This document shows, one piece after another, positions 1-64,000 of a DNA stretch of 64,000 nucleotides. This stretch comes from an uncultured bacterium (GTDB lineage: Bacteria; Hydrothermota; UBA3072). The notes under the pieces are model-generated. The model made no database searches, had not been told where the DNA came from, and saw only the letters and a program-made list of their open reading frames with translations. The stretch is taken from contig CAZHNS010000003.1 in NCBI GenBank assembly GCA_964534175.1, positions 63,939 through 127,938 on the forward strand, written 5' to 3'. Positions within the stretch are counted from its first letter, which is position 1, and every line of letters begins with the position of its first letter. The position numbers and the translations under genes were made by a program.

Positions 1-3
1 AGG

Positions 4-402
4 ATGACTGTTCAGAATATTGGTAAGCGACCCTACATACGAAGGCTTTTTAATATATGTATTACGTACGATTCTTCGCCTGAAAAAGTCGAGAGAGCTT
101 TGGAAATAATAAAAGATATACTGAAAGATCATGAAGGTATGAAGCCAGACTTTCCGCCGCGAGTTTTCTTTAACGAGTTCAACAGTGATTCTCTTAATAT
201 TCTTGTTATATATTGGTATCATCCTCCTGAGTACTGGGATTTTATGCAATTTAGCGAGAAAGTTAATTTTGAAATTTTAAATCGATTTAATTCCGAAGGC
301 ATCGATTTTGCGTTTCCAACGCAGACTTTGTATCTTGCGGGAGATGAAAAGCGCCCTCTCAACATCGATCTCTCGAGAGACGAACCGCATAATAAAAGTT
401 AG
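4..402 (+). CDS. Mechanosensitive ion channel (MscS family) protein, C-terminal portion; 5' end lies outside the window
   Basis: ORF runs from window edge; C-terminal beta/alpha domain pattern typical of MscS-family cytoplasmic domain; no upstream start within window. Confidence 0.5.
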   Translation: MTVQNIGKRPYIRRLFNICITYDSSPEKVERALEIIKDILKDHEGMKPDFPPRVFFNEFNSDSLNILVIYWYHPPEYWDFMQFSEKVNFEILNRFNSEGIDFAFPTQTLYLAGDEKRPLNIDLSRDEPHNKS

Positions 403-502
403 CAGTTTTAGATTCGAAGTCAGGAATTAAATTTTTTAGACAACGAAGGTTTTTATTTTTGTTTTAACTAAAGTCTGAAATCTGGGATCTGAGACCTAAT
501 GA

Positions 503-946
503 TTATTGTTTAGCTTTTCTCTCACTAAACATTAACAAGGAAATTAGTGTTCCGTAGAAGAAAAAATAGAAACATCCTTCGATAACTATTTTTTTTGTAT
601 CGAGATACAGGGGTCTAAAAAAAAACAAGCCTACAAGTATAGAAAAAGCACCTAAAAGGCAGGTGGTAAGTGACCTGAAAGAGGCTATTCTGTTTGCTAC
701 ATTGTTTTTGTCAATGTAGTGTGCGCAAAGGAAATCTGTGGCCGTTAGTACGGGAGTAAACATAAAGAGCACAAAAAAGTAGAGGAAATGTAGGGAAGGG
801 GGAGCTGAATCGGATAAGAAAAAGATAATGACGGCTAAGGGAATTATACCATTAAAGCCTATTCTTGTGCCGACGAGAATATAAATAAACGTTATTAGAG
901 TAACTACCCCACTTATATAAAGGAGAACCTTTATGCTTTTTATCAT
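503..946 (-). CDS. Hypothetical integral membrane protein (about 4 TM helices)
   Basis: 147-aa ORF with alternating long hydrophobic stretches; no recognisable family. Confidence 0.35.
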   Translation of the reverse strand: MIKSIKVLLYISGVVTLITFIYILVGTRIGFNGIIPLAVIIFFLSDSAPPSLHFLYFFVLFMFTPVLTATDFLCAHYIDKNNVANRIASFRSLTTCLLGAFSILVGLFFFRPLYLDTKKIVIEGCFYFFFYGTLISLLMFSERKAKQ

Positions 947-1136
947 TAAAACCCCCTCATGAATATTTACATAATCATATCAATAAAGTGAAAAAAATCA
1001 AGGACTGAATATGTGGCGAAAAATACAGAAATAATGCACTACCGTTTTATAACTATTTACTTACAGCAAGAACAAATTAAAAAGATAAAAAGTACAGGGT
1101 GTAAGGAATTTTTCAAATTTTTTTAGAATTTACCTC

Positions 1137-1165
1137 TTGACGTATCTTTACAATTTTTATATAAG
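1137..1165 (+). promoter_or_regulatory. Sigma70-like promoter (TTGACG -17nt- TATAAG) for the 1189 gene
   Basis: TTGACG at 1137-1142, 17-nt spacer, TATAAG at 1160-1165, then AAGGAG RBS and ATG at 1189. Confidence 0.4.
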
Positions 1166-1188
1166 TATTATAAAAAGGAGAAAAAAAA

Positions 1189-3372
1189 ATGAAAATATTT
1201 ATACGTAATCTTTGTTTAGGTTTTGTCTTAGTTTTATTGTTATTTAGTTCTTTTAATATCTTTAGTTGGCCTAATATTCCTAAAATTCCCGAAGTTAAGG
1301 GTATAACGGATAAAATTGCTGATAAACTTCCAGGGTTGGACAAAATATTAAAAAGTGATCCTCCGGTAACAACAAATCTAAAGGATGCAATAACTGAAGT
1401 ATCCATACTGGATGATTATGAGCCTGCTTCACTGGATTTTTTATGGATGGGAGACCTGCCCAGAAGTAAGAAAGGTGCTTTTAAACTTGAGCGTCCAGGA
1501 TTATTCGAGTTCACGGCGCAGAGTTACTGCCTTAAAGCTGGAACATATTCTCCCGGGCAGGGTAATGGTTATCTTTATGCTCCGCTTAAAGGTCCTCAGG
1601 GTGATATTGTAGGAAATGTTCTGAGGAATTCATATGAACATCCGGAAATAGAGCAAAGGAAGGTTCAGGTTTTACTGTGGGCGATTATTGCTCGTACTAA
1701 ACTTACGGATATGTCGACAGAGAATCAGTTGACTGCTTCGAAACTATTGACGCCAGAAGAAATGTTTGAACTCAACGGAGGCGCGCTTGGGCTTGTTCCT
1801 GAAGATATGAAAGAAGAAGCATTTGGTAAAGTTCCGGAAGAGGTGAGGACGGTTCTCGAAGCGGAAGCAAAATTACGTGAAAAACTTACTTCTGTTGAAT
1901 CAAAATATGAGGATCTTGAACGCATCGCCGTTTTGACTGGAAAGGTCCCGATGGGCAAAGACAGTAGGGCAGTGCCTTCCGGAAGATGGTCCTATCATGG
2001 GGACGGATACTTTATAAGGTTCTTTCCTGCTGGGTATTCGCAGGATAAAATTCAGATTTCTATTGCTCCTAAAATTACAATTAAAAAAGATAGCAAAGGT
2101 AGAATAATTTCTCTTTCGGATGATGATGGAAATCTGATTGAAGTCGAATACGATGAAGCAAGTTCTATGAATGTAAATAAAGATTCGAAAGTGAAAGCTT
2201 ACGCTTTTAAAAAAGTCCATTTCGTTAAAATGCTCACCGTTCCACCGGAGATGGTTTTAGACCTTGAAGCCGATTGGACAGGAAAAGGATGGGTTTTTAA
2301 AGGGGAACCTTCAGGTAAGGGTTCGCCTTCAACTACGACAAAATTTACTGGTACTTCAAAACGTTATAAAGAAGCATCGGGATATAGAGAAGAGTTAAAG
2401 AATCTGGATAAGGTTTTGAAACTGAAAGGTGGCGTAGAAGATTTAATGAATCTTGTCCATTTTAAAATGGCAATAAAAGATTTAGTTGTTAATAATTCCG
2501 CCAGTAATCGAATTTGGGCAAAAGGACATGCCGATCTGGCAAATGAAGCAATTCAGTATCTTATAACTGAAAAAGAAGGTAGTTACGTATGGGCTTTTGC
2601 CGATTACGATAATTACTATGGAAAGGGGCTAAGAGAGACATTCTTTTCTATATTGAAGTCTTTTATTTCTTTGCCTGTTTATGCTGATGCGGATAAGATA
2701 CCCTGGTTCAACCCAGGTGATAATGTCGGGACACCGGGCAATACTTCGAGGCAGCGAATTGGTAATTCCGGACGTCCTGCATTAAGTGATGAGGAGAAGC
2801 AAAAAGCATGTGACAAGTTGAATGAGGAAATACAAAACGAACAGACTATTTTAGATGCATATTCTGATAAAGGTTTACTCGATGCGGCTAAAGCCAATGG
2901 ATATGATGGTTATGAGTACAATAACTGTGTTAAAAATTTTCTTGAAAAAACTTTTGGTGATGAGCAATTTACTCCTTTCGAGGATTTGAGCCCGAGCGAA
3001 CAGTCAGATGTACTTAAACAACCTTCAGGAGCTGATTCCGGTCCGAATTTTGATGCTCCCATGCACACAACTCCTGACTGCAGAATTGTAGAAAACTGGA
3101 CCACTCAGGACTATATAGATAAATTCGGAGAGACGGCTGGTAAGGCCCTGCAGCATGCTCACCGGGCACATGAAGGTTCACATCAAAAAACATGTAAGGA
3201 TAAAACCAATTATCATGATGTGCCTCCCGGACAGGGATCTGGTTGGCCGATCGACCCGGATGGATATGATGATTATATGAAAGATCCTGACAATTATAGT
3301 AAAGATGAACAGGAAGCATATAAGGCAGGTATTGCTGACAAGGAAAAATCCCTGGCGGATTTAGGATGCTGA
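1189..3372 (+). CDS. Large secreted hypothetical protein (signal peptide; Cys/His/Asp-rich C-terminal region)
   Basis: 727-aa ORF, N-terminal hydrophobic signal peptide after MKIFIRNL, strong RBS AAAGGAG; no family recognised. Confidence 0.55.
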   Translation: MKIFIRNLCLGFVLVLLLFSSFNIFSWPNIPKIPEVKGITDKIADKLPGLDKILKSDPPVTTNLKDAITEVSILDDYEPASLDFLWMGDLPRSKKGAFKLERPGLFEFTAQSYCLKAGTYSPGQGNGYLYAPLKGPQGDIVGNVLRNSYEHPEIEQRKVQVLLWAIIARTKLTDMSTENQLTASKLLTPEEMFELNGGALGLVPEDMKEEAFGKVPEEVRTVLEAEAKLREKLTSVESKYEDLERIAVLTGKVPMGKDSRAVPSGRWSYHGDGYFIRFFPAGYSQDKIQISIAPKITIKKDSKGRIISLSDDDGNLIEVEYDEASSMNVNKDSKVKAYAFKKVHFVKMLTVPPEMVLDLEADWTGKGWVFKGEPSGKGSPSTTTKFTGTSKRYKEASGYREELKNLDKVLKLKGGVEDLMNLVHFKMAIKDLVVNNSASNRIWAKGHADLANEAIQYLITEKEGSYVWAFADYDNYYGKGLRETFFSILKSFISLPVYADADKIPWFNPGDNVGTPGNTSRQRIGNSGRPALSDEEKQKACDKLNEEIQNEQTILDAYSDKGLLDAAKANGYDGYEYNNCVKNFLEKTFGDEQFTPFEDLSPSEQSDVLKQPSGADSGPNFDAPMHTTPDCRIVENWTTQDYIDKFGETAGKALQHAHRAHEGSHQKTCKDKTNYHDVPPGQGSGWPIDPDGYDDYMKDPDNYSKDEQEAYKAGIADKEKSLADLGC

Positions 3373-3410
3373 GGTTAGTGATTGGTATATTGGTTAATTG
3401 GTTGATTGGT
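3373..3410 (+). repeat. 8-bp periodic GTTAG/ATTGG array immediately after stop codon of the 1189-3372 gene
   Basis: ggttagtg attggtat attggtta attggttg attggt - 5 units at 8-bp period starting 1 nt after TGA. Confidence 0.6.
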
Positions 3411-3466
3411 AAAAATAAAATTTTATTCATTTATTGTAGAATCCTGTAGGGGATTAGAGAATTTTA

Positions 3467-4123
3467 ATGGGCGATTATACGAATGAGATGAGAGAGTATT
3501 GGAATAAGAGATTTTCCGAGGGTGCTGAAATCTGGGGTGTTAAACCGAGTAAGACCGCTCACTATGCCCTTAAATTATTTAAAAGTCTTAATGTAAGATC
3601 GGTGATTGTTCCGGGTTCGGGATATGGGAGAAATACAAAATTATTTGGGGAAGCGGGATTTAAGGTTGTAGGAGTAGAAATATCAGATAACGCAGTTAAA
3701 CGGGCGCGAAAATTTGACACGAAAAGTAAATTTTATCGTAGAACGGCACTTGAAATAGATTCATTAGTCGAAAAATTTGACGCCATATACTGTTTCAATA
3801 TGCTGCATCTTTTTAAAGAGAAAGAAAGATTACTATTTATAGATAAATGCAATGAAATATTAAATGATCATGGATTTACTTTTTTTGTGATGTTTTCAGA
3901 TAAGGAAGAGAGTTTTGGCAAAGGCAAGAAAATTGAGAAAAATACTTTTGAAAGTAAACCAGGAAGAATAGCACATTATTTTACCAGGGAAGACTTATTG
4001 GCTCATTTTAAGAATTTTGACGTTATTGAGATAGGGAAGATGACCGACGAGGAAAACCATGGTGAGGTAGGTAAACATATACATCGGTTAAGATATGTTT
4101 TTTGTTCAAAGCGGGATTACTGA
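3467..4123 (+). CDS. Class I SAM-dependent methyltransferase
   Basis: Motif I-like VIVPGSGYGRN and downstream acidic/aromatic motifs typical of Rossmann-fold methyltransferases. Confidence 0.55.
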   Translation: MGDYTNEMREYWNKRFSEGAEIWGVKPSKTAHYALKLFKSLNVRSVIVPGSGYGRNTKLFGEAGFKVVGVEISDNAVKRARKFDTKSKFYRRTALEIDSLVEKFDAIYCFNMLHLFKEKERLLFIDKCNEILNDHGFTFFVMFSDKEESFGKGKKIEKNTFESKPGRIAHYFTREDLLAHFKNFDVIEIGKMTDEENHGEVGKHIHRLRYVFCSKRDY

Positions 4124-4161
4124 TTTTTTGAGAACAGGGTACCAGTATTTTACTGCTTCTA

Positions 4162-4560
4162 CTAGGAGCCCCCGATAAGTTTTTTGATTTCTTTTAATAA
4201 GTCTTTAGCTTCGATAGGCTTTTCCATAAAAACGTTTACAGGCATATATTCCATGTCTTCATTCTGTCCAAGGTGGAATTTGGCCATTTCTGAGTCCTGA
4301 TTTACAGCGGTTATCATGATAATAGGAATTTCCTTTAACTTATCGTCAGACCTAATTTTTTCGCTCACCCATATACCGTCGGTCTTTGTTTTCATCATAA
4401 TATCCAACAATATAATATGGGGAGTTTTCTTTTTAACTTGTTTGAATGCTTCTTCACCGTTTCTGGCAGTCCGAGTCTCATAACCATTACCTTGCAATAT
4501 TATTTCTATCGTTTCTACGAAATCGGGGTCATCATCCACAATAAGTATTTCTTTTGACAT
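4162..4560 (-). CDS. Response regulator, stand-alone receiver (CheY-like) domain
   Basis: ILIVDDDPDFVETIEIIL...LLDIMM phospho-acceptor Asp context; 132 aa single domain; start overlaps upstream kinase stop (operon). Confidence 0.75.
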   Translation of the reverse strand: MSKEILIVDDDPDFVETIEIILQGNGYETRTARNGEEAFKQVKKKTPHIILLDIMMKTKTDGIWVSEKIRSDDKLKEIPIIMITAVNQDSEMAKFHLGQNEDMEYMPVNVFMEKPIEAKDLLKEIKKLIGGS

Positions 4561-5489
4561 TATTTCTCCTTTTTTTGAATTACGGGAAAGCTCACTTCTA
4601 CTGTAGTTCCTTTATTTAAATTACTTTTCACTTTTATGGTCCCACCATGAGCATCGATTATTCTTTTGACGAGAGAAAGTCCGAGCCCCATACCTTCCTT
4701 TTTATGTTCGGGACGCGCGTTTTCGCCACGGAAGAAGATATTAAATATCATTGGTAGTTCTTTTTTCTTTATACCTATACCCTGGTCTTTCACTCGTAGC
4801 AATAAAGAGTTGTTTTTTTTGTTTTCAGTTATCTTCACCTGATTTCCCGGGTTACTGTATTTGATTGCGTTATGAATTATATTTACAAAAGCTCTTCTTA
4901 AGAGTTCCGGATTCCCATAAATGGGAGGTATATCATCGGAGATATCCCAGTTCATTTTAATATTGTTTTCAGCTGCGAATGAATCCATTTCTTCGTTCAG
5001 AGAAGATAGTAATTCTCCCATGTTGATTTTTTCTATTTCTATTTCACCTGTTCCTTCTTCGAGGTGAGAAAACATTAACAGATCGTTCAAAAGTTTTATA
5101 ACGTCGTTTATCCTTACTTTTGCTCTGTTGAGAAGTTCTTTTTGTTTTTTAACATCTTTTTCGAGGTAACCATCCAGTATTACGTTTAAAATATTATAAA
5201 CTGAAGCCAGTGGTGCCTTTAATTCATGTGATACTTCATAAGTGAATCTGGTTTTGGCTTTTGTTAGCTCGACGGTTTTCGCGTAATGTTCGCTGCACGC
5301 AGCCTTGGCTTCCTTGGAATGTTTTCTAATGCCTTTTAGATTTTTAATTAAGGATGTTATGTCGGATTCAAGCTTCCCATGCCAGTCCCTGATTCTATCA
5401 AGGTGGCATTCCGGATCGTTAATATTACATATTTTAGGTTCCATGCTCTTTTCTCTCTTTAATATTAGGTAAATTAAGAAAAAATGCAA
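4560..5489 (-). CDS. Cytoplasmic sensor histidine kinase (HisKA + HATPase_c), Cys-containing N-terminal region
   Basis: H-box SHELKAPL, N-box IIHNAIKYS, G-boxes DQGIGI / GMGLGLSLV; no TM segment. Confidence 0.75.
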   Translation of the reverse strand: MHFFLIYLILKREKSMEPKICNINDPECHLDRIRDWHGKLESDITSLIKNLKGIRKHSKEAKAACSEHYAKTVELTKAKTRFTYEVSHELKAPLASVYNILNVILDGYLEKDVKKQKELLNRAKVRINDVIKLLNDLLMFSHLEEGTGEIEIEKINMGELLSSLNEEMDSFAAENNIKMNWDISDDIPPIYGNPELLRRAFVNIIHNAIKYSNPGNQVKITENKKNNSLLLRVKDQGIGIKKKELPMIFNIFFRGENARPEHKKEGMGLGLSLVKRIIDAHGGTIKVKSNLNKGTTVEVSFPVIQKKEK

Positions 5490-5547
5490 GCGTGTTCAGA
5501 GTAACCCAAAACTCTATTTTCCGCTCCAATATTACTTATTTAGCTGT

Positions 5548-5567
5548 AATGTGATTTTTTTCACAAC
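5548..5567 (+). promoter_or_regulatory. Rex-type operator (TGTGA-N6-TCACA) abutting the -35 box of the Ehr-like operon promoter
   Basis: aaTGTGAttttttTCACAAc at 5548-5567; TTGACA at 5568-5573 then 17-nt spacer and TATTAA; rex gene encoded at operon end; a TTGTGAA half-site also at 5602-5608. Confidence 0.4.
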
Positions 5568-5671
5568 TTGACAAACTTCTAAATTATTATTATTAAACTT
5601 TGTGAATTAAATATTTAAGTTAATTAATTCTTTTTTCATTTAGATAAAGAGTTGAAGTAACGGAGGGTTAA

Positions 5672-6196
5672 TTGTATAAAAATGAGGGTTTTACTGTAAA
5701 AGAAAGAATAAAAAGTTTCTGCTGGTTGTTTTTCTTCCTTGTTATCCTCTGGTTACTGCTTACCTCGACTTTTAATTCTCAGGAATTAATAGTTGGTGTT
5801 TTTGTTTGTTCTGTAATTGCTCTTGTAACTTATAAATTTTATATTAAATTAGGTTTTCCTTCTGTAAGCCTTAAGAAGTTTTACTTTTCTCTTGTTTATA
5901 TATTAGTTCTTTTTTTTGAGATATTGAAAGCCAATATAGATGTAGCCCTGCGAGTTATCCGTCCCTCCCTGCCAATAAATCCCGGTGTAATAATTATAAA
6001 GACAGGCCTTAGATCAGATATCGCAAAAACAATTCTGGCTAATTCCATAACTCTAACGCCCGGTACATTTACTCTGGATATTCAAGGAAATAAATTACTA
6101 ATTCACTGGATAGATGTAGAAGCGACTGATATTGATGCCGCGACTAATATTATAGGCGAAAGATTCGAAAAATATTTGAGGGTTATATTCCAATGA
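5672..6196 (+). CDS. Mrp/Mnh antiporter subunit E-like (MbhA-like)
   Basis: MrpE-type membrane N-terminus and LTPGT motif; TTG start with GGAGGG RBS; first gene of 13-gene operon. Confidence 0.65.
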   Translation: MYKNEGFTVKERIKSFCWLFFFLVILWLLLTSTFNSQELIVGVFVCSVIALVTYKFYIKLGFPSVSLKKFYFSLVYILVLFFEILKANIDVALRVIRPSLPINPGVIIIKTGLRSDIAKTILANSITLTPGTFTLDIQGNKLLIHWIDVEATDIDAATNIIGERFEKYLRVIFQ

Positions 6197-6447
6197 TTGC
6201 AACAATTTATTTTGTAGTTATAGGCTTAGGGGTTGTCTTATGTTTGCTCAGGATGATTAAAGGTCCTACTGCTCCTGATCGTGCTGTCGCGCTGGATACA
6301 GCGGTGACAGTCACAGTCGCGTTGTTGGTCCTTATTGGTCTTGTCCTCCGAAGAAGAATATATCTTGATGTTTCATTGGTATATGCTGTTCTAACCTTTA
6401 TAGGTTCAGTTGCAATAGCAAGATATCTTGAGGGAGGAATCGAATGA
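6193..6447 (+). CDS. Mrp/Mnh antiporter subunit F-like
   Basis: 84 aa, 3 TM, MrpF/PhaF-like pattern (LLRMIKGPTAPDRAVALD); overlaps neighbours by 4 nt. Confidence 0.65.
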   Translation: MIATIYFVVIGLGVVLCLLRMIKGPTAPDRAVALDTAVTVTVALLVLIGLVLRRRIYLDVSLVYAVLTFIGSVAIARYLEGGIE

Positions 6448-6782
6448 TCTGGGGCTGGTGGGTTACGGGGTTTGGTGTAATATTTTTGTTCCTGGGGAGC
6501 CTCGGCGTATATAGGATGCCTGACGTATACAATAGATTGCAGGCGGGAACAAAATGTACGACACTTGGCGCTTTCTGTACCATTATTGGTGTTGGAATAA
6601 TAGAGCCTTCCTGGTTCTGGACAACTTTTATAATCGCGGTATTTGTATTATTGACTAACCCAATATCGAGTCATGCACTTGGAAGAGCGTCCTGTATTTC
6701 AAAAGTCAAACTCTGTAAAAAAACAAAGGTTGATCAATCGGAAGGTTTTTGTAGCGAAGGGGATGATGAAGATGATTCTTGA
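6444..6782 (+). CDS. Mrp/Mnh antiporter subunit G-like
   Basis: MnhG-like N-terminus (FLFLGSLGVYRMPDVYNRLQAGTK...); translational coupling. Confidence 0.65.
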   Translation: MIWGWWVTGFGVIFLFLGSLGVYRMPDVYNRLQAGTKCTTLGAFCTIIGVGIIEPSWFWTTFIIAVFVLLTNPISSHALGRASCISKVKLCKKTKVDQSEGFCSEGDDEDDS

Positions 6783-7017
6783 AGTAATCCTGGTTTTCGT
6801 AATGCTTGTGGGTGCCGTTGCTGCCGGTTTTTTTAAAGATTTGTTAAACGCGGTAATCGCTGCCGGCTTTGTTAGTTTTATTGCGGCGATACTCTTCTAT
6901 TTTCTTCATGCTCCCGATGTAGCTATGGCTGAAGCTTCTATTGGTGCTGCCTTAACTGTAGCAATTTTCATAATAGCTATTAAGAAAACAAAAAGATTCG
7001 AGGAAGATGATGCGTAA
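6763..7017 (+). CDS. MnhB-domain small membrane subunit (MbhD-like); start taken at internal ATG 6763 rather than ORF-track 6673
   Basis: ORF 6673-7017 overlaps MrpG-like gene for 110 nt; ATGATGAAGATG at 6763 gives 84-aa 3-TM protein matching MnhB-like DUF4040 proteins of Mbh/Mbx clusters. Confidence 0.5.
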   Translation: MMKMILEVILVFVMLVGAVAAGFFKDLLNAVIAAGFVSFIAAILFYFLHAPDVAMAEASIGAALTVAIFIIAIKKTKRFEEDDA

Positions 7018-7693
7018 GATAATTAGTTTTATTTTAATAACAATAATAGCAGCAGGTATCTTTTTCTCACTGGAGGAAGTACCTTTTGGAGCCACGAAAA
7101 GCAGAGTGAGAGAGTATTATCTTGATAACGGTATAAAACAAACAGGAGCTACAAATATAGTGACATCTGTGGTGGTTAATTATCGTGGTTTTGATACTCT
7201 CGGAGAAGTAACTGTACTGTTCCTCGCGAGTATTGGTCTTTCCGCGGTTCTTTACAGAAAAAAAGAAGAGAGAGGAAAAAAGAGAAGAGAGAGCAGTTTG
7301 ATTTTATATACCGGCTGCAGGTTTTTGTTTCCTCTTATTCTCCTTTTCGGTTCATACATATTTATTCATGGCCATTTGACTCCCGGAGGAGGTTTTCAGG
7401 GAGGAGCTATCATAGCATCCGGGTTTTTGCTAACCATGCTTGGTTGTTGGGGATGGGAAGGAATTAACAGGAACAGATTTAAGATAACAGAATCTCTCTC
7501 GGGTCTTGCCTTTGTTGTTATAGGTCTTCTTGGATTACTTTACGGAGGGTATTTCCTTTTTAATTATCTGCCCAAAGGAATACCTAATCAGCTTTTTAGC
7601 GCCGGAATTATTCCTCTTGTGTATATTGCCATAGGATTCAAAGTGGGTTCGGAGATTGCGGGTATAATAAATGATATGGTGAGGAGCGGGTAA
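7007..7693 (+). CDS. Mrp/Mnh antiporter subunit B-like (MbhE/F-like)
   Basis: MnhB-domain pattern (GATNIVTSVVVNYRGFDTLGEVTVLF); multi-TM. Confidence 0.6.
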   Translation: MMRKIISFILITIIAAGIFFSLEEVPFGATKSRVREYYLDNGIKQTGATNIVTSVVVNYRGFDTLGEVTVLFLASIGLSAVLYRKKEERGKKRRESSLILYTGCRFLFPLILLFGSYIFIHGHLTPGGGFQGGAIIASGFLLTMLGCWGWEGINRNRFKITESLSGLAFVVIGLLGLLYGGYFLFNYLPKGIPNQLFSAGIIPLVYIAIGFKVGSEIAGIINDMVRSG

Positions 7694-8052
7694 TGGAATT
7701 CATAGAAAATTATCTGTATTATATCGCATCCTTTGGTTTAATCCTTATAGGTCTTTATATAATGCTTATCAAGAAAAATTTGATAAAAATTATTATAGGT
7801 CTTTCAATTATAGATACGGGAGTAAATATTTTATTAATTACTATGGGTTATTTAAAAGAAGGAACCGCTCCTATTTTCTCACGTGAGGGTTTACTGCCTT
7901 CAAGGATGGTAGATCCCGTGCCACAGGCACTGGTTCTGACTGCTATTGTGATAGGAGTTGCAATTCTTGCGCTTGCATTGACTCTGGCGGTAGTCCTTTA
8001 CCGTCATTACGGAACTCTCAATGTTAGAAAAATAAGGAATCTTAAATGGTAA
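7693..8052 (+). CDS. Mrp subunit C / NuoK-like small membrane subunit
   Basis: 119 aa, 3 TM; NuoK/MrpC-like fold; coupled ATG overlapping previous stop. Confidence 0.65.
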   Translation: MEFIENYLYYIASFGLILIGLYIMLIKKNLIKIIIGLSIIDTGVNILLITMGYLKEGTAPIFSREGLLPSRMVDPVPQALVLTAIVIGVAILALALTLAVVLYRHYGTLNVRKIRNLKW

Positions 8053-9524
8053 ATCCTGTTTTACTTATAATTATTCCTTTAGCCGGAGCTTTTGCTATAC
8101 CGTTATTTGGTTTTATTTCCAAACACATATCAAAATATATTTCTTTAATTTCTACTCTGGTAATGGCTGTAATTGTGGGTTTTTTAGTTCCGCAAGTTAT
8201 AAACAATCCCATAATTGTTTTGATTGGAGGTTTTAAGCCACCTTTTGGTATCAACCTTGTTGTAAGCCCCTTTTCTCTGTTTTTCGCGGGTGTTATAAGC
8301 TTGCTTGGTTTTCTTGTGTCCATTTATGCTATAAAATATATCGATGATGGAGATATCGAAAAGTATCACCTTTTATTTCTGCTTTTCATAACAGGAGCCA
8401 CAGGAGTTGTCCTTACAGGTGACATATTTAACTTATTTGTTTTCTTTGAGATACTCTGTATTTCTTCCTACGCTCTGGTTGCTTATAACAGGGATAGGGA
8501 TGGAGTGGAAGCCGGTATAAAATACCTCATTCAGGGTTCTGTGGGTTCGTCTTTTATTCTTATTGGAATAGCCCTAATTTATGGACTTTGCGGCTCATTG
8601 AATATGGCAGATATAGCAAGTCAAATTCATTCCGTAAATTCCCCCTTATTATCTCTTGCGCTGTTTCTTTTTCTTACAGGTTTTGGAATCGAAGGAGCTA
8701 TATTTCCACTGAATGCCTGGTTACCCGATGCTCACGCGAGTGCTCCCTCGACTATAAGCGCTGTACTTTCCGGTTTTGCAATCGAAGTAGGAGTATATGC
8801 AGTCGTGCGGTTTGTCTGGACCATATTCGGAGCGTTAAGTATTCTTCATTTTCTTGCAGGACTTGGAGTTCTGACACTGCTTGTTGGTGAACTAGCAGCT
8901 TTCAGGCAAAATCGTATTAAGCGCATGCTTGCTTATTCATCAATAGGGCAGATAGGTCTTATTGTTTTTGCTTTTGGGATAGCTTCTACTGCAGGAGTTA
9001 AAGGAGCTTTATTACAAATTGCATCTCATGCAATGGCAAAAGCTTTGCTCTTTTTGGCTGCAGGTTATATGATATATAGAGCGGGATCTAAGGATATTTC
9101 TTCGCTGGAAGGAATGGGGAGAAGAATGCCTTTTACTTCTTTAGCTTTCACGGTAGGAGCTTTTTCGCTTGTGGGTTTTCCGCCTTTTGTAGGGTTCTCC
9201 AGTAAGTTTTTAGTAATAAAAGCTGCATTGGCTGAAGGACAGCTTATATTTACCATTCTTATCGGGTTTGTTTTATTAGGCACAATAATCGAAGGATCTT
9301 ATTTCCTAAAAGTAATTCAAACAATTTATTTTAAAGGGGGAGAAGTTAATTCTAATAAAAGAATAGAAGCTCCTATCTGTGCTTTGATTCCCATGGTTAT
9401 TTTGCTTATGCTAATCGTAGTTGTAGGGGTATATCCAGGCTTAATAAATAGCGTTTTAGACTCGGCAGCTTCAGGGTTCCTGGATAGAATGCAGTATATT
9501 AAGACCGTATTGGTAGGAATATAA
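8046..9524 (+). CDS. MrpD/NuoM/NuoN-family proton-translocating antiporter-like subunit
   Basis: 492 aa, about 14 TM; conserved WLPDAHA motif region (AWLPDAHASAPSTISA). Confidence 0.75.
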   Translation: MVNPVLLIIIPLAGAFAIPLFGFISKHISKYISLISTLVMAVIVGFLVPQVINNPIIVLIGGFKPPFGINLVVSPFSLFFAGVISLLGFLVSIYAIKYIDDGDIEKYHLLFLLFITGATGVVLTGDIFNLFVFFEILCISSYALVAYNRDRDGVEAGIKYLIQGSVGSSFILIGIALIYGLCGSLNMADIASQIHSVNSPLLSLALFLFLTGFGIEGAIFPLNAWLPDAHASAPSTISAVLSGFAIEVGVYAVVRFVWTIFGALSILHFLAGLGVLTLLVGELAAFRQNRIKRMLAYSSIGQIGLIVFAFGIASTAGVKGALLQIASHAMAKALLFLAAGYMIYRAGSKDISSLEGMGRRMPFTSLAFTVGAFSLVGFPPFVGFSSKFLVIKAALAEGQLIFTILIGFVLLGTIIEGSYFLKVIQTIYFKGGEVNSNKRIEAPICALIPMVILLMLIVVVGVYPGLINSVLDSAASGFLDRMQYIKTVLVGI

Positions 9525-9536
9525 AGGAGTTAAGAG

Positions 9537-11390
9537 ATGCTTTTAGAGGTACTGCTTATAGTCGCATTTGGGGGAGCGTTTCTGACCTATCTCCTTGGGA
9601 AAATTTCTTCCAGATTACGCGATGTATTTGCAGTTCTTGTCTCTTTAGCTTTGGTAGTTATTACCTGTTTGCTTTACAACAAGCAACAGCAAATAGTTTA
9701 CTTTGCATTCTTCGACAACCCTCTTATTCTTAGATCGAATATGCTTTCCTGGTTTTTCGGTATTACAATCGTAGGGATTGGTTTTCTGTCGGTAATTTAT
9801 TCTTTGGGATACATGGGGAAAGAAGAAAAATTGGATTATTATTACTTTATAGTGATACTTATTAATGCATCTATGATTGGAACTGTTTTTAGTGGTGACT
9901 TTATATCATTTTTTATGTTTTGGGAAATAATGAGTTGGAGTACCTTTCTTTTAATAAGCTATAAGGGAGGTAAGGCGTTATCTGCTGGAATGAAGTATAT
10001 AATTATGTCAATTATTGGGTCCATGACTATGTTAATTGCTATTATTAGTTTATATGTTACCTGTGGTACTCTGGAATTTTCTTCCCTGGTTTCTCAAGTG
10101 GAAATTACTTCAATGAGCTACAATTTATTCCTTCTCATTATGTTTGGGGTTGTCTTTACCATTATTAATGCATTCTGGCCACTTCACACCTGGCTTCCTG
10201 ATGCACATGCGGAAGCCGTGAGTCCCTTTTCATCGATTCTTTCAGCAGTACTTGTAAGAAAGGGGTTGTATGGACTCTACCTCGTTATGTATATAATATT
10301 AGGTTTAAATGTCTTGAATAGGTTGACTTTCGGATTTATAAGTTATAATAATGTGTTCTGCTTCATTGGTGCGGTGACTATAGTTTTTGCGGCATTTAGT
10401 GCTTTTCTTCAGGATGATAGTAAGAGAATTCTTGCCTGGAGTACGGTTGGTCAGGGTGGTTATATGATTTTGGGAATTGCGTTTACCACAGCTATTGGGC
10501 TTGCTGGAGGTATGTTCCACGTTTTGAATCATTGTATTTATATAGGTTTACTTTTCTTCGTGGCTGGCGCAGTGGAACGCCAAACCGGAGGGATAAGAGA
10601 TATAAATAAGTTAGGTGGATTAATTAAAAGAATGCCTGTTACTTTTATTGGAGGCGTGGTGGGTATATCTGGTTTAATTGGGCTGCCCTTAACCTGTGGT
10701 TTTGTTTCCAAATGGTTAATATATAAAGCGTTAATTTTGGGAAACCGTCCATTTTTAGCATTTGCTGCATTTATGGGAACCTGGGGAACCATTTTGTACG
10801 GATATAAATTTATTCATAACATTTTCTTAGGTCAGTTGCCGAAAGAATTCGAAGATGTCAAAGAAGTTCCCTTTTCAATGAGATTCCCCATAATTTTATT
10901 GACAATAGCGGTTATTTTAATTGGCGTTCTTCCCGGCATACCCCTTAAAGTCATAAATATTATTAATGTTTCTGCCGGTTTTAAAGCTTTATCGATAAAT
11001 ATATCAGGTGTTATTTCGGAGACGGGTGTGTTAAATACTGTAAATATCTTTACCGCCATTTTAGCGGCTTTGTTAGTAATTTATTTATTATTCCGTACAG
11101 GTGCCGAATCAGAGAGAGTCTCCCAGGAAGATTCTTATGCTGCAGGTTCATATATTCCTGTAGGGAAATATCATTACACTGTTAAATTTTACGATCCGTT
11201 TTCCAGACTTGCGAAACCATGGCTGAAGGATAGGATAGATAATTTTTACGAATGGTTAACCCGCATAGTGGAGAAAATAGCTGAAAGACAAAGGCGTATT
11301 TATACAGGAGATTTAGGTTTTTACCTCGTATACATTGTTCTTTTTCTGGCAGCATTGATTTTTGTGCGGATTATATGTAGGCAATGGTGA
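9537..11390 (+). CDS. MrpA/NuoL-family antiporter-like subunit (second large antiporter subunit, MbxH'-like)
   Basis: 617 aa; TWLPDAHAEAVSPFSSILSAV motif of complex-I subunit L/M/N superfamily; long C-terminal extension. Confidence 0.75.
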   Translation: MLLEVLLIVAFGGAFLTYLLGKISSRLRDVFAVLVSLALVVITCLLYNKQQQIVYFAFFDNPLILRSNMLSWFFGITIVGIGFLSVIYSLGYMGKEEKLDYYYFIVILINASMIGTVFSGDFISFFMFWEIMSWSTFLLISYKGGKALSAGMKYIIMSIIGSMTMLIAIISLYVTCGTLEFSSLVSQVEITSMSYNLFLLIMFGVVFTIINAFWPLHTWLPDAHAEAVSPFSSILSAVLVRKGLYGLYLVMYIILGLNVLNRLTFGFISYNNVFCFIGAVTIVFAAFSAFLQDDSKRILAWSTVGQGGYMILGIAFTTAIGLAGGMFHVLNHCIYIGLLFFVAGAVERQTGGIRDINKLGGLIKRMPVTFIGGVVGISGLIGLPLTCGFVSKWLIYKALILGNRPFLAFAAFMGTWGTILYGYKFIHNIFLGQLPKEFEDVKEVPFSMRFPIILLTIAVILIGVLPGIPLKVINIINVSAGFKALSINISGVISETGVLNTVNIFTAILAALLVIYLLFRTGAESERVSQEDSYAAGSYIPVGKYHYTVKFYDPFSRLAKPWLKDRIDNFYEWLTRIVEKIAERQRRIYTGDLGFYLVYIVLFLAALIFVRIICRQW

Positions 11391-11394
11391 TATT

Positions 11395-12276
11395 ATGAAG
11401 GTTGCTTCGTTTTTCATCTTACCTATTATCGGCTTTACAGTTGGTATATTTTTCATGGGTTTATCCAGAAGAATAATGGCTAGGATACATTGGAGATATG
11501 GTCCTCCTCTGGTTCAACCACTTCTTGATATCATAAAGCTCTTTCACCAAAGAAGTATATCCCATGGAGTTATTTTTGAACTTGGTCTTCTTCTTTCCTT
11601 AGCCGGGAGTATAGTTACTCTTCTTTTTATTCCTATAGGCAATATATGTGCACTCGATATGTCTGGAGGACTTCTGGTAATTTTATATCTTATGCTTTTA
11701 GCGCCTTTCGGCATAGCTTTATCAGGAGGAGAAGCGGCAAATCCAAACGCGAGTATTGGAATTTCCCGAAAGATGCTTTTGGCTTTGAGTTATGAAGTTC
11801 CATTTCTTTTAGCTCTTCTGGCGGTTATGATAGAATATAACACGATCTCTATAGTTGAAATAGTTGAGCTTCAGAGGGCTTCGAGTTGGGGAATTGTTTC
11901 TCTACCTTTATCGGCTATAGCTCTTTTCCTTATTTTACCAGCAATGCTCGGCATAAGACCCTTTGATGTGGTAGGAGCACCGCAGGAGATCGCTTCCGGT
12001 CCAAAAGTTGAATATGGCGGTAAATTTTTAGCATTATATAATATTGAACGAGCTTTTCATGAGTTTATTATTATTGCGCTATTTGTTAATTTGTTCCTTG
12101 GGGGGGCTAATGACCCATTCACTTTCTTTCTAAAGATGTTAATAATATTTGTACCTTTTATCAGTGTTAGTGCTGTTTTTCCAAGATTTAGAATTGAACA
12201 AGCAATTCGCTTCTGCTGGAGATTGCCGACTATTTTGGCTCTTATAGGTTTGATTATTGCAAGTGTGTGGAGGTAA
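11395..12276 (+). CDS. NuoH/HycD/MbhM-like membrane subunit (respiratory complex I subunit 1 family)
   Basis: RIMARIHWRYGPPLVQPLLDIIKLF matches NuoH/HyfC N-terminal signature; ATG 11395 chosen over ORF-track 11362. Confidence 0.7.
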   Translation: MKVASFFILPIIGFTVGIFFMGLSRRIMARIHWRYGPPLVQPLLDIIKLFHQRSISHGVIFELGLLLSLAGSIVTLLFIPIGNICALDMSGGLLVILYLMLLAPFGIALSGGEAANPNASIGISRKMLLALSYEVPFLLALLAVMIEYNTISIVEIVELQRASSWGIVSLPLSAIALFLILPAMLGIRPFDVVGAPQEIASGPKVEYGGKFLALYNIERAFHEFIIIALFVNLFLGGANDPFTFFLKMLIIFVPFISVSAVFPRFRIEQAIRFCWRLPTILALIGLIIASVWR

Positions 12277-12836
12277 AAATGGATAGAAAAGTTGTAAGGA
12301 AATGGTTGAAGGATCCAGAAAAAATGGGTAATAAGTATTCTCTCTGGGCTGTTTATTTCTGCACGGGCTGTGGAATAATTGAAGTTCCTCCGGTTATAAC
12401 TTCTCGCTGGGATGCAGAGAGATTTGGCGTTATTCCTGTAGCGACCCCAAGACAGGCAAATTTGTTTTTAATTACGGGTTATGTCTCTCTGAAAACTTTA
12501 AGAGCTATCATAAGGACCTATGAGCAGATGCGAGAGCCAAAATATACAGTAGGGTTTGGTTCATGTCCGATAAACGGAGGTATGTACTGGGATTCATACA
12601 ACACCATCAAACACCTTGATAAATATATACCGATTGATGGTTGGATTGCCGGTTGTATGCCTAGACCTGAAGCGATATTTATTGCAGTAACGCATCTATG
12701 GACTTTGATCGATAAGGGTATGGCAAACGCATACAAAAAGTACAGAAAACAATATAAATATTATCGAAGGAATCAGGAAATGGCGCTGGGAAAACTCGAA
12801 TGGCCACCCCTGTACCCAATAATTGAAGATGAATAA
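12267..12836 (+). CDS. NuoB/hydrogenase-small-subunit-like [4Fe-4S] subunit (MbhJ-like)
   Basis: Four Cys in CTGCGIIE ... GSCP ... AGCMPRPE arrangement; CxxC (hydrogenase-small-subunit type) rather than CC (NuoB type). Confidence 0.75.
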   Translation: MEVKMDRKVVRKWLKDPEKMGNKYSLWAVYFCTGCGIIEVPPVITSRWDAERFGVIPVATPRQANLFLITGYVSLKTLRAIIRTYEQMREPKYTVGFGSCPINGGMYWDSYNTIKHLDKYIPIDGWIAGCMPRPEAIFIAVTHLWTLIDKGMANAYKKYRKQYKYYRRNQEMALGKLEWPPLYPIIEDE

Positions 12837-13338
12837 AAAGATAATTACAGAATTAGAAACGACGTTTAAAGATATTGAAGTAAATGCTTCTAAGGATACC
12901 AGAATGGAAATTTGTGCTCGTGAAGAGCAGATTTTAGCAATTTTGAGATTCATTGCCAATAAGGGTTATGACCATTTAGCCCTTATCTCCTGTGTGGATT
13001 GGATTGAAGAAGAGGAATTTGAATTGGTTTATATAATTACCTCTTACTCGCAGGAAAATAAGGTATACCTGGATAAGGGAGATATTTTTCTCAAGACAAG
13101 AATTGCAAGAGAAAATCCGGAAGCACGAACGGTAATTCCGATTTTTGCCAATGCTGAGCCGTATGAACGAGAGATTCATGAGCTCTTCGGAGTGAAGTTT
13201 AACGGTCATCCAAGATTAACACATCTTCTGTTAGAAAGAGATTATGAAATACCCCCATTCAGGAAAGATTTTGATACAAGAAAGTATGTTAAGGAAGTTT
13301 TTGATTCAATTCCTGCAATCACAGAGGAGGAAGAGTGA
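12823..13338 (+). CDS. NuoC-like (30-kDa subunit; MbhK-like)
   Basis: EREIHELFGVKFNGHPRL matches NuoC ERE..D(L/M)FG signature. Confidence 0.7.
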   Translation: MKMNKKIITELETTFKDIEVNASKDTRMEICAREEQILAILRFIANKGYDHLALISCVDWIEEEEFELVYIITSYSQENKVYLDKGDIFLKTRIARENPEARTVIPIFANAEPYEREIHELFGVKFNGHPRLTHLLLERDYEIPPFRKDFDTRKYVKEVFDSIPAITEEEE

Positions 13339-14432
13339 GAGAAGTTGAACTCTATTTTGGTCCGCAGCACCTCGGGATGGTAGGAAATTTTAGTATAACG
13401 TTGAAGGTAGAGGGAGATCGTATTTTAGAAGCTACTGCGAATCCGGGATTTCTTCATCGTGGATTTGAGAAGTTGATGGAATGTCGAACCTGGATACAAA
13501 ATTTTCCCATGGTTTGTAGAATAAACGTTGTAGAGCCTGATCATATGGAAATGGTGTATGCAATGGGAGTGGAGAAATTAGCAAATATAGAAGTGCCGGA
13601 AAGGGCGCAGTGGATAAGAAGTATATACCTTGAACTTGCTAGAGTTGGTTCGCATCTTTTTGGTTTGTGGGCTTATTCCAATATGTTGGGTTTTGATACT
13701 GTTGCTCAGTGGGCGATGTACCATAGAGACCTGATTCTGGATCTTTTCGAGGAATTAACAGGCGGGAGGGTATATCATATTTATATCTGGCCTGGTGGGG
13801 TAAGACGTGACTTTCCGAAGGGTTTTACAGATAAAGTCGTAGAGACTTTACATTCAATAGGGAAGTGTGTTCCCGATTATAACGATACATTTTTCAAAAA
13901 TCCGCTGTTTTATGAGAGAACTCATGATATAGGAAAAGTAACGAGAGAAGAAGCAGAGAAATGGGGAGGAGTAGGACAGGTATTAAGAGCTACAGGAAAG
14001 TCCTTTGATATAAGGAAGGTGGAGTCCTATGCAGCTTATGATAAAGTGGATTTTAACATACCCACAAGAGAAGACGGAGACGCGTATTCGAGGATTATGG
14101 TGATAAGAGATGAAATGATAGAATCCGTTCATTTGATTTTTAAACTAATTGAAGGATTACCGAAGGGAGAAGTTTATAACAAAGTACCCAATCCTTTTAA
14201 GTGGAATATCGAAGAAGGTGAATCTTATGTAAGAGTTGAATCTTCGAGAGGAGAATTAGGGCTTTATCTGGTAAGTGATGGCGGAGATAAACCTTATAGA
14301 GTCCATTTTAGAACGCCTTCTTATTCTCATGGTCTAACAATATTAGAGAAAGTCTTAGAAGGCGCTAATATCTCGGATGTAGGAAATATCATGATTAGTA
14401 TGTACGTTGTCGCTCCTGAGATAGATAGATGA
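13335..14432 (+). CDS. NuoD-like / [NiFe]-hydrogenase-large-subunit-like catalytic subunit LACKING both Ni-Fe cysteine motifs
   Basis: GFLHRGFEKLME (NuoD/EchE-type HRG.EK) but no RxCGxCxxxH after it and C-terminus ...YVVAPEIDR has no DPCxxCxxH. Confidence 0.7.
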   Translation: MREVELYFGPQHLGMVGNFSITLKVEGDRILEATANPGFLHRGFEKLMECRTWIQNFPMVCRINVVEPDHMEMVYAMGVEKLANIEVPERAQWIRSIYLELARVGSHLFGLWAYSNMLGFDTVAQWAMYHRDLILDLFEELTGGRVYHIYIWPGGVRRDFPKGFTDKVVETLHSIGKCVPDYNDTFFKNPLFYERTHDIGKVTREEAEKWGGVGQVLRATGKSFDIRKVESYAAYDKVDFNIPTREDGDAYSRIMVIRDEMIESVHLIFKLIEGLPKGEVYNKVPNPFKWNIEEGESYVRVESSRGELGLYLVSDGGDKPYRVHFRTPSYSHGLTILEKVLEGANISDVGNIMISMYVVAPEIDR

Positions 14433-14456
14433 GAAAAATGAGTAATTTAAATTTAG

Positions 14457-16331
14457 GTGAGGTTTACAGAAATGGATAAAAAAACTTCAATTCTGAGTCC
14501 GTTAAAGGCGTTAAAATATCTTTTCAAAAAACCAAAAACTTTAAGATATCCGTTTGAACTTAAAGAGCCTGCAGAAAGATATAGAGGTTTACATCTAAAT
14601 GATTGGGATCAGTGCACGGGTTGCGGAAACTGTGCAGATATTTGTCCTAATGAGGCAATTCTTATGAAAGAAATACCGGAAATCGAGGCAAAAGACGGAG
14701 AGAGAAATGAGCGCCCCGAAATAGATTACGGTAGATGCTGTTTTTGCGGATTATGTGTTGATATTTGTCCGACAGGTTCCATCCGGCTATCCAGAGATTA
14801 TTTTCATATCCATTTTGACCCCAAGACTTTCAAGCTTCTGGCAAAAGATGAAAAAACGGACGGGGAACACTTCCTTCCTGAGGGGAAATATTCTATTCTT
14901 AAAGCATCGCTTGCCCATCGAAGAAAAAATTATGAGGGTTTTAGTTCTGACTTAGAATACGCACTGTTTGACCCTGAAAGAGTACAGATGTCTCAGGCTT
15001 CACCCAAAGAGAGAAAATCCTCTTTTATTGAACAGGTAAAGGGTTTCAGCGCACAGGAGGCTCTAAAAGAAGCGAGTCGATGTTTGGAGTGTAAGTTATG
15101 CGAGGAAGTCTGTCCTGCCGGTATGGATATAGTTGATTATGTACGCAATTTATGGGAAGGTGATTTAGAGGAAGCGGTCAGGGATATTTACAAAACAAAT
15201 CCCTTACCCGGCGTTTGTGGTAGAGTTTGCACGCATAATTGTGAGTCTGCCTGTGTACTTAGTCATCGAGGTGAACCTGTATCTATAAGATGGTTAAAGC
15301 GTTATGTTGTGGATAATCTTTCTCTTTCCGAATATCAAAAGGTGCTTGAAACAGAAAAAATTAAATCTATAGGGAAAAAAGTTGCTATAATTGGCGCGGG
15401 TCCGGGAGGCTTATCGGCTGCTTATTATCTCAGATTGATGGGTTATAAGGTCGTTATCTTTGAGAAGTTGCCCGAACCCGGTGGGATGCTGAGATATGGT
15501 ATTCCTGAATACCGACTTCCCTATGAAGCTTTAAATAAAGATATTGAATATATAAAATCTGTAGGAGTAGATATTAGATGTGATAATACTGTTGGCGAGG
15601 ATATTTCACTTGCTGAACTTCGGGATAATTATGACGCGGTTTTTGTGTCTACTGGTTTTCATGCCGGGCGGAGTACCGGAGTTCCGGGAAGTAAAAACCC
15701 TCACGTTTTTCAGGCAATAGAATTACTCAGAAAGGTGACGATGGGAGAAGAGATTGAAGTTACCGATAAGATTGTGGTAATAGGTGGGGGAGATGTTGCT
15801 ATGGATATTTCGAGAACACTTGCCCGATTGCAGATGAAGAAATTTGGAGCTGTAGATATTACTCTCAGTTGCTTGGAAACGAGGGACATTATGCCCGCTA
15901 CTCCGGAAGAAATAGAGGAAGCTCTTGAAGAAGGCATTAAAATGTATCCGGGATGGGGTCCGGAGAAGATTATTATAGAAAAAGAAAAAGTTAAGGGTAT
16001 AGTTATGAAAAAGTGCCTCAGGGTTTTTGACGAAGAAGGAAAGTTTAATCCTGAATTTGATGATAAGGAGAAAAAGGATTTTGAGTGTTCGATGGTCGTT
16101 GAAGCAATAGGGCAGGCACCTGATTTTACTTTTATATCAGAAGATATAAAAGTAAAACTTAAATATGAGGGAAGAAGGATGAAAGTTAATGAGTATGGTC
16201 AAACTTCATTGCCTTGGTTATTCATCGGAGGAGATATCCTGAGGGGTCCCGATGTAATTAACGCTATCGATACCGGACATAAGGCCGCAAGAGGTATCGA
16301 TAAATTTATCTCCTCCAAAGAGAAAAAATAA
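14457..16331 (+). CDS. Fusion protein: NuoI-type 2x[4Fe-4S] ferredoxin (N-term) + GltD/NfnB/SudA-like FAD/NAD(P)H oxidoreductase (C-term)
   Basis: CTGCGNCADICP and CCFCGLCVDICP (NuoI-like); then CLECKLCEEVCP + CGRVCTHNCESAC (GltD-type Fe-S), GXGXXG FAD site VAIIGAGPGGLSAAYYL and second dinucleotide site VVIGGGDVAMD. Confidence 0.75.
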   Translation: MRFTEMDKKTSILSPLKALKYLFKKPKTLRYPFELKEPAERYRGLHLNDWDQCTGCGNCADICPNEAILMKEIPEIEAKDGERNERPEIDYGRCCFCGLCVDICPTGSIRLSRDYFHIHFDPKTFKLLAKDEKTDGEHFLPEGKYSILKASLAHRRKNYEGFSSDLEYALFDPERVQMSQASPKERKSSFIEQVKGFSAQEALKEASRCLECKLCEEVCPAGMDIVDYVRNLWEGDLEEAVRDIYKTNPLPGVCGRVCTHNCESACVLSHRGEPVSIRWLKRYVVDNLSLSEYQKVLETEKIKSIGKKVAIIGAGPGGLSAAYYLRLMGYKVVIFEKLPEPGGMLRYGIPEYRLPYEALNKDIEYIKSVGVDIRCDNTVGEDISLAELRDNYDAVFVSTGFHAGRSTGVPGSKNPHVFQAIELLRKVTMGEEIEVTDKIVVIGGGDVAMDISRTLARLQMKKFGAVDITLSCLETRDIMPATPEEIEEALEEGIKMYPGWGPEKIIIEKEKVKGIVMKKCLRVFDEEGKFNPEFDDKEKKDFECSMVVEAIGQAPDFTFISEDIKVKLKYEGRRMKVNEYGQTSLPWLFIGGDILRGPDVINAIDTGHKAARGIDKFISSKEKK

Positions 16332-16341
16332 TTTCGAGAGA

Positions 16342-16974
16342 ATGGACAAAGAAGATATCCCAAAAGAGACAATAGAAAGACTTCTATTTTATACAAAGTG
16401 CCTATCGACTTTTAAACAATCAGGCAAGGAACAGTTTTCATCAGCGGATATTGCCAGGAGGTTAAAACTTAAGCCCACATTGGTGAGGAAAGATCTCTCT
16501 TATATTGGACGGATTGGCAGAAGAGGGATTGGCTATAATGTTGAAAGAGTTCTGGACAAGATAAATCGAGTCGTTTATTATGAAAAAGAGCATCAGGTTG
16601 CTCTTATAGGTGTGGGGAATATCGGAAAAGCATTAATAAATTATCCCGGATTTCAAGCACACGGATTGGTTATAAAACTCGCTTTCGAGAAAGACAAGGA
16701 AAAAATCGGTAAGGAAATTTATGGCGTTAAAATTGAAGATATAAAAACACTTAAAAAAAGAGTGGCAGAGGAAGAGATAAAAGTCGGAATTATAGCTGTT
16801 CCTCCTATTCAGATTAAAGAAGTTATTGATATTGTTAAAGACTCAGAAATAAAAGCGATTCTTAATTTTACCTCCACATGTATGATGCCCTATGACGATT
16901 TAAAAGGGAAGTTAAAGATAAAAAATATCGATCTAGCGGTTGAGATGCAAAGATTGGTGTATTATTCATCATAA
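16342..16974 (+). CDS. rex: Redox-sensing transcriptional repressor Rex
   Basis: N-terminal winged-helix IPKETIERLLFYTKCL...RKDLSYIGRIGRRGIGYNV and Rossmann VALIGVGNIGKAL typical of Rex; 10 nt after the NuoI-GltD gene. Confidence 0.8.
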   Translation: MDKEDIPKETIERLLFYTKCLSTFKQSGKEQFSSADIARRLKLKPTLVRKDLSYIGRIGRRGIGYNVERVLDKINRVVYYEKEHQVALIGVGNIGKALINYPGFQAHGLVIKLAFEKDKEKIGKEIYGVKIEDIKTLKKRVAEEEIKVGIIAVPPIQIKEVIDIVKDSEIKAILNFTSTCMMPYDDLKGKLKIKNIDLAVEMQRLVYYSS

Positions 16975-17034
16975 AGAAAAAAACTGACCCAGTCGTAAGT
17001 CATAGACATATACCTAGATTTTACTATTCAGAAC

Positions 17035-19581
17035 CTAATTTGATATTTGCCTTAAAACAAATTCTCCCGTGAGTCTTATATCTTTTGATGAGCTTCCTAT
17101 TAAAACTTTAAATTTACCTTTTTCGGCAATCCAGTCTTTGCTTGCGATATCATAAAAAGAAAGAGCACTTTTATCCAATTCGAAACTGATTTTCTTCTTC
17201 TCGCCGTGTTTTAAAAAGACCTTCTTAAATCCTTTTAGTTCTTTAACCGGGCGTTCCACACTCGCTTTTATATCCTGGACGTATAGCTGGACTATTTCTG
17301 CGCCTGCACGCTCACCCGTATTTTCTATCGTCAAGTTTATTTTAACCGTCTCGTTTTCTTTTATATTCTTTTTATCTATTTTTAGATCGCTGTATTTAAA
17401 AGACGTATATGAAAGCCCATAGCCGAAAGGGAATAAAGGTTCGACTTTTTCTTTGTCAAAGTGGCGATAGCCTACAAAAATGCCTTCTTCGTAATGAACT
17501 TCCCCCTCTTTTTCCGGGTAATTACCGTAGGCTGGTGAATCTTCCCATTTTTTTATGAAAGTTGTTGGTAGTTTTCCCGATGGATTTACGTCTCCTAGTA
17601 TTATATCCGCCAGAGCATTTCCGCCTTCCTGCCCCGGATACCACGCGGCTATTAATGCGGGAACCTCATCTAACCACTCGTTCATAAGAACCGCAGCTCC
17701 ACCGTTTACGACCACTATAACGTTCTTATTAACTGAAGCGATATTTTTAATAAGTTTTACCTGTTCTGTTGGCAATGTCAATTCCTTTCTGTCTCCTCCT
17801 TCATGTTCTCTTACACCCACACAGACAATTGCTGCGTCAGCGCTTTTAGCCGCGGTTATTGCGGCATTAATCGCGGCCTCTTCTTTGTCCAGTTTTTTCT
17901 CTTCTAACTTCGTCCATCCAAGTACAACAGACGCACCGCCTATATTTTCAAAGTACTCAACTTTTATATCGTAAGATTCGCCTTTTTTAAGTTCAACAGT
18001 ATCTATTTTTGTGACTACACCATGCGGACCCCAGTTATCCACAATTTTTTTTCCATTTAGGTATAAATAACTTCCATCGTCGCTACTGGTCCCAATTATG
18101 TATTTACCGCTTGAAGGAGTAAGTAATTTTCCAGTCCATATTATGGAAAATTCATCTTTGTTAAGTTTTTCATCGGGTGAATCCAGATGGAAAATAAAAT
18201 TGATCTGTTTATCAATTCTACTAAGAACCGGTTTTCCTTCGAATGTTGGATTGTTATAATATTTGCCCAGTAAGCCCACTTCTCCAGATTTTCCTTTTGG
18301 AGGTCTAAGGTACGAAGATTCTATAGGTCTTATCAATTTTTCTTTAAATAGTCCTCTTTCATATATTACCTCAATATCTTTGCCGAGTTTGTTTTTGAGA
18401 CCGTCTAAAATGCTTACAGAATAAAAAGGATCAACATTTGAACTGCCTCCGCCTCCGATTATTGCTTCTTTAGCATTGGGACCGATAACAGCTATCTTGC
18501 TTATTTTTTCTTTGCTCAAAGGCAGCAGATTTTTTTCGTTCTTAAGCAGTACTGTTCCTTCCTCTGCAACTTTTAAAGCTAATTTTTGATGCTCTGGTGT
18601 ATTTATTGCTCCTTTGTCGAGTTTTTTATCAAAAATACCGGTTACGAACATTGTTCTCAGCATTCTTCTAATTTTATCGTTTATTTCTTTTTCTCTTATT
18701 AGTTCTCCTTGTACTGCTTGAAGTACTGCTTTTTTCTGCAGGTATCCCGCGGTTGGCATTTCGATATCCAGTCCGGCATAAAGAGTCGGAATTACGCTGT
18801 GGACAGCGCCCCAATCCGACATTATAAAACCTTTAAAGTTCCATTTGCCTTTTAAAATATCCTTCAGTAAATAAGTGTTTGCACAGCAATAATGTCCGTT
18901 TACTCTATTGTAAGCAGCCATCACAGACAAACAGCCTCCTTCGGTTACTGCGGCTTTAAAGGCTGGCAGGTATATTTCATGAAGGGTTCTTTCGTCTACT
19001 TTAACATCGACCCTGAATCTATTGTATTCCTGATTGTTGCAGGCATAATGTTTCGCGGTTGCTACGACATTTTCGCTCTGGACTCCTTTAACAAATGAGA
19101 CTGTCATTCTGGAAGCGAGGTATGGGTCTTCGCCGTAACTCTCAAAATTTCTGCCGCCGTGCGGGACGCGGTGAATACAAATACAGGGACCCAGAAGCAC
19201 ATTTCTGTCCCTTGCTTTTGTTTCTTTACCGATAGCTTTTCCTACTTCATAAATTAAATCTGTATTCCAGGTAGATGCCATCGATATGCTTGCCGGAAAA
19301 GCTGTCGCTTTCTCCCAGCGAACTCCGACAGGACCGTCTGTCATATTCATAGGAGGAATTCCGAGTCTCTCATTTGCCGGAGAATTAAATCCTTCTCCCT
19401 CTAACATTTCAACCTTTTCTTCCAATGTCATCCTGCCTAAAAGGTCTTCTACTCTTTTCTCTATTGGTTGGCTCTGGTCTTTATAAATCGGACTTCCATA
19501 AAGATTGCTATTGATAAAAGTTGTTATAAGTGTGAGTACTAATAATGAAATTTTTTTTAAAAAAGAAATTCTTGCTTTCAT
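17035..19581 (-). CDS. bglX: Secreted GH3 beta-glucosidase (BglX-like) with PA14 insertion and Fn3-like C-terminal domain
   Basis: Signal peptide; GH3 N-terminal motifs (RMTLEEK, GFIMSDWGAVHS, catalytic Asp region); PA14-like GLLGKYYNNPTFEGKPV. Confidence 0.85.
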   Translation of the reverse strand: MKARISFLKKISLLVLTLITTFINSNLYGSPIYKDQSQPIEKRVEDLLGRMTLEEKVEMLEGEGFNSPANERLGIPPMNMTDGPVGVRWEKATAFPASISMASTWNTDLIYEVGKAIGKETKARDRNVLLGPCICIHRVPHGGRNFESYGEDPYLASRMTVSFVKGVQSENVVATAKHYACNNQEYNRFRVDVKVDERTLHEIYLPAFKAAVTEGGCLSVMAAYNRVNGHYCCANTYLLKDILKGKWNFKGFIMSDWGAVHSVIPTLYAGLDIEMPTAGYLQKKAVLQAVQGELIREKEINDKIRRMLRTMFVTGIFDKKLDKGAINTPEHQKLALKVAEEGTVLLKNEKNLLPLSKEKISKIAVIGPNAKEAIIGGGGSSNVDPFYSVSILDGLKNKLGKDIEVIYERGLFKEKLIRPIESSYLRPPKGKSGEVGLLGKYYNNPTFEGKPVLSRIDKQINFIFHLDSPDEKLNKDEFSIIWTGKLLTPSSGKYIIGTSSDDGSYLYLNGKKIVDNWGPHGVVTKIDTVELKKGESYDIKVEYFENIGGASVVLGWTKLEEKKLDKEEAAINAAITAAKSADAAIVCVGVREHEGGDRKELTLPTEQVKLIKNIASVNKNVIVVVNGGAAVLMNEWLDEVPALIAAWYPGQEGGNALADIILGDVNPSGKLPTTFIKKWEDSPAYGNYPEKEGEVHYEEGIFVGYRHFDKEKVEPLFPFGYGLSYTSFKYSDLKIDKKNIKENETVKINLTIENTGERAGAEIVQLYVQDIKASVERPVKELKGFKKVFLKHGEKKKISFELDKSALSFYDIASKDWIAEKGKFKVLIGSSSKDIRLTGEFVLRQISN

Positions 19582-19623
19582 TCTACCTCCCTGATTATAT
19601 TTTTTGTTCAGGAAAATTTGATT

Positions 19624-20787
19624 TTAAAATGCGTCTTTTATAATTCCTCTTAATTCTTCATCGGTTAAAACTATTGGGTTACCCTGCATACTGTTTGATA
19701 TTTTTGCTTTGCCTATCAATTCTTCGATTTGTTCTTCTTTTAAATCGACTTCTGAAAGATGAGGCATATTTAGTTTTTCGTAGAGTTCATCTGTCCATTG
19801 GATTAAGTCTTTCGGTTTTGCTTTTTCGTTTTTTGTTACTATTCTTGCGATTTTTTCATATTTTTTGAATACTACAGATGAAGGTTTACGTTCCTCGAGG
19901 GCTTTGATATTTGCTTTTATAACATAGGGCAGAAGGATGCCGCAAACTACGCCATGGGGAGCGCCTATCATACCTCCCATTGGTCCTGCGAATCCGTGGA
20001 CTGCTCCGAGTTTCGCGTTCGCGAGGGCTATTCCGCCAAAGAGACTTCCTATGCACATATCTTCCCTTGCTTTTGCTTCGGTAGGATTGTTAAATGCTTT
20101 TAGAAGGGAGCGGCTTATTCTTTTTATTCCTTCCTTGCAGATTGCGTCTGTTAACATATTCGCTTTTATTGAAACATAGGGTTCTATTACCTGCGTGAAA
20201 GCGTCGAGTCCGGTACTTGCCGTTACCTCTTTCGGCATCGAATAGGTTAGTACTGGATCGAGTATAGCAATATCCGGGAGCATAAAAGGACTCCTGAGAC
20301 TAACCTTTACGGAGTGTTCATTTGATTTTATTACTGCGTTTTTAGTCACTTCCGTTCCTGTTCCCGCGGTTGTCGGTACCGCTATAAACGGAATAGTAGG
20401 GTTCTTTATGGGTTTGCCTCTGCCTATTACCTCTAGATAATCAAAGAGATCTCCTCCGTTTGTTACGAGAGCGGATACCGCTTTACCCGTATCTATGGCA
20501 CTCCCTCCTCCTATTCCAATTATTACGTCGGTTTTACTTCGACTGGCTAGTTTTAGACATTCGGTAACAACATTGGTTGTGGGTTCACCGTTTACGGAGA
20601 ACGTTTCGAATTTTATTTTTTTCTTTGTGAAATCGTCGAGTAAAAATTTACACCTGTTTTGATTTTTACCTGTGACGATGAGAGGCTTTTCCCCGAGATT
20701 TAAAGCATTATCCGGGATTTTTTCTGCGGATCCGTCCCCAAAAATTATCCATTTCGCGGTTGCGAATTCAAAGCGAGTTGCGTTCAC
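19624..20787 (-). CDS. Iron-containing (group III) alcohol dehydrogenase
   Basis: [16 protein letters not shown]-binding motif and His-rich metal site (HGVVCG / HGFAGP) of Fe-ADH family. Confidence 0.85.
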
Positions 20788-21089
20788 CAGTCTGAATCTT
20801 CCGGAAATAAGTTTGAGAATTTAACACTGAATCTGGGTTCTGCCATCATGTCGGCAACCGAGTCTCTCCACTTTTTATAGTGGTCTGTTTCTTTATGTTT
20901 GGCTGGGTCGTCCGGGGTTTTATAAACTTCATTGAGAACGAATTTACTTTTATCATCATTTTGCTGAAGCACGTCGAATTGTGCTATTCCCGGTTCTTGT
21001 ATGCTGTTTTGGGCATTCTCGATTGATATTTTTTTGAATTCTTCGATTTTATCTTCTTTTACATGAACATGTACATGTACCACAAGCAT
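20784..21089 (-). CDS. ABM-domain (antibiotic biosynthesis monooxygenase-like) small protein
   Basis: 101-aa ferredoxin-like ABM pattern; stop overlaps ADH start (co-transcribed). Confidence 0.55.
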
Positions 21090-21227
21090 AAATCCCTCCC
21101 TTATTTTTAAACAAAGGTAGTTTTATATAATATTGAAGTTCATTGTATAGTCAAGGTCTGGGAGGTTTGGAGTTTCTTACTTTTTTAAATCGTAATTTCT
21201 TGAAAAATAGAAATTATGATAGTTCCC

Positions 21228-21600
21228 TCACCCAATTTCCCGTTCAGGGTACCGTTCTTAAAAATCGTAGTCAATTTCCCCGACGGTCTTATTCGTAAGG
21301 AGTACTGTTCGAGAAAACCAGAGTCAATTCTCCCGGCGAGAGAATTGCTCTTTATCTCTCGCTCTCACTCTTTTCGATTTCTTCAAAATCGAAAAACCGT
21401 GCCCGTTCGAGCTCCGAGGTATTTTCCTGAACAGTACTCCTTACTCATTTTGAAGTTTAAGTCCATGCCCGCTCAGTCTGCGAGACATTTTTTATGAAAG
21501 GCATACCTGGACTTTTAAGATTTGAAGAAAACAAAAAGAAAAACCATGCCCGCTCGGTCTCCGAGGCATTTTTCCTGAACGGTACCCTTCACTTTTTTTT
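21228..21600. repeat. Composite hairpin-rich dispersed element, copy 1 (family A)
   Basis: Shares multiple blocks with 54418-54725 (gtcaatttcccc.acgg; aaggagtactgt...acag(t/c)actcctt outer inverted repeat; ccatgcccgctcg-hairpin-ttttttatgaaaggcat.cctg.acttttaag). Confidence 0.7.
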
Positions 21601-21667
21601 ATTTATGCTGAAATATATGTTATATCTTATTTAATAAAAAAAGCATGAAACTCCAATTGGGAGGGGG

Positions 21668-22849
21668 TTAGTCTATTAGATGTTCTTCTTCGACTTTTGA
21701 AAATAAAGCGCAGATTATGGTAAGAGTCCCTAATATAATAAAAGAATAGTTTAAAGACCACTCTACCATTAATCCGACAAGGGGATATATTACTGCACAC
21801 ACGAGACTTCTTACCATCGATATAGTAGAAATGACCGTTGCTCTGTTGTGCGATTCTATATATTTATTCATATAGCTTTGGAATAGTACCATTCTAGAAA
21901 GCCCAAATCCTGCTGTAAGACATATAATTACTATTGCCAGAGGTATATTGTTATTTATACCGAGCAGTATAAAACAGATACCCGGAAAAAGAGCACTGAA
22001 AAACAAATAACGTTTTTTTGAACCGAACAATTTTTCCAATTTATCAAAACCGTTCATTATGGGTATCTGAGAACCCGACATAAGAGAGCTAACCAGACCA
22101 AAATATATTATAGGGACGCCAAGCTCACCTAATAGTGGCTGGTACATCCATATTATAAAGAAGACCAGAGCACTTATTGAGACTAAATCGAAAGTGAGTA
22201 TTTTGAGGATCTTATGACCTTTGAAATATCTGATTCCGCTTTTCAGAGTGTCTATATATTTCCCTTTTTCCTCTTTTTCGCTTTTTATGTGTGGTTCTTT
22301 AAAAGTTAAAGCTACCAGGAAAGCACTGAAGAAAGGAAAGAATACAAACATCATCGCATATCTTAATCCAATTTTGGATGCTATAAGACTTCCTATCGGA
22401 GCTGCAATCATGATAGCGGACATTTCAAAACTTCTCAATCTTCCGATAATCTTTTTCGAATTAGATTCAAGGTCGATTTCTTTTAGGGTATCGTAGAGCA
22501 TAGCTTCATCACTGCCTGAGAGTAGAGAAAATCCCAGTGCCCAGAAAAATTCTCCCACAAAGAAGATGTAAAAATTAGGGACTGAAGAATACACAAGAGT
22601 CGCTATCGATGAAGATATTGCGGCTAGAACCAGAGAGGTTTTTCTTCCGAAACGATCTGCGATTGCTCCTGTAGGAATTTCCAGTAGTAATACGACGATA
22701 ACGTAGAATGATTGCAGAATCATTATCTGTGTGTAGCTCACTTTACCCCAATCAAGATAGAAGGGTACGAGTACACCCGAGATAAACATCAGCATATATA
22801 AAAACTTATATGTATAAATTTTCCAGATATTTGCTCTATAGGTTTGCAT
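21668..22849 (-). CDS. MFS transporter
   Basis: 12-TM topology, MFS loop motif (GAIADRFGRK). Confidence 0.75.
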   Translation of the reverse strand: MQTYRANIWKIYTYKFLYMLMFISGVLVPFYLDWGKVSYTQIMILQSFYVIVVLLLEIPTGAIADRFGRKTSLVLAAISSSIATLVYSSVPNFYIFFVGEFFWALGFSLLSGSDEAMLYDTLKEIDLESNSKKIIGRLRSFEMSAIMIAAPIGSLIASKIGLRYAMMFVFFPFFSAFLVALTFKEPHIKSEKEEKGKYIDTLKSGIRYFKGHKILKILTFDLVSISALVFFIIWMYQPLLGELGVPIIYFGLVSSLMSGSQIPIMNGFDKLEKLFGSKKRYLFFSALFPGICFILLGINNNIPLAIVIICLTAGFGLSRMVLFQSYMNKYIESHNRATVISTISMVRSLVCAVIYPLVGLMVEWSLNYSFIILGTLTIICALFSKVEEEHLID

Positions 22850-22917
22850 AGGGCTTATATTATATGATTGGAGAGAACAAAGGCAAGGTGTTAGGTATTA
22901 AGTCTTAGGTTTTAGAT

Positions 22918-23433
22918 TTAGTTGCCTAATTTTTTATCGATTCTCTTTATAAAACTCTCTTTCCCTTCCTGGTACTTGTCGATATCGTAACGATATTTTT
23001 TTGCCAATTTTTCTTTAAGGCGTGAATATTCTCCGGCGATCTTCGGATGTGAAATTAAATAATCTCTAAAATCGATATGCCTTTTGATTTGTGGACTTCG
23101 GCTTTGAAATATATGTACGTGGTGCGTTCGGTTATTTCCTCCTTTTTGGAAAAATCGTCTTTTCGGTATACCATATTCACCTAACGCAACATATCCTAAT
23201 TTTTCCATTTGTTTATTGTAGCTATCAACTTTGTTTATATCTTTAACTTCTACAATAATATCTATTACAGGTTTAGCTTTAACCAGCGGAATAGCAGTGC
23301 TTCCTATATGATGTATACTTATAAATATTTCTTTAAATATCTTTTCTATTTTCTTTGATTCTTCATTAAACTTTTGTTTCCAGGTTGGATTGTGGGGAAC
23401 GACTTTAACGATTCTTTTATTTTCCGGTGGCAT
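22918..23433 (-). CDS. GrpB-family (UPF0157, nucleotidyltransferase-fold) protein
   Basis: HHIGSTAIPLVKAKPVIDIIVEV and downstream HHVHIF motif typical of GrpB. Confidence 0.65.
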   Translation of the reverse strand: MPPENKRIVKVVPHNPTWKQKFNEESKKIEKIFKEIFISIHHIGSTAIPLVKAKPVIDIIVEVKDINKVDSYNKQMEKLGYVALGEYGIPKRRFFQKGGNNRTHHVHIFQSRSPQIKRHIDFRDYLISHPKIAGEYSRLKEKLAKKYRYDIDKYQEGKESFIKRIDKKLGN

Positions 23434-23476
23434 AGTAGATTATAAATATTATAAATTTGTTGTCAATTACTTATTT

Positions 23477-23573
23477 GATTGGTGCGTAGAAGCGTTAGTG
23501 CGTGAGCCTCTCCTTCCATCCAAGTATTTGGAATTTTAACTCTCTAACACTCTAACGCTCTAACCCTCTAACG
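23477..23573. repeat. Inverted pair of 8-bp-periodic arrays (GTTAG-type then CTAAC-type)
   Basis: gattggtg cgtagaag cgttagtg cgtgagcc (23477-23510) then ctctaaca ctctaacg ctctaacc ctctaacg (23542-23573). Confidence 0.6.
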
Positions 23574-23596
23574 ATTTTGTGTCTTCGTGGCTAAAA

Positions 23597-24112
23597 TTAT
23601 TTTTCTTTATTAAACATTTTCTCCGCGGGGCAGTTGATTTCTCTTTGCTTACAATATTTACACGCTAGAGAGCCACGAACGAGTTCGTTGCCTTTAGAAA
23701 CGAGTAAAAAAAGTAAAATTACGAATAATAATAATAACCAATTAAAATCCATAATCAATCTTACTATCCCTATTATCACGGGTATTATAGCGACAAGCAT
23801 ATCGGGTATAAGGTCTTTCCAGGTTATATTGTCGGACCAAGCGAATTTTTTTATGTCCCCCTTTTTGAAGAACAAGGAACATAATTTACCTTTTCCGAAA
23901 GCACATCTTTTGCCATAGTAATAGCAATTAATACAGCTTTTTCGAAGAAGACGGACTTCCAAAAAGACAATATACGCAAGATAGATTAGCAGCCAGATTA
24001 TTCCGAGCGGTTTGATTATTATTATACCAATTGTGTAGATGGATAATTGTAAGAGGTTCGAAATGATTATAATCCAGTAAGGATAATTTTCAAAACATTC
24101 AAATTCTTTCAT
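23597..24112 (-). CDS. Hypothetical membrane protein with Cys-cluster (zinc-ribbon-like) loops
   Basis: 171 aa, about 4 TM; CINCYYYGKRCAFGKGKLC and CKYCKQREINCP motifs. Confidence 0.4.
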   Translation of the reverse strand: MKEFECFENYPYWIIIISNLLQLSIYTIGIIIIKPLGIIWLLIYLAYIVFLEVRLLRKSCINCYYYGKRCAFGKGKLCSLFFKKGDIKKFAWSDNITWKDLIPDMLVAIIPVIIGIVRLIMDFNWLLLLFVILLFLLVSKGNELVRGSLACKYCKQREINCPAEKMFNKEK

Positions 24113-24218
24113 ATATAAATTATAAAAATTATTGATTTAATGTCAATTGTTTTTTTAATATTCCTTGAAACAAATAACAGACTCTCACGTCTAACTAATA
24201 AATAAACGGAGGTTAAAA

Positions 24219-24287
24219 ATGAAATTAACAAATAAAAGATTCGGAAAATTCAGAGAAGAGTATCAAATAGCAGACGAGTTAAAGTAG
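24219..24287 (+). CDS. Possible small ORF (22 aa, MKLTNKRFGKFREEYQIADELK) with strong RBS
   Basis: GGAGGT 5 nt upstream of ATG; followed within 30 nt by intrinsic terminator; no homology recognisable. Confidence 0.2.
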   Translation: MKLTNKRFGKFREEYQIADELK

Positions 24288-24315
24288 AAAACGAAAAATT
24301 GAGGAGAATAAAAAA

Positions 24316-24345
24316 GGCGGGTTCTTCCCCGCCTTTTTTGTTTTG
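24316..24345. terminator. Bidirectional intrinsic terminator (aaaaaaGGCGGGttcttcCCCGCCtttttt)
   Basis: Perfect 6-bp GC stem, 6-nt loop, A-run upstream and T-run downstream; lies 14 nt past stop of the 24359-26989 minus-strand gene. Confidence 0.65.
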
Positions 24346-24358
24346 ATTATGTCTGTAT

Positions 24359-26989
24359 CTATTTAATCAACACCATTTTTTGTTTTTCGCTTTTATTATC
24401 CGATGATACACTTATAAAATACGCGCCATTGGGAAGATTGCTCATATCGATATTTAGATCATAAGTGCCCTGTCTGTCTCCTACAATTTTTTCATCCAAC
24501 CTTATTCCAGCTGTATTGAAAATCTTAAGTTTAACTTGTTCGGAAGCTGAATTGACGAATGAAATATTGCAGATTCCCTTGCTTATTGGGGAAACTTTAA
24601 GGTCAAATTTACCGTTTTCTGACTTGATGTCATTGTCTTCATCGATTCCGGCAGATGCGCGTAACTTACCCCAGATGCGTATGGCATTCGCGGGATTATC
24701 GTTGATGTCTTCTGCCCAGTTTGGGAAAACAACCAGTATTTGAGAACCTCCGCCACTGGCGGCAGCAGGATTTGTTTGGTATGGTTCTATATCAAAAGAT
24801 GCGATTGGATATATTTCGATTATTGATCCGCCGGTGTTCACCGCTGCTCCCAGTACATTCTGAACTGTTTCGCTTTGACTATTTTGGCAGCCTACAAGAT
24901 AGTTTGTACCGTCGAAAACAATAAATGTTAATGATTGGGTCCCTGAATATGGAATAATGGGAACTCCGGAAGCATCGAGAACAGTGCCGTTTTGATGAAC
25001 CCTTGCCCCGTATATATCGGACGCGTTGCTGGTACGTCTGTCTTCCCATGCTACAAGATAATTCGTTCCGTCAAATGCTACTGCCGGTAGATACTGTCCA
25101 TTGTCGGCTGTTGAAATAGCGATACTGCTCGCGTCGATTGGATTTCCGGATTGATTTACTCTTACACCATATATATCCTCCTCAAAAGTACCGGAGCTAT
25201 TATCATACCATACTACAAGGTAATTGGTTCCGTCAAAGGCGACCGAGGGATAATCCTGCGCGAGAGCATCATCGGATATTACAGTTCCGGAAGGACTTAG
25301 AAGGCTGCCGTCCGGTTCTACGAGTGTACCGTAAATATCACGGGCACCATAACCATTACGTTCGTCTGACCATACTACTAGAAAGTTTGTGCCGTCAAAA
25401 GCAACGGAAGGGTATCTCTGTCTGCCTGTTGCAGTAGAAATGGCAATTCCTGGCGGATCGAGAACATTTCCGGATGTAGTAACGCGGGCGCCATAAATAT
25501 CGTTAGTACCACTTCGGTCATCCTGCCATACGACCAGATAAGTAGAATCGTTATCAAAAGCGACCGCGGGGTAACTTTGATTTCCTGTACTTGTGGAAAT
25601 CGCTATCGCGTCCTCATTAAGTTGTTCTCCCGAAGCATCGATAAGCATTCCATATATGTCTGGAGAGAATCCTCCGCTTCGAGCTTCCTCCCAGACTACA
25701 AGATAATTTGTTCCGTCGGACGCGACTGCGGGGTTACTCTGGGACTGAGCAGAAGACGAAATTAGAATTCCATCTCCGTCGGTTACTGTACCTGATGAGC
25801 TTATCCGGCAACCGTAAATATCAGTATAACCTCCGTTTCGGTTGTCTCTCCATGCAGCTAGCCATTGACCGCTGTAAGATATTACTGCTGGTGCTACCTG
25901 TTGAGCATCAATATTGACAATAGGAATGCCCGATGGATCCTGGACTGTTCCTGATGTGTTTACCCTGGTACCGTATATATCGGGATTGCCCGCCACATCT
26001 CTATTGTCATACCATACCACGAGATAGTTTGTACCGTCGAAGCTTACGGAAGGCATGTACTGGTAATCTGCTGCAGTTGATATTGCGATTCCTGCCGGGT
26101 TAAGGACAGTTCCGTCTGTATCAAGAAGAGTACCATAAATATTGTAGTCGGAGCCCGATCGCTTGTCATACCAGACAACGAGATAATTTGTGCCGTCAAA
26201 GTCGATGGAAGGACGATTTTGTTCATCGGAAGCGATTGAAATCTCGATTCCGGACGGATCGAGGACAATACCGTCTTGATCTACCCGTGACCCGTAGATA
26301 TCGTAAGTACCGTTTCGCTTGTCCTGCCATACCACCATATAATTGGTTCCGTCAAAAGAAACGTCGGGAAAATATTTGATAGAGTCAGTAACCGATATGG
26401 CAATTCCCTCGTTGAGTACAGTACCATCTTGAGCAACTCTTGCGCCGTAGATATCATAAGAGGAACCGCCCCTGCTGTCATACCAGACTACAAGATAATT
26501 GGTTCCGTCGAAAGCAACTCTTGGACTCATCTGAGAGCCGGCCGCGTCGCTGACTGCAAAGGGCTCATCATCTAAAAGTTCTCCCTCTTTAGAAACTCTT
26601 GCACCATAAATATTATGCGGGTTAGCTCCCTCTCTATCATGCCATACTACAAGATAATTAGTTCCGTCGAAAGCAACGTCCGGGTAAGGATCAGTGTAGT
26701 CGCATTTTGCGATTAATATACCGGCGGGATCGAGAAGATTACCGTTTTCGTCGATTCGAGCTCCATAGATATCCCAACCCCCGGCACGGCAATCATTCCA
26801 GACGACAAACGCCGTTGTATCGTCGGTCGCAATACGTGAACCAGCCTGGTTTTTTATAGCCGGAACATACACAAGAGTCGTATCGATTAAAAATCCGCCA
26901 GCTCGGAGATCCCTTGATTGTGGCCAAATATTTACCGTTGCAAGAAAAGTAAATAACAGAATAGCAATAGCAATCAATTTTTTATTCAT
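24359..26989 (-). CDS. Secreted protein with about 13 tandem ~50-aa beta-propeller-type repeats (FDGTNYLVVW.D.R.G..DIYG.RV) and T9SS C-terminal sorting domain
   Basis: Signal peptide; repeat consensus resembling TolB/PD40-like blades; C-terminal ...LKIFNTAGIRLDEKIV...YDLNIDMSNLPNGAYFISV...K matches Por-secretion tail. Confidence 0.7.
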   Translation of the reverse strand: MNKKLIAIAILLFTFLATVNIWPQSRDLRAGGFLIDTTLVYVPAIKNQAGSRIATDDTTAFVVWNDCRAGGWDIYGARIDENGNLLDPAGILIAKCDYTDPYPDVAFDGTNYLVVWHDREGANPHNIYGARVSKEGELLDDEPFAVSDAAGSQMSPRVAFDGTNYLVVWYDSRGGSSYDIYGARVAQDGTVLNEGIAISVTDSIKYFPDVSFDGTNYMVVWQDKRNGTYDIYGSRVDQDGIVLDPSGIEISIASDEQNRPSIDFDGTNYLVVWYDKRSGSDYNIYGTLLDTDGTVLNPAGIAISTAADYQYMPSVSFDGTNYLVVWYDNRDVAGNPDIYGTRVNTSGTVQDPSGIPIVNIDAQQVAPAVISYSGQWLAAWRDNRNGGYTDIYGCRISSSGTVTDGDGILISSSAQSQSNPAVASDGTNYLVVWEEARSGGFSPDIYGMLIDASGEQLNEDAIAISTSTGNQSYPAVAFDNDSTYLVVWQDDRSGTNDIYGARVTTSGNVLDPPGIAISTATGRQRYPSVAFDGTNFLVVWSDERNGYGARDIYGTLVEPDGSLLSPSGTVISDDALAQDYPSVAFDGTNYLVVWYDNSSGTFEEDIYGVRVNQSGNPIDASSIAISTADNGQYLPAVAFDGTNYLVAWEDRRTSNASDIYGARVHQNGTVLDASGVPIIPYSGTQSLTFIVFDGTNYLVGCQNSQSETVQNVLGAAVNTGGSIIEIYPIASFDIEPYQTNPAAASGGGSQILVVFPNWAEDINDNPANAIRIWGKLRASAGIDEDNDIKSENGKFDLKVSPISKGICNISFVNSASEQVKLKIFNTAGIRLDEKIVGDRQGTYDLNIDMSNLPNGAYFISVSSDNKSEKQKMVLIK
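24900..26700 (-). repeat. Intragenic tandem DNA repeats (~150-bp period) encoding the blade repeats
   Basis: Recurring g(t/g)(t/g)ccgtc(a/g)aa(a/g)gc(a/g)ac...gggta blocks roughly every 150 bp. Confidence 0.55.
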
Positions 26990-27076
26990 TAAAGCCTCCT
27001 TTTTGTTTTTTAACTTAGTATATAAATGTAATGTTATTGTACTGTTTTTTTATTATTTAGTCAAGAGTTTTTTAAT

Positions 27077-27146
27077 GGTTAGTCTGTTAGTGTGTTAGGC
27101 TGTTTTTTTTACGCACTAACGCACCAACCGACCAACGGACTAACTG
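27077..27146. repeat. Inverted pair of 8-bp-periodic arrays: GTTAG x3 then CTAAC/CCAAC x4 (potential long imperfect hairpin) in divergent intergenic region
   Basis: ggttagtc tgttagtg tgttaggc tg tttttttt acg cactaacg caccaacc gaccaacg gactaactg. Confidence 0.6.
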
Positions 27147-27266
27147 GGTTGCATTGTGTATTGGGAGATAAAGGGGTTGACATGGAAATCATATACCTTA
27201 AGATTACAACAATCTGGAAAGAAATAATTATAACTAAATTCTAAATAAAGGAAAAAGGGAGGGAAA

Positions 27267-27776
27267 ATGAAAATTTTAAAAAGAGTTTTAATCGTGATTG
27301 GTGTTCTGATTGCTTTGATGGTTATTGCTTTTGGAGTTTATTTGCTGGTTAATCGTCAGAGTGTTGCAGAGCCTTTCGAAGTAGGTTCTCCCGACTCGGC
27401 CAGGAAAATTTTGATTGTCACACAGGGTAGCGATTATAAAAATCTTATGGTAGATACTCTTATTTCCCGGTTAAAAGGAGAGGACGTTTATATAAGCGTA
27501 ATAGATATATCAGGATTAAACGAAATTTCTCAGGAAGATTGGGACGCGGAGATTATCATTCACACCACTGAAGGTTATAGATTGCCCGAGAGTGTTAAGG
27601 AATATCTTTTGCGAATAGAAAACCCTGATGAGGTTATGCTTCTTATTACTTCGGGTAGCGGAGAATGGAAGCCGGAAGATTGTAAGGTCGATGTCCTTAC
27701 TTCAGCTTCGAGAGTTACCGATATACCTGAAAAGGCAAATTATATAAAAGATAAAATAAATTCACTTTTTGAGTGA
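27267..27776 (+). CDS. Hypothetical membrane-anchored protein (N-terminal TM, flavodoxin-like beta-alpha-beta pattern)
   Basis: 169 aa; single N-terminal TM; no family recognised. Confidence 0.4.
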   Translation: MKILKRVLIVIGVLIALMVIAFGVYLLVNRQSVAEPFEVGSPDSARKILIVTQGSDYKNLMVDTLISRLKGEDVYISVIDISGLNEISQEDWDAEIIIHTTEGYRLPESVKEYLLRIENPDEVMLLITSGSGEWKPEDCKVDVLTSASRVTDIPEKANYIKDKINSLFE

Positions 27777-27787
27777 TAAAGACTAAA

Positions 27788-28132
27788 TTAGCTTTTTAGA
27801 GCGCCACCTACCGCTCCGCCTATAAGGCCGAGTAATCCGCAGTACAGCATAGCGACAATAATAGTGCCGCCCGATATGGCGCCTAAAATTACTCCGAGTA
27901 ATGCGCCCGGAGGACCTCCGAACATTGCGCCCCATACTCCACCCGCAGCGGTGAAGAATAGAGTAGCAATTACTCCTAGTATTGTTCCGCTCAAGAAACC
28001 TGCAAAAGCTCCTCTTCCGGCACCTTTAGCGATAATACCCGCAATAAAACCTGCGAGTATATAGCCTATAACTGGAATATGCCCAAGAAATGCCATAGCT
28101 ACCGCCCCTACGAAAACAGCCAGCAAAAACAT
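27788..28132 (-). CDS. Small Gly-zipper-rich membrane protein
   Basis: 114 aa, GxxxG-rich TM helices; antisense ORF 27864-28064 considered spurious. Confidence 0.4.
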   Translation of the reverse strand: MFLLAVFVGAVAMAFLGHIPVIGYILAGFIAGIIAKGAGRGAFAGFLSGTILGVIATLFFTAAGGVWGAMFGGPPGALLGVILGAISGGTIIVAMLYCGLLGLIGGAVGGALKS

Positions 28133-28218
28133 TACAACCTCCTTAAATTTTTTCTTATTTTATTCCTGTACTGTTATCTGTCAAGTAGGAAATCTCCTAT
28201 CCTTATTCCATTTTTTAC

Positions 28219-28250
28219 CACAGAGAACACAGAGAAACACAGAGAAAAAA
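28219..28250. repeat. Short tandem repeat cacagagaa x3 preceded by ttttttaccacag motif
   Basis: cacagagaa cacagagaaa cacagagaaaaaa; ttttttaccacag also at 33668. Confidence 0.5.
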
Positions 28251-28343
28251 AGGAATACGTTGTTGTTTAAAACCCTCCCCACAGCCCTAAAATTAGCTAC
28301 TGATTTACACGGATAAGCACGGATTTTTTTTGTTTTTTTCTTC

Positions 28344-28374
28344 CTAACTTACTAACATTCTAACGATCTAACTG
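28344..28374. repeat. 8-bp periodic CTAAC array (GTTAG on minus strand) ending 4 nt from stop of the 28378 minus-strand gene
   Basis: ctaactta ctaacatt ctaacgat ctaactg. Confidence 0.6.
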
Positions 28375-28377
28375 TTA

Positions 28378-29799
28378 TTATTTAATAATTAGTAACTTGT
28401 AGCTTTTTCCTGAATTATGAACTTTAACTATGAAAATTCCTGAAGGAAGTTTATTTATATCTGTAATAGCAATTTTTCTTCCTGTTACGGAAAAGATACT
28501 TATTTCCTCTGTGTAAACTAATCTTTGTATGTCTGGCAGGAATAAAGTATTTTTTCTACTTTCCAGTAATTCTTCTACCGGCTGGTGATTTGGGAAGAGA
28601 TCATTCCATTTGTACCACTGTGGAGAAAAGTAGGAAGCATCATGCGCGGAATCCGCGAATGAAACCGCGAATAGTGAATCATTTGGCAGGAAAAAAAGTG
28701 TGTGCAAAGTATTTTCGCACGCCAAGGATTTCATTAAATTTTCCATTCTATTGAAAGTTATATCTGGGTTAGTCCGCAGTGAATCTAAGACGGTATAGTA
28801 TCGCGAGTCGAACAAAGGTGCATAATTAACTTCTTCGTGATTTAAGGCTAAGAGATACCATGGGTAAAGATTTTCGTCATTTTCAGAGGTTCTGAAGGTA
28901 TCTCCTGATTCGTTGACACACTCTAAAACGGCTGCCGAAATTGTTGAAGAATCTACGTATGGTATAACTGTATGCAAAAGCCATGCGCCGCCGTTATTCA
29001 CTTCGAGAACTTTTTCGTATGCGTCTCGAAAGTTTACTATATGGTCTTTGTTATAATCGGAAATTTCGAGGATTTCCCTCAAGATAAATTGCATAGGCAT
29101 AACTCTTGGTTTTTTATTTGGAGTGCTAGTATGATAACCGGCGTTTATTGCCAAAGTGAGCATATCTTCGTTTACTCCTGAAATAGTCGAAATTATTCCC
29201 GGAAAACCAAAACCTACCCAGGCTTTTCCGCTATCGGGTTCGAAAGTCATTATGAGTCCTCGTTCTGCATCACTCATTTCGTGGGTTAAATCAAGATTTC
29301 TTCCCAGAATAATGTTTCCTTTTATTAAAGTATCGTTTATGGTTGCCTTACCCCAGGCAGAAAGAGAACTGCAGCCGAGGCTCTCTATGCTTAAAAAAAC
29401 ATAGTTTATATCGAATGTTGAATTTCCAAGTAGAATGTCGATTACATCCAGGTCACGGAGCAGTTCGGGAATATAAATATCCTCTCCAGAGGCTATTATT
29501 CCGTCTATTATTCCTTCGGCTTCTTTTTGATATTTTTTGGGAACAGTGAAGTAATTCCTATAATTTAGATGCAAATACTCGTATTCAAAGTAAGATAAAT
29601 CAATGATTTGAAAGCAAAATTCAGTAAGAAAATCAACTATTCTTTTATTTAATAGATATCCCTGTGCAAATCCCATTTCATAGTTGTTTCCCCAGACATT
29701 AAGAATCTCCTGCTCTCCATTGTATCGGAGAGAACCATTGATTGCAGTAGCTTCAGAAGTTATAATTAGGAAGGACAAGATAAGAATGAATTTTTTCAT
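28378..29799 (-). CDS. Secreted Ntn-hydrolase-like (peptidase C45 / acyl-CoA:6-APA acyltransferase-like) protein with T9SS C-terminal sorting domain
   Basis: Signal peptide; internal Gly-Cys (LGCSSLSAWG) resembling the autoproteolytic G-C site of C45/AAT-family precursors; C-terminus ...INKLPSGIFIVKVHNSGKSYKLLIIK Por-tail-like. Confidence 0.45.
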   Translation of the reverse strand: MKKFILILSFLIITSEATAINGSLRYNGEQEILNVWGNNYEMGFAQGYLLNKRIVDFLTEFCFQIIDLSYFEYEYLHLNYRNYFTVPKKYQKEAEGIIDGIIASGEDIYIPELLRDLDVIDILLGNSTFDINYVFLSIESLGCSSLSAWGKATINDTLIKGNIILGRNLDLTHEMSDAERGLIMTFEPDSGKAWVGFGFPGIISTISGVNEDMLTLAINAGYHTSTPNKKPRVMPMQFILREILEISDYNKDHIVNFRDAYEKVLEVNNGGAWLLHTVIPYVDSSTISAAVLECVNESGDTFRTSENDENLYPWYLLALNHEEVNYAPLFDSRYYTVLDSLRTNPDITFNRMENLMKSLACENTLHTLFFLPNDSLFAVSFADSAHDASYFSPQWYKWNDLFPNHQPVEELLESRKNTLFLPDIQRLVYTEEISIFSVTGRKIAITDINKLPSGIFIVKVHNSGKSYKLLIIK

Positions 29800-29821
29800 T
29801 CCTGATTTTTAGTGTAAATAA

Positions 29822-30304
29822 TTAATTGCTGAATTGGTCAAGATTGATTCTGATATCTGCTGTTATTTCATGTTCATCAAACCATCCCCCTATCATCTCA
29901 AGAGCGTATTTTATGGTTGTTGATTGGGAAGGGTAGGTTGTTAAGGATTCCGGAGGTGTATCTAAAGGCTCTTTTTCCATTGTAATTATTTCTGAAATTG
30001 TTCCGTCTGATTCTATATATGCGAGGTCTATGTCAAAGTTGCATCCTTTCATCCAGAAAACTCTTCTGCTTTCGTTTGGAAAAACAAATAACATTCCGTG
30101 GTTCACTGCCAGTGTGTCTCTATAGGATAATCCCATTTCCCACTCTTCTGGTGAATCTGCTACTTCTACCTGTATTATTTGTTCACCTACTTCTATATTC
30201 CAGGTATCGTTCTCATCTGGAACCGAACTGTTACATCCAGTGAAAGATACAAATAAAAAAAGAAATAATATTGGAATTTTACTTTTGCTAAGAAATGATT
30301 TCAT
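29822..30304 (-). CDS. DUF192-family lipoprotein
   Basis: Lipobox FTGC; MLFVFP...WMKGCNFDIDLAYIESDG pattern of DUF192/COG1430. Confidence 0.55.
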   Translation of the reverse strand: MKSFLSKSKIPILFLFLFVSFTGCNSSVPDENDTWNIEVGEQIIQVEVADSPEEWEMGLSYRDTLAVNHGMLFVFPNESRRVFWMKGCNFDIDLAYIESDGTISEIITMEKEPLDTPPESLTTYPSQSTTIKYALEMIGGWFDEHEITADIRINLDQFSN

Positions 30305-30331
30305 AACTATTTCTCCCTTTTTAAGATAAAG

Positions 30332-33300
30332 TTATATTTTTTCCACATCTATCGATAAAGCTGTAGAGACACCGCTTTCTTCCATTGTTATCCCGTAGAT
30401 GAAATCAGAACGTTCCATAGTTGCTCTATTGTGGGTGACTATTAGAATCTGAGAAGTCTTTGAGAATTCACGCAAGATATCGCTAAACCTCTCTATATTA
30501 TTTTCATCCAGGGGGGCATCGATTTCGTCCATAATATAAATAGGCGACTGCCTTTTCCGCATAATCGAAAGAAGAAGAGCAACAGCAGCAAGAGTCTTTT
30601 CTCCGGTGGAAAATAATTCCATGCTTTTAAGTCTTTTTCCCTTGGGCCTGACAAGAATTTCTATGTTGGATTCGAGAATATTTGTACTGGGTAATCTTAT
30701 ATCGGCTGCTCCTCCGGGAGAGAGTTTACTATAAATGGATTTAAAATCTTCTTTGATGCCTAAAATTGTTTCCTTGAATTCCCTTGTTGCTTTTGTATCG
30801 ATTTCTTCTATGGTTTCTTCAATATCCTTTTTGGATGAGACTAAATCGGAGCGCTCCGCCTCTATTTTATCTAATTCGGACTGCTTTTCTTCATATTGGT
30901 TTAATGCCAGTGGATTTATAGGATATAAAGAATCTATCTTCTTTTTTAGTTTTTCTATATTTTCGTCGATGTTTTCCTCTATTTCTACTTCTTCTCCCTT
31001 TATTTCTTCTCCAAATTCTTTGAATATTTCACTTTGAATACTGTCTTTTTTGTATTTTTGTTCAGACAATGCCATTTTTAATTCGGAAATTTCTTTTTCT
31101 AATTTACTGTTTTCTTCCTGCCTGGATTTATATTTAGTCTTTTTATCGGATAAGATTTCCTCTGATTTTTGTATTTTTTCGTTCAGAGAAGAATTTTTTT
31201 TCTTTAATTCCTCGAGTTTTTCTGTTTTATTCTTAATTATTATTTCCAATTCCTTAATTTCCTTTTCAAGAACGGATTTTCTATCTATTAATCTAATAGC
31301 CTCTTTAAGTCTACTTATTTCTTCTTTTGTTTCGCTTTCCCTGTCCGTAATTTTTTCTTTCTTTTTTTCTACTTTTGCGAGTTCTTTTTCGGCTTCTCCT
31401 TTTTTGTCTTGAATTTCTGTCTGCTTCTTATAATCGAGAGAAAGATTCTTCTTCGCATTTTCTTTTTCTTTTTCTTCCTCTTTAATCATTTTATTTATAT
31501 CCCGGATTTCTTTCTTTGCATCATTTATATTATTCTCAATCGATTCTATTTTAACTTCTACACGGCTGATTTCGAATTCGTATTCTGCTTTTTCAGCTGT
31601 TATCTTTTCCCTTTCGTTATTTTCTACTTTAAGCTTTTTTTCAAGTTCACTCAGAATATTTATAATTTCGTTTCTCTTTTCTTCCAGTTTTTTAATCTGT
31701 TTTTCGTATTCTTTTTCCTTAAGAGTTAGTTCCTTTTCTTTTGCTCTTCTTATTAGTATTCCTTCTTTATTTTTAGAAAGTAAAATAAAATTATTGACTA
31801 TTACGTCGCCCCTTTTTGTTACCCAGAAGCCGCCTTTTTCTTTTGCTTTTTCTAAAGCTCCTTCCAGGGTTTCCGCGAAGTTGTATTGAGAGAGTTCTTT
31901 TTTTATAAGATGAGCAAATTTTCCCGATACGACTTCCGAAAGGCTACTTTCTTTAACAGATTCTTCTTTGTCTTTTGTTGCGAATATACCACCTTTCAAT
32001 GATTCTTTTTTTATGAAATTGAGTACTTCTTTCATTTCGGATGCTTTTACAACGGCACTTTTTACTCTTTCTCCGAATATGGCTTCTATTGCTGCCTCGT
32101 AGCCTTTTTTAACTTCTAAATTATCCGAAAGTGAAGGTAATCCAAACTTTGCGTTGATTTTTTTCATTTCATTTGATATTTCAATATCTCTATTCTTATA
32201 AAACTCTATTTCTTTTTTTGTCTTTTCGTTTTCAGAGGTTAGAGAGGTGAGTTTTCTTAAGCCCGCAGTCTTTTCATTTTCGTATTTTTCGATCGATTGT
32301 GCAAGGTCGTTTATTCTTTTTGTATTTTCTTTTAATCTTTTCTCAATTTCTTTTGTGTTTGAATCTAATCCCTTTATTTTCGTATTTTCTTTCTCGATTT
32401 CTTTTTTGTATTCTTCCTGGCTTTTTAAAAGGGAAGTCACGCGTGAGCTTTGCTCTTCTTTTTTTACCGTAAGAGAGAGCTCCTTTTCTTTTAGTGTTTC
32501 GATTTCTCCTGTGATTTCTGAATATTCCTTATCTATTTCCGCTATTTTTTCTTTGTGAATTTGTATCTGGGCGTTCAACTTTGCTTCAGCTTCTTCTATA
32601 TTATCCATTTCTTGTTGTAGTTCAGCTATGATGGAAGAAATGTCTTCCGGCAGGTCTTTGGTAAAATTATCTATATGTTTTAATTCGCCGGCATTTCCCG
32701 CTTTCTTTTCCCTGATGGATGATATTTCTTCCTGGGTATTCTGTATATTATTTCCTCTTTCTCTGTATTCTTCTCTATCTTCTTTTAAATCTTCTTCTCC
32801 GATTTTTATTTCGCTTTCCAATTTTTTTATTATACTACGAATCTCGTCGGTTTTTTCGGAGAGTTCTCCGATTTTATTTTCTCTTTCTTTTAATATATTT
32901 TCTATTTCTAATAACCGGTGTTTTGCTAATAAAATCGATTTTTCTTTCAATTCACTTTTATGTTTATGGTATCTTTTTGCCCTATTTGCTTCAGTTTTAA
33001 GAGAGCGGGCGATACTTCTCTTCTCGTTTAGTAGGATTTCGATTTTTTCGAGAGAATTGGACACGGAGTTTAACTTGTTTTGAGCTTCTTTTCTATCGCC
33101 TCTATATCTTTTTATGCCAGATATGGATTCAAAAATTTCTCTTCTCAGTTCCGAATCCGATATAAGAAAATCTTCGACCAATCCCTGATTTAGAATAGCT
33201 GACCGCAGGCCCGTATTAGCAAACAAATCCTGAATGTCGCGAAGACGGCAAGGAGTATTGTTAATAAGAAATTCCCCTTCTCCCGAACGGAAGAACCGCC

Positions 33301-33601
33301 TTTTTATTTCTACTTCATCGAAATCCATAGGAATCCCGCCGTTGTTTTCAAAGGTTAGGACAACTTCAGCCATACCTACAGGCGGACGCGTTTCTGTGCC
33401 TGTGAAGATTAGGTCTTCCATTCCTTCTGCCCTTAAAGATTTTATACTCATTTCACCCAGAGTCCATTTTATGGCATCGATTATATTACTCTTGCCGCAC
33501 CCGTTAGGGCCAACAAAAGCGGTAATGCCTTCTTTTAAATCGAATGTTGTTTTCCTGGGAAAGGATTTGAATCCCGATAATTTAATTTCCTTTAAGCGCA
33601 T
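30332..33601 (-). CDS. smc: Chromosome segregation protein SMC
   Basis: Canonical SMC N-terminus (MRLKEIKLSGFKSFP...FVGPNGCGKSNIIDAIKWTLGE), long coiled coils, C-terminal signature/Walker B (LDEIDAPLDENN). Confidence 0.85.
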   Translation of the reverse strand: MRLKEIKLSGFKSFPRKTTFDLKEGITAFVGPNGCGKSNIIDAIKWTLGEMSIKSLRAEGMEDLIFTGTETRPPVGMAEVVLTFENNGGIPMDFDEVEIKRRFFRSGEGEFLINNTPCRLRDIQDLFANTGLRSAILNQGLVEDFLISDSELRREIFESISGIKRYRGDRKEAQNKLNSVSNSLEKIEILLNEKRSIARSLKTEANRAKRYHKHKSELKEKSILLAKHRLLEIENILKERENKIGELSEKTDEIRSIIKKLESEIKIGEEDLKEDREEYRERGNNIQNTQEEISSIREKKAGNAGELKHIDNFTKDLPEDISSIIAELQQEMDNIEEAEAKLNAQIQIHKEKIAEIDKEYSEITGEIETLKEKELSLTVKKEEQSSRVTSLLKSQEEYKKEIEKENTKIKGLDSNTKEIEKRLKENTKRINDLAQSIEKYENEKTAGLRKLTSLTSENEKTKKEIEFYKNRDIEISNEMKKINAKFGLPSLSDNLEVKKGYEAAIEAIFGERVKSAVVKASEMKEVLNFIKKESLKGGIFATKDKEESVKESSLSEVVSGKFAHLIKKELSQYNFAETLEGALEKAKEKGGFWVTKRGDVIVNNFILLSKNKEGILIRRAKEKELTLKEKEYEKQIKKLEEKRNEIINILSELEKKLKVENNEREKITAEKAEYEFEISRVEVKIESIENNINDAKKEIRDINKMIKEEEKEKENAKKNLSLDYKKQTEIQDKKGEAEKELAKVEKKKEKITDRESETKEEISRLKEAIRLIDRKSVLEKEIKELEIIIKNKTEKLEELKKKNSSLNEKIQKSEEILSDKKTKYKSRQEENSKLEKEISELKMALSEQKYKKDSIQSEIFKEFGEEIKGEEVEIEENIDENIEKLKKKIDSLYPINPLALNQYEEKQSELDKIEAERSDLVSSKKDIEETIEEIDTKATREFKETILGIKEDFKSIYSKLSPGGAADIRLPSTNILESNIEILVRPKGKRLKSMELFSTGEKTLAAVALLLSIMRKRQSPIYIMDEIDAPLDENNIERFSDILREFSKTSQILIVTHNRATMERSDFIYGITMEESGVSTALSIDVEKI

Positions 33602-33695
33602 ATCGGTTTTAATTTATAAAAACAGTCGAAATAGTCAAGAGGAATAAAAAGCCTCTACAGCACATTTTTTTACCACAGCCCACACAGGATTTAAC

Positions 33696-33714
33696 CCGTT
33701 AGTCCGTTGGTCTG
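33696..33714. repeat. Short 8-bp periodic GTTAG/GTTGG unit pair, preceded by ttttttaccacag motif
   Basis: ccgttagt ccgttggt ctg. Confidence 0.4.
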
Positions 33715-33761
33715 TTTTCTGCGTGTCAACTAATTAAACAATTAACCAGTATATCAGTTGT

Positions 33762-34811
33762 CTACAACCAAAAAGAAAGCTTGACGAGAGGGCCCGAAAA
33801 GTCGACTCCCGCGTAATTATTATAGTTGAACCCCAGACCAATATTAAATCTATAAAATTCGCGATTTAAGGAAGCCGAAAAATTATTGAAGTTTAGCGAA
33901 CCATAAGACGAATTTAATGTATATAAATCCAAGTTGTAATTATCGGGGAAGAAAATCTGTAAATTAGCTCCATAAGATAATCGGGCTTCCTCGAGGGGTT
34001 CGATATAAAGAGCTCCCACAAAAGGCGTTAAAATAAAATGATTAGTTGCAAAATAGAAACCGCCATTTATTGAATAAAGAGTAAGAGATTCCTCGCTTGA
34101 AAAAACACTCTGATAAAAACAATTAAAATGCAAGCTATAAAGATTTGCGGAAATTTTTGCCGTAGCTCCATAAGTATCCCGAATATCTTTTCCCAGATAA
34201 GCAGCTTCGACTGAAGAATAAAGAAATGCGATCCTTCTCGGCTGTTTATGCTCGTATATAGGCCTCCTAAGAATCAAGTCTGAATTATCTACATAAGTGT
34301 AATCATCATATATCACATCATAAGAAGGATTATCGTAAATCCAATAAATATCTGAATAATAATCATCTCTATATATCTTATGGTGCTTTCTGTTGTAATC
34401 ATTAACATAGTCGTGTTTATCCTTATCCTTTTCTTTTGCTTTCACTTTTTCTTTCTCTTTCTTCTTTTCTTCGGCTTTCGCTTCTATTTTTTTCTTCTCC
34501 TCTGTAATCTTATCTTTAACTTCCTTGATACGGCTCGTTTCTTGAACGCGTTCTTCCTTCTCATTTTTCTTTTCCTTCTCTTTTCCCTTTTCTTTCACTT
34601 TCTCTTTGCTTTTAAATTCTATTTTTTCTTCCGTTTTTACTTTCTCCTGTTCTTTTTCATTGTTTTTCTCTTCTACTTTTTCCTTTTCCTTTGAAATCTT
34701 CTCTTTAATTTCTTGAATAAAGCTCCTTCCTCCGTTGGATTTTCCCTCTGCAAACAATGGAATGAAAAGTAATAATGAAACTAGAAATATTTTATTGTTT
34801 AAATTTTTCAT
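33762..34811 (-). CDS. Secreted protein: Lys/Glu-rich low-complexity N-terminal half, Tyr/Asn-rich beta-barrel-like C-terminal half (possible outer-membrane protein)
   Basis: Signal peptide; KEKEKV... repeats; C-terminal alternating hydrophobic/aromatic pattern ending ...KLSFWL. Confidence 0.4.
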   Translation of the reverse strand: MKNLNNKIFLVSLLLFIPLFAEGKSNGGRSFIQEIKEKISKEKEKVEEKNNEKEQEKVKTEEKIEFKSKEKVKEKGKEKEKKNEKEERVQETSRIKEVKDKITEEKKKIEAKAEEKKKEKEKVKAKEKDKDKHDYVNDYNRKHHKIYRDDYYSDIYWIYDNPSYDVIYDDYTYVDNSDLILRRPIYEHKQPRRIAFLYSSVEAAYLGKDIRDTYGATAKISANLYSLHFNCFYQSVFSSEESLTLYSINGGFYFATNHFILTPFVGALYIEPLEEARLSYGANLQIFFPDNYNLDLYTLNSSYGSLNFNNFSASLNREFYRFNIGLGFNYNNYAGVDFSGPLVKLSFWL

Positions 34812-34927
34812 TTTATCCTCCTTTACAAATGAGACCTTGCGAAACCGCTCCCGGTTTCATTTGAAAACTAGAGATTGCACAGATTAACACAATATTCTTA
34901 CCGCACAGACTTGCAGTACGCATTTGT

Positions 34928-34960
34928 AGGGATTGACAGATTATATTTGGGGAATATGAT
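34928..34960 (+). promoter_or_regulatory. Sigma70-like promoter TTGACA-16nt-TATGAT upstream of 35120 gene
   Basis: ttgacagattatatttggggaatatgat. Confidence 0.35.
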
Positions 34961-35018
34961 AAAATTATGGAGATAGGACGAATGTTTTTAAGCTTTAAAA
35001 TTAAAAACGGCTAATTTA

Positions 35019-35105
35019 AAATGAGTTTTATAACCATTTTTGGAATCGGTTTAGGGCTATCGACGGATACTCTCGCCGTATCGGTGATAATTGACTCATT
35101 AAGGT
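35019..35105 (+). pseudogene. 28-codon remnant resembling the N-terminus of an MntP-type manganese exporter
   Basis: MSFITIFGIGLGLSTDTLAVSVIIDSLR* resembles MntP N-terminus (...GMSMDAFAASI...); stops after 28 codons, 15 nt before next gene. Confidence 0.25.
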
Positions 35106-35119
35106 AATGGAAATCAGTT

Positions 35120-35911
35120 ATGAAAATTATCGAGCGAGAGGCGAAATCGATATACACCAGAACAAAACTTCCCGGCATAGAATATACAATTAACCAGTAC
35201 GTAGGATGCGGATATAGATGTGTTTACTGTTATGCCCGTTACATGAGCAGATGGAAAAAGTACGGACAGTGGGGAACTTGGATTGAAGTAAAGGTAAACG
35301 CCCCGGAACTTGCCAGAGAAAAAGTTGAAGGAGAGGTGTCGATGAGTTCGGTTTCCGACCCCTATCAACCTATTGAGAAGAAATTTATGTTAACCAGAAA
35401 GGTTCTTGATAATATGAACAAAGATACTGAAATATCTATTCTTACCAAGTCCGAACTGGTTTTAAGGGATATTGATATACTCAAAAAATTTAAAAACTTA
35501 AACGTTGGCTTAACTATAAATTGTTTTCCGGAAACAACGAGGAAGATTCTCGAGCCGCATGCGCCGTCCAATGAGAGACGAATTGAAGCGCTTAAAAAAT
35601 TAAATGAGGAAGGAATAAAAACCTTCTGTTTTATAAGTCCTATTATTCCTGAACTTACAGAAGTTAGAAAAACACTGCGTGAAACTAAAAAAATAGTAGA
35701 CTATTATATAATTGAAGTTTTGAATACTCATCTTGGAGGAGAAAATTTGAAAAAGATTTTAGAAGATAAATTTCCGGAAAGTTACGAGTATTTGAGAGAC
35801 AGAAAAAAGATGGAAAAGTTTGTCGAATCGCTTAAAAATTATTTAGAAGAACAAAAAGTTCCTCTCACAGCATTTGTCAGCCACTGGGAAGAAAATTACT
35901 ATAAGCAGTAA
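35120..35911 (+). CDS. Radical SAM protein, SplB/COG1533 (DNA-repair photolyase-like) family
   Basis: TINQYVGCGYRCVYCYAR - CxxxCxxC in the context conserved in COG1533. Confidence 0.65.
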   Translation: MKIIEREAKSIYTRTKLPGIEYTINQYVGCGYRCVYCYARYMSRWKKYGQWGTWIEVKVNAPELAREKVEGEVSMSSVSDPYQPIEKKFMLTRKVLDNMNKDTEISILTKSELVLRDIDILKKFKNLNVGLTINCFPETTRKILEPHAPSNERRIEALKKLNEEGIKTFCFISPIIPELTEVRKTLRETKKIVDYYIIEVLNTHLGGENLKKILEDKFPESYEYLRDRKKMEKFVESLKNYLEEQKVPLTAFVSHWEENYYKQ

Positions 35912-36003
35912 ATATTATAACTAAAAAGAAACAATTATTCCCTTGCAAAGTCTTATTACTTTTTTATATTTAGCTGTAAGCCTTAAACTTAAAAAAGGAG
36001 GAG

Positions 36004-37152
36004 GTGAAGTATATGTTTTTTAAAGTATTTAACAAATCTACGAGAATCTTATTTTTGGTATTTTTTGTTATTTCTTTACTCCCGTATGAAATTAAAGCGA
36101 ATGATTGTAGTAAAGGTTTCGAGGAATACGCTGCCCTCACAGGGCATAAGCAGGGAGTTATTGAAGCTGTATTCAGTCCGGATGGAAAATACATATCTTT
36201 AAGCAACAAAGATTTTCATGTTAATATCTGGGATGTTTCAACAGGTAAGTCTCTCGCAATGATAAATGGTTTTAACGAATGGCCCGCACAGGTTGCTTAT
36301 AGCCCTGATAACAAACTCTTATTAACCTCGGATTATGAAAAAATAAAAATATGGGAAGTGCCTTCCGGTAAGTCTTATAAAATAATTGAGAAAGTAGAAG
36401 AACCGTTTGCTTTAAGTCCCGATGGGCAGTCTCTTGTGGGCAAGTTTAAACCCTCTGACGGGGCTTATCAGTTAAAACTTTATTCTTTTCCCTCGGGTGA
36501 GTTGAAAAAGAGTATTGATAATGCTCATGAAAAGATAATTAGATGTGTAAGATGGAGTCCCGATGGTTCCCTGTTTGCTTCTTCTGGCGATGATGGTACT
36601 CTTAAATTGTGGAATGGTAAAACCGGTGAATTGATAAAGGCAATATCTGCGGGTAAAAAAGTAGGGTTGTTTGAATTTTGTCCGAAAGGAATTTTTATCG
36701 CCGCGATTGTAGGTGAAGATCCTGGTAGTTTTTTTAAACCTGCGGAGGTTGCCATCTGGGAAGTCTCCAGCGGTAACCTAATTAAAACTTTGGAAGGTTT
36801 TAATAAAGGGCTTGAGGATTTGTCTTTCAGTTCTGACGGAAATTATCTTATCACAGGTGAACGCGGTCCAAAGGCTTCGCTATGGAAAATTTCCTCATGG
36901 GAACTTGCAAAAGCATTTGATGGACATAAATACTGGGTATCTCATGTATCTTTTAGCCCTGATGGTAAATGTTTATTGACCGGGACAGCTGACGAATTCA
37001 TATTATGGGATGTTGCTACTGGAACGAAAGTCGAATCCTCTGTCGCTGCCAAACAGGGTTTGACTTCGGTCGTTTTTAGCCCCGATGGCAAAGTTATAGC
37101 TACGACAAGTACGGATAATACCGTTAAACTCTGGAAGATTAAAGAAGAATAA
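36004..37152 (+). CDS. Secreted WD40 beta-propeller repeat protein
   Basis: Signal peptide; about 7 WD-like repeats (SPDGK...IWDV, SPDGS...LWN, SPDGK...LWK). Confidence 0.7.
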   Translation: MKYMFFKVFNKSTRILFLVFFVISLLPYEIKANDCSKGFEEYAALTGHKQGVIEAVFSPDGKYISLSNKDFHVNIWDVSTGKSLAMINGFNEWPAQVAYSPDNKLLLTSDYEKIKIWEVPSGKSYKIIEKVEEPFALSPDGQSLVGKFKPSDGAYQLKLYSFPSGELKKSIDNAHEKIIRCVRWSPDGSLFASSGDDGTLKLWNGKTGELIKAISAGKKVGLFEFCPKGIFIAAIVGEDPGSFFKPAEVAIWEVSSGNLIKTLEGFNKGLEDLSFSSDGNYLITGERGPKASLWKISSWELAKAFDGHKYWVSHVSFSPDGKCLLTGTADEFILWDVATGTKVESSVAAKQGLTSVVFSPDGKVIATTSTDNTVKLWKIKEE

Positions 37153-37249
37153 ATAAAAAAAAGTAAATGAATTAAGAACAGTTTAAAATTGCAGGGTCTA
37201 ACCTGTTGGTGCAAAAAGATAAACTGCTAAATCAAAAATCTTTAAGGAG

Positions 37250-38488
37250 TTGATTTTTATGTTAACAAGGAAATGTATTTTTTTATTTGTTCTTAGTATA
37301 TCTATGCTTGTATTTCAATCATGTAAATTGTTTTCTGGTCCGGATTATGATATTTTAGCCAGAAGTACATCTTTTGAGGATGTTCAAGCGGCGGTTGATT
37401 CGGCTGAAAGCGGGGATGTTGTGAGAATTCCGGAGGGCAGCAGCACCTGGACTTCTAGACTGGAAATACCTGACGATAAAAGGATAACTTTATATGGCAG
37501 TGGACAGGGTACAACCGTTATTTCATCCGACACATTAGCGCCCAGCAGTTTAATCAATATGGGCAGTTCCGGCTCACGTGTTACCAATATGGGATTTATG
37601 CTTGCTAACGATAACGGAAATGGTATTACGGTTAGAGGAGAAGGTTGGAGGGTAGATCACTGCAGGTTTGACAATATGATTGAACACATTATTGAAGGCG
37701 TCAGCGCACGTGGATATCGCTCTGAAGGAGGATGTCCGGTCGGAGTGGTCGATCATTGTGAATTTAATAATACCAGGGCATTGGTTGTAGGTGATGCAAG
37801 CCTTATGGCCAATAGTATATGGGCTGAGCCTCTCGGACTCGGAACTAATAACGCCGTCTTTATTGAAGATTGTGTATTCGATTATACTCAATTTAGCAAC
37901 GCGATTGATGCTAATTACGGCGGAAGATATGTGTTTCGTTATAATATTATAAATGATGCCTATATTGAAGCTCATTCTCTTCAAGGAACACACAGAGCTA
38001 CCAGAAGCTGGGAGATTTACGGAAATACAATTAACCAGGTGGAAAGAGCTATGTGGGCACCTTTTTTCTTACGTGGGGGGACCGGCGTTGTTTTTAACAA
38101 CACTATAACCGGAGACTGGTCCTCGGGACCGGCAATAGTTGTCGATAACCGAAGAACTTTTGAGGCTTTAGGTGAAGGTGGGTTGTGTGATGGTACCTCA
38201 CCCTGGGATGGCAATGAAGATTCGACAGGATATCCTGCCCGTGACCAGATTGGACGGTCTACAGACGAGTGGCTATGGACAGATGAAAACCCCTACCCGC
38301 CACAGGAACATGATCCTTTTTACCAGTGGAATAATACACATGAAGGAAACAATATTAATGTCTATGTGCATAATGATTGCGGTGTTCATATAAAGGAAAA
38401 CAGAGATTATTATAACAATGTAGAAAAACCAGATTATACCCCTTACACTTACCCTCATCCGTTAATAGAGGAATGGGGCGGTAATTAG
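37250..38488 (+). CDS. Secreted right-handed parallel beta-helix (pectate-lyase-fold) protein
   Basis: Signal peptide; repeated NGITVRGEGWRVDHCRF / VVDHCEFNNT / VFIEDCVFDYT coils typical of PbH1 repeats. Confidence 0.5.
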   Translation: MIFMLTRKCIFLFVLSISMLVFQSCKLFSGPDYDILARSTSFEDVQAAVDSAESGDVVRIPEGSSTWTSRLEIPDDKRITLYGSGQGTTVISSDTLAPSSLINMGSSGSRVTNMGFMLANDNGNGITVRGEGWRVDHCRFDNMIEHIIEGVSARGYRSEGGCPVGVVDHCEFNNTRALVVGDASLMANSIWAEPLGLGTNNAVFIEDCVFDYTQFSNAIDANYGGRYVFRYNIINDAYIEAHSLQGTHRATRSWEIYGNTINQVERAMWAPFFLRGGTGVVFNNTITGDWSSGPAIVVDNRRTFEALGEGGLCDGTSPWDGNEDSTGYPARDQIGRSTDEWLWTDENPYPPQEHDPFYQWNNTHEGNNINVYVHNDCGVHIKENRDYYNNVEKPDYTPYTYPHPLIEEWGGN

Positions 38489-38589
38489 CGGTGATCTTGT
38501 GTTAATCTTTGTAGTCTCGAGGTTTTAGTTTAAGGTTGGGCTTGACAATGAGTTTTTAAAGGGTATATTTTTATGAAATTGGAGGCTAA

Positions 38590-38832
38590 ATGCCCACTTA
38601 TGAGTATGAATGTCTAAAATGTAAATATAAATTTGAAAAATTTCAAAATATGACAGAAGAGCCCTTAAAGGTCTGTCCACAATGTGGTGGTAAATTGCAT
38701 AGATTGATTGGTACAGGCGCGGGTATCATTTTTAAAGGTGAGGGTTTTTATCATACGGATTATAAAAAACAGGGCAGCAGTGATGCGGTTAAGAAGGGTA
38801 AAAGAGAAAGTAAAAGTGAGAGTAAAGACTAA
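38590..38832 (+). CDS. FmdB-family zinc-ribbon protein
   Basis: MPTYEYECLKCKYKFE...CPQCGG signature. Confidence 0.7.
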   Translation: MPTYEYECLKCKYKFEKFQNMTEEPLKVCPQCGGKLHRLIGTGAGIIFKGEGFYHTDYKKQGSSDAVKKGKRESKSESKD

Positions 38833-38859
38833 AAGTAAGCAATCCCTAATACTTTTTTA

Positions 38860-39654
38860 ATGCTGTTTTTTCTTTTTTCTTTTTTTCTTCTTTTATTATA
38901 TTTAGCGTTTAAGTGTTATGAACATTTTAAGGTCTATCGTCCGAGAGACAATTTAGTTGCTTTTCCTGACAGCTACAATATAGAATTTGAAGACGTAAAT
39001 TTTTCATCTCGCGATAAAGTTTTGCTCAACGGCTGGTTCATTAAAGGAACTTCCGGGAGAGTTATTCTTTTCTTTCACGGCAATTTTGGTAACATTTCGC
39101 AAAGATTGGATATTATCAATGAGTTGTATTCTCTTGGATATAATGTTTTTATCTTTGATTATAGAGGTTTTGGCAGGAGCAATGGTGTCCCTTCTGAGAA
39201 AGGTTTATACAATGATGCCTTAGGAGCTTATGATTACCTTAAGGAAAGAGGATATAAAAATGAAGATATTATTCTTTTTGGTAGATCTCTGGGCGGTGTT
39301 GTTGCAATATTCCTCGCAAGTGCGGTTAAGGATTTTAGAGGTTTAATAGTCGACAGTTCTTTCTCTTCTGCACAAGATTTAAGTTATGATTTCTTCGGTT
39401 TTAAATTTCCGAGGTTTATAATATCAAACAGGCTTGAGTCCATAAAAAGAATAAAAGATATAAAAATTCCGAAATTAATTGTACACAGTGAAGATGATAA
39501 TTTAATACCTTTTCATCATGGAAAGAGGTTATTTGAGATAGCAAGCGAACCTAAGAAATTTCTAAAGATTAAAGGTTTTCATAATTCTTGTATCCAGGAT
39601 TCTAAAGATATATACATGGCTGGAATTAAGAATTTTTTGGAGAGTTTAGAATGA
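38860..39654 (+). CDS. Alpha/beta hydrolase (BAAT/dienelactone-hydrolase-like)
   Basis: HGNFGN oxyanion region, GRSLGG nucleophile elbow, downstream Asp/His. Confidence 0.7.
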   Translation: MLFFLFSFFLLLLYLAFKCYEHFKVYRPRDNLVAFPDSYNIEFEDVNFSSRDKVLLNGWFIKGTSGRVILFFHGNFGNISQRLDIINELYSLGYNVFIFDYRGFGRSNGVPSEKGLYNDALGAYDYLKERGYKNEDIILFGRSLGGVVAIFLASAVKDFRGLIVDSSFSSAQDLSYDFFGFKFPRFIISNRLESIKRIKDIKIPKLIVHSEDDNLIPFHHGKRLFEIASEPKKFLKIKGFHNSCIQDSKDIYMAGIKNFLESLE

Positions 39655-39929
39655 TGTTTAACCACGAAATACAGTAAACCCCATTCGCTCTTTTTAATTT
39701 GCGTTAAAAAAAACACACGAGAAAACATAATTGATGATTTTAACTCCGTACTCATCATAATTCAGGCATTTATCTTTGCTTTTTTCAAAAACTTATTGAA
39801 TCTGTTATATCCTTCTTTATGCCTGAGGGTTGACATAAATTAAATCCTTAAGTATTTTTAATAATAAAAAGTTAATGCCATTAGATGTTTTTGGTAAAGA
39901 CAAAACTATCACAAAAAAGGAGGTTTTGT

Positions 39930-41240
39930 ATGATTGCTAAATATAAGTTCATGGTACTCTGTTCGGCAATTCTTGTAACTGTGTTGCTTTTTACTTCCTG
40001 CGGCGGTGACATTAGTGGACTTGATCTTATTGAACCAACTGGCGGAGAGGAAGTTTCGTTGCCTGTGTCACTATTCTGGACAAAAGTTGAAGATGCCTCT
40101 GGTTATGCAGTAGAAGTTGATACCGCTACTAATTTTGAATTCCCTGTGGTTTCCGTTGAGGTTTCTGATACCACTTATACTCTGACGGACCTAAATACGC
40201 TTAAATATTACTGGCAGGTCTTTGCGCTTGATGGAAATGGCAGGATGAATGATTTCTCGGCTCTGGACTCCTTTGTGGTCTCAGGCGCTGCGTATCCAAG
40301 GAATCTATTAACAAGTATTCAGGTTTTAGAAGATCCTCAGTCGCTTGACATTACTCCGAATGGTGCAGAGATCTGGGTCAACCACTGGGGGCAGTACGAT
40401 ACCCTTGTTTATGTTATATCGACAGTGAGCAATCAGGTGACCCATACGATTCCGGTTACCAATGTCGGTGATAATGAGTTGAGAATTACCAGTGATGGTA
40501 ATTTTGCCTACTACTGCGGTGTCTGGAATATGGATAGTGCCGGTATCCTCGAAATTTCTACGTCTGGTTATAACCAGACGAGGGTACTCGGATATCTTGA
40601 AGGTGAAGATCCGCCGGTTAAGGTTGGCCCGGAAGGCTACGGGGTGGCATTGACCCAAGTGAACGACATCATCTATGCAGCGCATATGGCGACGGCCGGG
40701 GACGGCTGTATCACGAAGTTCGATGTCTCGAGCGGGGCATTGATCGACAGCGTTCTTCTGCCCTGGATCATGGATGTCGACCTGAACCACGCCGAGACAA
40801 AACTCTATGCGGTCAACCAGAGCGATGACATCTTCTATGAACTCGATCCAACGACGATGACTGTCAACCGACAACTTTCGGTCGGTAACGGACCCGAGCT
40901 TATTCTGATCACTTCTGATGATGAATATGCTTTTATTTCGCATCTTAATGATGATGTTTATGTTGTTGATCTCTCAAGTCTTACGAAAGTTACTCAATTT
41001 GATCCGGATATTGGGGAATTTGGTATGGCTTTTACCCCGGATGAGAAATATCTTTTCTTGTGCGATTACGGTTCTGATTATATCAGCGTTTACGATGTTG
41101 ACGACCCAACGAATCCGGTTATGATTGAGAAACTCGAGTTTACGGATGCTGGTTCGTTCACTGAACTTGTTTTTAATGCCGATGGTTCCCGAGCCTATGT
41201 AGTCGAGTCTCACGGCTATATATATGTTTTAGAGAAGTAA
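39930..41240 (+). CDS. Lipoprotein with beta-propeller (YVTN/lactonase-like) repeats; contains ~320-bp high-GC mosaic segment
   Basis: Lipobox LFTSCGG; start at ATG 39930 (RBS AAGGAGG) rather than ORF-track 39885; segment ~40590-40910 is ~55% GC with GC3-rich codons. Confidence 0.5.
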   Translation: MIAKYKFMVLCSAILVTVLLFTSCGGDISGLDLIEPTGGEEVSLPVSLFWTKVEDASGYAVEVDTATNFEFPVVSVEVSDTTYTLTDLNTLKYYWQVFALDGNGRMNDFSALDSFVVSGAAYPRNLLTSIQVLEDPQSLDITPNGAEIWVNHWGQYDTLVYVISTVSNQVTHTIPVTNVGDNELRITSDGNFAYYCGVWNMDSAGILEISTSGYNQTRVLGYLEGEDPPVKVGPEGYGVALTQVNDIIYAAHMATAGDGCITKFDVSSGALIDSVLLPWIMDVDLNHAETKLYAVNQSDDIFYELDPTTMTVNRQLSVGNGPELILITSDDEYAFISHLNDDVYVVDLSSLTKVTQFDPDIGEFGMAFTPDEKYLFLCDYGSDYISVYDVDDPTNPVMIEKLEFTDAGSFTELVFNADGSRAYVVESHGYIYVLEK

Positions 41241-41248
41241 TCTGCTCC

Positions 41249-41299
41249 GAAGATATTTATATAGCTGGAATTAAGGATTTTCTGGATAGCCTGGAATAG
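41249..41299 (+). pseudogene. Remnant duplicate of the 3' end of the alpha/beta hydrolase gene (EDIYIAGIKDFLDSLE*)
   Basis: About 80% nucleotide identity to 39603-39654 (KDIYMAGIKNFLESLE*) including stop; no upstream ORF. Confidence 0.5.
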
Positions 41300-41365
41300 T
41301 GAGACGGAAAAGGATTGATACGGATATTCAAAGAGAGAAAGGAGCATAAAGAGAAGTCAGAGCCG

Positions 41366-41510
41366 TCGAAAATTAAAAATCAAATATCAAAGTGCAAAAT
41401 TACAAATCAAAGTTCAAAAATGAAATAAAAACGAAAAACTTTAAAGGACATGATGTAATTTTGCATTTTTATTTGGCGTTTTACTTTTTAAATTTTAATA
41501 TTTAAATTTC
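41366..41510. repeat. AT-rich imperfect palindromic dispersed element, copy 1 (family B), ~110 nt upstream of lolC/E
   Basis: aaattaaaaatcaaa...acaaatcaaagttcaaaaatgaa / ...attttgcatttttat...ttttaaattttaatattt; arms are mutual reverse complements; shared with 50942-51090 and 56306-56485. Confidence 0.65.
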
Positions 41511-41621
41511 ATAAAAAATTTGGGAGTTCTTACAGCATATTTTGGTGTATTTGTTTGAAATTCAATGCTATGATACACATTACCCCCTTGCCCAAAGATA
41601 TAAAAAGGATATACTGATTAT

Positions 41622-42848
41622 ATGAAAAAGCTGTTTAATATCGAATATTTTCTTGCTAAAAGATATATACGAATTAAAAAAGGAGAGGGTTTCAGGTCTT
41701 TAATAACACTTTTTGCAGCCGGAGGCATATCTTTGGGAGTTGCTACGCTTTTAGTTGTTATGTCTGTAATGAATGGTATGCAGACTGACCTTAAAAACAA
41801 AGTTCTTGGAGCAAGCGCCCCTCTTACAGTTTTGACAATAGATCAAAAATTTATAAAAGATTGGGAAGGTATAGTGGATACTTTGAAAGAAAGAGTGCCA
41901 GAGATTAGGGATGCGACACCTTATATTTTTGAAAAAGCACTTTTGAAACATGAGGATAGAACTGACGGAGCTATAATAAGAGGAGTTGACCCTGCTTCCT
42001 TTTCTCTGGTTTCGGATATTCCCGATAATATTGAAAAAGGAGAGTTTGATCTTTCCGGTAGAAAAGTCGTTCTCGGAAATTATCTGGCGAGAAGATTGTG
42101 GGCTCATGTAGGAGATACGATAACCATTTCATCTCCTTTTTCTTCTGCTCCTACTCCATTTGGTTTTCTTCTGCCTGCGGAAGATTTTGTTCTCTCCGGG
42201 GTTTTTGACATGGGGATGTACGAATACAACGCGACTATTGCAATAATATCGATTGAGAATGCAAAAAGTCTTTTTGGGATCGACGGAGTTACCGGTATAG
42301 ATTTTACAGTGAGTGATCCCTACCGGGCTCCTGATCTTGCAATTGATATCGTAGCCCAGCTTGGATATCCTTATCGGGTAATGAATTGGATGGAAAGGAA
42401 TAGAATCCTTCTTAGAGCTCTTGAAATCGAAAAAAAGGTAATGTTTATAATACTTACTTTAATAATAATTGTTGCCGCTTTCAATATTATTTCTTCTCTG
42501 GTTCTAATTGTGCTGGCAAAGATGAGAGAAATAGGAATCCTTAAAGCTCTGGGTGCTTCTGCTTCTTCTGTTACAAGAATATTTCTGATAGATGGTTTGA
42601 TTGTGGGTGGGGGAGGTGCCTTTTTTGGGGTTTTGATTGCCTGGATATTATGTTTTCTTCTCGGTAAGTATAAGTTCATTGATTTACCTTCTGATGTTTA
42701 TTTCCTTACAAAACTACCGGTGGAAATGCAGTTACCTGATTTTCTTTTAGTTATATTTTCAGCTATAGCTTTATCTCTCCTGGCTGCTTTGTATCCGGCA
42801 AGAAAAGCTGCCGGACTTGATCCTGTAGAGGCGATAAGAAATGAGTAA
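41622..42848 (+). CDS. lolE: Lipoprotein-releasing system permease LolC/LolE (FtsX-like)
   Basis: N-terminal TM, large periplasmic MacB-like domain, C-terminal 3 TM FtsX module; adjacent lolD. Confidence 0.8.
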   Translation: MKKLFNIEYFLAKRYIRIKKGEGFRSLITLFAAGGISLGVATLLVVMSVMNGMQTDLKNKVLGASAPLTVLTIDQKFIKDWEGIVDTLKERVPEIRDATPYIFEKALLKHEDRTDGAIIRGVDPASFSLVSDIPDNIEKGEFDLSGRKVVLGNYLARRLWAHVGDTITISSPFSSAPTPFGFLLPAEDFVLSGVFDMGMYEYNATIAIISIENAKSLFGIDGVTGIDFTVSDPYRAPDLAIDIVAQLGYPYRVMNWMERNRILLRALEIEKKVMFIILTLIIIVAAFNIISSLVLIVLAKMREIGILKALGASASSVTRIFLIDGLIVGGGGAFFGVLIAWILCFLLGKYKFIDLPSDVYFLTKLPVEMQLPDFLLVIFSAIALSLLAALYPARKAAGLDPVEAIRNE

Positions 42849-43515
42849 TATTATAACGGCACTAAAGGATGTTAAAAAAGGTTTTTTGTCCGGAAAAGAG
42901 GAAATAAACGTTCTGCAGGGTATAAATTTGGAAGTCGAGGAAGGCGATTTCATTACAATAAGCGGTCCATCTGGTTCAGGAAAGAGTACACTTCTCCACA
43001 TATTAGGCGGTCTTCTGCATCCTGACCAAGGAGATGTTATTCTTCAGAATAAATCTCTTTATGCGCATTCGGATCAGGAACTTGCGAAGATAAGGAATGA
43101 AAAAATAGGATTTATATTTCAGTTCCATCATCTCCTTCTTGATTTTACTGTGATAGAAAACTTGGTGATACCTCTTTTGATAAAAGGCACCACTTTTGGA
43201 AAAGCTTCTAAAAAGGCGGAGGAATTATTAGGCCTTGTGGATCTTAGACACAGGGTACATGCCAAGCCCAGAACTCTTTCAGGAGGAGAAAGACAGAGAG
43301 TCGCAGTCCTTCGAGCTATTATAAATGATCCCTTATTGCTGCTTGCAGATGAACCCACGGGCGATTTGGATCGGGCACACTCAAATGTGGTTTTAGAGAT
43401 GTTGCGCCAAATTCATCGCGATAAAGGTATGACAGTGATTCTCGTAAGTCATAATCAGAGGGTTGCAAAAATGGGCGAAAAAACATATAATTTAATAGAA
43501 GGAAAATTAAAATGA
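42841..43515 (+). CDS. lolD: Lipoprotein-releasing system ATP-binding protein LolD
   Basis: Walker A GPSGSGKST, signature LSGGERQRVAV, Walker B LLLADEPTGDLD. Confidence 0.85.
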   Translation: MSNIITALKDVKKGFLSGKEEINVLQGINLEVEEGDFITISGPSGSGKSTLLHILGGLLHPDQGDVILQNKSLYAHSDQELAKIRNEKIGFIFQFHHLLLDFTVIENLVIPLLIKGTTFGKASKKAEELLGLVDLRHRVHAKPRTLSGGERQRVAVLRAIINDPLLLLADEPTGDLDRAHSNVVLEMLRQIHRDKGMTVILVSHNQRVAKMGEKTYNLIEGKLK

Positions 43516-43979
43516 AATGTGAATTATGCGGAGCAAATAACGCAAAATACAAATATTATGAAGTAGATTCTGATACAGTTCGAGAAATAAATATATGCGA
43601 ACAGTGCGCCAGAGAAAAAGGCGTAGATATTAAGAGTAAAGAGGAATCCGTTGTGGTTGAAAGCAAGACGTGCCCTGGTTGTGGTCTTACTTTTGGGGAA
43701 TATAAAGATTCGGGAAGCCTGGGGTGTGCTGAGTGTTATAAGAATTTTCAAGATCAAATCAAGGTATTTCTCAAAGAATCACAGTTGGGAATATTGCATA
43801 AAGGGAAAGAACCTGTTAGAAATAGTAAGGTTATTTTTGTGAAGAAGGAAATTATGGAGATGAAAAAGAAGCTGGATGATTATGTGGAAGATGAAAAGTT
43901 TGAGGAAGCTGTAAAGTTAAGGGATAAAATTGAAGCAAGAAAAGAAGAACTTAAAACTATCAGGGAAAAAAATGATTGA
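43512..43979 (+). CDS. mcsA: McsA-like protein-arginine kinase activator (zinc fingers + UVR motif)
   Basis: CELCG...CEQC and CPGCG...CAECY zinc fingers, C-terminal UVR-like EEAVKLRDKIEARKEEL; precedes mcsB-clpC. Confidence 0.7.
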   Translation: MKCELCGANNAKYKYYEVDSDTVREINICEQCAREKGVDIKSKEESVVVESKTCPGCGLTFGEYKDSGSLGCAECYKNFQDQIKVFLKESQLGILHKGKEPVRNSKVIFVKKEIMEMKKKLDDYVEDEKFEEAVKLRDKIEARKEELKTIREKND

Positions 43980-45012
43980 TTCTCTCATAGATCATTTTCC
44001 GGTTTGGTTAGAAAACATAGGACCTTATTCGGAGATTATTTTATTTTCTAAGGTTTCTCTTTATCGTAACTTAGGAGGATATAAGTTCAATAAGAGAAAT
44101 TCGGATAAGGAAAGAGAAGAAATTTTGGATTTGCTTATTGAGGGTATGGACGCGCTTTCTTCTTTTGAGAAAGTCATTCCCTTGAAGGGCCTTAAAGATA
44201 ATGAAAGAGAACTTTTTGCCGAAAGGGATTTTCTCTCGAGAGATGACTTGAGGGATTCCCGCTTTCTCGGGTTAGGTCTAAACGACCTGCAAAACAATGT
44301 TATTGTTTTAAACTCGAAGGAACACATTAAAATATCTTGTGTGTCAGGCGAATTGTCCCTCAAAGAGACTTATTCTAAGTGTGATAGTCTTGATGATGAG
44401 CTAAATGATGAATTTGGATTTGCGTATGATAAAAGAATAGGTTTTCTTACTTCTTCGACCGATAAGGTCGGAACAGGAATGGTTGTTTCAGCAGTTGTTC
44501 ATCTGCCGGCTCTTGTTATTACCGGTAAATTCATAGACGTCATCGATGATCTTGAAGATTCTCTTTTTTCTATAGGAGGAGTTTTTAACGTAGGTGAAAC
44601 TGTCGAAGGAAGTTATTTTAAATTAAGCAATAAATTTACATTGGGTGTTTCTGAAGAAGAAATATTGAAAATGTTCGAAAACAAGATTAAGAGTATAATT
44701 GAAAAGGAAGTGGATAGTAGAGAATATTTAACTCAAAAAGTGGGTTATGAGACTGAAGATAAGATATGGAGATCTTATGGTATCTTAAAGAATGCCAGAC
44801 TTCTATCCGTAACAGACTTCCTTAATTTAACTGCTGCCGTAAGACTTGGTGTAAGTTTGGGAATTGTAAAGGATATTAGTATTAAGGATTTGAACATATG
44901 GCTTTTCCAAGGGCTTCCGGGTCATTTAAGCGTCCTAAATGAAGAGGTCAAGAATAAAAAAGAAGAAAATATTCTGAGAGCGAGATTAATAAGGAACAAT
45001 TTAGGAGGATAA
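43972..45012 (+). CDS. mcsB: McsB-like ATP:guanido phosphotransferase (protein arginine kinase) with non-canonical signature
   Basis: Phosphagen-kinase-like fold (RNLGGYKF..., DKVGTGMVVSAVVHLPALV); start at ATG 43972 overlapping mcsA stop by 8 nt. Confidence 0.65.
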   Translation: MIDSLIDHFPVWLENIGPYSEIILFSKVSLYRNLGGYKFNKRNSDKEREEILDLLIEGMDALSSFEKVIPLKGLKDNERELFAERDFLSRDDLRDSRFLGLGLNDLQNNVIVLNSKEHIKISCVSGELSLKETYSKCDSLDDELNDEFGFAYDKRIGFLTSSTDKVGTGMVVSAVVHLPALVITGKFIDVIDDLEDSLFSIGGVFNVGETVEGSYFKLSNKFTLGVSEEEILKMFENKIKSIIEKEVDSREYLTQKVGYETEDKIWRSYGILKNARLLSVTDFLNLTAAVRLGVSLGIVKDISIKDLNIWLFQGLPGHLSVLNEEVKNKKEENILRARLIRNNLGG

Positions 45013-45016
45013 AAAT

Positions 45017-47467
45017 ATGTTTATGGATGAGCGTTTTACAAAAAAGTTAATAGACGTTGTTAAAATATCAAAGGATTTGGCGCGTGAAGCCGGGTTGGGC
45101 GAAGTAACGCCAGTTATCCTTTTACTTGCTATATTAAGACACGGAAACAATATCGCAGTTACCGTTATCGAAGAAGTGGGTGTGGATGTTGAGATACTTG
45201 AGAATAGGATTTTAAAACTCGTTAAAAGTAATAGAGATATATTGATCGTAGAACAGCCCATTGGATTGTCAGAGGATTCTCTGAATATCCTTGAGGAGGC
45301 TAAAGAAGAGGCTTTGATGCTTGGTAGGCAGATAATAGGCACGGAGCATCTTTTGCTTTCTTTGCTTAAGGCAAAAGAAGGTGCGTTTATCGAAATTTTA
45401 AAACCAGAAGAGCTCGATTACTATTTAGCGAAGCAGATGCTGCTTGACCTTTTTGATAAGGAAAAATCGCCCGATAAGGTACAAGAAAAATCAAAACCTT
45501 CTGTTGATAGGGCCTTGGAATTTTATACAAGAGATTTAACCGATCTTGCAAAGAGAGGAAGAATTGACCCTGTTATTGGTAGAGAATCTGAGATGGAGAG
45601 AGTCATTCAGACTTTATGTCGAAGAAAAAAGAATAATCCGGTGCTTGTAGGTGAGCCCGGGGTTGGTAAAACCGCAATAGTTGAAGGTCTTGCGCAGAGA
45701 ATTATTATCGGTGCGGTACCCAAGATGCTGCAAAACAAGAAAATACTTTCTATGGATCTCGCTTCTGTTATAGCCGGAACTAAATATCGCGGTCAATTTG
45801 AAAAGAGGTTAAAACAGATTTTAGAATCATTGAAAGATTCCGAGAACATACTTTTTATTGATGAGATGCATACTATCGTAGGAGCAGGGGCGGCTGAAGG
45901 AGCCATAGATGCTTCTAATATGCTTAAGCCTGTTTTAGCCAGGGGAGAAATTCAGACCATTGGAGCGACTACCACTGAGGAATATAGAAAATATATAGAA
46001 AAAGATGGAGCTCTGGAACGCCGTTTGCAGATGGTTCTTATAGATCCTCCTACAATAGATGAAACAATAGATATATTAAATGGTATTAAACGTAAATATG
46101 AAGATTTTCATAAAGTTACGTATACTGATGAAGTAGTTAAAGCAACGGTTAAACTTTCCTGTCAATATATAGCTGATAGAAATCTTCCTGATAAAGCGAT
46201 TGATGTCTTAGACGAGACGGGAGCCAAGGTTAGGTTAAGGGAGACAAAAGTTCCTGATGAAATAGTATCACTTGAGGAAGAGTTGCGTAAAGTTAAGGAA
46301 GAGCTTCTGAGAGCCAGAGAAGAAGGAAAATATGAAGTTGCAATAGAACTGCGGGATAGAAGAGATGAAATCGAAGGTAAATTGGAGAAGAGTCTAGAAG
46401 ATTGGGGAAAATACGGTGCTCTAAAGAGGGTTGAGGTCTTGGAAGAAGATATAAGAGAAGTTATCTCTCTCTGGACAGGAATTCCTCTAAAGAGACTCAG
46501 AGAGGAAGAGACCGAACGACTTCTTTCTATGGAGGATGAAATTAAAAAGAGACTTGTTGGACAAAGTGAAGCAATCAGAGTGGTCTCTAAGGCGATTAGA
46601 AGAAGCAGGGCTGGTCTTCGGGATATGCGAAGGCCGCTGGGGGCTTTTCTTTTCCTTGGCCCTACGGGAGTAGGAAAAACCGAGCTTGCGAAACAACTTG
46701 CAAGATTTCTCTTTAACACCGAAGAGTCTCTAGTCAGGATTGATATGAGTGAGTTTATGGAAAGATTTAATGTTTCCAAGTTGATAGGGGCTCCTCCGGG
46801 GTATGTAGGATATGATGAAGGTGGACTTTTGACCGAAGCCGTCAGAAGGAGACCTTATTCTGTAATTCTTTTGGATGAAATAGAAAAAGCTCATCCTGAT
46901 GTATATAATATCCTTCTTCAGGTTTTTGATGAAGGTATGCTTACGGATGCATATGGAAGAAAAATCTCCTTTAAAAATGCAGTTATTATTATGACTTCGA
47001 ATATAGGAACGAAGGAGATAATGCGAGGAACGTATGTTGGGTTTAAAAAACCCGATAAAGGAATTAAATATGAGGAAATGAGAGAATATCTGCTGGAGGA
47101 AATTAAAGAAAGATTCAGTCCTGAATTCCTAAACAGAATAGATGAAAGCATTGTTTTTAAATCACTCCACCGGGAAACGATGGCTTCTATTGTCGATATA
47201 TTTTTCAATGAGGTCAGAGAAAGAGTTGAGGAGAAAGGATTCGAAATTTCTCTCACAGACGAAGCAAAAGAGTTCTTAATCGAAAAAGGTTTTGATCTGG
47301 AATATGGGGCGCGACCTCTGAAAAGAGTTATGCAGAGACAATTGGAGGATAAATTAGCAGAAGGATTTTTAAAGGGGAAGTGGAAAAAGGGAAACAAAAT
47401 TGTAGTTTCCAGAGAGGGTGATGACTTAATATTCTTCTCGTCTCGTCCTGTTGCAGAAGTTCTCTAA
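45017..47467 (+). CDS. clpC: ATP-dependent Clp protease ATP-binding subunit ClpC
   Basis: Two Clp_N repeats, two AAA+ modules (GEPGVGKT; GPTGVGKT), UVR linker, ClpB/C signature. Confidence 0.9.
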   Translation: MFMDERFTKKLIDVVKISKDLAREAGLGEVTPVILLLAILRHGNNIAVTVIEEVGVDVEILENRILKLVKSNRDILIVEQPIGLSEDSLNILEEAKEEALMLGRQIIGTEHLLLSLLKAKEGAFIEILKPEELDYYLAKQMLLDLFDKEKSPDKVQEKSKPSVDRALEFYTRDLTDLAKRGRIDPVIGRESEMERVIQTLCRRKKNNPVLVGEPGVGKTAIVEGLAQRIIIGAVPKMLQNKKILSMDLASVIAGTKYRGQFEKRLKQILESLKDSENILFIDEMHTIVGAGAAEGAIDASNMLKPVLARGEIQTIGATTTEEYRKYIEKDGALERRLQMVLIDPPTIDETIDILNGIKRKYEDFHKVTYTDEVVKATVKLSCQYIADRNLPDKAIDVLDETGAKVRLRETKVPDEIVSLEEELRKVKEELLRAREEGKYEVAIELRDRRDEIEGKLEKSLEDWGKYGALKRVEVLEEDIREVISLWTGIPLKRLREEETERLLSMEDEIKKRLVGQSEAIRVVSKAIRRSRAGLRDMRRPLGAFLFLGPTGVGKTELAKQLARFLFNTEESLVRIDMSEFMERFNVSKLIGAPPGYVGYDEGGLLTEAVRRRPYSVILLDEIEKAHPDVYNILLQVFDEGMLTDAYGRKISFKNAVIIMTSNIGTKEIMRGTYVGFKKPDKGIKYEEMREYLLEEIKERFSPEFLNRIDESIVFKSLHRETMASIVDIFFNEVRERVEEKGFEISLTDEAKEFLIEKGFDLEYGARPLKRVMQRQLEDKLAEGFLKGKWKKGNKIVVSREGDDLIFFSSRPVAEVL

Positions 47468-47473
47468 TTTGAA

Positions 47474-48256
47474 ATGGGAAAGAGCATTTCGATAGTTAAT
47501 CAGAAAGGTGGGGTGGGTAAAACAACGACTGCAGTAAATTTAGGGGCCGCTCTCGCTCTTTACAATCAGCATTGTCTGATAATTGACATGGACCCACAGT
47601 CGAATGCTACAAGTGGTTTAGGACTTACGGGTGTATCACCTACTATATACGATGTACTCGTAAAAGGGAAAGATCCCAAAAAAATAATTAAAAAAACAAA
47701 CGTTGAAAACTTGGATGTTATACCCTCGGATATCTCTCTCGTAGGCGCCGAAGTTGAACTTGTAGATGTTAGAGGGAGAGAAATGCAACTCAAGAGAAGG
47801 ATAATGCCTCTTAAAAGGGAATATGATTTTATTTTAATCGATTCTCCCCCCTCACTTGGTTTGCTTACTGTAAATTCTCTGGTTGGGGCGGATTCTGTTT
47901 TAATTCCAATCCAGGCTGAATTTTATGCGATGGAAGGTTTAAGTAAACTTTTAAATACGGTCAGAAATATCCAGCGGGAGTTGAATTCCAGATTGACTAT
48001 CGAAGGTGTACTTCTGACACTTTTTGATACAAGATTGAATCTCGCTCATGAGGTTACAGACGAGGTCTGTAAATATTTCGGAGATAAGGTATATGAAGTA
48101 ATAATTCCAAGAAATGTTACGTTGGCAGAAGCGCCAAGTTATGGAAAGAACATTTTTGATTACGATTCAAGATCAAGAGGTGCTGAGGTATATAAAATGC
48201 TTGCAGAAGAGGTAATAAGAAGGAATGGCAAGAAGGGCGCTTGGCAAAGGGTTTAA
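47474..48256 (+). CDS. parA: Chromosome partitioning ATPase ParA/Soj
   Basis: Deviant Walker A KGGVGKTT. Confidence 0.85.
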   Translation: MGKSISIVNQKGGVGKTTTAVNLGAALALYNQHCLIIDMDPQSNATSGLGLTGVSPTIYDVLVKGKDPKKIIKKTNVENLDVIPSDISLVGAEVELVDVRGREMQLKRRIMPLKREYDFILIDSPPSLGLLTVNSLVGADSVLIPIQAEFYAMEGLSKLLNTVRNIQRELNSRLTIEGVLLTLFDTRLNLAHEVTDEVCKYFGDKVYEVIIPRNVTLAEAPSYGKNIFDYDSRSRGAEVYKMLAEEVIRRNGKKGAWQRV

Positions 48257-49034
48257 TGCCCTAATCCCATCGGTAGAAGAAGATAAAGTACCGATAGGAA
48301 AGGTCTTTCATTCTCCCTTACAGCCCAGGAAAAAGATTAATGAAGAGGATTTAAAAGAGCTGGTTGCTTCTATAAAGCAGAATGGTATCCTGCAGCCTGT
48401 TCTACTCAGAAAGATCGAAGAGAATAAATATGAGTTAGTGTATGGCCACCGTCGTTTTGAAGCAGCAAAGAGAGCAGGCCTTAAAGAAATCCCCGCAGTT
48501 TTCCGGCGTCTTTCTGACAGAGAAGTTCTCGAAATTGCTATTATTGAAAATATACAAAGGGAAGATTTAAACCCTATGGAGGAAGCTAACGCTTATTATA
48601 ACCTGAATGTGGAATTCGATCTTACTCAGGAAGAAATAGCCAAGAGAGTTGGTAAAGCAAGGACAACTATAACCAACAAGATGAGATTGCTATCACTTCC
48701 GAAAGAAGCTCAGCAAGCTTTGTCCGAAAATAAAATAACTGAGGGTCATGCAAGAGCTCTTTTAGGTTTTAAAGATGAAAATAGAATTTTAAAAGAGTTG
48801 AAAAGTATTATAAGTGGAGATAAAACTGTAAGGGAAGCAGAAAAAGCTTCCAGAGTTAAGAAGAAAAAAAGGCAGATATCTTCCGAGTATGAAGACTTAA
48901 GGGAAGAACTTATGCATTTGTTTGGCACTGAAGTGAGAGTAGAGACCGGGAAAAAAAGAAATAAATTGATTATAGAATTTTATTCAGATCAGGATTTAGA
49001 GAGAATCTATAATATAATAAAAGGAAAGAAATAA
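48225..49034 (+). CDS. parB: Chromosome partitioning protein ParB/Spo0J
   Basis: ParB box GILQPVLLRK..YELVYGHRRFEAAKRAG and HTH region. Confidence 0.85.
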   Translation: MARRALGKGFNALIPSVEEDKVPIGKVFHSPLQPRKKINEEDLKELVASIKQNGILQPVLLRKIEENKYELVYGHRRFEAAKRAGLKEIPAVFRRLSDREVLEIAIIENIQREDLNPMEEANAYYNLNVEFDLTQEEIAKRVGKARTTITNKMRLLSLPKEAQQALSENKITEGHARALLGFKDENRILKELKSIISGDKTVREAEKASRVKKKKRQISSEYEDLREELMHLFGTEVRVETGKKRNKLIIEFYSDQDLERIYNIIKGKK

Positions 49035-49048
49035 GGTTTTTGGGGTAG

Positions 49049-49825
49049 GTGATGGGAATTAAGAAGTATACTATACAAATTATTCCTGAAGACGGTGAGG
49101 TCAGGGAGATAGATTTAACGAGAAGGAAGATTGTGTTGTTGGGTTCTATTCTTTTTCTGATAATAGTAACGATTTTATATCTATCGGTGAATATTGGCAG
49201 GCTGGCCGTGGATAAAGCAGAGTATACTTTATTGAAAAAAAAGATTACCAATCTTGAGAATAGAGAACTGGAGATAGAAAAATTAAATAGTAGAATGAGA
49301 AAGTTTTACGATTTTGCTAATAAGTTAAACAAATCTCTCGGTCTTGAAATTTCCCTCGAGGACTTTTTTGAAGCTGAAAAGGAAAAAGTGCCCGCGGAGA
49401 CTTATAATATACAGGAAAACGGAACAATGGAAACCGAAGCTCTCCGGTTGCAGAATTTTATTCCGAATATACTTCCCACTACTGAAGGCTGGGTAAGTAA
49501 AAAGTTTTCTGATGGGCATCAGGCAATAGATATATCTCTAAAAGAAGGAACTCCTCTTTTTTCTACTATGGAAGGGGAGGTTGCCTTTACGGGAGATAGA
49601 AAATATCTTGGAATAACACTGGAGATTCGAAATGACGAAGGTTTTGGATTGATTTACAGCCATTTAAGTGAAATTCTGGTTAAAGAAGGAGAAGAGGTTA
49701 AAAAAAATCAGTTGATTGCTCTCTCCGGTAATAGTGGAAGAAGTGATGCCCCTCATCTGCACTATGGTGTACAAATACAAGGTAAATGGGTTAACCCAAT
49801 TGATTATTTACTTATCAGGAGGTAA
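49049..49825 (+). CDS. M23-family (LytM-domain) peptidase, membrane-anchored
   Basis: HQAIDIS..G.PLFST.EGEV and HLHYGVQIQGKWVNP motifs. Confidence 0.75.
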   Translation: MMGIKKYTIQIIPEDGEVREIDLTRRKIVLLGSILFLIIVTILYLSVNIGRLAVDKAEYTLLKKKITNLENRELEIEKLNSRMRKFYDFANKLNKSLGLEISLEDFFEAEKEKVPAETYNIQENGTMETEALRLQNFIPNILPTTEGWVSKKFSDGHQAIDISLKEGTPLFSTMEGEVAFTGDRKYLGITLEIRNDEGFGLIYSHLSEILVKEGEEVKKNQLIALSGNSGRSDAPHLHYGVQIQGKWVNPIDYLLIRR

Positions 49826-49827
49826 TT

Positions 49828-50190
49828 ATGCGACAGGACGCAATAATGAATGTTTTTCATAAAGGGTCTACAATTGATGGCAAAATAAGGATAAATGGTT
49901 CTATTAGAATAGACGGAAAGTTGAAAGGACAGGTTGAGGCGACAGAAGCGGTTATAATTGGTGAAACCGGAGTAATTGAAGGAGATATAAAAGCCAAGGA
50001 AACAAATATTTCTGGTAAATGTACTGGCCAAATATTGGCGGAAAATACTGTTCTTCTTCATGCTTCTGCTGTAATAAATGGTGATGTGAAATGCAAAAAA
50101 TTAGTCGTTGATGAAGGTGTAATTATCGATGGGAATATATCGATGAGAGATAAGAGCAGGAATGTCCCGGAAGAAAAAGAAAAGACATAA
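49828..50190 (+). CDS. Bactofilin
   Basis: Beta-helical repeat IDGK.KG.VEATEAVIIGETGVIEGDI... typical of bactofilin DUF583. Confidence 0.75.
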   Translation: MRQDAIMNVFHKGSTIDGKIRINGSIRIDGKLKGQVEATEAVIIGETGVIEGDIKAKETNISGKCTGQILAENTVLLHASAVINGDVKCKKLVVDEGVIIDGNISMRDKSRNVPEEKEKT

Positions 50191-50875
50191 AATACGCCCA
50201 GTCGAAATCAAAGTTAACTATCTTAAGTTAATTCCAGCTTCTGTTCTAATAAAACAGGGTGACACAATTGTACTTGTTTCTTCTACTCTTAATGATACCG
50301 TGCCACCTTTCCTAAAAGGTTTAGGTCGGGGATGGATAACTGCTCAGTATGGTATGTTGCCAAAAAGTTCGAGTTCAAGGATAAACAGAGAAAGAAACGG
50401 GTTGTCCGGCAGAAGTTATGAAATTCAGAGGTTGATTGGAAGATCCATTAGACAGGCTTTTGATTTAAACATGTTAGGAGAAAGAACCATTATTGTGGAT
50501 TGTGATGTAATTCAAGCTGATGGAGGAACGAGGGCAGCATCGGTAACAGCTGGAGTTGTCTCGGTCTATGAGCTTTTCAGACAGATGGTTGCAATGGGAG
50601 AGATAAAAGGGATTCCTTTGAGACGCTGGGTTGCGGCTATCTCGGGTGGTATTGTTAATGGAGAAATCATGCTCGACCTTAATTTCGAGGAAGATTCAGG
50701 AGCGGATGCCGATGTCAATCTTGTGATGGACGAAAATGGGGGTTTGATTGAGATTCAGGGTACCGCGGAGAGAAAGCCCATAGAACAAGAAGATTTGGAT
50801 CGACTGGTTGAAATCGGTAAAGAAGGTATAAAAGGCCTTATTGCCAAACAGAAGGAAGCACTCGGGATACTTTGA
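50162..50875 (+). CDS. rph: Ribonuclease PH
   Basis: IRPVEI...GSVLV..GDT.VL and GWITAQYGMLPKSS...YEIQRLIGRS conserved blocks. Confidence 0.85.
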   Translation: MSRKKKKRHKIRPVEIKVNYLKLIPASVLIKQGDTIVLVSSTLNDTVPPFLKGLGRGWITAQYGMLPKSSSSRINRERNGLSGRSYEIQRLIGRSIRQAFDLNMLGERTIIVDCDVIQADGGTRAASVTAGVVSVYELFRQMVAMGEIKGIPLRRWVAAISGGIVNGEIMLDLNFEEDSGADADVNLVMDENGGLIEIQGTAERKPIEQEDLDRLVEIGKEGIKGLIAKQKEALGIL

Positions 50876-50941
50876 AATTCTTACTTTTTAAAGTTGAGTC
50901 GGGTGCAAACAAATAAGCGACTCGGGTATCCAAATTTGTCG

Positions 50942-51090
50942 AAATTTAAAAATCAAAAATCAAAATGTAAAAATACAAATCAAAGTTCAAAAATGAATAC
51001 AAGAATCCGCAAGAATTTAAAAAGCATGAGACAATTTTGCATTTTTATATGTAATTTTGCTTTTTAATTTTTAATATTTTATTTCCCATG
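50942..51090. repeat. AT-rich imperfect palindromic dispersed element, copy 2 (family B), ~40 nt upstream of rluD
   Basis: aaatttaaaaatcaaaaatcaaaatgtaaaaatacaaatcaaagttcaaaaatgaata...attttgcatttttatatgtaattttgctttttaatttttaatatttt. Confidence 0.65.
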
Positions 51091-51128
51091 AAATCAAATC
51101 AATTATTTGAGAATCTTTTATAGGTTTT

Positions 51129-52136
51129 ATGAAAAATAAAGAAATCGAAGAGTATAGTAATGATGAGGTTTGGCAAGAAGAATCCAGGACTGAGAATGTA
51201 AGGCTCGATACATATTTGTCTAAAAGCAGTCTCCCGTTTAGTAGAAGTAGAGTCAACAAAAAAATAAAGGATGGAGAGGTTTTAGTAAACGGAGAGAAGA
51301 CGAAGCCATCCTATTCTGTAAAAAGGGGAGATGTTATTCAGGTTTTTTATAAACCCCGTGTACCTTTTGAAATAAAACCCGAGAAAATACCAATTTCAAT
51401 TTTATATGAAGACCGGGATATTATTGTTTTAAACAAGCAGAAAGGTATAGTGGTTCACCCGGCAAAAGGAAATTCTGATGGCACGTTAGTTAACGCGCTA
51501 CTTCATCATTGTGCTACTCTTCCGGAAGGTTTTGATATGGATAGGCCCGGTGTTATCCATAGGTTAGATGAAGATACAACAGGTGTTATTGTGTTCGCAA
51601 AAAGCGAGAGAGTTCATTCTAAAATCGCGGTACAATTTCAGGAAAGACAAGTTGAAAAGATTTATCTGGCGGTGGTTTGGGGTGAACCTCCTATGAAAGA
51701 AGGGAAAATAAGTTCTCCAATAGGCAGAAGTCCTCTGGATAGGACTTTGATGGCGGTTACCCCGTTAAAATCCAGAGATTCTTTAACAAAATTTAAGGTG
51801 CTCCGTTCGTATGGTTTTGCTTCAATCCTCAAGGTGTTACTTGAAACCGGGAGAACTCACCAAATAAGAGTTCATCTTTCTCACTTGGGTTATCCTGTGA
51901 TTGGTGATGCGGATTATGGGGGAAGGGATAAAAGAATTTTAAGAAGAATAGGGCTTGACTATACGGATGTTTTTGATAAGATAATGGGGATTATTGATAG
52001 GCAGGCTCTTCACGCTGCATCTATTGAGTTTACTCATCCCATAAAGAAGAGGAGAATTCGAATCGCTGCACCGCTTCATGAAGACATGAAGAAGCTTATT
52101 GATTTTTTAAATGAAAATGCTGCCACTAAGACATAA
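51129..52136 (+). CDS. rluD: RluA-family 23S rRNA pseudouridine synthase (RluD-like, S4 domain)
   Basis: S4 domain N-terminus; catalytic HRLDEDTTGVIVFAK. Confidence 0.85.
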   Translation: MKNKEIEEYSNDEVWQEESRTENVRLDTYLSKSSLPFSRSRVNKKIKDGEVLVNGEKTKPSYSVKRGDVIQVFYKPRVPFEIKPEKIPISILYEDRDIIVLNKQKGIVVHPAKGNSDGTLVNALLHHCATLPEGFDMDRPGVIHRLDEDTTGVIVFAKSERVHSKIAVQFQERQVEKIYLAVVWGEPPMKEGKISSPIGRSPLDRTLMAVTPLKSRDSLTKFKVLRSYGFASILKVLLETGRTHQIRVHLSHLGYPVIGDADYGGRDKRILRRIGLDYTDVFDKIMGIIDRQALHAASIEFTHPIKKRRIRIAAPLHEDMKKLIDFLNENAATKT

Positions 52137-52211
52137 AGACACAAAGGAGTGTTGGGTGAATAAATTATTTTCAAAAATAAATTATAAAGATTTAGTGTTC
52201 TTTATGCCTTT

Positions 52212-54386
52212 GTGGCTAATAAAAAGATGGATTTAGTAATAGTTGAATCCCCTGCTAAAGCCAGGTCAATAACCCATTATCTTAAAAAAACAAAAGTGAT
52301 GGCAACTATGGGCCATATTAAAGATCTTCCCAAGAGCAAGATGGGTATAGATATAGATAACGGTTTTAATCCAGATTATAAAATAATAAGAGGAAAAGGT
52401 AAAATTGTTAAGGATATAGTAAAAGAAAGTAAGAAAAGTGATAGAGTTTTTATCGCAACTGATCCGGACAGAGAGGGGGAGGCAATCGCTTTCCACCTTC
52501 AGGAAGAACTTCCTGTTGAGCCTAAAAGGGTAATGTTCTATGAAATGACAAAAAGTGGGATAAATAAGGGAATCGGAGAACCGGGTAGTATCGATATGAA
52601 TAAGGTTTTCTCTCAAAGAACCAGGAGAATCTTAGACAGGCTTGTCGGATATAAGATAAGTCCTTTGCTATGGAAGGCTATTAGAAGAGGTTTATCTGCA
52701 GGAAGGGTGCAGAGTGTGGTCTTAAGGCTTATTTGTGAAAGGGAAGAAGAAATAGACAATTTCGTTCCGGAAGATTATTGGGTTTTTGATGGTCATTTTG
52801 TGCATAAAAACGGTGAATTTAAGGCAAATCTTGAAAGAATAGATGGTAAAAAAGCGAGTATTAGAAGTAAAGAAGAAGCAGAAAAGGTAAGAAAAGATTT
52901 AAAGGACGCTAATTTTCAGGTAGGAGAATTTAAAGAGACAGACGTTAAACAATCTGCATTTCCGCCTTTGATAACAAGTACACTGCAGAGAGCTGCTTCC
53001 AATAATTTCGGGTTTCCTATAAAGAAGACGATGTATGTTGCGCAAAGGTTATATGAAGGCATTGAACTTCCCGGTGGTACTACGGGACTGATTACTTACA
53101 TGAGAACGGATTCTTTCAGGCTGTCTAAAGATGCTGAGATGAGTATGCGGAAATTCATTAAAGATAACTACGGAGAAAATTATGTGCCTGCAAAGCCCAA
53201 TGTTTATAAATCAAAAAAAGGCGCTCAGGAAGCTCATGAAGCCATTAGACCTACAGATATAAATAAAACACCGGAATCTATCAGGGAATATTTGAAGGCA
53301 GATGAGTATAAAATCTATAAACTTATATGGGAACGGGCTCTTGCGAGTCAGTTCGAGGACGCTATTTTTGATTCCAGAAAGGTTTCAGTTGTGACTTCTT
53401 CTTATGAATTCAGAGGTTCTTCGAAGAATTTGAAGTTCGATGGTTTTTATAAAATTCTTCCCGCCCCGAAAGAACAAGACATTATCCCATTGATGAAAGC
53501 AGATGATCCGGTGGAATTGAAAAAGCTTAATGATGAGAAGAAGACGACCGAGCCTCCTGCAAGATATTCGGAAGCTACAATGGTCAGAGAAATGGAAAAG
53601 AGAGGTATCGGAAGACCCAGCACTTATTCTCCTACTATATCTACTTTATTGGTTAGAACTTATATAAAAAAGATAAAGGGTTTTTTGGTCCCTCAGGAGA
53701 TTGGTAAGATCGTGAATAAAGTTTTGGTTTCTAATTTTGGTTCAACAATAATTAACTGTGATTTTACCTCTTCTATGGAGGAAACTCTTGATAAAATTGA
53801 AGATGGTAAAGGAGATTGGCAAAAGTCTATAGAGGAATTTTATGATTCTTTTAAAAATAGTATTGATGCAGTAGAAAAAAAGATTCCCGAAATTAGAGAT
53901 AGTATAAGTGAGAAAACAGACAAAGAATGTCCCAAGTGCGGTAAGAATTTAATAGTTAAATGGGGACGCTATGGTAAATTCCTGGCTTGTCCGGGTTATC
54001 CTGAAGATTGCGAAGGTTATACTGAACCTCACTCTGATGACATTTTAGATGAGAAATGTCCCAAATGCGGGGGTAAGGTAATCTTAAGGCAGGGGAGATT
54101 CGGACGATTTAAAGCCTGCGGTAATTATCCTGATTGTGATTGGAGTGCTCCGGTTTCTACCGGTGTTAAATGCCCTAAGTGTGGTAAAGGTGAATTTATT
54201 GAAAGAAAGTCCAAAAAAGGAAGGATGTTTTATCCCTGTTCCGAAGAAGAATGTGATAATGTTTTATGGAATAAACCGGTTCCTGAAGAGTGTTCCAAGT
54301 GCGGGGCGCCTTTTATGGTAGAGAAATGGAATGCGAGGGCAAATTACCTTTACTGCCTTGAATGTAAGAACAAAGAAACTTTTTAA
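52212..54386 (+). CDS. topA: DNA topoisomerase I
   Basis: Toprim N-terminus LVIVESPAKA, catalytic Tyr region, three C-terminal CxxC...CxxC zinc ribbons; start GTG 52212 or ATG 52227. Confidence 0.9.
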   Translation: MANKKMDLVIVESPAKARSITHYLKKTKVMATMGHIKDLPKSKMGIDIDNGFNPDYKIIRGKGKIVKDIVKESKKSDRVFIATDPDREGEAIAFHLQEELPVEPKRVMFYEMTKSGINKGIGEPGSIDMNKVFSQRTRRILDRLVGYKISPLLWKAIRRGLSAGRVQSVVLRLICEREEEIDNFVPEDYWVFDGHFVHKNGEFKANLERIDGKKASIRSKEEAEKVRKDLKDANFQVGEFKETDVKQSAFPPLITSTLQRAASNNFGFPIKKTMYVAQRLYEGIELPGGTTGLITYMRTDSFRLSKDAEMSMRKFIKDNYGENYVPAKPNVYKSKKGAQEAHEAIRPTDINKTPESIREYLKADEYKIYKLIWERALASQFEDAIFDSRKVSVVTSSYEFRGSSKNLKFDGFYKILPAPKEQDIIPLMKADDPVELKKLNDEKKTTEPPARYSEATMVREMEKRGIGRPSTYSPTISTLLVRTYIKKIKGFLVPQEIGKIVNKVLVSNFGSTIINCDFTSSMEETLDKIEDGKGDWQKSIEEFYDSFKNSIDAVEKKIPEIRDSISEKTDKECPKCGKNLIVKWGRYGKFLACPGYPEDCEGYTEPHSDDILDEKCPKCGGKVILRQGRFGRFKACGNYPDCDWSAPVSTGVKCPKCGKGEFIERKSKKGRMFYPCSEEECDNVLWNKPVPEECSKCGAPFMVEKWNARANYLYCLECKNKETF

Positions 54387-54417
54387 TCATTACTTATATC
54401 AGAAGATTTTATAGACT

Positions 54418-54725
54418 TGGTCAATTTCCCCAACGGTGACCGTTCGGGGTACCACTACGAAAAACCGCAGTCAGTTTCCCCTGCGGGTGATTCGCAAGGA
54501 GTACTGTCCTAGAAAGACGTGGTCAATTTCCCCAGCGAGGAAATTGCCACTCGGCTCTCGGGTTCGCTCCTCTTAAAATGCAAGCATTTTAAGAGACCAT
54601 GCTCGCTCACCCTGCGAGACGCTTTCTTGGACAGCACTCCTTGTTCATTTTATTGATAAAAATCCATGCCCGCTCGTCTCCGAGCATTTTTTATGAAAGG
54701 CATTCCTGTACTTTTGGAATTTAAA
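54418..54725. repeat. Composite hairpin-rich dispersed element, copy 2 (family A), between topA and gltX
   Basis: Block-wise homology to 21228-21600; inner stems differ in sequence but stay complementary. Confidence 0.7.
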
Positions 54726-54811
54726 GAAGATAAAGTGGTGGGGGGAGGTGGAAATGCCCTTGACTTGTCTTATAAAGGACGTATATATGTAAACTATGAG
54801 GAAGTCAATAA

Positions 54812-56266
54812 ATGAGTGAAAGTAAGGTTCCTGTAAGATTAAGGATAGCGCCTTCGCCGACCGGATATTTGCATTTGGGTACGGCAAGGACAGCTCTTTT
54901 CAACTATCTTTTTGCCCGCGCAAATGGGGGGAAGTTCCTTCTTCGAATTGAAGATACGGATTTAAAAAGGTCGAGCGATTCTATGGTTAAATCTATTGTT
55001 GAGGGGCTTAAGTGGCTTGGTTTTAAATGGGATGAAGAAATTTTATTTCAATCTGACCATTTCAAGGAGTACCGAGAGAAAGCCATTGATTTATATAATA
55101 AAGGCCTTGCCTACTGGTGTTACTGTAACCATGAGGAAATAAAAGAAAGAAAAAATAAATATTTGAAGTCAAAAAAAAGATGGATGTATGATAGAAGATG
55201 CTATAATCTATCGGAAGAGGAAAAAGAAAAATTTGAGAAAGAGGGAAGGCCCAAAGCGCTGCGTTTTTTGGTCGAGGAAGGCACCACAGCTTTCAATGAT
55301 TTAATTCATGGCGAAATAAAAAGAGAAAATTCGGAAATAGAGGATTTTGTATTGATTAAGTCTGATAATTCTCCGGCGTATAACTTAGCCGTGGTTGTTG
55401 ATGATCACCGAATGAACATAAGTCACATCTTAAGGGGTGATGACCATATTTCCAATACTCCGAAACAAATTTTATTATACAAAGCTTTCAAATGGAATAT
55501 TCCTGAATTTGGGCATATGCCTTTGATACTTAGTAAGGACAAAACAAAACTTTCCAAAAGAAAAGATGCGGTTGATATCTTCGATTATAAAAAAGAAGGT
55601 TTTTTCCCGGAAGGGATGATAAATTGCCTTGTTCTTCTCGGTTGGTCTCCTAAAACAGAAGAAGAAATATTTTCTCTTGTAGAATTGGAAAAGATTTTTA
55701 CACTTGAGAATGTTCATATGACTCCCGCCGTTTTTGATAGAGAAAAGCTCGAATGGATAAACGGCGAGTGGCTAAGGAAATTGAACAGAGATGAAGTTGT
55801 AGTCAGGCTTAAGACTTATTTAAAGGAAAATGAATTCGAGGTGGACGATTCCAATTATCTTGCTCGTATCATTGAGGCGATGGGGAATAGGGCTAATAAA
55901 TTAAAAGATTTTATAGAAATTGGAAGGTATTTTTTTACAGATGATTTTACTTATGATGAGAAAGGATTAAAAAAGCGAATTTATCCTGGCGTAGAAGACA
56001 GGTTAAAGAAGTTAATAGTAAAATTTAAGAGTTTGGATTCTTTTGATAAAGAAAATATGGAAAATGCTTTACGGGAGCTTTCTAATGAGTTCGGATGCAA
56101 AGCGGGAGAACTTATACATCCTGTGCGGCTTGGGGTTAGCGGAATGACTTTTGGCCCTGGCTTATTTGAACTTTTGGAGGTTCTGGGTAAAGAAAAGGTT
56201 ATTGAAAGATTGGAAAGATTCGTTTCTTATATTGAAAACGGAGATATAGCTAAAATTGATAAATAG
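54812..56266 (+). CDS. gltX: Glutamyl-tRNA synthetase
   Basis: HIGH motif PSPTGYLHLG; KMSKS-type TKLSKRK. Confidence 0.9.
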   Translation: MSESKVPVRLRIAPSPTGYLHLGTARTALFNYLFARANGGKFLLRIEDTDLKRSSDSMVKSIVEGLKWLGFKWDEEILFQSDHFKEYREKAIDLYNKGLAYWCYCNHEEIKERKNKYLKSKKRWMYDRRCYNLSEEEKEKFEKEGRPKALRFLVEEGTTAFNDLIHGEIKRENSEIEDFVLIKSDNSPAYNLAVVVDDHRMNISHILRGDDHISNTPKQILLYKAFKWNIPEFGHMPLILSKDKTKLSKRKDAVDIFDYKKEGFFPEGMINCLVLLGWSPKTEEEIFSLVELEKIFTLENVHMTPAVFDREKLEWINGEWLRKLNRDEVVVRLKTYLKENEFEVDDSNYLARIIEAMGNRANKLKDFIEIGRYFFTDDFTYDEKGLKKRIYPGVEDRLKKLIVKFKSLDSFDKENMENALRELSNEFGCKAGELIHPVRLGVSGMTFGPGLFELLEVLGKEKVIERLERFVSYIENGDIAKIDK

Positions 56267-56305
56267 AATTGTATATGTAGAACCAGGCTAGGCAACACCG
56301 CTACA

Positions 56306-56485
56306 ATTTAAAAATTAAATATTAAAATGAAAAATGACAAATCAAAGTTCAAAATGAATAAAAAAACAGAGAAACAACTAATCACACGAATAATACAAAT
56401 ATTTTTTTTGTGGTTAGGGTAGGGGTATGATTTTGCATTTTTATATGTCATTTTGCTTTTTGAATTTTGATATTTGATTTACTAA
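56306..56485. repeat. AT-rich imperfect palindromic dispersed element, copy 3 (family B), ~80 nt upstream of ppiD-like gene
   Basis: aaaaattaaatattaaaatgaaaaatgacaaatcaaagttcaaaatgaata...gattttgcatttttatatgtcattttgctttttgaattttgatattt; variable centre contains gtggttagggtaggg. Confidence 0.65.
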
Positions 56486-56567
56486 TAGAAAGCTGTATAA
56501 TTAAAGAAGATTTTTTTTGCAAAAAAACAAAAAGTTGATTGATAATACTGTAAGGAGGTAAGTGGTT

Positions 56568-58295
56568 ATGTTAATGGAAAAAGTTAGATCGGTAACCAAG
56601 TATTTTATGTGGTTTGCTGCGTTGGCTTTTGTTTTTTCTATGGCAATCGGGTTTGGCACGAATATTTTTTGGAAAAGCGGTCAAAAAGATGAAAATGTTA
56701 TCGCAAAAGTAAATAGGGAAACCATTACAATCAAAGAATATGGTGAAGCTTTAAGAAGTAGACTTCAAAGTATAAGCGGTTCTCTGGGATCGGATCCTAT
56801 AAAAGAGAGGCAGATGTCTGAAGCAGTTATAAATCAATTGATAACGGATAAAATAATTGAAGACCTGCTTCGAAAGAGACAAATATCTGTTTCTGAAGAT
56901 CAATTAATAAATATAATCAGGGAAAACCCGCCTCCGGAAATTATGCAGAATCCGGATTTTTGGATGGGTGGTCAGTTTGATTACGATAAGTATTTCGAAT
57001 TACTTAGAGACCCGCGCGCCAGTGAGTTTATCAGAACTTATGCATATCAGATAATGGAAAATTTACCTATGAGTATATTACGCGGAGAGATTTCCTCCAT
57101 GGCTAGAGTTACCAGTGGGGAAGCTATTGAGGAATTGTTTAAGGACTCGGTTAAGGTTAGAATCGAGTATATAAAATTACCTCTGGAAGAATGGAAATCC
57201 GAAGAAACTTCTATGTCTGAAGAAGATTTTTATGCGGAACACAGTGAAATGTTTAGAAGGAATTACCTTATTAAGTTAGGTTATGTTTCTTTCCCCATCT
57301 CTATAGACGAAGAAATGATTCAAATAAGGAAGGAAGATGCTGATGAAGTTTTGGAAAGAGCCAAAACCGACTCTTTTGATTTGTTAGTAAGACATTATTC
57401 CTATTTTCCGGACAACAGAGCTCTTTTGAATGGTTGGGTTAAAGTTAAGAATTTGAGCCATGTTTTTGCATCCACTTTAGCCGGATTACGCGAAGGGAAA
57501 ATATCCAGACCTATTAAAACTGTTGAAGGTTTTCATATTTTAAAGCTTGAGGATAGAAAAAGAGACTCTGTTAAGGTTAAGGAAATTTTTCTTCCCGTGT
57601 TTCCTTCGTTTGAGAGTTTCCAGAAAAGCGAATCTGAAGCCTGGAAATTGGTAAAGAAACTTCGGTCTGATTCCGCCTTTAGTCTTACTGAAGAATATGA
57701 TCCTCAGTATATTTCTCTCGGTAAAGGTGATTTTCCTGATATCCCGGTAAATTTCGGAACATTCCTTGTTGATCCTAAAGAGGGTAATGTTTCCTATCCG
57801 CTTATAGGTGAAGAGGCTTTTTATGTTTTTTGGGTGGAGGAGAAAGAAGAGGGTATACCACCGCTTTCTGATATAAAAGAGGAGGTTCGGGATTCTCTTA
57901 TAGTTTATGAAGCGGGGAAAAGGGCTAAGAATTATGCTCTTGGTAAATTTTCCGGAGAAAATTTACCCCGTAGTCCCGAGAAAGGCAAATGGAATAGAAC
58001 CTCTTACTTTACGTTAGCAACCCATGATAAATTCAATATTCCGGAGAAGATTGCTTATTTAGCTCTTAATATCAGAAAAAACACGGTTTTACCTCCGGTT
58101 AGGGCAGGAGATTATGTTTATGTAATCAAACAAATAGATTTTAAAATGCCCAAGGATGAAGAGCTCAGGAATATTATAAATAGTATTGCCGTGGAGCTGC
58201 AAAGAGTGAAAGATATCTCTTATTTTCAGAGGTGGTTTTATCATAAAAGAAAGGAATATGATATCAAGGATATGAGAGAAAGATTGTATGAATAG
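56568..58295 (+). CDS. PpiD/SurA-family periplasmic chaperone peptidyl-prolyl isomerase (N-terminal TM anchor)
   Basis: N-terminal TM then SurA_N-like region and parvulin-like block (ISRPIKTVEGFHILKLE); ATG 56568 preferred over GTG 56562 by RBS spacing. Confidence 0.65.
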   Translation: MLMEKVRSVTKYFMWFAALAFVFSMAIGFGTNIFWKSGQKDENVIAKVNRETITIKEYGEALRSRLQSISGSLGSDPIKERQMSEAVINQLITDKIIEDLLRKRQISVSEDQLINIIRENPPPEIMQNPDFWMGGQFDYDKYFELLRDPRASEFIRTYAYQIMENLPMSILRGEISSMARVTSGEAIEELFKDSVKVRIEYIKLPLEEWKSEETSMSEEDFYAEHSEMFRRNYLIKLGYVSFPISIDEEMIQIRKEDADEVLERAKTDSFDLLVRHYSYFPDNRALLNGWVKVKNLSHVFASTLAGLREGKISRPIKTVEGFHILKLEDRKRDSVKVKEIFLPVFPSFESFQKSESEAWKLVKKLRSDSAFSLTEEYDPQYISLGKGDFPDIPVNFGTFLVDPKEGNVSYPLIGEEAFYVFWVEEKEEGIPPLSDIKEEVRDSLIVYEAGKRAKNYALGKFSGENLPRSPEKGKWNRTSYFTLATHDKFNIPEKIAYLALNIRKNTVLPPVRAGDYVYVIKQIDFKMPKDEELRNIINSIAVELQRVKDISYFQRWFYHKRKEYDIKDMRERLYE

Positions 58296-58824
58296 AAGCA
58301 GCTATCGGCTAACAGCTGACGGCTTTCGGCTTAGTAAAATTTTGGATTTTTTGCGTTGGGCTGTTTTATTAATGCCTGCGTTAATTATGTCTTTTCTATC
58401 CTGTGTTTATACTTTCAGAGAAAGTTCTTTTGGCGGCACTTTATCTATATTGTCTTTGGAAAATAAGACACAGAGCGCAGATATTGGCAGAATATTAACC
58501 GAGGGTTTGATAGATGCATTTATCAGCGATGGTAGAGTAAAACTGGAAACAGGGTCCGAGGGGGATTACCTTCTGGATGGGATAATTAATGCTTACGAAA
58601 GGAGTCCGGAATCGTACACGCCGGATGGTGAAGTCGAAAAATACCGTTTGTCGGTAAGTGCGGATTTTTTCCTTAAGAAAAAAGATAAAGAAAAGAATGA
58701 ATGGGATAAAGTTATTAATGAATCGTTTATTTATTCATCTGATTTTGATGAATTAGATGCAGTTGATTCCGTGGCCACCAAGGTTAAAAACTCCTTACTT
58801 CGTTTGATGCTGGAAGATTGGTAA
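58288..58824 (+). CDS. Hypothetical lipoprotein (possibly LptE-like)
   Basis: Lipobox FLSC after hydrophobic segment; ~180 aa; overlaps ppiD-like stop by 8 nt; family assignment weak. Confidence 0.3.
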   Translation: MNRSSYRLTADGFRLSKILDFLRWAVLLMPALIMSFLSCVYTFRESSFGGTLSILSLENKTQSADIGRILTEGLIDAFISDGRVKLETGSEGDYLLDGIINAYERSPESYTPDGEVEKYRLSVSADFFLKKKDKEKNEWDKVINESFIYSSDFDELDAVDSVATKVKNSLLRLMLEDW

Positions 58825-58830
58825 ATTAAT

Positions 58831-58868
58831 TTAGTTGATTAGTCGATTAGTTGATTGGTTAATTAGTG
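58831..58868 (+). repeat. 8-bp periodic GATTAG/ATTGG array 7 nt after stop of the 58288-58824 gene
   Basis: ttagttga ttagtcga ttagttga ttggttaa ttagtg. Confidence 0.6.
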
Positions 58869-58982
58869 TAGAATAGAATAAATTAATAGGGTAGAGGCAA
58901 CTACGAAACTATTTAACAACTTAACAACTTAACTTTTTTTTCGACTAAAGTCTAAAAACAATGTAAGCGGGATGCGGTTTTG

Positions 58983-60077
58983 TCACCTCTTTGGTATAAA
59001 GATTGTGAACATTGAACCTTTGTTTTCCTTGCTTTCTACTTCGATCCACCCGCCCATTTCTTTTACCGAGTTATAAACGAAATAAAGGCCAAGACCGGTT
59101 CCCCCATTTCCTGATTTTGTTGTGAAGAAAAGTTCGAAAATTTTATCTTTAACTACTTTACTCATACCGCAGCCTGTATCTGAAATGGAAATCGAAACAT
59201 AATCTTTTTCTTTTTCATCTTTTTCGGGACGCAGAACATTTTTTACTTCTACTTTTATCTCTCCTTTATCAGAAATAGCATCTTTTGCGTTTATAATAAG
59301 ATTAAGTAAAATTTGGTGAAGTTGATCCTGATCCCCTAAGATTTTAGCCCCAGAGTCGAGATAGTTTGCTGTAATTTTTATTTTCTTCGGTAGTATCTGT
59401 CTGGAGAAATTCGCCACACCTTTTACTATTTCATTCACGTCGAACAAGCTTTTTTCCTCCCTGATTTTTCTTATATTGGAGAGTAAACTTTTAAGAAGAG
59501 ACCTTATCTTTTGAGCTCCTTCCATAGCTGTACTAATATCTTCTAAAACTTTTACGTCTTTTGAGTTGCTTTCTGCTGCACTAAGCCCGCACATTACTTC
59601 CATCAGAAGGTTATTTGCTTCGTGGGATACTCTACCTATTAGTTGACCAACAGTTGCGAGTCTTCTTGTCTCGAGCATTTTTTTCTGTAAGAGTTCTATC
59701 CGTGAGATGTCTTTTGCCATTGAAAGTCCTCTTAAAGGAGCAGCAGAACTTAAAAGAAAAGAGACCCATTCATATATTTTTTCCTCAGTAGTTTCGGATT
59801 TTAGTTCGGTGCGCTGGATTATGGTTGGCGGTTCCTTTTTTGAGTTGGAATTTCCATTTTCTTCTTCGCCGTTTTCTTTATCTTCAGCGACAAAAGAACC
59901 GAGACTTTTGCTTATTTCTTTCATCAAGGGAGGACCGAGAAGTTTGGATATATCTTTCCCAAACTCATTTTCGGCTCTAGAGTTCCAGTAAACTATTTTA
60001 AAATTTCTATCCCATCCTACGACAGGTATTGGGATGAAATCCAGGACAATTGAGATATCTTTTTTTAAATTTATCAT
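58983..60077 (-). CDS. Cytoplasmic PAS-domain sensor histidine kinase
   Basis: N-terminal PAS-like (IPVVGWDRNFKIVYWNSRAE), H-box RVSHEANN, HATPase G-boxes DTGCGM / GTGLGLY. Confidence 0.75.
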   Translation of the reverse strand: MINLKKDISIVLDFIPIPVVGWDRNFKIVYWNSRAENEFGKDISKLLGPPLMKEISKSLGSFVAEDKENGEEENGNSNSKKEPPTIIQRTELKSETTEEKIYEWVSFLLSSAAPLRGLSMAKDISRIELLQKKMLETRRLATVGQLIGRVSHEANNLLMEVMCGLSAAESNSKDVKVLEDISTAMEGAQKIRSLLKSLLSNIRKIREEKSLFDVNEIVKGVANFSRQILPKKIKITANYLDSGAKILGDQDQLHQILLNLIINAKDAISDKGEIKVEVKNVLRPEKDEKEKDYVSISISDTGCGMSKVVKDKIFELFFTTKSGNGGTGLGLYFVYNSVKEMGGWIEVESKENKGSMFTIFIPKR

Positions 60078-60157
60078 AATATCATATTCTTAAAAATAAA
60101 AGGTGGAGCGTAGCGGATTACCACGCTCTCTATTTTACCTTTTAAGGTTTTATTTGT

Positions 60158-60355
60158 TTACTTCCAACCTTCTATCTCAAGATGAGAAATCGCCTTATGG
60201 GAGACAAAAACCGATCTATTATTTGCCATCGGTGTGTCAACTTTCAGAAACAGTCCTCTGTCATTTCTGCCCGTTACTTCGCCCTGAAACTTTGAGCCGT
60301 CCACCGTTACAATTTTGATCAGCCTTTTTGTTCTTTTGGTTGTCTGAGTGTCCAT
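60158..60355 (-). CDS. hfq: Hfq-like (Sm-fold) RNA chaperone, short form
   Basis: Sm1-like IKIVTVDGSKFQGEV...GLFLK and Sm2 HKAIS motif (compare E. coli [26 protein letters not shown]...YKHAIS); canonical N-terminal helix replaced. Confidence 0.55.
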   Translation of the reverse strand: MDTQTTKRTKRLIKIVTVDGSKFQGEVTGRNDRGLFLKVDTPMANNRSVFVSHKAISHLEIEGWK

Positions 60356-60410
60356 TATTCCTCCTTTACTTTAATGTTTAAATTACTCATTCAAATATTC
60401 ATTTAAGGTG

Positions 60411-60554
60411 TTAGCACCCGCCAACAGGTGGACCGTCAGGTCCTCCACAAAGTACTACTTCTCCAACATTCTGGGCGACGTCAACTTTAGTAGTTTTCTT
60501 ATTTATTGAATTTATGAAACTTAGTAAAATTAATAATATATTCAAACTTACCAT
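60411..60554 (-). CDS. Small ORF (47 aa) not in ORF track: hydrophobic N-terminus plus C-terminal CGGPDGPPVGGC
   Basis: ATG 7 nt downstream of AAAGGAGG RBS (rc of 60561-60568); MVSLNILLILLSFINSINKKTTKVDVAQNVGEVVLCGGPDGPPVGGC*. Confidence 0.3.
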   Translation of the reverse strand: MVSLNILLILLSFINSINKKTTKVDVAQNVGEVVLCGGPDGPPVGGC

Positions 60555-61111
60555 CAAAAACCTCCTTTAATTACTTATATAAATGCAATAATCATTCCAG
60601 AATTTAAGTTAATGGCAATCAAGTATTTAACTAAATTGGGTCTATGAGTATGTGACATTTATGTCGCAACCAATTAAGCGTATTGTTTGTTGAGCCTTGC
60701 AAATTAAGAATTGTTTTTGTGGCAGAAATGTCACTTAGGAGACAAAAATGTCACAAAAAGTCTATTTTGTTAGTAATTGCAAAGGTGTAAGGGAAATAGG
60801 GCGAAGATTGACCCGGATTTGACGTGATTTTTTCTTTTTTCTAAGGGGTTGTGAGATTAGCCGTCTCTAGAGTTCTTTGCGGGCTTGCTTCTCGCAATGT
60901 TGTTGTGATTAGGTTTTGTATGTTATAGATGAAAAAATAAGTTTTCATCTATTTCTGTTATCTGTATTTTTTATTATAATTTAACCTGCGAACAGACCAA
61001 CGATTTGTGTTATCTATGTTTAATCTTTTTTCTTTTTAATATGTATTTTGCGCTGTAATAAGGTTTATTGTTTTTTTTGCAAGTGGTTTTTCTGGGCGAT
61101 TTTTTCTTTTT

Positions 61112-64000
61112 TCAAAGAACGGTTTTTTGTCTCTTTATATCATGTTCTTTAATTAGACGGTATAAGTGTCTTCGGGAGATCTTGAGAGTTTTTGCCGCTT
61201 CGGTCACGTTGCCTCCGCTATCCTGAAGAGCTTCTATTATGGTTTCTTTTTTCCATGTTGTTTTTATTTTATCCCAGCTGGGAGTCTCTGCTTTTTTCTT
61301 TTTTCTCATTTCTTCGGGAAGGTCTTTTTGGTTTATGTAATTTCCTTTACATCTAATGAGTGAAATTTCCACGATATTTTTGAGCTCTCGTATATTTCCC
61401 GGAAAAGGATAATTTCTTAAAATTCTCATGGCATTCTCGTCAAAACCCTCTATCTTTTTTTCTTTTTTTCCGGAGAAAATCTTTAAATAATGTTTAAGCA
61501 GAAGAGTTACATCTATTTTCCGTTCACGGAGAGGCGGTATAGTTATATTTATCTGATTCAACCTGTATAAAAGGTCTTCTCTAAATTCCCGCAGCATCGC
61601 AGCCTGTTCAATGTCTCTGTTAGTTGCGGATATTATACGGACGTCCACTTTTTTGCTTTCGGTTTCTCCCACCCTTCTGATTTCTCCCCTGTCGGTAACC
61701 CGGAGAAGTCCCGCTTGTATGGAGTGAGGTGCGTCTCCGATTTCATCCAGGAAGAGAGTCCCGCCGTTTGCTTCTTCGAACATACCTTTTTTATCCTTTA
61801 TTGCTCCGGTGAATGAACCTTTTTTATGTCCGAATAATTCGCTCTGAAGGAGAGTTTCTGTAAGAGAACTGCAGTCCACCGTTATGAAGGGTCTATTGTT
61901 CCTCTTGCTCAATTTGTGAATAGTTCTGGCAACGAGTTCTTTTCCGGTTCCTGTTTCGCCCATAATTAGAACATTTACGTCAGTTTCTGCAATTTCTTCT
62001 ATTGTTCTGTAAATCTTCTGCATTTGTTCCGAGATGCCTATTATAGAATAAAAAGATTCGGGAGGAGAAGTCATCCGTTTTAGCTGTTTCACCTCTTCTC
62101 TCATTTTGTAAAGAAGATCGCCCTTCGAGAAAAGAACGCCCAGAATTCTTCCTATAGATTGCAGGAATTCCTTGTCCGAAGGTAAAAATATGTCCTTTTT
62201 TATGGTAGAATCCAGGTAAAGAACACCGTAAATTTCCTCTTCAGAAGTTATAGGAACGCATAGAATGGATCGAATTTTATTTCTCTGTATCGAATCCATC
62301 TCCAAAAATCTCGAGTCCTGAAAAGCATCTGCTGCGATTATTACCTCTCCTTTCGCGGCTTTTTTGGTTATTGTCGAGGATATTCTTCTTGCGTCTTCAA
62401 GAGTCGCATCATCGATGTTGTGAGAGGATACTATAATATTTCTTTCTTCTTCTTTTAGTATTATTGCGCCTCTTTCTGCTTTGAAAAAGTTTGTAAGCAC
62501 GGATAGAGCTTCATCGAACCTTTTCTCGGAGTCTATCGAGGAAAGAAGTTTACTTATTTCATCATAAGTGTGTATGTATCCGCTTCTAAGAGATGTTTTT
62601 TTTGCGCATTCCACAAAAAGGTCTCTCGTTTTTTCGAGAAAAAGAGCTGATTTTAATTCTTTGAATGTAATCTCGCTCTTTTTTAACTCTTCGATTGCTT
62701 CCTCGATTTTGTTTTCTCCTAAAAGGATTTTAGACTTATTAAGTCTTGCTCGTGCGGTGTAAAAAGGAAGACCTGTTCTAGTAAAAAGTCGAATAGCTTC
62801 ATTTACGGATTTAATATCTTCGCTAATAAGGCCCCAGGAAGAGAGTAATTTTCCCTTTTCAAAGTCTGATTGAATCGATTTGATTTTTTCTTTGTGAGGC
62901 TTTAAAACAGTTACAGCTTCTTCTTTTTTGCCCTGTGTGAGCAAAACTTCCGAAAGCCGCCAGGCAATATCTCTTTCTCTTCTGGGATCGTCTTTTGACT
63001 TTTTAATAAATTTTTTGAAAATTTCTTCCGCTTTTTCCCACTCGCCTTTAAAAGCAAAAAGTATGCCTTCCCCTTCTTCAAGGTTGTATTTTTCATCATT
63101 TAATTCACGTTTTATTTTCTCAGCCTCTTCCAAATTTCCTATAAAAAGCTTACTGAAAAAATATCTTTCCTTTAATGTTGGAGACAATTTCCCGTATCTA
63201 TTTTTAAAGTCTTCTATTCTTTCCTGTAGTTTTTCCCAATAGCCAATTCTCAAATAGACGATAGAAAGATTTGCTAGACAATGGTATTCAAAGTTTCCGA
63301 TTTTAAGTTTTTTGAACAAAGAAAGAGCTTCTTCTAATTCTTCTAAAGCCTCTTTGTATTTATCAAGTAAGAGAAGAGAAATCCCTTTGTAATTTGTAAA
63401 TGTTCCCTCATGCATGAGGTCTTTCTCTTCCTTTGCAATATCTATACATTTCTGGAAGTATTGGATTGCTTCTTTATGTTCTTCGTTTTGCTGTTTTGCT
63501 ATACCACCGAGAGTCAAAAAATGTTTTTTCATTTCAGGTGTAAGGTCTTTGGCTAGTTCTTCTTCGACGATTTTTAAAGTTTTTTCAAACTCTCCTTTGG
63601 TGCATAAAAGCCTGCCCTTGATAAACTTAAGTCGTAAAGGAAGTTGTCCTTCCGTCTTTTTAAAACCGGATAGGATTTTAGAGATTTCTTTTGTTTCCCC
63701 CTTTCTGATTAAAAGATATCCCAGGTGATAGATAGCCTGTTCTTTTGCTTTGCCTTTCGAAATTTTAACGGCTTTTCTGAAATATTTCTCGGCTTTTTCT
63801 TTATTCCCGGTTCTATCTTCTATCGTCCCCAATTTCAAAAGATAAAAGGGTTTTTCTTCCTTAGAGAGAAGTTCTTTATAAATAGATAATGACTCGTTAA
63901 TATTTCCGGTGCTCTCGAGAAGCCTTGCAAGAATAATACGATTATTCTTGTTATCCTGTAAGGAAAGAGCTTCTTTTAGGAATTTAATCGCCCCAGGATA
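61112..64000 (-). CDS. Sigma54-dependent transcriptional activator with N-terminal TPR repeats and GAF domain; 5' end beyond window
   Basis: AAA+ sigma54-interaction domain ([14 protein letters not shown]-like loop), C-terminal Fis HTH ([19 protein letters not shown]), central GAF, long TPR region; minus-strand frame stays open to 64000. Confidence 0.85.

Follow-up and report, generated by a model that had tools for sequence, protein, structure and literature searches.

For decades, reports of dispersed intergenic repeats of 7-8 nt have come from cyanobacteria, Geobacter, Beggiatoa and others, and no function has been established for them. In G. metallireducens, three classes of paired sites have been described, namely 24 pairs of four tandem GTTGCTYN octamers (class 1), 21 pairs of three TCTCCGTS[Y] units (class 2) and 8 pairs of five MTYCTGA heptamers (class 3), which lie on opposite strands at variable distance, are intergenic, come in dozens of copies and were proposed to be global-regulator sites for putative regulators (Aklujkar et al. 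2009, PMC2700814). Moreover, the class 1 pairs are frequently hit by IS110 or IS481 elements (PMC2700814). Long simple sequence repeats (LSSRs) with units of 5-11 nt are sporadic but widespread, heptamers being the commonest, and were ascribed to slippage by Mrazek et al. (2007), as summarised in PMC4679880, and dispersed families derived from 6-8-nt units have also been described (Subirana and Messeguer 2019, PMC6749651). TAACTGA direct repeats occupy 169 loci in a Beggiatoa relative, for which a binding protein was suspected (MacGregor 2015, PMC4679880), and they are found in marine Beggiatoaceae, cyanobacteria and some Bacteroidetes (PMC4679880). The arrays described here come from a window of 64,000 nucleotides (64 kb, the whole stretch of DNA that was analysed) of an uncultured WOR-3-type bacterium. 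As in the Geobacter sites, 3-5 short units (7-9 nt) follow each other in tandem, the core of the unit being conserved and its ends degenerate, and pairs lie on opposite strands with variable distance and fixed relative orientation. The arrays differ from those sites in the phylum and in the core, which is GTTRG here and GTTGC there.

Anatomy of the octamer arrays

The unit of the arrays in the window has eight bases, a conserved core RTTRGT and two free bases. Three successive TTRG motifs at period 8 gave 12 overlapping matches, which make up six arrays in the 64-kb window, while 0.14 ± 0.36 matches (maximum 2) were expected from 200 Markov-1 simulations; the arrays are thus non-random, as the first-pass annotation had taken them to be. 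The same count in the window returned zero arrays at periods 5-7 and 9-15. A core-free scan for self-similarity at lag 8 found 10 arrays per 64 kb, eight of them of the GTTRG/CYAAC type, and added two sites, at 33698 and 58913. All GTTRG-type arrays (eight arrays at six intergenic loci in 64 kb) sit between long ORFs; they are short, with 3-5 units each, well above chance, and two of the eight positions in their units are free. In some relatives the period is 7 instead of 8. Dispersal was assessed in the 64-kb window and in relatives.

Three arrays had been placed by the first-pass annotation directly after stop codons, in sense orientation and at exact 8-bp spacing, and all three are present as placed and oriented. 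Array a (3374-3411, plus strand) consists of GTTAGTG and four copies of ATTGGTNN, followed by an A-run; it starts 1-2 nt past the TGA (3370-3372) of the ORF 1189-3372 and is unpaired, with no inverted partner. Its first step is 7 nt and the later ones are exactly 8, so the exact spacing holds for all later steps but not for this one. Array c (28344-28372, minus strand) reads GTTAGATC GTTAGAAT GTTAGTAA GTTAGG, seen as four CTAAC on the plus strand; GTTAG is in the sense of the minus-strand ORF 28378-29799, 5 nt past whose stop codon the array starts. It is also unpaired, is preceded on the plus strand by two copies of CACGGATAAG and a T-run, and is absent from the TRF output despite four perfect GTTAG cores with unrelated spacers; its module order is also found at a locus of the relative L125. 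Array b (58830-58868, plus strand; TTTAGTTG ATTAGTCG ATTAGTTG ATTGGTTA ATTAGTGT, with five TTRG) starts 6 nt past the TAA (58822-58824) of lptE. Its inverted partner is arm i (58909-58941, minus strand), made of three copies of GTTAAGTT and then T8 (58934-58941), with TTAAC on the plus strand at 58913, 58921 and 58929.

Similar arrays had been noticed as inverted pairs in two further spacers, and these pairs were confirmed at 23477-23573 and 27078-27144. The first is formed by arm g (23477-23508, plus strand), which is degenerate (ATTGGTGC GTAGAAGC GTTAGTGC GTGAGCC), and arm f (23536-23573, minus strand; GTTAGAGG GTTAGAGC GTTAGAGT GTTAGAGA GTTAA), and the two arms and a central CCAAATACTTGG make up a composite of about 130 nt (23467-23596). 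Arm f is 25 nt past the stop codon of the ORF 23597-24112, and arm g, read on the minus strand, is a C-type arm 11 nt upstream of the promoter of the GrpB gene, a perfect TTGACA-16-TATAAT (23466-23439, minus strand). In the second pair, arm d (27078-27101, plus strand; GTTAGTCT GTTAGTGT GTTAGGCT, then T8) precedes the -35 box (27064-27059, minus strand) of a gene for an 876-aa protein by 14 nt, and arm e (27112-27144, minus strand; GTTAGTCC GTTGGTCG GTTGGTGC GTTAGTGC) lies ~33 nt upstream of the -35 box (27177-27182, plus strand) of the ORF 27267-27776; the spacer between these two divergent promoters is filled by the two arms. Pair h (33698-33747, plus strand) is composed of GTTAGTCC GTTGGTCT GTTTT and then CAACTAATTAAACAATTAACC, a C-type arm; it precedes a -35 box at 33638 (minus strand) by about 60 nt, and its first 24 nt are close to identical with arm e (24 of 26 nt matched). 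In addition, there are two related arrays with 7-nt units. One (22888-22917, plus strand; four times TTAGG/TTAAG) starts 1 nt past the stop codon of the GrpB gene and reads CTAAnnC on the minus strand, where it directly abuts a -35 box (22886-22881). The other is an inverted pair between convergent genes (403-502; TCAGGAAT ... AGTCTGA AATCTGG GATCTGA), the unit type of which fits the MTYCTGA of Geobacter class 3. A GTTAGGGTAGGG block, which had also been pointed out before, was confirmed at about 56420-56433.

The 29 units of eight arrays were aligned in register and gave the profile R-T-T-R-G-T-N-N. T2 and T3 are invariant in the 29 units and G5 is present in 26 of them, the three exceptions (A) all being in arm i, and none of T2, T3 and G5 varies between adjacent units inside any array. 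A purine (G or A) occupies position 1 in 28 of 29 units and position 4 in all of them, position 6 is mostly T, and at positions 7 and 8 the four bases are used about equally. Mismatches between adjacent units numbered 1, 0, 0, 5, 0, 4, 9 and 14 from the first to the eighth position, each of 21 comparisons, and a register-free clustering statistic was matched by none of 20,000 permutations. The concentration of mismatches in two of the eight positions argues that slippage followed by uniform decay is not the source.

The window has a G+C content of about 37%, and its genes are housekeeping ones (topA, gltX, surA, lptE, smc, rex, glycoside hydrolases). One of its proteins carries a type IX secretion sorting domain, and the homologues of LptE include one labelled candidate division WOR-3. 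Clear sigma-70-type promoters are present, two of which are perfect TTGACA-16-TATAAT. No tRNA genes were found in the window, and Rfam gave zero matches at gathering thresholds for the whole window and zero at E<=1 for the spacer at 54.3-54.9 kb.

Placement, orientation and turnover

In all five inverted pairs of the window the G-rich arm comes first, with gaps of 8 to about 45 nt, and by symmetry this order holds read from either strand. The same order was found in 4 of 4 pairs in relatives, none being reversed under strict criteria, and in other phyla in eight pairs versus zero reversed among the matches listed. Base skew was rejected as the cause of this rule, since masked spacers run from A/C-rich to T/G-rich, in the opposite direction. 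In the 60 nt preceding the -35 boxes of 51 strong promoters, CYAA was counted 66 times and TTRG 30 times, and the ratio flips farther upstream; as many of these promoters are orthologous, the count overstates independence. In the WOR-3 relatives, most arrays read CTAAC toward the gene start. Among the matches listed from diverse genomes (76 arrays), the gap of G-oriented arrays is smaller on the 5' side in 57 cases versus 18 (p=7e-6).

A bias toward stop codons outside the window, for which the first-pass annotation had recommended a check, was found in other genomes and phyla: all 27 sense co-directional arrays among the matches listed adjoin the upstream stop codon, with a median distance of 10 nt. 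However, the co-directional spacers of other genomes contain 27 sense versus 20 antisense arrays among the matches listed, and the arms d and e lie between divergent promoters, so that of the 3'-end placement proposed before, the adjacency to stop codons holds while the uniform orientation does not. The stop-codon adjacency is one face of a symmetric architecture, the complementary arm of which is found upstream of -35 boxes: the G-type reading adjoins the end of the upstream gene and the C-type reading adjoins the downstream promoter. Overlap with long ORFs is seen in 3 of the 120 arrays listed from other genomes and in 5 of 45 in relatives.

About 25 loci of relatives, with an LptE or 876-aa protein 65-87% identical, were collected by exact-protein look-ups and one metagenome scan, and the search of related genomes that had been suggested did find arrays of the GTTRG type there, outside the window. 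Between these relatives the arrays turn over quickly. After lptE, L130 (80% identity) retains a five-unit array of equal length, which differs from array b mainly at unit positions 1, 4, 7 and 8; in L129 (87% identity) the entire lptE-HK spacer of ~150 nt is missing, the position is taken in L131 by another array (CCGCTAA type), and in more distant relatives ACGCAGATNA decamers are present. In the spacer of the 876-aa gene, both divergent -35/-10 pairs and the 5' UTR are kept in about 15 relatives, and the DNA between the two -35 boxes always consists of short-period arrays, which differ among relatives. Orthologues of arms d and e occur in L133, L138/141/144/163/172, L139 and L140. Compared with d and e, one arm of L133 is exactly 8 nt shorter and its other arm about two units shorter, the second arm has grown to 6-7 units in the L138 group, and L139 and L140 have GTTAGGNN arms at this locus; further relatives carry CTAAC, CTAAAnC heptamers, CACAGAGA or GACTCAnGAC units at the 876-aa promoter. 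The length differences between orthologues are multiples of 8 (8 and 16 nt). Among the relatives, between 5 and 16 nt separate the last unit from the -35 box at the d/e locus, and a fixed phasing between array and -35 box was dropped because of this range.

The f/g composite is near-identical in L134, L136, L138, L141, L147, L148 and L163, is located upstream of two different genes among these seven relatives, and in every copy its C-type arm enters the TTGACA -35 box in 8-nt register. In three further assemblies of the species array a is unchanged, and so is the lptE spacer in one, but these assemblies are near-clonal with the window (99.98-100% identity overall), which makes the comparison of copy numbers uninformative. 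Phase-variable SSRs (contingency loci) are perfect repeats with strain-variable copy number, a description that the arrays do not fit, as their units are degenerate and array a does not vary; with near-clonal assemblies, however, this comparison is a weak one.

Substitution rates were compared in five orthologous comparisons with 24 units, partly from related lineages. In these orthologous arrays, 7 of 144 sites changed at positions 1-6 and 11 of 48 at positions 7-8 (Fisher p=7e-4), T2, T3 and G5 changed at 2 of 72 sites, and the adjoining non-array spacer DNA is 25-50% diverged between relatives. Change in the core is thus about five times slower than at the free positions, whose rate is near that of the flanks. 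This is evidence for a core held by selection, with the proviso that gene conversion between copies could mimic purifying selection, and a constrained core argues that the arrays are probably read by something sequence-specific rather than being junk.

Beyond the lineage, four GTTAG cores each followed by three free bases occur at at least 120 loci in GTDB species genomes, and the matches listed include Bacteroidota, Planctomycetota, Gemmatimonadota, Acidobacteriota, Patescibacteria, cyanobacteria, proteobacteria and others. Of the GTTAG matches listed, about a fifth are plain (GTTA)n and many are long near-perfect arrays, and further 7-9-nt arrays, built of unrelated units, are numerous at the same listed loci. 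Cores of the same composition were counted as controls at period 8 in viral contigs, where TGAGT gave at least 120 loci and GATGT 40. GTTAG was therefore rejected as a uniquely favoured core across life, since control cores also give many 8-periodic arrays; the wide taxonomic spread together with the control cores points to a common general phenomenon and gives no evidence for one shared system.

What may read the arrays

With the anatomy of the arrays, their intergenic confinement, core constraint, unit-multiple indels, pair orientation and position at stop codons and -35 boxes established as above, we tentatively assume, as a possibility somewhat short of an even chance, that the arrays are DNA-level binding sites for a putative oligomerising protein at the boundaries of transcription units. 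The tandem 8-bp (sometimes 7-bp) units would bind a putative protein that polymerises along the DNA with one subunit or dimer per unit, each subunit reading the R-T-T-R-G-T core and ignoring the last two bases. The G-rich reading would begin beside the end of the upstream gene and the C-rich reading would head toward the -35 box of the next promoter, and such placement would make the pairs always face each other, G-arm first. Replication slippage would gain and lose whole units, by which arrays could grow, shrink, decay and be replaced quickly, and selection would retain the core of the surviving ones. We infer that a protein reads the motif and that it acts on DNA rather than on RNA, and its effect may be on promoter activity or on insulation, as a roadblock, between neighbouring transcription units.

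Since the d/e pair is located upstream of both -35 boxes, it is probably untranscribed. This, together with a core kept without conserved pairing and with the orientation-neutral distribution, argues for a sequence-specific reader of DNA; a site at the DNA level should give a ratio such as that of 27 sense to 20 antisense arrays. That the core is so strongly conserved, position by position, also fits the recognition signal for a protein that had been suggested before. Precedents are MetJ, whose 8-bp met boxes stand in tandem groups of 2-5, the ribbon-helix-helix protein omega, which occupies 7-bp heptads arranged both directly and inverted, and Fur, with its hexamer arrays. As tandem units of 6-8 bp are bound by these proteins, the 8-bp period would be no obstacle to protein binding. 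Their operators, with tandem 6-8-bp units in 2-10 copies near promoters and one dimer per unit, belong to a single regulon or plasmid and are conserved with their promoters, whereas the arrays in the window are dispersed and have a fast turnover; the likeness is thus one of mechanism only and not of membership. The neighbouring genes are ordinary housekeeping genes, and gene context offered no candidate for the binding protein.

Several observations speak against the DNA-level reading. The distance of 5-16 nt between array and -35 box is unlike that of classical activator sites. Furthermore, the sense G-type arrays hug the stop codons without exception among the matches listed, which suggests an effect linked to transcription or translation, and public data contain many 8-periodic arrays whose cores are unrelated. 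The different cores found at one promoter in the relatives would be hard to square with one specific binding protein there.

An origin as REP/BIME- or MITE-like selfish palindromes, whose arms of transposase-recognised sub-repeats would be copied into intergenic DNA and then decay, sometimes becoming one-armed, is unlikely in our view, and yet part of the evidence agrees with it. The G-arm-first architecture is expected from terminal inverted repeats. After lptE, the site is filled in the window and L130 and empty in L129, with the junction GGTAA/...TGTAA/GCGG and a possible GTAA target duplication. In addition, near-identical copies exist at separate loci, as seen for the f/g composite, for arm e and pair h and for the three composites of L125, and the analogous class 1 pairs of G. 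metallireducens are often targets of IS110/IS481, like REPs elsewhere. REP/BIME elements resemble the window arrays in being abundant and extragenic, often just past genes, in forming inverted pairs and in being mosaic with other motifs; they are targets of IS110-type elements and have known effects on mRNA 3' ends. However, the window (30 proteins scanned) showed neither a transposase nor a RAYT, an autonomous partner did not turn up, and a clear target duplication is absent at the other sites. The presence/absence difference and the near-identical copies, set beside these negative results, leave the very small mobile repeat of the first-pass annotation as a candidate. A REP is one imperfect palindrome of 20-40 nt that folds stably and has a GTAG head, whereas the arms in the window are tandem octamers with weak pairing and the core GTTRG, not stable palindromes, and they are unequal in unit number and period, for which reason the arrays were not classed as REP/BIME palindromes. 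BIMEs are rare between divergent promoters, where the d/e pair is located. Moreover, orthologues retain the core while the free positions and flanks diverge, which would not be expected for decaying selfish copies, and the unit-multiple indels point to slippage in situ rather than selfish copying.

A role at the RNA level, in which the G-arm would pair with the downstream C-arm or bind an RNA-binding protein as a 3'-end element, acting in transcription termination, in protection of the mRNA 3' end or in stalling of terminating ribosomes like stop-proximal REPs, appears improbable. The start of arrays a, b and c 1-6 nt past stop codons in sense orientation, the same adjacency in other genomes and the T8 that ends the b/i pair agree with it. 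A precedent also exists, as the ring proteins TRAP and HutP are able to read spaced triplets in RNA; TRAP/HutP-type triplet sites, which are spaced NAG triplets in a particular leader RNA and all oriented alike to the transcript, were nevertheless rejected for the arrays, because both orientations occur and the d/e pair is upstream of both flanking promoters. Against an RNA-level role, the fold energies are mostly shuffle-like: the z-scores of the pairs range from -3.3 to +1.45 for RNA and DNA folds together and from -2.6 to +1.45 for the DNA folds, mostly no better than those of shuffles. The two arms of a pair are often unequal in their number of units, and even in their period (8 vs 7), and those of L139/L140 agree in the core and disagree in the free positions. 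Such weak, inconsistent pairing indicates that conservation of a stem-loop is not what is maintained. A terminator scan that covered arrays c to h called none of them, while canonical GC-rich terminators are present elsewhere in the window, e.g. at 24305-24344. The b/i pair (58831-58941) is the only one in the window that ends in a T-run and resembles an intrinsic terminator, so that the termination signal put forward in the first-pass annotation would apply at most to this pair, and an intrinsic terminator was rejected as the general identity of the arrays, with a single T8-ended pair and with d/e between divergent promoters. The mixed orientation of the arrays to transcription also stands against action in the RNA.

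To the idea that the arrays are neutral by-products of replication slippage, as prokaryotic long simple sequence repeats with 5-11-nt units have been considered to be, we give no more credence than to the RNA-level role. Neutral arrays would be tolerated only between genes, as reading frames are disrupted by a period of 8 and stops (TAG, TAA) are present in the unit whichever strand is read, and the rarity of overlap with long ORFs agrees with this. The exact 8- and 16-nt indels separating orthologues, the fast turnover, the commonness of arrays with other cores and the attribution of widespread repeats of this kind to slippage by Mrazek et al. (2007; via PMC4679880) are also in line with it. 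But slippage does not explain why mismatches pile up in two positions of the eight, whether units of one array or orthologues are compared, nor one core at at least eight sites per 64 kb with differing free positions, and it fails to predict the fixed pair orientation or the placement at stop codons and -35 boxes. The identity of arrays in four assemblies is also against it, although these assemblies hardly differ anywhere.

Of the remaining candidates, CRISPR (repeats of 23-50 nt with unique spacers of similar length) does not apply to a period of 8 with 2-3 free bases, as had already been stated before; the mixed orientation told against a Rho-utilisation site, for which the antisense RNA would be C-rich and G-free, and against stop codons serving as a fail-safe in every frame, the latter also contradicted by TTGG units without a stop; and a link to the Bacteroides RRM protein RbpB was dropped, as the motifs reported for it are unrelated sRNA sequences.

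Comparison with described repeat classes

Among the described systems, the Geobacter sites offer further parallels. The window and its relatives contain all three Geobacter unit kinds, for example the WTCTGA heptamers at 403-502 and TCTCYGTG arrays, and the purine-rich arm comes first in 8 of 8 class 3 pairs. The main differences are that many Geobacter pairs carry IS110/IS481 insertions, while none was seen in the small sample of the window, and that the Geobacter sites were defined by BLAST over longer stretches, while the copies here share little beyond the core. It is conceivable, but very doubtful, that GTTRG octamers, CTCYGTG octa- or nonamers and WTCTGA heptamers are all sites of one widespread putative polymerising DNA-binding family. 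If this were true, that family would mark transcription-unit borders, or insulate them, in many phyla, among them WOR-3, Desulfobacterota (Geobacter), cyanobacteria and Bacteroidota, always with the purine-rich arm first, and would represent a general layer of bacterial genome organisation hitherto filed among repeats with no assigned function.

With the cyanobacterial STRR and LSSR repeats the arrays have in common the dispersed 7-8-nt tandem units, the mainly non-coding location, the sporadic phylogeny and the slippage dynamics; the unit length falls within 5-11 nt, and the repeated unit type occurs at separate non-coding loci in the 64 kb. STRR/LSSR arrays are usually long and near-perfect, whereas those in the window have 3-5 units with two free positions and, unlike them, a selected core and a fixed inverted-pair architecture. 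The TAACTGA repeats (2-6 copies) are likewise short intergenic runs of one unit at many loci, and related units are rare among them. They have a period of 7, are nearly all direct and in one orientation, and are located just before start codons over the ribosome-binding site, whereas the arrays in the window are found after stop codons or upstream of -35 boxes, often as inverted pairs.

The present family provides a clean comparative case, with conserved promoters, expansion and contraction by whole units, a slowly evolving core and a fixed head-to-head architecture, and RTTRGT every 8 bp is a concrete, testable binding motif. If its reader should turn out to be a protein at gene borders, a widespread orphan class of repeats would be explained; otherwise the arrays would be an ordinary repeat family of one uncultured lineage. 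In either case they are not a new kind of system, but a new lineage and a new core within the known class of dispersed intergenic short tandem repeats.

Promoters and candidate regulatory sites

Five sigma-70-type promoters are found in the window (23439-23466, 24119-24146, 27036-27064, 27177-27204 and 28157-28184), and their fit to the E. coli sigma-70 consensus is unusually good, with a perfect TTGACA-16-TATAAT in two of them. These promoters are kept in the relatives, as is the A-rich stretch immediately 5' of the -35 box of the minus-strand gene encoding the 876-aa protein. The 793-nt spacer 5' of the 908-aa gene at the window edge (60319-61111) carries ATGTCAC/GTGACAT boxes at 60652, 60728 and 60748, which are also kept in the relatives L122 (13400-13560) and L129 (2950-3150), where the adjoining gene encodes a large sigma-54-activator/kinase protein. 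The boxes may be enhancer-binding sites.

Repeats and hairpins around topA

Octamers of two kinds, CATGAAGA (two copies) and CAYAAAGA (three copies), lie with an inverted partner, CTTTATGCCTTTGTGGC, at 52077-52211. They overlap the final codons and the stop codon of the ORF 51129-52136, and the inverted partner directly precedes the topA start. A similar array, GCCACAAAGGCACTAAGACAC, is found again in three loci from relatives (L139, L140 and L143). The 425-nt spacer between topA and gltX (54387-54811) contains three GGTCAATTTCCCC-like boxes, at about 54418, 54468 and 54521, together with several GC-rich hairpins, and Rfam gave zero matches in it even at E<=1. The spacer may encode a structured RNA of a kind not yet described, or it may have a regulatory role. 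Within the same spacer lies one of two distant copies of a 40-nt repeat (54663-54700 and 21462-21501; 92.5% identity), both of which adjoin a terminator-like hairpin, CCATGCCCGCTCG...CCGAG(G)CATTTTT.

Multi-module elements and small genes in the spacers

At 28217-28347, T-free CACAGAGAA (three copies) and CACGGATAAG (two copies) precede a long T-run, beyond which lies the CTAAC array. The same module order, from decamer array through T-run to CTAAC array, occurs in the related locus L125, where the series has the opposite orientation with respect to the flanking genes. L125 holds a composite of about 100 nt, in the order ATCTGCRTCC, T-run, (TTAGGGR)n, A-run and TCCTACATGTG boxes, in three copies within 16 kb (3730-3775, 12650-12700 and 15795-15840), which shows that entire multi-module elements get copied from spacer to spacer.

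Small genes of the PDDEXK_3 or 23S_rRNA_IVP families are inserted at various sites near surA and lptE in the relatives (L123 1986-2369, L129 470-850 and L131 2845-3063). This suggests that the fast-changing spacers around surA and lptE also host small mobile genes.

The AT-rich family B is present in the window in three copies, 87-92% identical (41365-41503, 50938-51084 and 56305-56480), each built from two arms, a heptamer array of the AAAATCA type and the inverted complement of that array, which lie about 35-75 nt apart. Between the arms of the third copy lies GTGGTTAGGGTAGGGG, a short TTAGGG-type array, which resembles the (TTAGGGR)n arrays of L125.

Follow-up and report, generated by a model that had tools for sequence, protein, structure and literature searches.

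The window, that is, the whole 64-kb stretch of DNA analyzed here, holds an operon in which an Mrp antiporter module is joined to homologues of complex I subunits and to an iron-sulfur flavoprotein, with rex directly behind it. This raises the question of which family of membrane complexes the operon encodes, which electron donor and acceptor such a complex would connect, and whether Rex would control it.

Gene order and family of the membrane complex

Pfam domains on plus-strand ORFs revealed 13 tightly packed genes (positions 5672 to 16331) arranged as in the mbx/MBS operon of Pyrococcus furiosus: MnhE-F-G, MbhD, MbhE, a NuoK-like subunit, the antiporter-like subunits H and H', and NuoH, B, C, D, and I. 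Both domains and order agreed with mbxA-N, bearing out the Mrp module plus NuoH/B/C/D/I homologues of the original prediction. The genes are as follows.

5672-6196, plus strand, MbsA/MnhE-like, 174 aa, TTG start (MNHE PF01899, E 2.8e-39)
6193-6447, plus strand, MbsB/MnhF-like (MrpF_PhaF PF04066, E 2.3e-19)
6444-6782, plus strand, MbsC/MnhG-like (PhaG_MnhG PF03334, E 3.2e-25)
6763-7017, plus strand, MbsD/MbhD-like, N-terminal half of a split MnhB (PF13244, E 2.7e-19)
7007-7693, plus strand, MbsE/MbhE plus MnhB-domain subunit (PF04039 and PF20501)
7693-8052, plus strand, MbsG/MnhC/NuoK-like (Oxidored_q2 PF00420, E 1.5e-28)
8046-9524, plus strand, MbsH, antiporter-like, 492 aa (Proton_antipo_M; 6u8y_H, 366 bits)
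9537-11390, plus strand, MbsH', second antiporter-like subunit with C-terminal extension, 617 aa (Proton_antipo_M; 6u8y_X, 230 bits)
11395-12276, plus strand, MbsM/NuoH-like membrane anchor (NADHdh; 6u8y_M, 196 bits)
12279-12836, plus strand, MbsJ/NuoB-like, proximal [4Fe-4S] cluster (C-x2-C, C, C) (Oxidored_q6; 6u8y_J, 217 bits)
12823-13338, plus strand, MbsK/NuoC-like (Complex1_30kDa PF00329, E 3.5e-31)
13335-14432, plus strand, MbsL/NuoD-like, without NiFe ligands (Complex1_49kDa; 6u8y_L, 339 bits)
14457/14472-16331, plus strand, MbsN-NfnB fusion, 619 to 624 aa (2x Fer4 + Fer4_20 + Pyr_redox_2)
16342-16974, plus strand, rex, redox-sensing repressor, 210 aa (Put_DNA-bind_N + CoA_binding, PF06971 + PF02629)

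Several genes begin 3' of the start of their mechanical ORF; the start of the MbhD-like gene is likely ATG 6763 within an ORF running from 6673, orthologues being 83 to 84 aa long. The TTG start of the MnhE-like gene is preceded by GGAGGG at 5662 to 5667, and the position of this gene was unchanged in all related loci. Most junctions are overlaps of 1 to 20 nt or gaps of 2 to 12 nt, the widest gap (24 to 39 nt) lying 5' of the fusion gene. Thus, the number of genes and the tight spacing once described as "thirteen translationally coupled genes" stand, while the coupling itself is something we infer from the junction lengths. Wherever the contig was long enough, related loci from many phyla all kept this order.

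For each of the seven subunits tested, the solved MBS complex (6u8y) was a much better match than either complex I or the MBH hydrogenase. The NuoD-like subunit (L) scored 339 bits with 6u8y_L (45% identity), ca. 230 with complex I NuoD, and 131 with MbhL, and the NuoB-like subunit (J) 217 with 6u8y_J (58% identity), 127 with NdhK, and 95 with MbhJ, so that in these two, singled out for comparison from the outset, MBS chains outscored both other families. Values for the NuoH-like subunit (M) were 196 (6u8y_M), 82 (NuoH), and 79 (MbhM), and those for the N domain of the fusion were 113 (MBS), 60 (complex I or NDH-1), and 51 (MBH). MbsH had 6u8y_H as its best solved match (366 bits; MbhH, 281), and MbsH' matched 6u8y_X (MbsH', 618 aa) over its full length (230 bits; Nqo12, 125). 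By sequence, the locus encodes a bacterial Mbx/MBS-type membrane complex with 13 subunits. Complexes of this type resemble complex I, descend from group 4 hydrogenases, and have an Mrp antiporter module as their base. The "Ehr" class proposed earlier was right but imprecise, since gene order and the seven subunits point to Mbx/MBS. The architecture is already known: an mbx-like operon in which a gltD-related subunit replaces NuoI has been described in Thermotoga and proteobacteria (PMC4758237), and the 13-subunit MBX of Thermotoga maritima has been reported as sulfur induced (PMC9431562). The locus is a well-supported further example and not a new system.

The catalytic pocket bears on what the complex might reduce. 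In the alignment of the NuoD-like subunit, the four NiFe cysteine positions are occupied by N, E, V, and E, as the original prediction of missing ligands had it, and the NiFe site was absent from all 69 sequences compared (that of the window and 68 others). Two vestigial MbsL cysteines, also missing from the window's protein, are dispensable for MBS activity (PMC7684303). The positions of Nqo4 H38 and Y87 are both Val, and equivalents of these quinone head-group ligands were likewise lacking in 69/69 sequences (Val and Val, with Ile in a few). Aligned residues thus show the loss of both NiFe and quinone ligands. The NuoB-like subunit aligned with 6u8y_J without gaps and with identical spacing across the CxxC loop, a hydrogenase/MBS feature where complex I has a tandem CC (PMC7684303). 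All four cysteines were present in 54 of 57 orthologues, and the other three missed only the first, which is not a cluster ligand in MBS (PMC7684303).

These residues weigh on the reading of the complex as an NADH:menaquinone oxidoreductase, in which the NfnB-like domain would replace the NuoEFG N-module and quinone would be reduced at the NuoB/D/H pocket. A complex-I-like layout (NuoH, B, C, D, and I plus antiporter-like subunits), the NCBIfam names NuoD and NuoB, and a large driving force speak for it. However, given the lost quinone ligands, the CxxC in place of a tandem CC, and seven of seven tested subunits much nearer to MBS than to complex I, we consider it unlikely. NuoA, NuoJ, and quinone biosynthesis genes were also absent from the 64-kb window, and the rest of the genome may hold them.

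The MbsN-NfnB fusion subunit

The last subunit, 619 aa long from ATG 14472 (GTG 14457 is also in frame), was predicted to be a NuoI-type ferredoxin fused to a GltD/NfnB-like flavoprotein, and its domain content agreed. Residues 1 to 110 form an MbsN/NuoI-type domain with two [4Fe-4S] clusters, residues 111 to 170 a conserved linker, and residues 170 to 619 an NfnB/SudA/GltD-type module with two [4Fe-4S] clusters, FAD, and an NAD(H) site. The fusion is genuine and widespread. An identical 619-aa protein is recorded on independent assemblies and full-length homologues of about 615 to 630 aa fill the match list, refuting an assembly frameshift; in the search of other taxa proposed earlier, a junction-spanning query matched at least 377 species representatives from many phyla. 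A full-length NCBIfam model of the fused protein exists (NF010590).

For the C-terminal 450 aa, the best sequence matches were T. maritima NfnB (4ylf_B, 259 bits) and P. furiosus NfnI (5jca_L, 249 bits), and the fold, too, was nearest to NfnB (5jca_L, TM 0.88, rmsd 2.4 Å). All FeS ligands of the module, including the unusual Glu of the proximal NfnB cluster, were invariant. In the alignment, the YRR motif with which NfnB binds the NADPH 2'-phosphate is replaced by C-L-E, and [CS]-L-E was found in all 116 homologues (of 120) with a locatable NAD(P)-site motif. Because this phosphate motif is replaced, NADH is the predicted nucleotide, which narrows the NAD(P)H linkage first proposed; DsrL enzymes without YRR use NAD(H) (PMC7596348).

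Similarity to bifurcating NfnB and NfnI-L and to NfnABC and Stn modules, together with the conserved Glu, would suit flavin-based bifurcation or confurcation, in which the FAD would send one electron of an NAD(P)H pair down the FeS chain toward the membrane site and the other to a second partner, for example ferredoxin. However, no NfnA/PyrK-like subunit for a second electron path was present in the operon, the window, or related loci, the fusion subunit has lost the NADPH motif that bifurcating NfnB typically carries, and in GltD, DPD, and DsrL homologous modules simply take in electrons from NAD(P)H (PMC7596348), all of which makes bifurcation very improbable here.

The rex gene and the Rex box

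As foreseen, rex follows the operon, starting 10 bp after the fusion gene, and no terminator-like site was found between the two. Its product is a bona fide Rex by NCBIfam (NF003995, 213.6 bits against a cutoff of 126; three equivalog cutoffs were passed as well). Three elements precede the operon.

5549-5566, no strand assigned, predicted Rex operator ATGTGATTTTTTTCACAA with palindromic core TGTGA-N6-TCACA, two mismatches to TTGTGAANNNNTTCACAA
5568-5596, plus strand, candidate sigma-70 promoter in a conserved block (TTGACA 5568-5573, 17-nt spacer, TATTAA 5591-5596)
5599-5607, plus strand, TTTGTGAAT element, a Rex-like half-site just 3' of the -10, invariant in a three-way alignment and with no matching right half

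A Rex-type operator on the promoter had been placed at 5548 to 5567; that prediction was supported, with the site itself at 5549 to 5566, ending 1 nt before the -35. Promoter function is likewise putative, the automatic scan being uninformative in A+T-rich DNA. At ≤2 mismatches, one box was found in the 64 kb versus 0.56 expected (at least one in 44 of 100 shuffles), a chance level by count, so significance must come from position and conservation. A chance palindrome, or a site serving the divergent histidine kinase/response regulator pair (4162 to 5489, minus strand), would fit this count and the kinase start 60 bp from the box and would leave the operon without Rex control; close relatives L005 to L008 also had no box in the DNA covered. 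However, a block of ca. 75 bp (box, -35, and -10) hardly varied among the window, L011, and L012, whose sequences could not be aligned 5' of the box. The box is identical in L011 and L012, ca. 100 bp upstream of mnhE; in L011, the block with its 5' leader stayed with mnhE despite a different upstream neighbor. Boxes also precede the operon or rex-mbx in L018, L021, L027, L035, L060, L082, and L084, and independent lineages with boxes so placed include Aerophobetes, Fermentibacteria, and Eisenbacteria. Altogether, 10 of 18 boxes with ≤2 mismatches fell in the 8.65 kb of DNA immediately preceding the unit (0.8% of 1.12 Mb; binomial P = 3e-17, treating loci as independent, with the window, L011, and L012 being close relatives). 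Moreover, rex is linked to the operon in two arrangements, immediately behind it in 9 of 64 loci and immediately in front of it in 5 to 6 of 31. We therefore regard a chance box, or one that serves only the kinase pair, as highly unlikely. Both rex and Rex boxes recur beside the operon, and control would be lineage specific, since L005 to L008 showed no box and rex is adjacent in a minority of loci.

Since rex closes the transcription unit and the predicted operator abuts the -35, a rising NADH/NAD+ ratio would switch on production of the complex, which would then act as a sink for NADH. The nuo operon of Streptomyces coelicolor is reportedly a precedent, a Rex-controlled NADH-oxidizing respiratory enzyme. 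A box upstream of the -35 is atypical for simple promoter occlusion and counts against such control.

Proposed electron path, acceptor, and ion pumping

The best reading, to which we give a probability of about one-half, is an MBS-type complex that is derepressed through Rex, oxidizes NADH, translocates ions, and probably uses sulfane sulfur as its acceptor. MbsN, the ferredoxin-facing subunit, would bear an NfnB/SudA-type FeS flavoprotein as an in-built pyridine-nucleotide module. NADH would reduce the FAD, from which electrons would move along four [4Fe-4S] clusters, first two in the NfnB-like part and then two in the MbsN part, and arrive at the proximal cluster of the NuoB-like subunit, where this subunit meets the NuoD-like and NuoH-like ones. 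The acceptor reduced at this site would be neither quinone nor protons but, by homology with MBS, most likely sulfane sulfur or polysulfide, and H+/Na+ translocation by H, H', and the Mrp subunits would be coupled to the reaction. The acceptor is a suggestion drawn only from the archaeal enzyme, at 45 to 58% identity, and the original prediction was right to be cautious about the partner (quinone, polysulfide, or other). T. maritima mbxA is induced 4.4-fold by S0 (PMC9431562); neither the window nor any of 47 related loci had a sulfur metabolism gene linked to the operon.

The span from NADH to polysulfide, only ca. 50 to 60 mV (ca. 10 kJ per 2 e-), is marginal for ion pumping, and MBH conserves energy on a similar span (PMC8165549). 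In MbsH, the TM5 Glu and the TM11 His and Lys were invariant (42 orthologues), and the NuoH-like subunit keeps equivalents of D196, E203, and E211. Where P. furiosus MbsH' has its TM7 Lys, the window has Asn, and 46 of 46 orthologues have Asn or Ser. Pump residues of P. furiosus MBS that differ here (K217 to N and K344 to I in MbsH', K250 to E in MbsH, E104 to L and E193 to R in MbsM) would count against pumping.

The main rival to the NADH-oxidizing complex is an Rnf-like ion-translocating ferredoxin:NAD(P)+ oxidoreductase, with electrons running from ferredoxin through the FeS chain and the flavoprotein to NAD+ and driving Na+/H+ export. This older view of Mbx and the bacterial mbx-like operon, published for Thermotoga and proteobacteria (PMC4758237) and for Mesotoga (bioRxiv 10.1101/322537), is possible, if clearly the less favored. 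Its span of ca. 130 to 180 mV would be ample for pumping, in MBS the MbsN-type domain is the subunit on which ferredoxin docks (PMC7684303), and NfnB-type modules are reversible (PMC7596348). However, this view would have both substrates react at the far end of the peripheral arm, and its model, P. furiosus Mbx, was found to reduce polysulfide directly (PMC7684303). Rex derepression at high NADH also fits an NADH consumer better than a producer, an argument tempered by Rex regulons that include non-NADH enzymes too (PMC6391272). In the WOR-3 SM1_77 locus, a gene for a 2x[4Fe-4S] ferredoxin lies directly 3' of the operon, which hints at ferredoxin involvement and fits the ferredoxin:NAD+ reading.

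Layout, family and catalytic interface of the operon

Fourteen closely packed plus-strand ORFs, identified by ORF calling and Pfam searches, span positions 5672 to 16974 of the window. Thirteen of them make up the operon, and the last one is rex. Related loci carrying the same operon are designated L003 to L088, and subunits are lettered after the MBS complex (formerly MBX) of Pyrococcus furiosus (PDB 6u8y).

Features of the operon and its promoter region
5549-5566: candidate Rex operator, ATGTGATTTTTTTCACAA
5599-5607: TTTGTGAAT, matching the left half of a Rex box perfectly but lacking the right half, just 3' of the candidate -10
5672-16331, plus strand: thirteen-gene operon, in Pfam order MnhE, MnhF, MnhG, MbhD, MbhE plus MnhB domain, NuoK/MnhC, Proton_antipo_M (492 aa), Proton_antipo_M (617 aa), NuoH, NuoB, NuoC, NuoD and the fusion gene
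8046-9524, plus strand: MbsH-like antiporter-like gene
9537-11390, plus strand: MbsH'-like antiporter-like gene
From 14472, plus strand: fusion gene, last of the operon (619-624 aa; two Fer4 motifs, Fer4_20 and Pyr_redox_2)
16342-16974, plus strand: ORF 14, rex (Put_DNA-bind_N and CoA_binding)

Genes are joined by overlaps of 1 to 20 nt or gaps of 2 to 12 nt, with the exception of the 24 to 39 nt before the fusion gene, and rex starts 10 nt past the latter. Several mechanical ORF starts were too far 5'; orthologue lengths place the true ones at about 6763, 11395, 12279 and 14472. The flanking genes, a divergent histidine kinase and response regulator on the 5' side and a convergent GH3 glycosidase on the 3' side, are unrelated to the operon. 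The remaining window is housekeeping in nature (SMC, McsB/ClpC, ParAB, TopA, GltX, RNase PH, LptE), together with proteins that carry T9SS sorting tails and an Fe-alcohol dehydrogenase; domain searches within it turned up neither further nuo genes nor any hydrogenase, quinone, NfnA or sulfur genes. One 382-aa product (36004-37152) is a bacterial WD40 beta-propeller protein whose repeat matches are strong, and two long ORFs have no Pfam match (1189-3372, 727 aa; 28378-29799, 473 aa).

The gene order, A(MnhE)-B(F)-C(G)-D-E-G(NuoK)-H-H'-M(NuoH)-J(NuoB)-K(NuoC)-L(NuoD)-N(NuoI), was kept in all related loci with enough contig, and both the order and the number of thirteen subunits are those of P. 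furiosus MBS. In one locus, L008, a gene for a PF01883 FeS-assembly protein is inserted between the NuoC-like and NuoD-like genes (L008:8553-8855). In the WOR-3 relatives L005 and L006 (1-1273) and L008 (1-916), the 5' neighbor of mnhE encodes a 552-aa FAD_binding_2 flavoprotein of the fumarate reductase / aspartate oxidase type. This gene stops 2 nt short of mnhE in L005 and L006 and about 30 nt short of it in L008, and it looks like an additional leading gene of the operon.

Seven subunits were searched against all solved structures, and for every one of them the MBS chains of 6u8y were the best match, with a lead over other complexes of about 50 to 200 bits for H, H', M, J, L and the N domain.

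Match scores of operon subunits to solved complexes
NuoD-like (L): MBS 339 bits (45% identity); complex I/NDH-1 about 230; MBH 131
NuoB-like (J): MBS 217 bits (58% identity); complex I/NDH-1 127; MBH 95
NuoH-like (M): MBS 196 bits; complex I/NDH-1 82; MBH 79
492-aa subunit (H): MBS 366 bits; MBH 281; no complex I figure
617-aa subunit (H'): MBS 230 bits, full length; Nqo12 125; MbhH 186
N-terminal 110 aa of the fusion protein (N): MBS 113 bits; Nqo9 60; MBH 51

Together, the gene order of P. furiosus mbx and the wide margins in favor of 6u8y indicate that the operon is most precisely assigned to the Mbx/MBS type. The original prediction had labeled it Ehr, which is right in the broad sense of a group-4-hydrogenase-like NuoB/C/D/H/I set without NiFe cysteines combined with Mrp antiporter-like subunits, both found here, in which Mbx is cited as one Ehr type (PMC6349859); as a label it is imprecise, since the subunit matches point to Mbx/MBS. 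In Riflemargulisbacteria and Saganbacteria, the partners proposed for Ehr are formate dehydrogenase and NuoE/F-like proteins (PMC6349859), whereas here the input module is fused in the last gene. Likewise, the MbsN-type domain, a stand-alone subunit in MBS, forms the first 110 aa of the 619-aa fusion protein. On the whole, gene set, families and comparative loci confirmed the architecture first described, and they support its interpretation in a sharper form.

The NuoD-like protein had been predicted to lack NiFe ligands, and the alignment bears this out: it has N, E, V and E at the four cysteine positions, and both the L1 (RxCGxCxxxH) and L2 (DPCxxCxxH/R) Cys pairs of group 4 [NiFe]-hydrogenases are absent. 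Among the 69 sequences compared, the 68 from related loci have N, E/D, V/T/I/A and E at these positions (a single Cys in one sequence), a shared pattern that identifies the loss as a family trait and not a sequencing error. The absent ligands rule out a hydrogenase. P. furiosus MBS also has no functional NiFe site, although its MbsL retains two of the four Cys, whose mutation had no effect on activity (PMC7684303), against none here. Val occupies both of the positions that hold the quinone ligands Nqo4 H38 and Y87 in complex I.

The catalytic center proposed for MBS is the proximal [4Fe-4S] cluster of MbsJ, which has three Cys ligands owing to a CxxC loop three residues shorter than in MBH (PMC7684303). 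The NuoB-like protein aligns with MbsJ without gaps across this loop (FCTGCG), with equal loop length and Cys spacing (C-x2-C, 64, 30), and in its 57 orthologues only the first Cys is ever replaced, in three of them, this being the equivalent of the non-ligand C25 of MbsJ. Together with the missing NiFe and quinone ligands, these features make the predicted site look MBS-like, neither hydrogenase-like nor quinone-reductase-like. A quinone reductase is thus a less likely reading of the complex. It does share with complex I an L-shaped logic (nucleotide module, FeS wire through NuoI and NuoB, NuoD/NuoH interface and antiporter-like pumps), but it has a predicted NfnB-type (FAD) NADH module in place of NuoEFG (FMN), a full Mrp module in place of NuoA/NuoJ, and neither quinone ligands nor the tandem Cys of NuoB. 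A standard nuo operon is ruled out by the missing quinone ligands and by the absence of NuoA, J, E, F and G domains from the window.

Like MBS, the complex combines H, H' and an Mrp module. In the orthologues compared from L003 to L088, charged-axis residues of P. furiosus MBS were replaced at several places across the bacterial fused-type family. K217 of H' (TM7) is replaced by Asn or Ser in all 46 sequences (Asn in the window), and K344 of H' is Ile in about half. Two residues of H differ in the window as in most sequences, K250 being Glu in 29 of 42 and H330 being Gln in 40 of 42, and in the NuoH-like subunit M, E104 is replaced by L. H' is also the fastest-evolving subunit, with 51 to 58% identity where its neighbors have 80 to 90%, and it may not be a canonical proton channel.

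The fused electron-input subunit and its nucleotide

Residues 170 to 619 of the fusion protein are nearest to the NfnB/NfnI-L/SudA type (4ylf_B, 259 bits; 5jca_L, 249 bits) and farther from GltD (189 bits) and DPD (135 bits). An AlphaFold monomer built with 45 homologues had pLDDT values of 85 to 97 over this region, and its best structural matches were 5jca_L (TM 0.88, rmsd 2.4 A), Xfn and 4ylf_B (TM range, 0.87 to 0.89). The protein has the two [4Fe-4S] sites of NfnB/GltD-type flavoproteins (4 Cys; 3 Cys + Glu), the NfnB-type ligands C204/207/210/214 and C249/253/257/261 with E258 being invariant, as are the GxGxxG and GGGxxAxD motifs of the FAD and NAD(P)H Rossmann folds; in the NuoI-type domain, all eight Cys are strictly or almost strictly conserved. 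Fold, both ligand sets including the Glu, and the FAD and dinucleotide motifs are shared with NfnB/NfnI-L/SudA and with DsrL (4ylf, 5jca; PMC7596348, PMC6405883). Compared with NfnB, there is a 5-residue insertion in the NAD-binding domain. As in DsrL, the NfnB-type module is joined to a ferredoxin domain passing electrons to a partner enzyme, although this domain is N-terminal here and of the NuoI/MbsN type. A bifurcating enzyme, which the resemblance to NfnB brings to mind, is less likely: NfnB works with NfnA, and no NfnA-like gene was found in the operon, the window or the related loci.

The monomer model fell below a pLDDT of 50 at residues 1 to 39 and in the linker 108 to 165, and is uninformative on how the cluster pairs connect. 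This linker, which joins the MbsN-type part to the NfnB-type part, is nonetheless well conserved across phyla (HFLP..KYS..KASL.HR..), which suggests that it may fold only against other subunits of the complex.

That the NuoI-GltD-type fusion is one real gene, as originally proposed, was corroborated by a 100% identical 619-aa protein on independent assemblies (its deposited start lies 5 codons past the GTG start) and by a junction-spanning query (residues 1 to 330) that recovered 377 GTDB species representatives. Carriers include WOR-3, Aerophobetes, Zixibacteria, Fermentibacteria, Planctomycetota, Bacteroidales and Spirochaetota as well as Latescibacteria, KSB1, Eisenbacteria, Sumerlaeota, Elusimicrobia, Desulfobacterota and others, and the thirteen-gene order was found 5' of the fusion gene wherever the contig was long enough. 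An assembly frameshift is ruled out as the source of a fusion conserved in hundreds of lineages. Nearly all of the best 120 database matches are 609 to 632 aa long with the same domain set (one has 575 aa), and the NCBIfam full-length model NF010590, "putative oxidoreductase," scores 853 bits over residues 4 to 617. The nearest named relatives belong to candidate division WOR-3 (77 to 80% identity in the fusion protein), to which the uncultured source bacterium is probably related. Two of the 120 best matches, P0079 (753 aa) and P0099 (747 aa), are extended at the C terminus by a rubrerythrin domain, an echo of the rubrerythrin with which mbx-like operons often end (PMC4758237).

In Thermotoga maritima NfnB, the 2'-phosphate of NADPH is bound by Y310-R311-R312; DsrL enzymes with YRR use NADP(H), whereas kinetics showed NAD(H) to be the substrate of those with S/T-L/V..-F/E.. 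instead (PMC7596348). Aligned to 4ylf_B, the window protein has C-L-E at the YRR place, as in the NAD(H)-using DsrL-1 enzymes. Among the 120 closest homologues, all 116 with a locatable motif have [CS]-L-E, and L468 and E469 are invariant in the 45-sequence alignment. A Glu closing the second strand of the dinucleotide fold is the classical mark of NAD preference. From the replaced motif, the DsrL precedent and this rule, we predict that the nucleotide is NADH, which fits a regulator sensing NADH/NAD+. The replacement of YRR by C-L-E narrows the NAD(P)H linkage first suggested to a predicted NADH linkage.

Rex and its candidate operator

The product of rex scored 213.6 with NCBIfam model NF003995 (cutoff, 126) and also passed the equivalogs NF003989, NF003994 and NF003996. 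The candidate operator upstream of the operon agrees with the published Rex consensus TTGTGAANNNNTTCACAA (PMC6391272) at 12 of 14 specified positions and ends one base before TTGACA, followed by a 17-nt spacer and TATTAA. The single box proves nothing on its own: the window has one box with ≤2 mismatches against 0.56 expected from shuffled sequence, and four with ≤3 mismatches against 5.9. Promoter and terminator scanning in this A+T-rich DNA was also at chance (37 sites against 33.5 expected).

Comparison of loci was more informative. In L011 and L012, the two close relatives with upstream DNA, the box is identical to that of the window, and box, -35, -10 and TTTGTGAAT form a near-invariant block of about 75 bp, 5' of which the DNA is unalignable. 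L011 has another upstream neighbor, which indicates that the block is tied to the operon, not to the kinase. For the half box, invariant in all three, possible roles are a weak second contact for Rex, the region of transcription start and a site for another factor.

Beyond these relatives, boxes occur at the same place in seven further lineages. Those with one or two mismatches lie 11 to 200 bp 5' of mnhE in Aerophobetes (L018, L021) and Bacteroidales (L084, L063); where rex leads a rex-mbx unit, boxes lie directly 5' of rex (L027, L035, L060, L082; L039 with three mismatches). In total, 10 of the 18 boxes with ≤2 mismatches in the 1.12 Mb of window and loci fall within the 8.65 kb just 5' of the unit (binomial P = 3e-17). 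This figure counts the three close relatives as if independent, which they are not, but at least seven separate lineages contribute to it. The gene itself directly follows the fusion gene in 9 of 64 loci and directly precedes mnhE in 5 to 6 of 31. This is strong comparative evidence for the predicted Rex control, recurrent but not universal, and the original proposal of rex after the operon and an operator on its promoter gains from both the NCBIfam assignment and the conserved, enriched box. The link was absent from the literature searched, which did not extend to the Rex regulon survey (Ravcheev et al. 2012) or RegPrecise, so that priority elsewhere is possible.

Rex reportedly controls the NADH-oxidizing respiratory complex NuoA-N in Streptomyces coelicolor, and the regulation predicted here would be a further likeness to complex I.

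The WOR-3 relatives L005 to L008 have no box in the flank covered, which stops short of the promoter in L005, L006 and L008 (extra 5' gene) and extends 150 bp 5' of mnhE in L007, where the contig ends. Their rex is truncated or fragmented in L005 (11897-12295, 132 aa), L007 (10701-11252, 183 aa) and L008 (11968-12443, three small ORFs), and is intact in L006, L011, L013 and L014; the truncated forms may point to a regulator decaying where its operator has been lost. L008 also has a 2-mismatch Rex box, TTGTGAAAAAATTATCAA (12495-12512), 20 bp before an FAD_binding_4 and CCG pair of the glycolate oxidase / D-lactate dehydrogenase type.

Among the typical targets of Rex are alcohol dehydrogenases. 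In the window, the Fe-alcohol dehydrogenase and an ABM monooxygenase-like gene lie close to rex (19624-21089, minus strand), a pair also found after rex in L007; no Rex box with ≤3 mismatches was found 5' of it.

Predicted reaction and related systems

The MBS scaffold, a site of neither the NiFe nor the quinone kind, an NADH-type flavoprotein on the distal FeS wire and the link to an NADH sensor suggest a simplest mechanism. FAD would oxidize NADH, electrons would move along the fusion protein's four [4Fe-4S] clusters as far as the proximal cluster, and the acceptor would be reduced there, with conformational coupling to H, H' and the Mrp module. Homology to MBS and the induction of T. maritima mbxA by S0 (PMC9431562) lead us to infer that this acceptor is sulfane sulfur or polysulfide. 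The most far-reaching interpretation is that the widespread bacterial Mbx family may be an NADH-specific, Rex-governed, ion-pumping NADH:sulfane-sulfur (polysulfide) oxidoreductase, to which we give a probability of roughly 0.4. A weak point of the proposed mechanism is the small NADH/polysulfide span, although it is similar to that of MBH, which works on 12 kJ (PMC8165549); others are the replaced P. furiosus pump residues and the lack of sulfur genes linked to the operon.

The main rival is the older Mbx reading as a ferredoxin:NAD(P)+ oxidoreductase (PMC4758237; bioRxiv 10.1101/322537). Its energetics are good, and in one lineage a ferredoxin gene adjoins the operon; however, it leaves the conserved coupling site without a substrate and was modeled on an archaeal assignment since revised. 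NADH oxidation, in turn, is what both the NAD(H)-type motif and the rex genes and Rex operators recurring in unrelated phyla point to. P. furiosus MBS differs in its donor, a free ferredoxin there versus a 450-aa NfnB-type flavoprotein fused to MbsN here, and the host of the present operon is bacterial and probably mesophilic, with rex linkage and an activity that is predicted.

The architecture has already been described, and the locus alone is a further member of a described kind. The mbx-like operons of T. maritima, Mesotoga and Magnetococcus have the Mrp and NuoH/B/C/D sets, thirteen subunits and a gltD-related flavoprotein at the NuoI position (PMC4758237; PMC9431562; bioRxiv 10.1101/322537), orthology of the Thermotoga operon with that of the window resting on published description and on model NF010590. 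The 13-subunit T. maritima MBX has been discussed as an MBS homologue (PMC9431562), and Mesotoga Mbx has been used in metabolic models (bioRxiv 10.1101/322537). As published, these operons have vestigial Cys in the NuoD homologue, in contrast to none in the window's, and the literature searched reports neither rex linkage nor an NADH-specific motif for them. An NAD(H)-type motif across the fused proteins examined, recurrent linkage to rex or Rex operators and full loss of the NiFe cysteines thus appear to be absent from that literature.

Bacterial Mbx is routinely drawn in metabolic models of Thermotogae and many candidate phyla as a ferredoxin:NAD(P)+ oxidoreductase or a sulfur reductase. If the NADH:polysulfide reading is true, it would be a "complex I for sulfur" whose NADH module was gained independently of NuoEFG, by fusion of an NfnB-type protein onto a NuoI-like subunit. 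For uncultured anaerobes such as WOR-3, Aerophobetes, Zixibacteria, Fermentibacteria, Planctomycetota and Bacteroidales, it would then be a major, unrecognized way of disposing of NADH and conserving energy. Confirmation would make this a second, independent acquisition of an NADH dehydrogenase module by a complex-I-like scaffold and would change redox-balance modeling for a large set of uncultured anaerobes.

Conserved neighbors that might hint at the acceptor were sought in the related loci. The yield was limited to regulators (Rex, ArsR, Fur, DtxR-like), a ferredoxin, and OsmC and Fer4_22 proteins, with neither sulfur nor quinone genes among them. The genes directly 3' of the fusion gene differ by lineage (for instance, L034:3447-4526, L066:11931-12980 and L061:6239-7351), and no conserved catalytic partner was found among the loci examined. 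In WOR-3 SM1_77, a 2x[4Fe-4S] ferredoxin gene occupies this place (L003:11920-12288), in Zixibacteria it is taken by Fer4_22 proteins of the HydB/AsrA type, and in other loci (L024, L028, L054, L036 and L059) by regulators of the ArsR or Fur family.

Follow-up and report, generated by a model that had tools for sequence, protein, structure and literature searches.

The transcription unit described here lies in a window of 64,000 nucleotides, the whole stretch of DNA that was analysed, from an uncultured bacterium. Downstream of a short palindrome, 14 open reading frames follow one another on the same strand and either overlap or are separated by gaps of 24 nt or less. Thirteen of these encode the subunits of a membrane complex and the last encodes a Rex protein. 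On the other side of the palindrome, a histidine kinase and a response regulator are divergently oriented. The features of the locus are as follows.

4162-4560, minus strand: receiver-only response regulator with no output domain, divergent from the operon (Pfam)
4560-5444, minus strand: histidine kinase, divergent from the operon (Pfam)
5549-5566, no strand assigned: predicted Rex operator ATGTGATTTTTTTCACAA, with cores TGTGA at 5550-5554 and TCACA at 5561-5565
5568-5573, plus strand: candidate -35 element TTGACA, a perfect consensus hexamer within the 29-bp invariant block AATGTGATTTTTTTCACAACTTGACAAAC, its -35 role presumed
5591-5599, plus strand: candidate -10 region, read as TATTAA at 5591-5596 (17-bp spacer) or TAAACT at 5594-5599 (20-bp spacer)
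5597-5621, plus strand: conserved element ACTTTGTGAATnnAATATnTAAGTT, invariant or near-invariant in six sequences, downstream of the -10 region
5662-5666 and 5672-5674, plus strand: ribosome-binding site GGAGG and TTG start codon of the first gene (ORF list; conservation)
5672-16331, plus strand: 13 structural genes of an MBS/MBX-type membrane complex (Pfam)
13335-14432, plus strand: NuoD/MbsL-like L subunit, best solved relative 6u8y_L (P. furiosus MBS)
14457-16331, plus strand: fused NuoI-like and GltD-like NAD(P)-binding flavoprotein, matching NF010590 over its full length
16342-16974, plus strand: rex, the last gene, encoding 210 aa with PF06971 and PF02629 and starting 10 nt after the stop codon of the fusion gene

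Other parts of the window carry genes of varied function. A 727-aa ORF at 1189-3372 (+) has no Pfam match at E<=1e-3. The protein encoded at 24359-26989 (-) is secreted, has a C-terminal T9SS sorting domain and matches GH43/DUF3659 weakly; at 36004-37152 (+) lies the gene of a bacterial WD40 beta-propeller protein, and at 61112-63838 (-) that of a sigma-54 activator whose N-terminal part has TPR and GAF domains. A McsB-like ATP:guanido phosphotransferase is encoded directly upstream of a ClpC/ClpB-type AAA+ chaperone at 43930-47467 (+), a pairing that resembles the arginine-phosphorylation quality-control pair of Gram-positive bacteria; among the other proteins of this lineage are one with an LptE domain and one with a T9SS sorting tail.

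The structural genes combine Mrp-type and Nuo-like modules. The first seven encode, in order, MnhE, MrpF, MnhG, MbhD-like, MnhB/MbhE-like, NuoK-like and first MrpD-like subunits, and these are followed by a second MrpD-like subunit, by NuoH-like, NuoB-like, NuoC-like and NuoD/MbsL-like subunits, and by the fusion protein. This last protein, of 624 aa, joins a NuoI-like 2x[4Fe-4S] domain to a GltD/NfnB-like NAD(P)-binding flavoprotein. The L subunit scores 339 bits against 6u8y_L, compared with about 230 bits against complex I and 131 bits against MBH, and it ends in ...APEIDR, with no C-terminal CxxC (NiFe ligands). Because the L subunit is nearest to MbsL and lacks the CxxC, the operon is assigned to an MBS/MBX-type complex and not to a hydrogenase, with a predicted activity. 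The same Mrp-plus-Nuo-like module content is found in P. furiosus MBS and T. maritima MBX, and the NuoI-like/GltD-like fusion is common to the window operon and to the 'mbx-like operon' with a gltD-like subunit described in Thermotoga and proteobacteria (PMC4758237). The 13-subunit MBX operon of T. maritima is sulfur-induced (PMC9431562). Neither of these reports mentions Rex regulation or a rex gene in the operon, in which respect the window operon is different (PMC9431562, PMC4758237). A terminator was sought after rex and none was found (fold z-score -0.28).

The assignment of the last gene as rex, already made in a first-pass annotation of the sequence, is borne out by Pfam, by NCBIfam cut-offs and by full-length matches to solved structures. 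The protein scores 213.6 against a cut-off of 126 for NF003995, 182 against 177 for NF003989, 165.7 against 130 for NF003994 and 153.5 against 138 for NF003996, and it matches 5zz5 (E 3e-39) and 2vt2 (E 2e-34) over the full length. The NAD(H)-binding Rossmann motif, GxGxxG, reads GVGNIG in the window protein. The nearest structural relative (5zz5 family) is T. maritima Rex, for which a complex with NAD+ and operator is available (7WB3; PMC8836258), and the DNA-contact residues given there were mapped onto the window Rex through an ungapped alignment. Ten of the 12 contact residues are identical, namely R12, S33, K43, R48, K49, S52, G58, R60, G61 and Y64, which correspond to R13, S34, K44, R49, K50, S53, G59, R61, G62 and Y65 in the window protein. 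Included in this set are the base-reading Arg48/Lys49 and the minor-groove Arg60/Gly61, and both half-sites of the palindrome contain the bases that R48/K49 read, which are the two G and the A of TTGTGA. Only E34 and Q46 (T. maritima numbering) differ, and E34 is described as variable (PMC8836258). The window site is less degenerate than the T. maritima TM0201 operator (TTGAGAAATTTATCACAA), and the two Rex proteins are identical in part only. The exact window Rex protein was found on short metagenome contigs only.

The palindrome itself had been reported in the first-pass annotation as a TGTGA-N6-TCACA element matching the Rex consensus, and it is real. Six T residues at 5555-5560 separate TGTGA from TCACA in a perfect core. 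Compared with the Rex consensus TTGTGAANNNNTTCACAA, ATGTGATTTTTTTCACAA agrees at 12 of the 14 specified positions and at all 10 core positions; the right half-site is perfect, and the two mismatches fall in the left half, ATGTGAT, where position 1 is A instead of T and position 7 is T instead of A. Within the 64 kb of the window the core palindrome is found a single time; dinucleotide shuffles predict 0.03 occurrences, and a match turned up in 3 of 100 shuffles. It is also the sole 18-mer in the window with two or fewer mismatches to the Rex consensus, and the three 18-mers with three mismatches are AT-rich and at chance level. When scored with a position weight matrix built from other lineages only, the palindrome reaches 19.7 bits, within the training range of 15.6-23.4, and the runner-up position in the window, at 51583 within a pseudouridine synthase gene, reaches 10.2 bits. 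The matrix scan found no second Rex site in the 64-kb window, so a lineage-specific motif is not derivable there from independent targets. Near the Fe-ADH gene at 19624-20787, a typical member of Rex regulons, the matrix gave nothing above 6.3 bits. The operator lies 105 bp upstream of the first gene of the operon and 1 bp upstream of TTGACA. An earlier description of it as overlapping the -35 element is therefore corrected: it abuts TTGACA at 5568-5573, and the two do not overlap, since C5567 separates them.

TTGACA is a candidate for the -35 element, and its -10 partner is less clear. In the candidate -10 region, TTATTA and AC are invariant among orthologues and there is one A/G change, in L008. 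A consensus promoter scan made no call at this position because position 6 of the hexamer is not T. The -10 is weak and ambiguous, and the promoter assignment is therefore insecure. The scan instead returned TTCACA-16-AATTAT (5560-5587), which we rejected, since orthologues differ in its -10 (AATGAT, AATTGT) and agree in TTGACA. The conserved element at 5597-5621 probably spans the transcription start. Within it lies a lone TTGTGAA half-site, invariant in all six orthologous promoters; it had been noticed earlier and placed at 5602, and its actual position is 5600-5606. As a full Rex site this half-site was rejected, with a matrix score of 1.2 bits. No Rfam family matched in 5300-5900, and a riboswitch or leader RNA account of the conserved island is thus without support. 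The ribosome-binding site and start codon of the first gene are conserved as GGAGG.TT.ATTG in 6 of 6 orthologues.

Orthologous promoters were compared in six sequences, which are the window, two metagenome-assembled genomes (MAGs; L007 and L008) and three metagenome loci (L106, L114 and L130). The closest relatives in the genome collections are MAGs, whose MrpD-like subunit is 96% identical to that of the window in L007 and 72-73% in L008 and L009; L009 is labelled candidate division WOR-3, a phylum now named Caldifarciminota at NCBI. The 29-bp block AATGTGATTTTTTTCACAACTTGACAAAC, comprising operator and -35, is invariant in all six promoters, and its flanks are unalignable. It is followed by a spacer with few substitutions and then by the invariant blocks TTATTA, ACTTTGTGAAT and AATAT.TAAGTT. 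Relative to L008, the island at 5547-5621 is 95% identical, the adjacent MnhE coding DNA 81% (69% at third codon positions), the remaining leader 58% and the upstream flank about 48%. This contrast with neighbouring DNA indicates that operator and -35 are together under strong purifying selection. The upstream neighbour in L008 is an unrelated P-type ATPase gene and the operator is kept there; because the island persists beside an unrelated neighbour, it is taken to belong to the mbx-like operon.

The third relative, L009, differs in its regulatory features. The operon is present in this WOR-3 MAG and the operator is absent, and its rex gene (18156-18700) is split into frameshifted fragments. 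Hdr-like ORFs (CxxCxxCxxxCP) and others on the same strand at 3862-7633 run straight into the mbx-like genes. Co-loss of regulator and operator could account for this arrangement, and an artefact of MAG assembly fits equally.

A wider survey of the genome collections yielded 67 related loci with this operon type, whose depositor labels include Bacteroidales, Pirellulales, Cloacimonadota, Fermentibacteria, Aerophobetes, Eisenbacteria, Omnitrophota, Thermotogae and Clostridia. In 14 of these loci the operon has a linked rex gene, in one of three arrangements: it is the last gene in L008, L009 and L056, the first gene in L022, L030, L033, L034, L039, L046, L052, L054 and L055, and divergent in L012 and L048. 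Ten of the rex genes from linked loci were checked by Pfam and all ten have both Rex domains. The loci were scanned over 911 kb for 18-mers with at most three mismatches to the Rex consensus and at most one in the core. This yielded 34 Rex-type palindromes, 26 of which fall no more than 250 bp ahead of the operon's first gene; the 271-bp upstream windows defined there account for 1.5% of the sequence (binomial P 5e-41). When the upstream windows are compared with other intergenic DNA only, the counts are 26 and 2 sites (P 7e-22). A Rex-type site stands at the operon start in 23 of 51 related loci from several phyla, and in 9 of 9 rex-first and 2 of 2 rex-divergent loci; perfect consensus sites occur in two loci, L022 and L035. 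The motif derived from the related loci has the Rex-specific outer positions TTGTGAA/TTCACAA. Judged from these counts, a Rex-type palindrome is a marker of where this operon type begins in many phyla, and such palindromes occur together with neighbouring rex genes.

Site architecture varies among these loci. Two overlapping Rex-type sites with a 6-bp offset are seen in rex-first loci, for example at L039 5430-5453 (ATGTGAATGTGATCACTATCACAA), and similar overlapping double sites lie at L034 6911, L055 951, L054 6935, L046 1917 and L033 3025; they are absent from the window. A distant WOR-3 locus, L063, carries TTGTGATTTTTTTAACGA at 18123-18140, which scores 13.5 bits and has the same T7 spacer. 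This site is located about 44 bp past the end of the fused subunit gene and not upstream of the operon.

The exact 18-mer was also sought in metagenomes, where ATGTGATTTTTTTCACAA was found at no fewer than 87 loci (at least that number). Most of these matches are in unrelated contexts, and interpretation was confined to those accompanied by rex, MnhE or a second Rex site. On three unrelated contigs (L092, L102 and L152), the identical 18-mer lies 100, 66 and 116 bp, respectively, upstream of a gene with both Rex domains, where about 0.01 such cases would be expected by chance among 84 random matches, assuming roughly one rex per genome of a few Mb. In L084, L099 and L129, a second near-consensus Rex site lies 10-20 bp from the 18-mer. 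Six further contigs (L111, L121, L131, L143, L145 and L160) carry the 18-mer within an identical longer flank, agaacagtgagatta...ttaaaatataccatttttt, which suggests that they derive from one widespread organism or element.

The principal competing reading of the palindrome is that it serves a CRP/FNR-family activator responsive to cyclic nucleotides or redox state and not Rex. The E. coli-type CRP site is TGTGA-N6-TCACA; it shares the 5+5 core and its spacing with the window palindrome, so the core by itself cannot tell CRP from Rex. The two consensus departures of the left half-site, ATGTGAT, make that side CRP-like and appear to count against Rex, and in one related locus (L029) a CRP/FNR-like gene is divergent from the operon. 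The CRP-type core is perfect in the palindrome and the FNR-type core TTGAT-N4-ATCAA is absent from it. In E. coli, CRP sites of class II overlap the -35 (about -41.5) and those of class I are centred at about -61.5, and the centre of the window site, 13 bp upstream of the -35 centre and so probably near -46 relative to the presumed transcription start, would fit neither geometry. Gene neighbourhood and outer positions point to Rex: the family motif has the Rex-specific outer positions, and the exact 18-mer precedes rex genes in unrelated contigs. The first-pass annotation had made its Rex assignment depend on whether the genome encodes a CRP/FNR regulator and has Rex sites of a different look elsewhere. 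ORFs of the window and the 67 loci were searched by phmmer with E. coli CRP and FNR sequences, a search whose sensitivity is limited by the use of single-sequence probes. No cNMP_binding/HTH_Crp gene was found among the window ORFs, and a CRP/FNR-like neighbour was found in 1 of 67 related loci, L029, which lacks a TGTGA/TCACA site, against an adjacent rex in 14. Judged from the window and these related loci, control of the window operon by a CRP/FNR-family protein is highly improbable. The L029 gene, at 6524-7216 (-) in a Mariniphaga-labelled MAG, is the sole CRP/FNR-like gene that the search found in the roughly 975 kb of related loci; with no Rex-type site upstream of its mbx-like operon, this lineage may use an alternative regulator.

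A different possibility is that the site mainly controls the divergent kinase and response regulator pair at 4162-5444 (-), or that it controls both divergent units. The kinase starts about 105 bp from the operator, the pair is kept at a distance of about 103-112 bp in 5 of 6 orthologous loci, and a histidine kinase of C. saccharolyticus is a predicted Rex target (PMC6391272). On the other hand, operator and promoter island are retained in L008, where the kinase is missing, conservation runs from the operator toward the mbx-like operon only and the DNA between operator and kinase is unalignable, and the site in other phyla goes with the operon or rex and not with a kinase. We consider this arrangement unlikely, if slightly less so than a CRP/FNR site. 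It might also be argued that no regulatory protein is involved and that the palindrome either arose by chance in AT-rich intergenic DNA or forms a structure such as a hairpin or bidirectional terminator, given that short palindromes are commoner in DNA of low GC content (37% GC) and that the spacer is a T7 run. Against this, 0.03 such palindromes are expected per window, the site is unchanged between lineages with 81% identity in coding DNA, and the cross-phylum enrichment holds even against other intergenic DNA (P 7e-22). A 5-bp A/T-rich stem with a 6-nt loop is no terminator, and the terminator scan called none there. Conservation and enrichment effectively refute the chance or structural explanation, to which we assign a negligible probability.

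We regard it as very probable, on the combined pattern of motif, conservation and gene linkage, that the palindrome at 5549-5566 is the operator of the Rex protein encoded by the last gene of the same 14-gene unit. At a low NADH/NAD+ ratio, a dimer of Rex in its NAD+ form would bind both half-sites through its winged-helix domains. With 1 bp between operator and -35, the bound dimer would be expected to block access of RNA polymerase to the promoter; a site upstream of the -35, and not over the -35/-10 or the start, is less common for a simple steric repressor. As NADH rises, its binding would reorient the DNA-binding domains and release Rex, allowing transcription of the 14-gene unit, that is, the 13 genes of an ion-translocating complex with a GltD-like NAD(P)(H) module together with rex. 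Since rex lies within the unit, more Rex would then be made and the loop would be negatively autoregulated. From established Rex biochemistry (PMC8836258; PMC6391272) we infer binding, repression as opposed to activation, release by NADH and co-transcription of rex, and likewise the exact -10, the transcription start and the working direction of the complex.

Comparison with known Rex systems shows where this arrangement is conventional and where it departs from precedent. The Rex operators of S. coelicolor (ROP sites) are of the same Gram-positive consensus type. The window site shares with Gram-positive ROP sites an 18-bp inverted repeat, TGTGA/TCACA cores and a 4-bp centre composed of A/T only, as well as a position in the promoter region of an energy-metabolism operon and a cognate Rex with wHTH and Rossmann domains. 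It differs in its left half, ATGTGAT in place of TTGTGAA, and in its host, an uncultured lineage whose nearest named relatives are WOR-3; the S. aureus Rex consensus, for example, is TTGTGAAW4TTCACAA (PMC2883068). In C. bescii, Rex sites confirmed by EMSA precede rex itself, the FeFe hydrogenase and the operon for the membrane-bound Ech [NiFe] hydrogenase (PMC6391272), so that Rex likewise controls a complex-I-related multi-subunit membrane complex and its own gene. There, rex forms its own unit and has a site to itself, whereas in the window, with rex at the end of the target operon, one operator would serve both. The targets also differ, since the window complex is of MBS/MBX type without NiFe ligands and that of C. 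bescii is an Ech hydrogenase.

Rex usually derepresses NADH-consuming functions. If this usual logic applies, the complex may use its GltD-like module to oxidise NAD(P)H. The proposal in the literature, that such a complex reduces NAD(P)+ with ferredoxin, runs in the opposite direction to this Rex-based reading, and production of NAD(P)H from ferredoxin would make induction at high NADH counter-intuitive. A wider proposal, tentative and on balance doubtful, is that Rex control, with repeated independent recruitment of rex as last, first or divergent gene, is a hallmark of the bacterial GltD-module MBS/MBX-like complex; it would extend over WOR-3, Fermentibacteria, Aerophobetes, Eisenbacteria and Planctomycetes- and Bacteroidetes-labelled MAGs. 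If it is true, the complex would be an NAD(P)H-oxidising, ion-translocating 'proto-complex I', a role suggested because Rex derepresses upon NADH accumulation. NAD(P)H would then enter at the GltD-like flavoprotein, and electrons would pass along an FeS chain to an acceptor at the MbsL-like site, for example sulfane sulfur.

What is new here is the host lineage and the type of target operon, and what is known is the standard Rex operator and its autoregulatory loop. No link between Rex and MBX or between WOR-3 and Mbx was found in the searchable literature, a body that does not include the regulon study of Ravcheev et al. 2012; a Rex regulon figure of '12 operons, 40 genes' is cited in PMC8836258. 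As the operator is of the textbook Rex type, the finding is mainly a confident regulatory annotation in a lineage without cultured representatives. The connection of Rex sites and rex genes with MBX/MBS-like operons in many candidate phyla provides independent, regulation-based evidence that a biochemically uncharacterised complex is coupled to the NADH/NAD+ pool. Operator, Rex and NADH together offer a testable handle on the function and direction of this complex.
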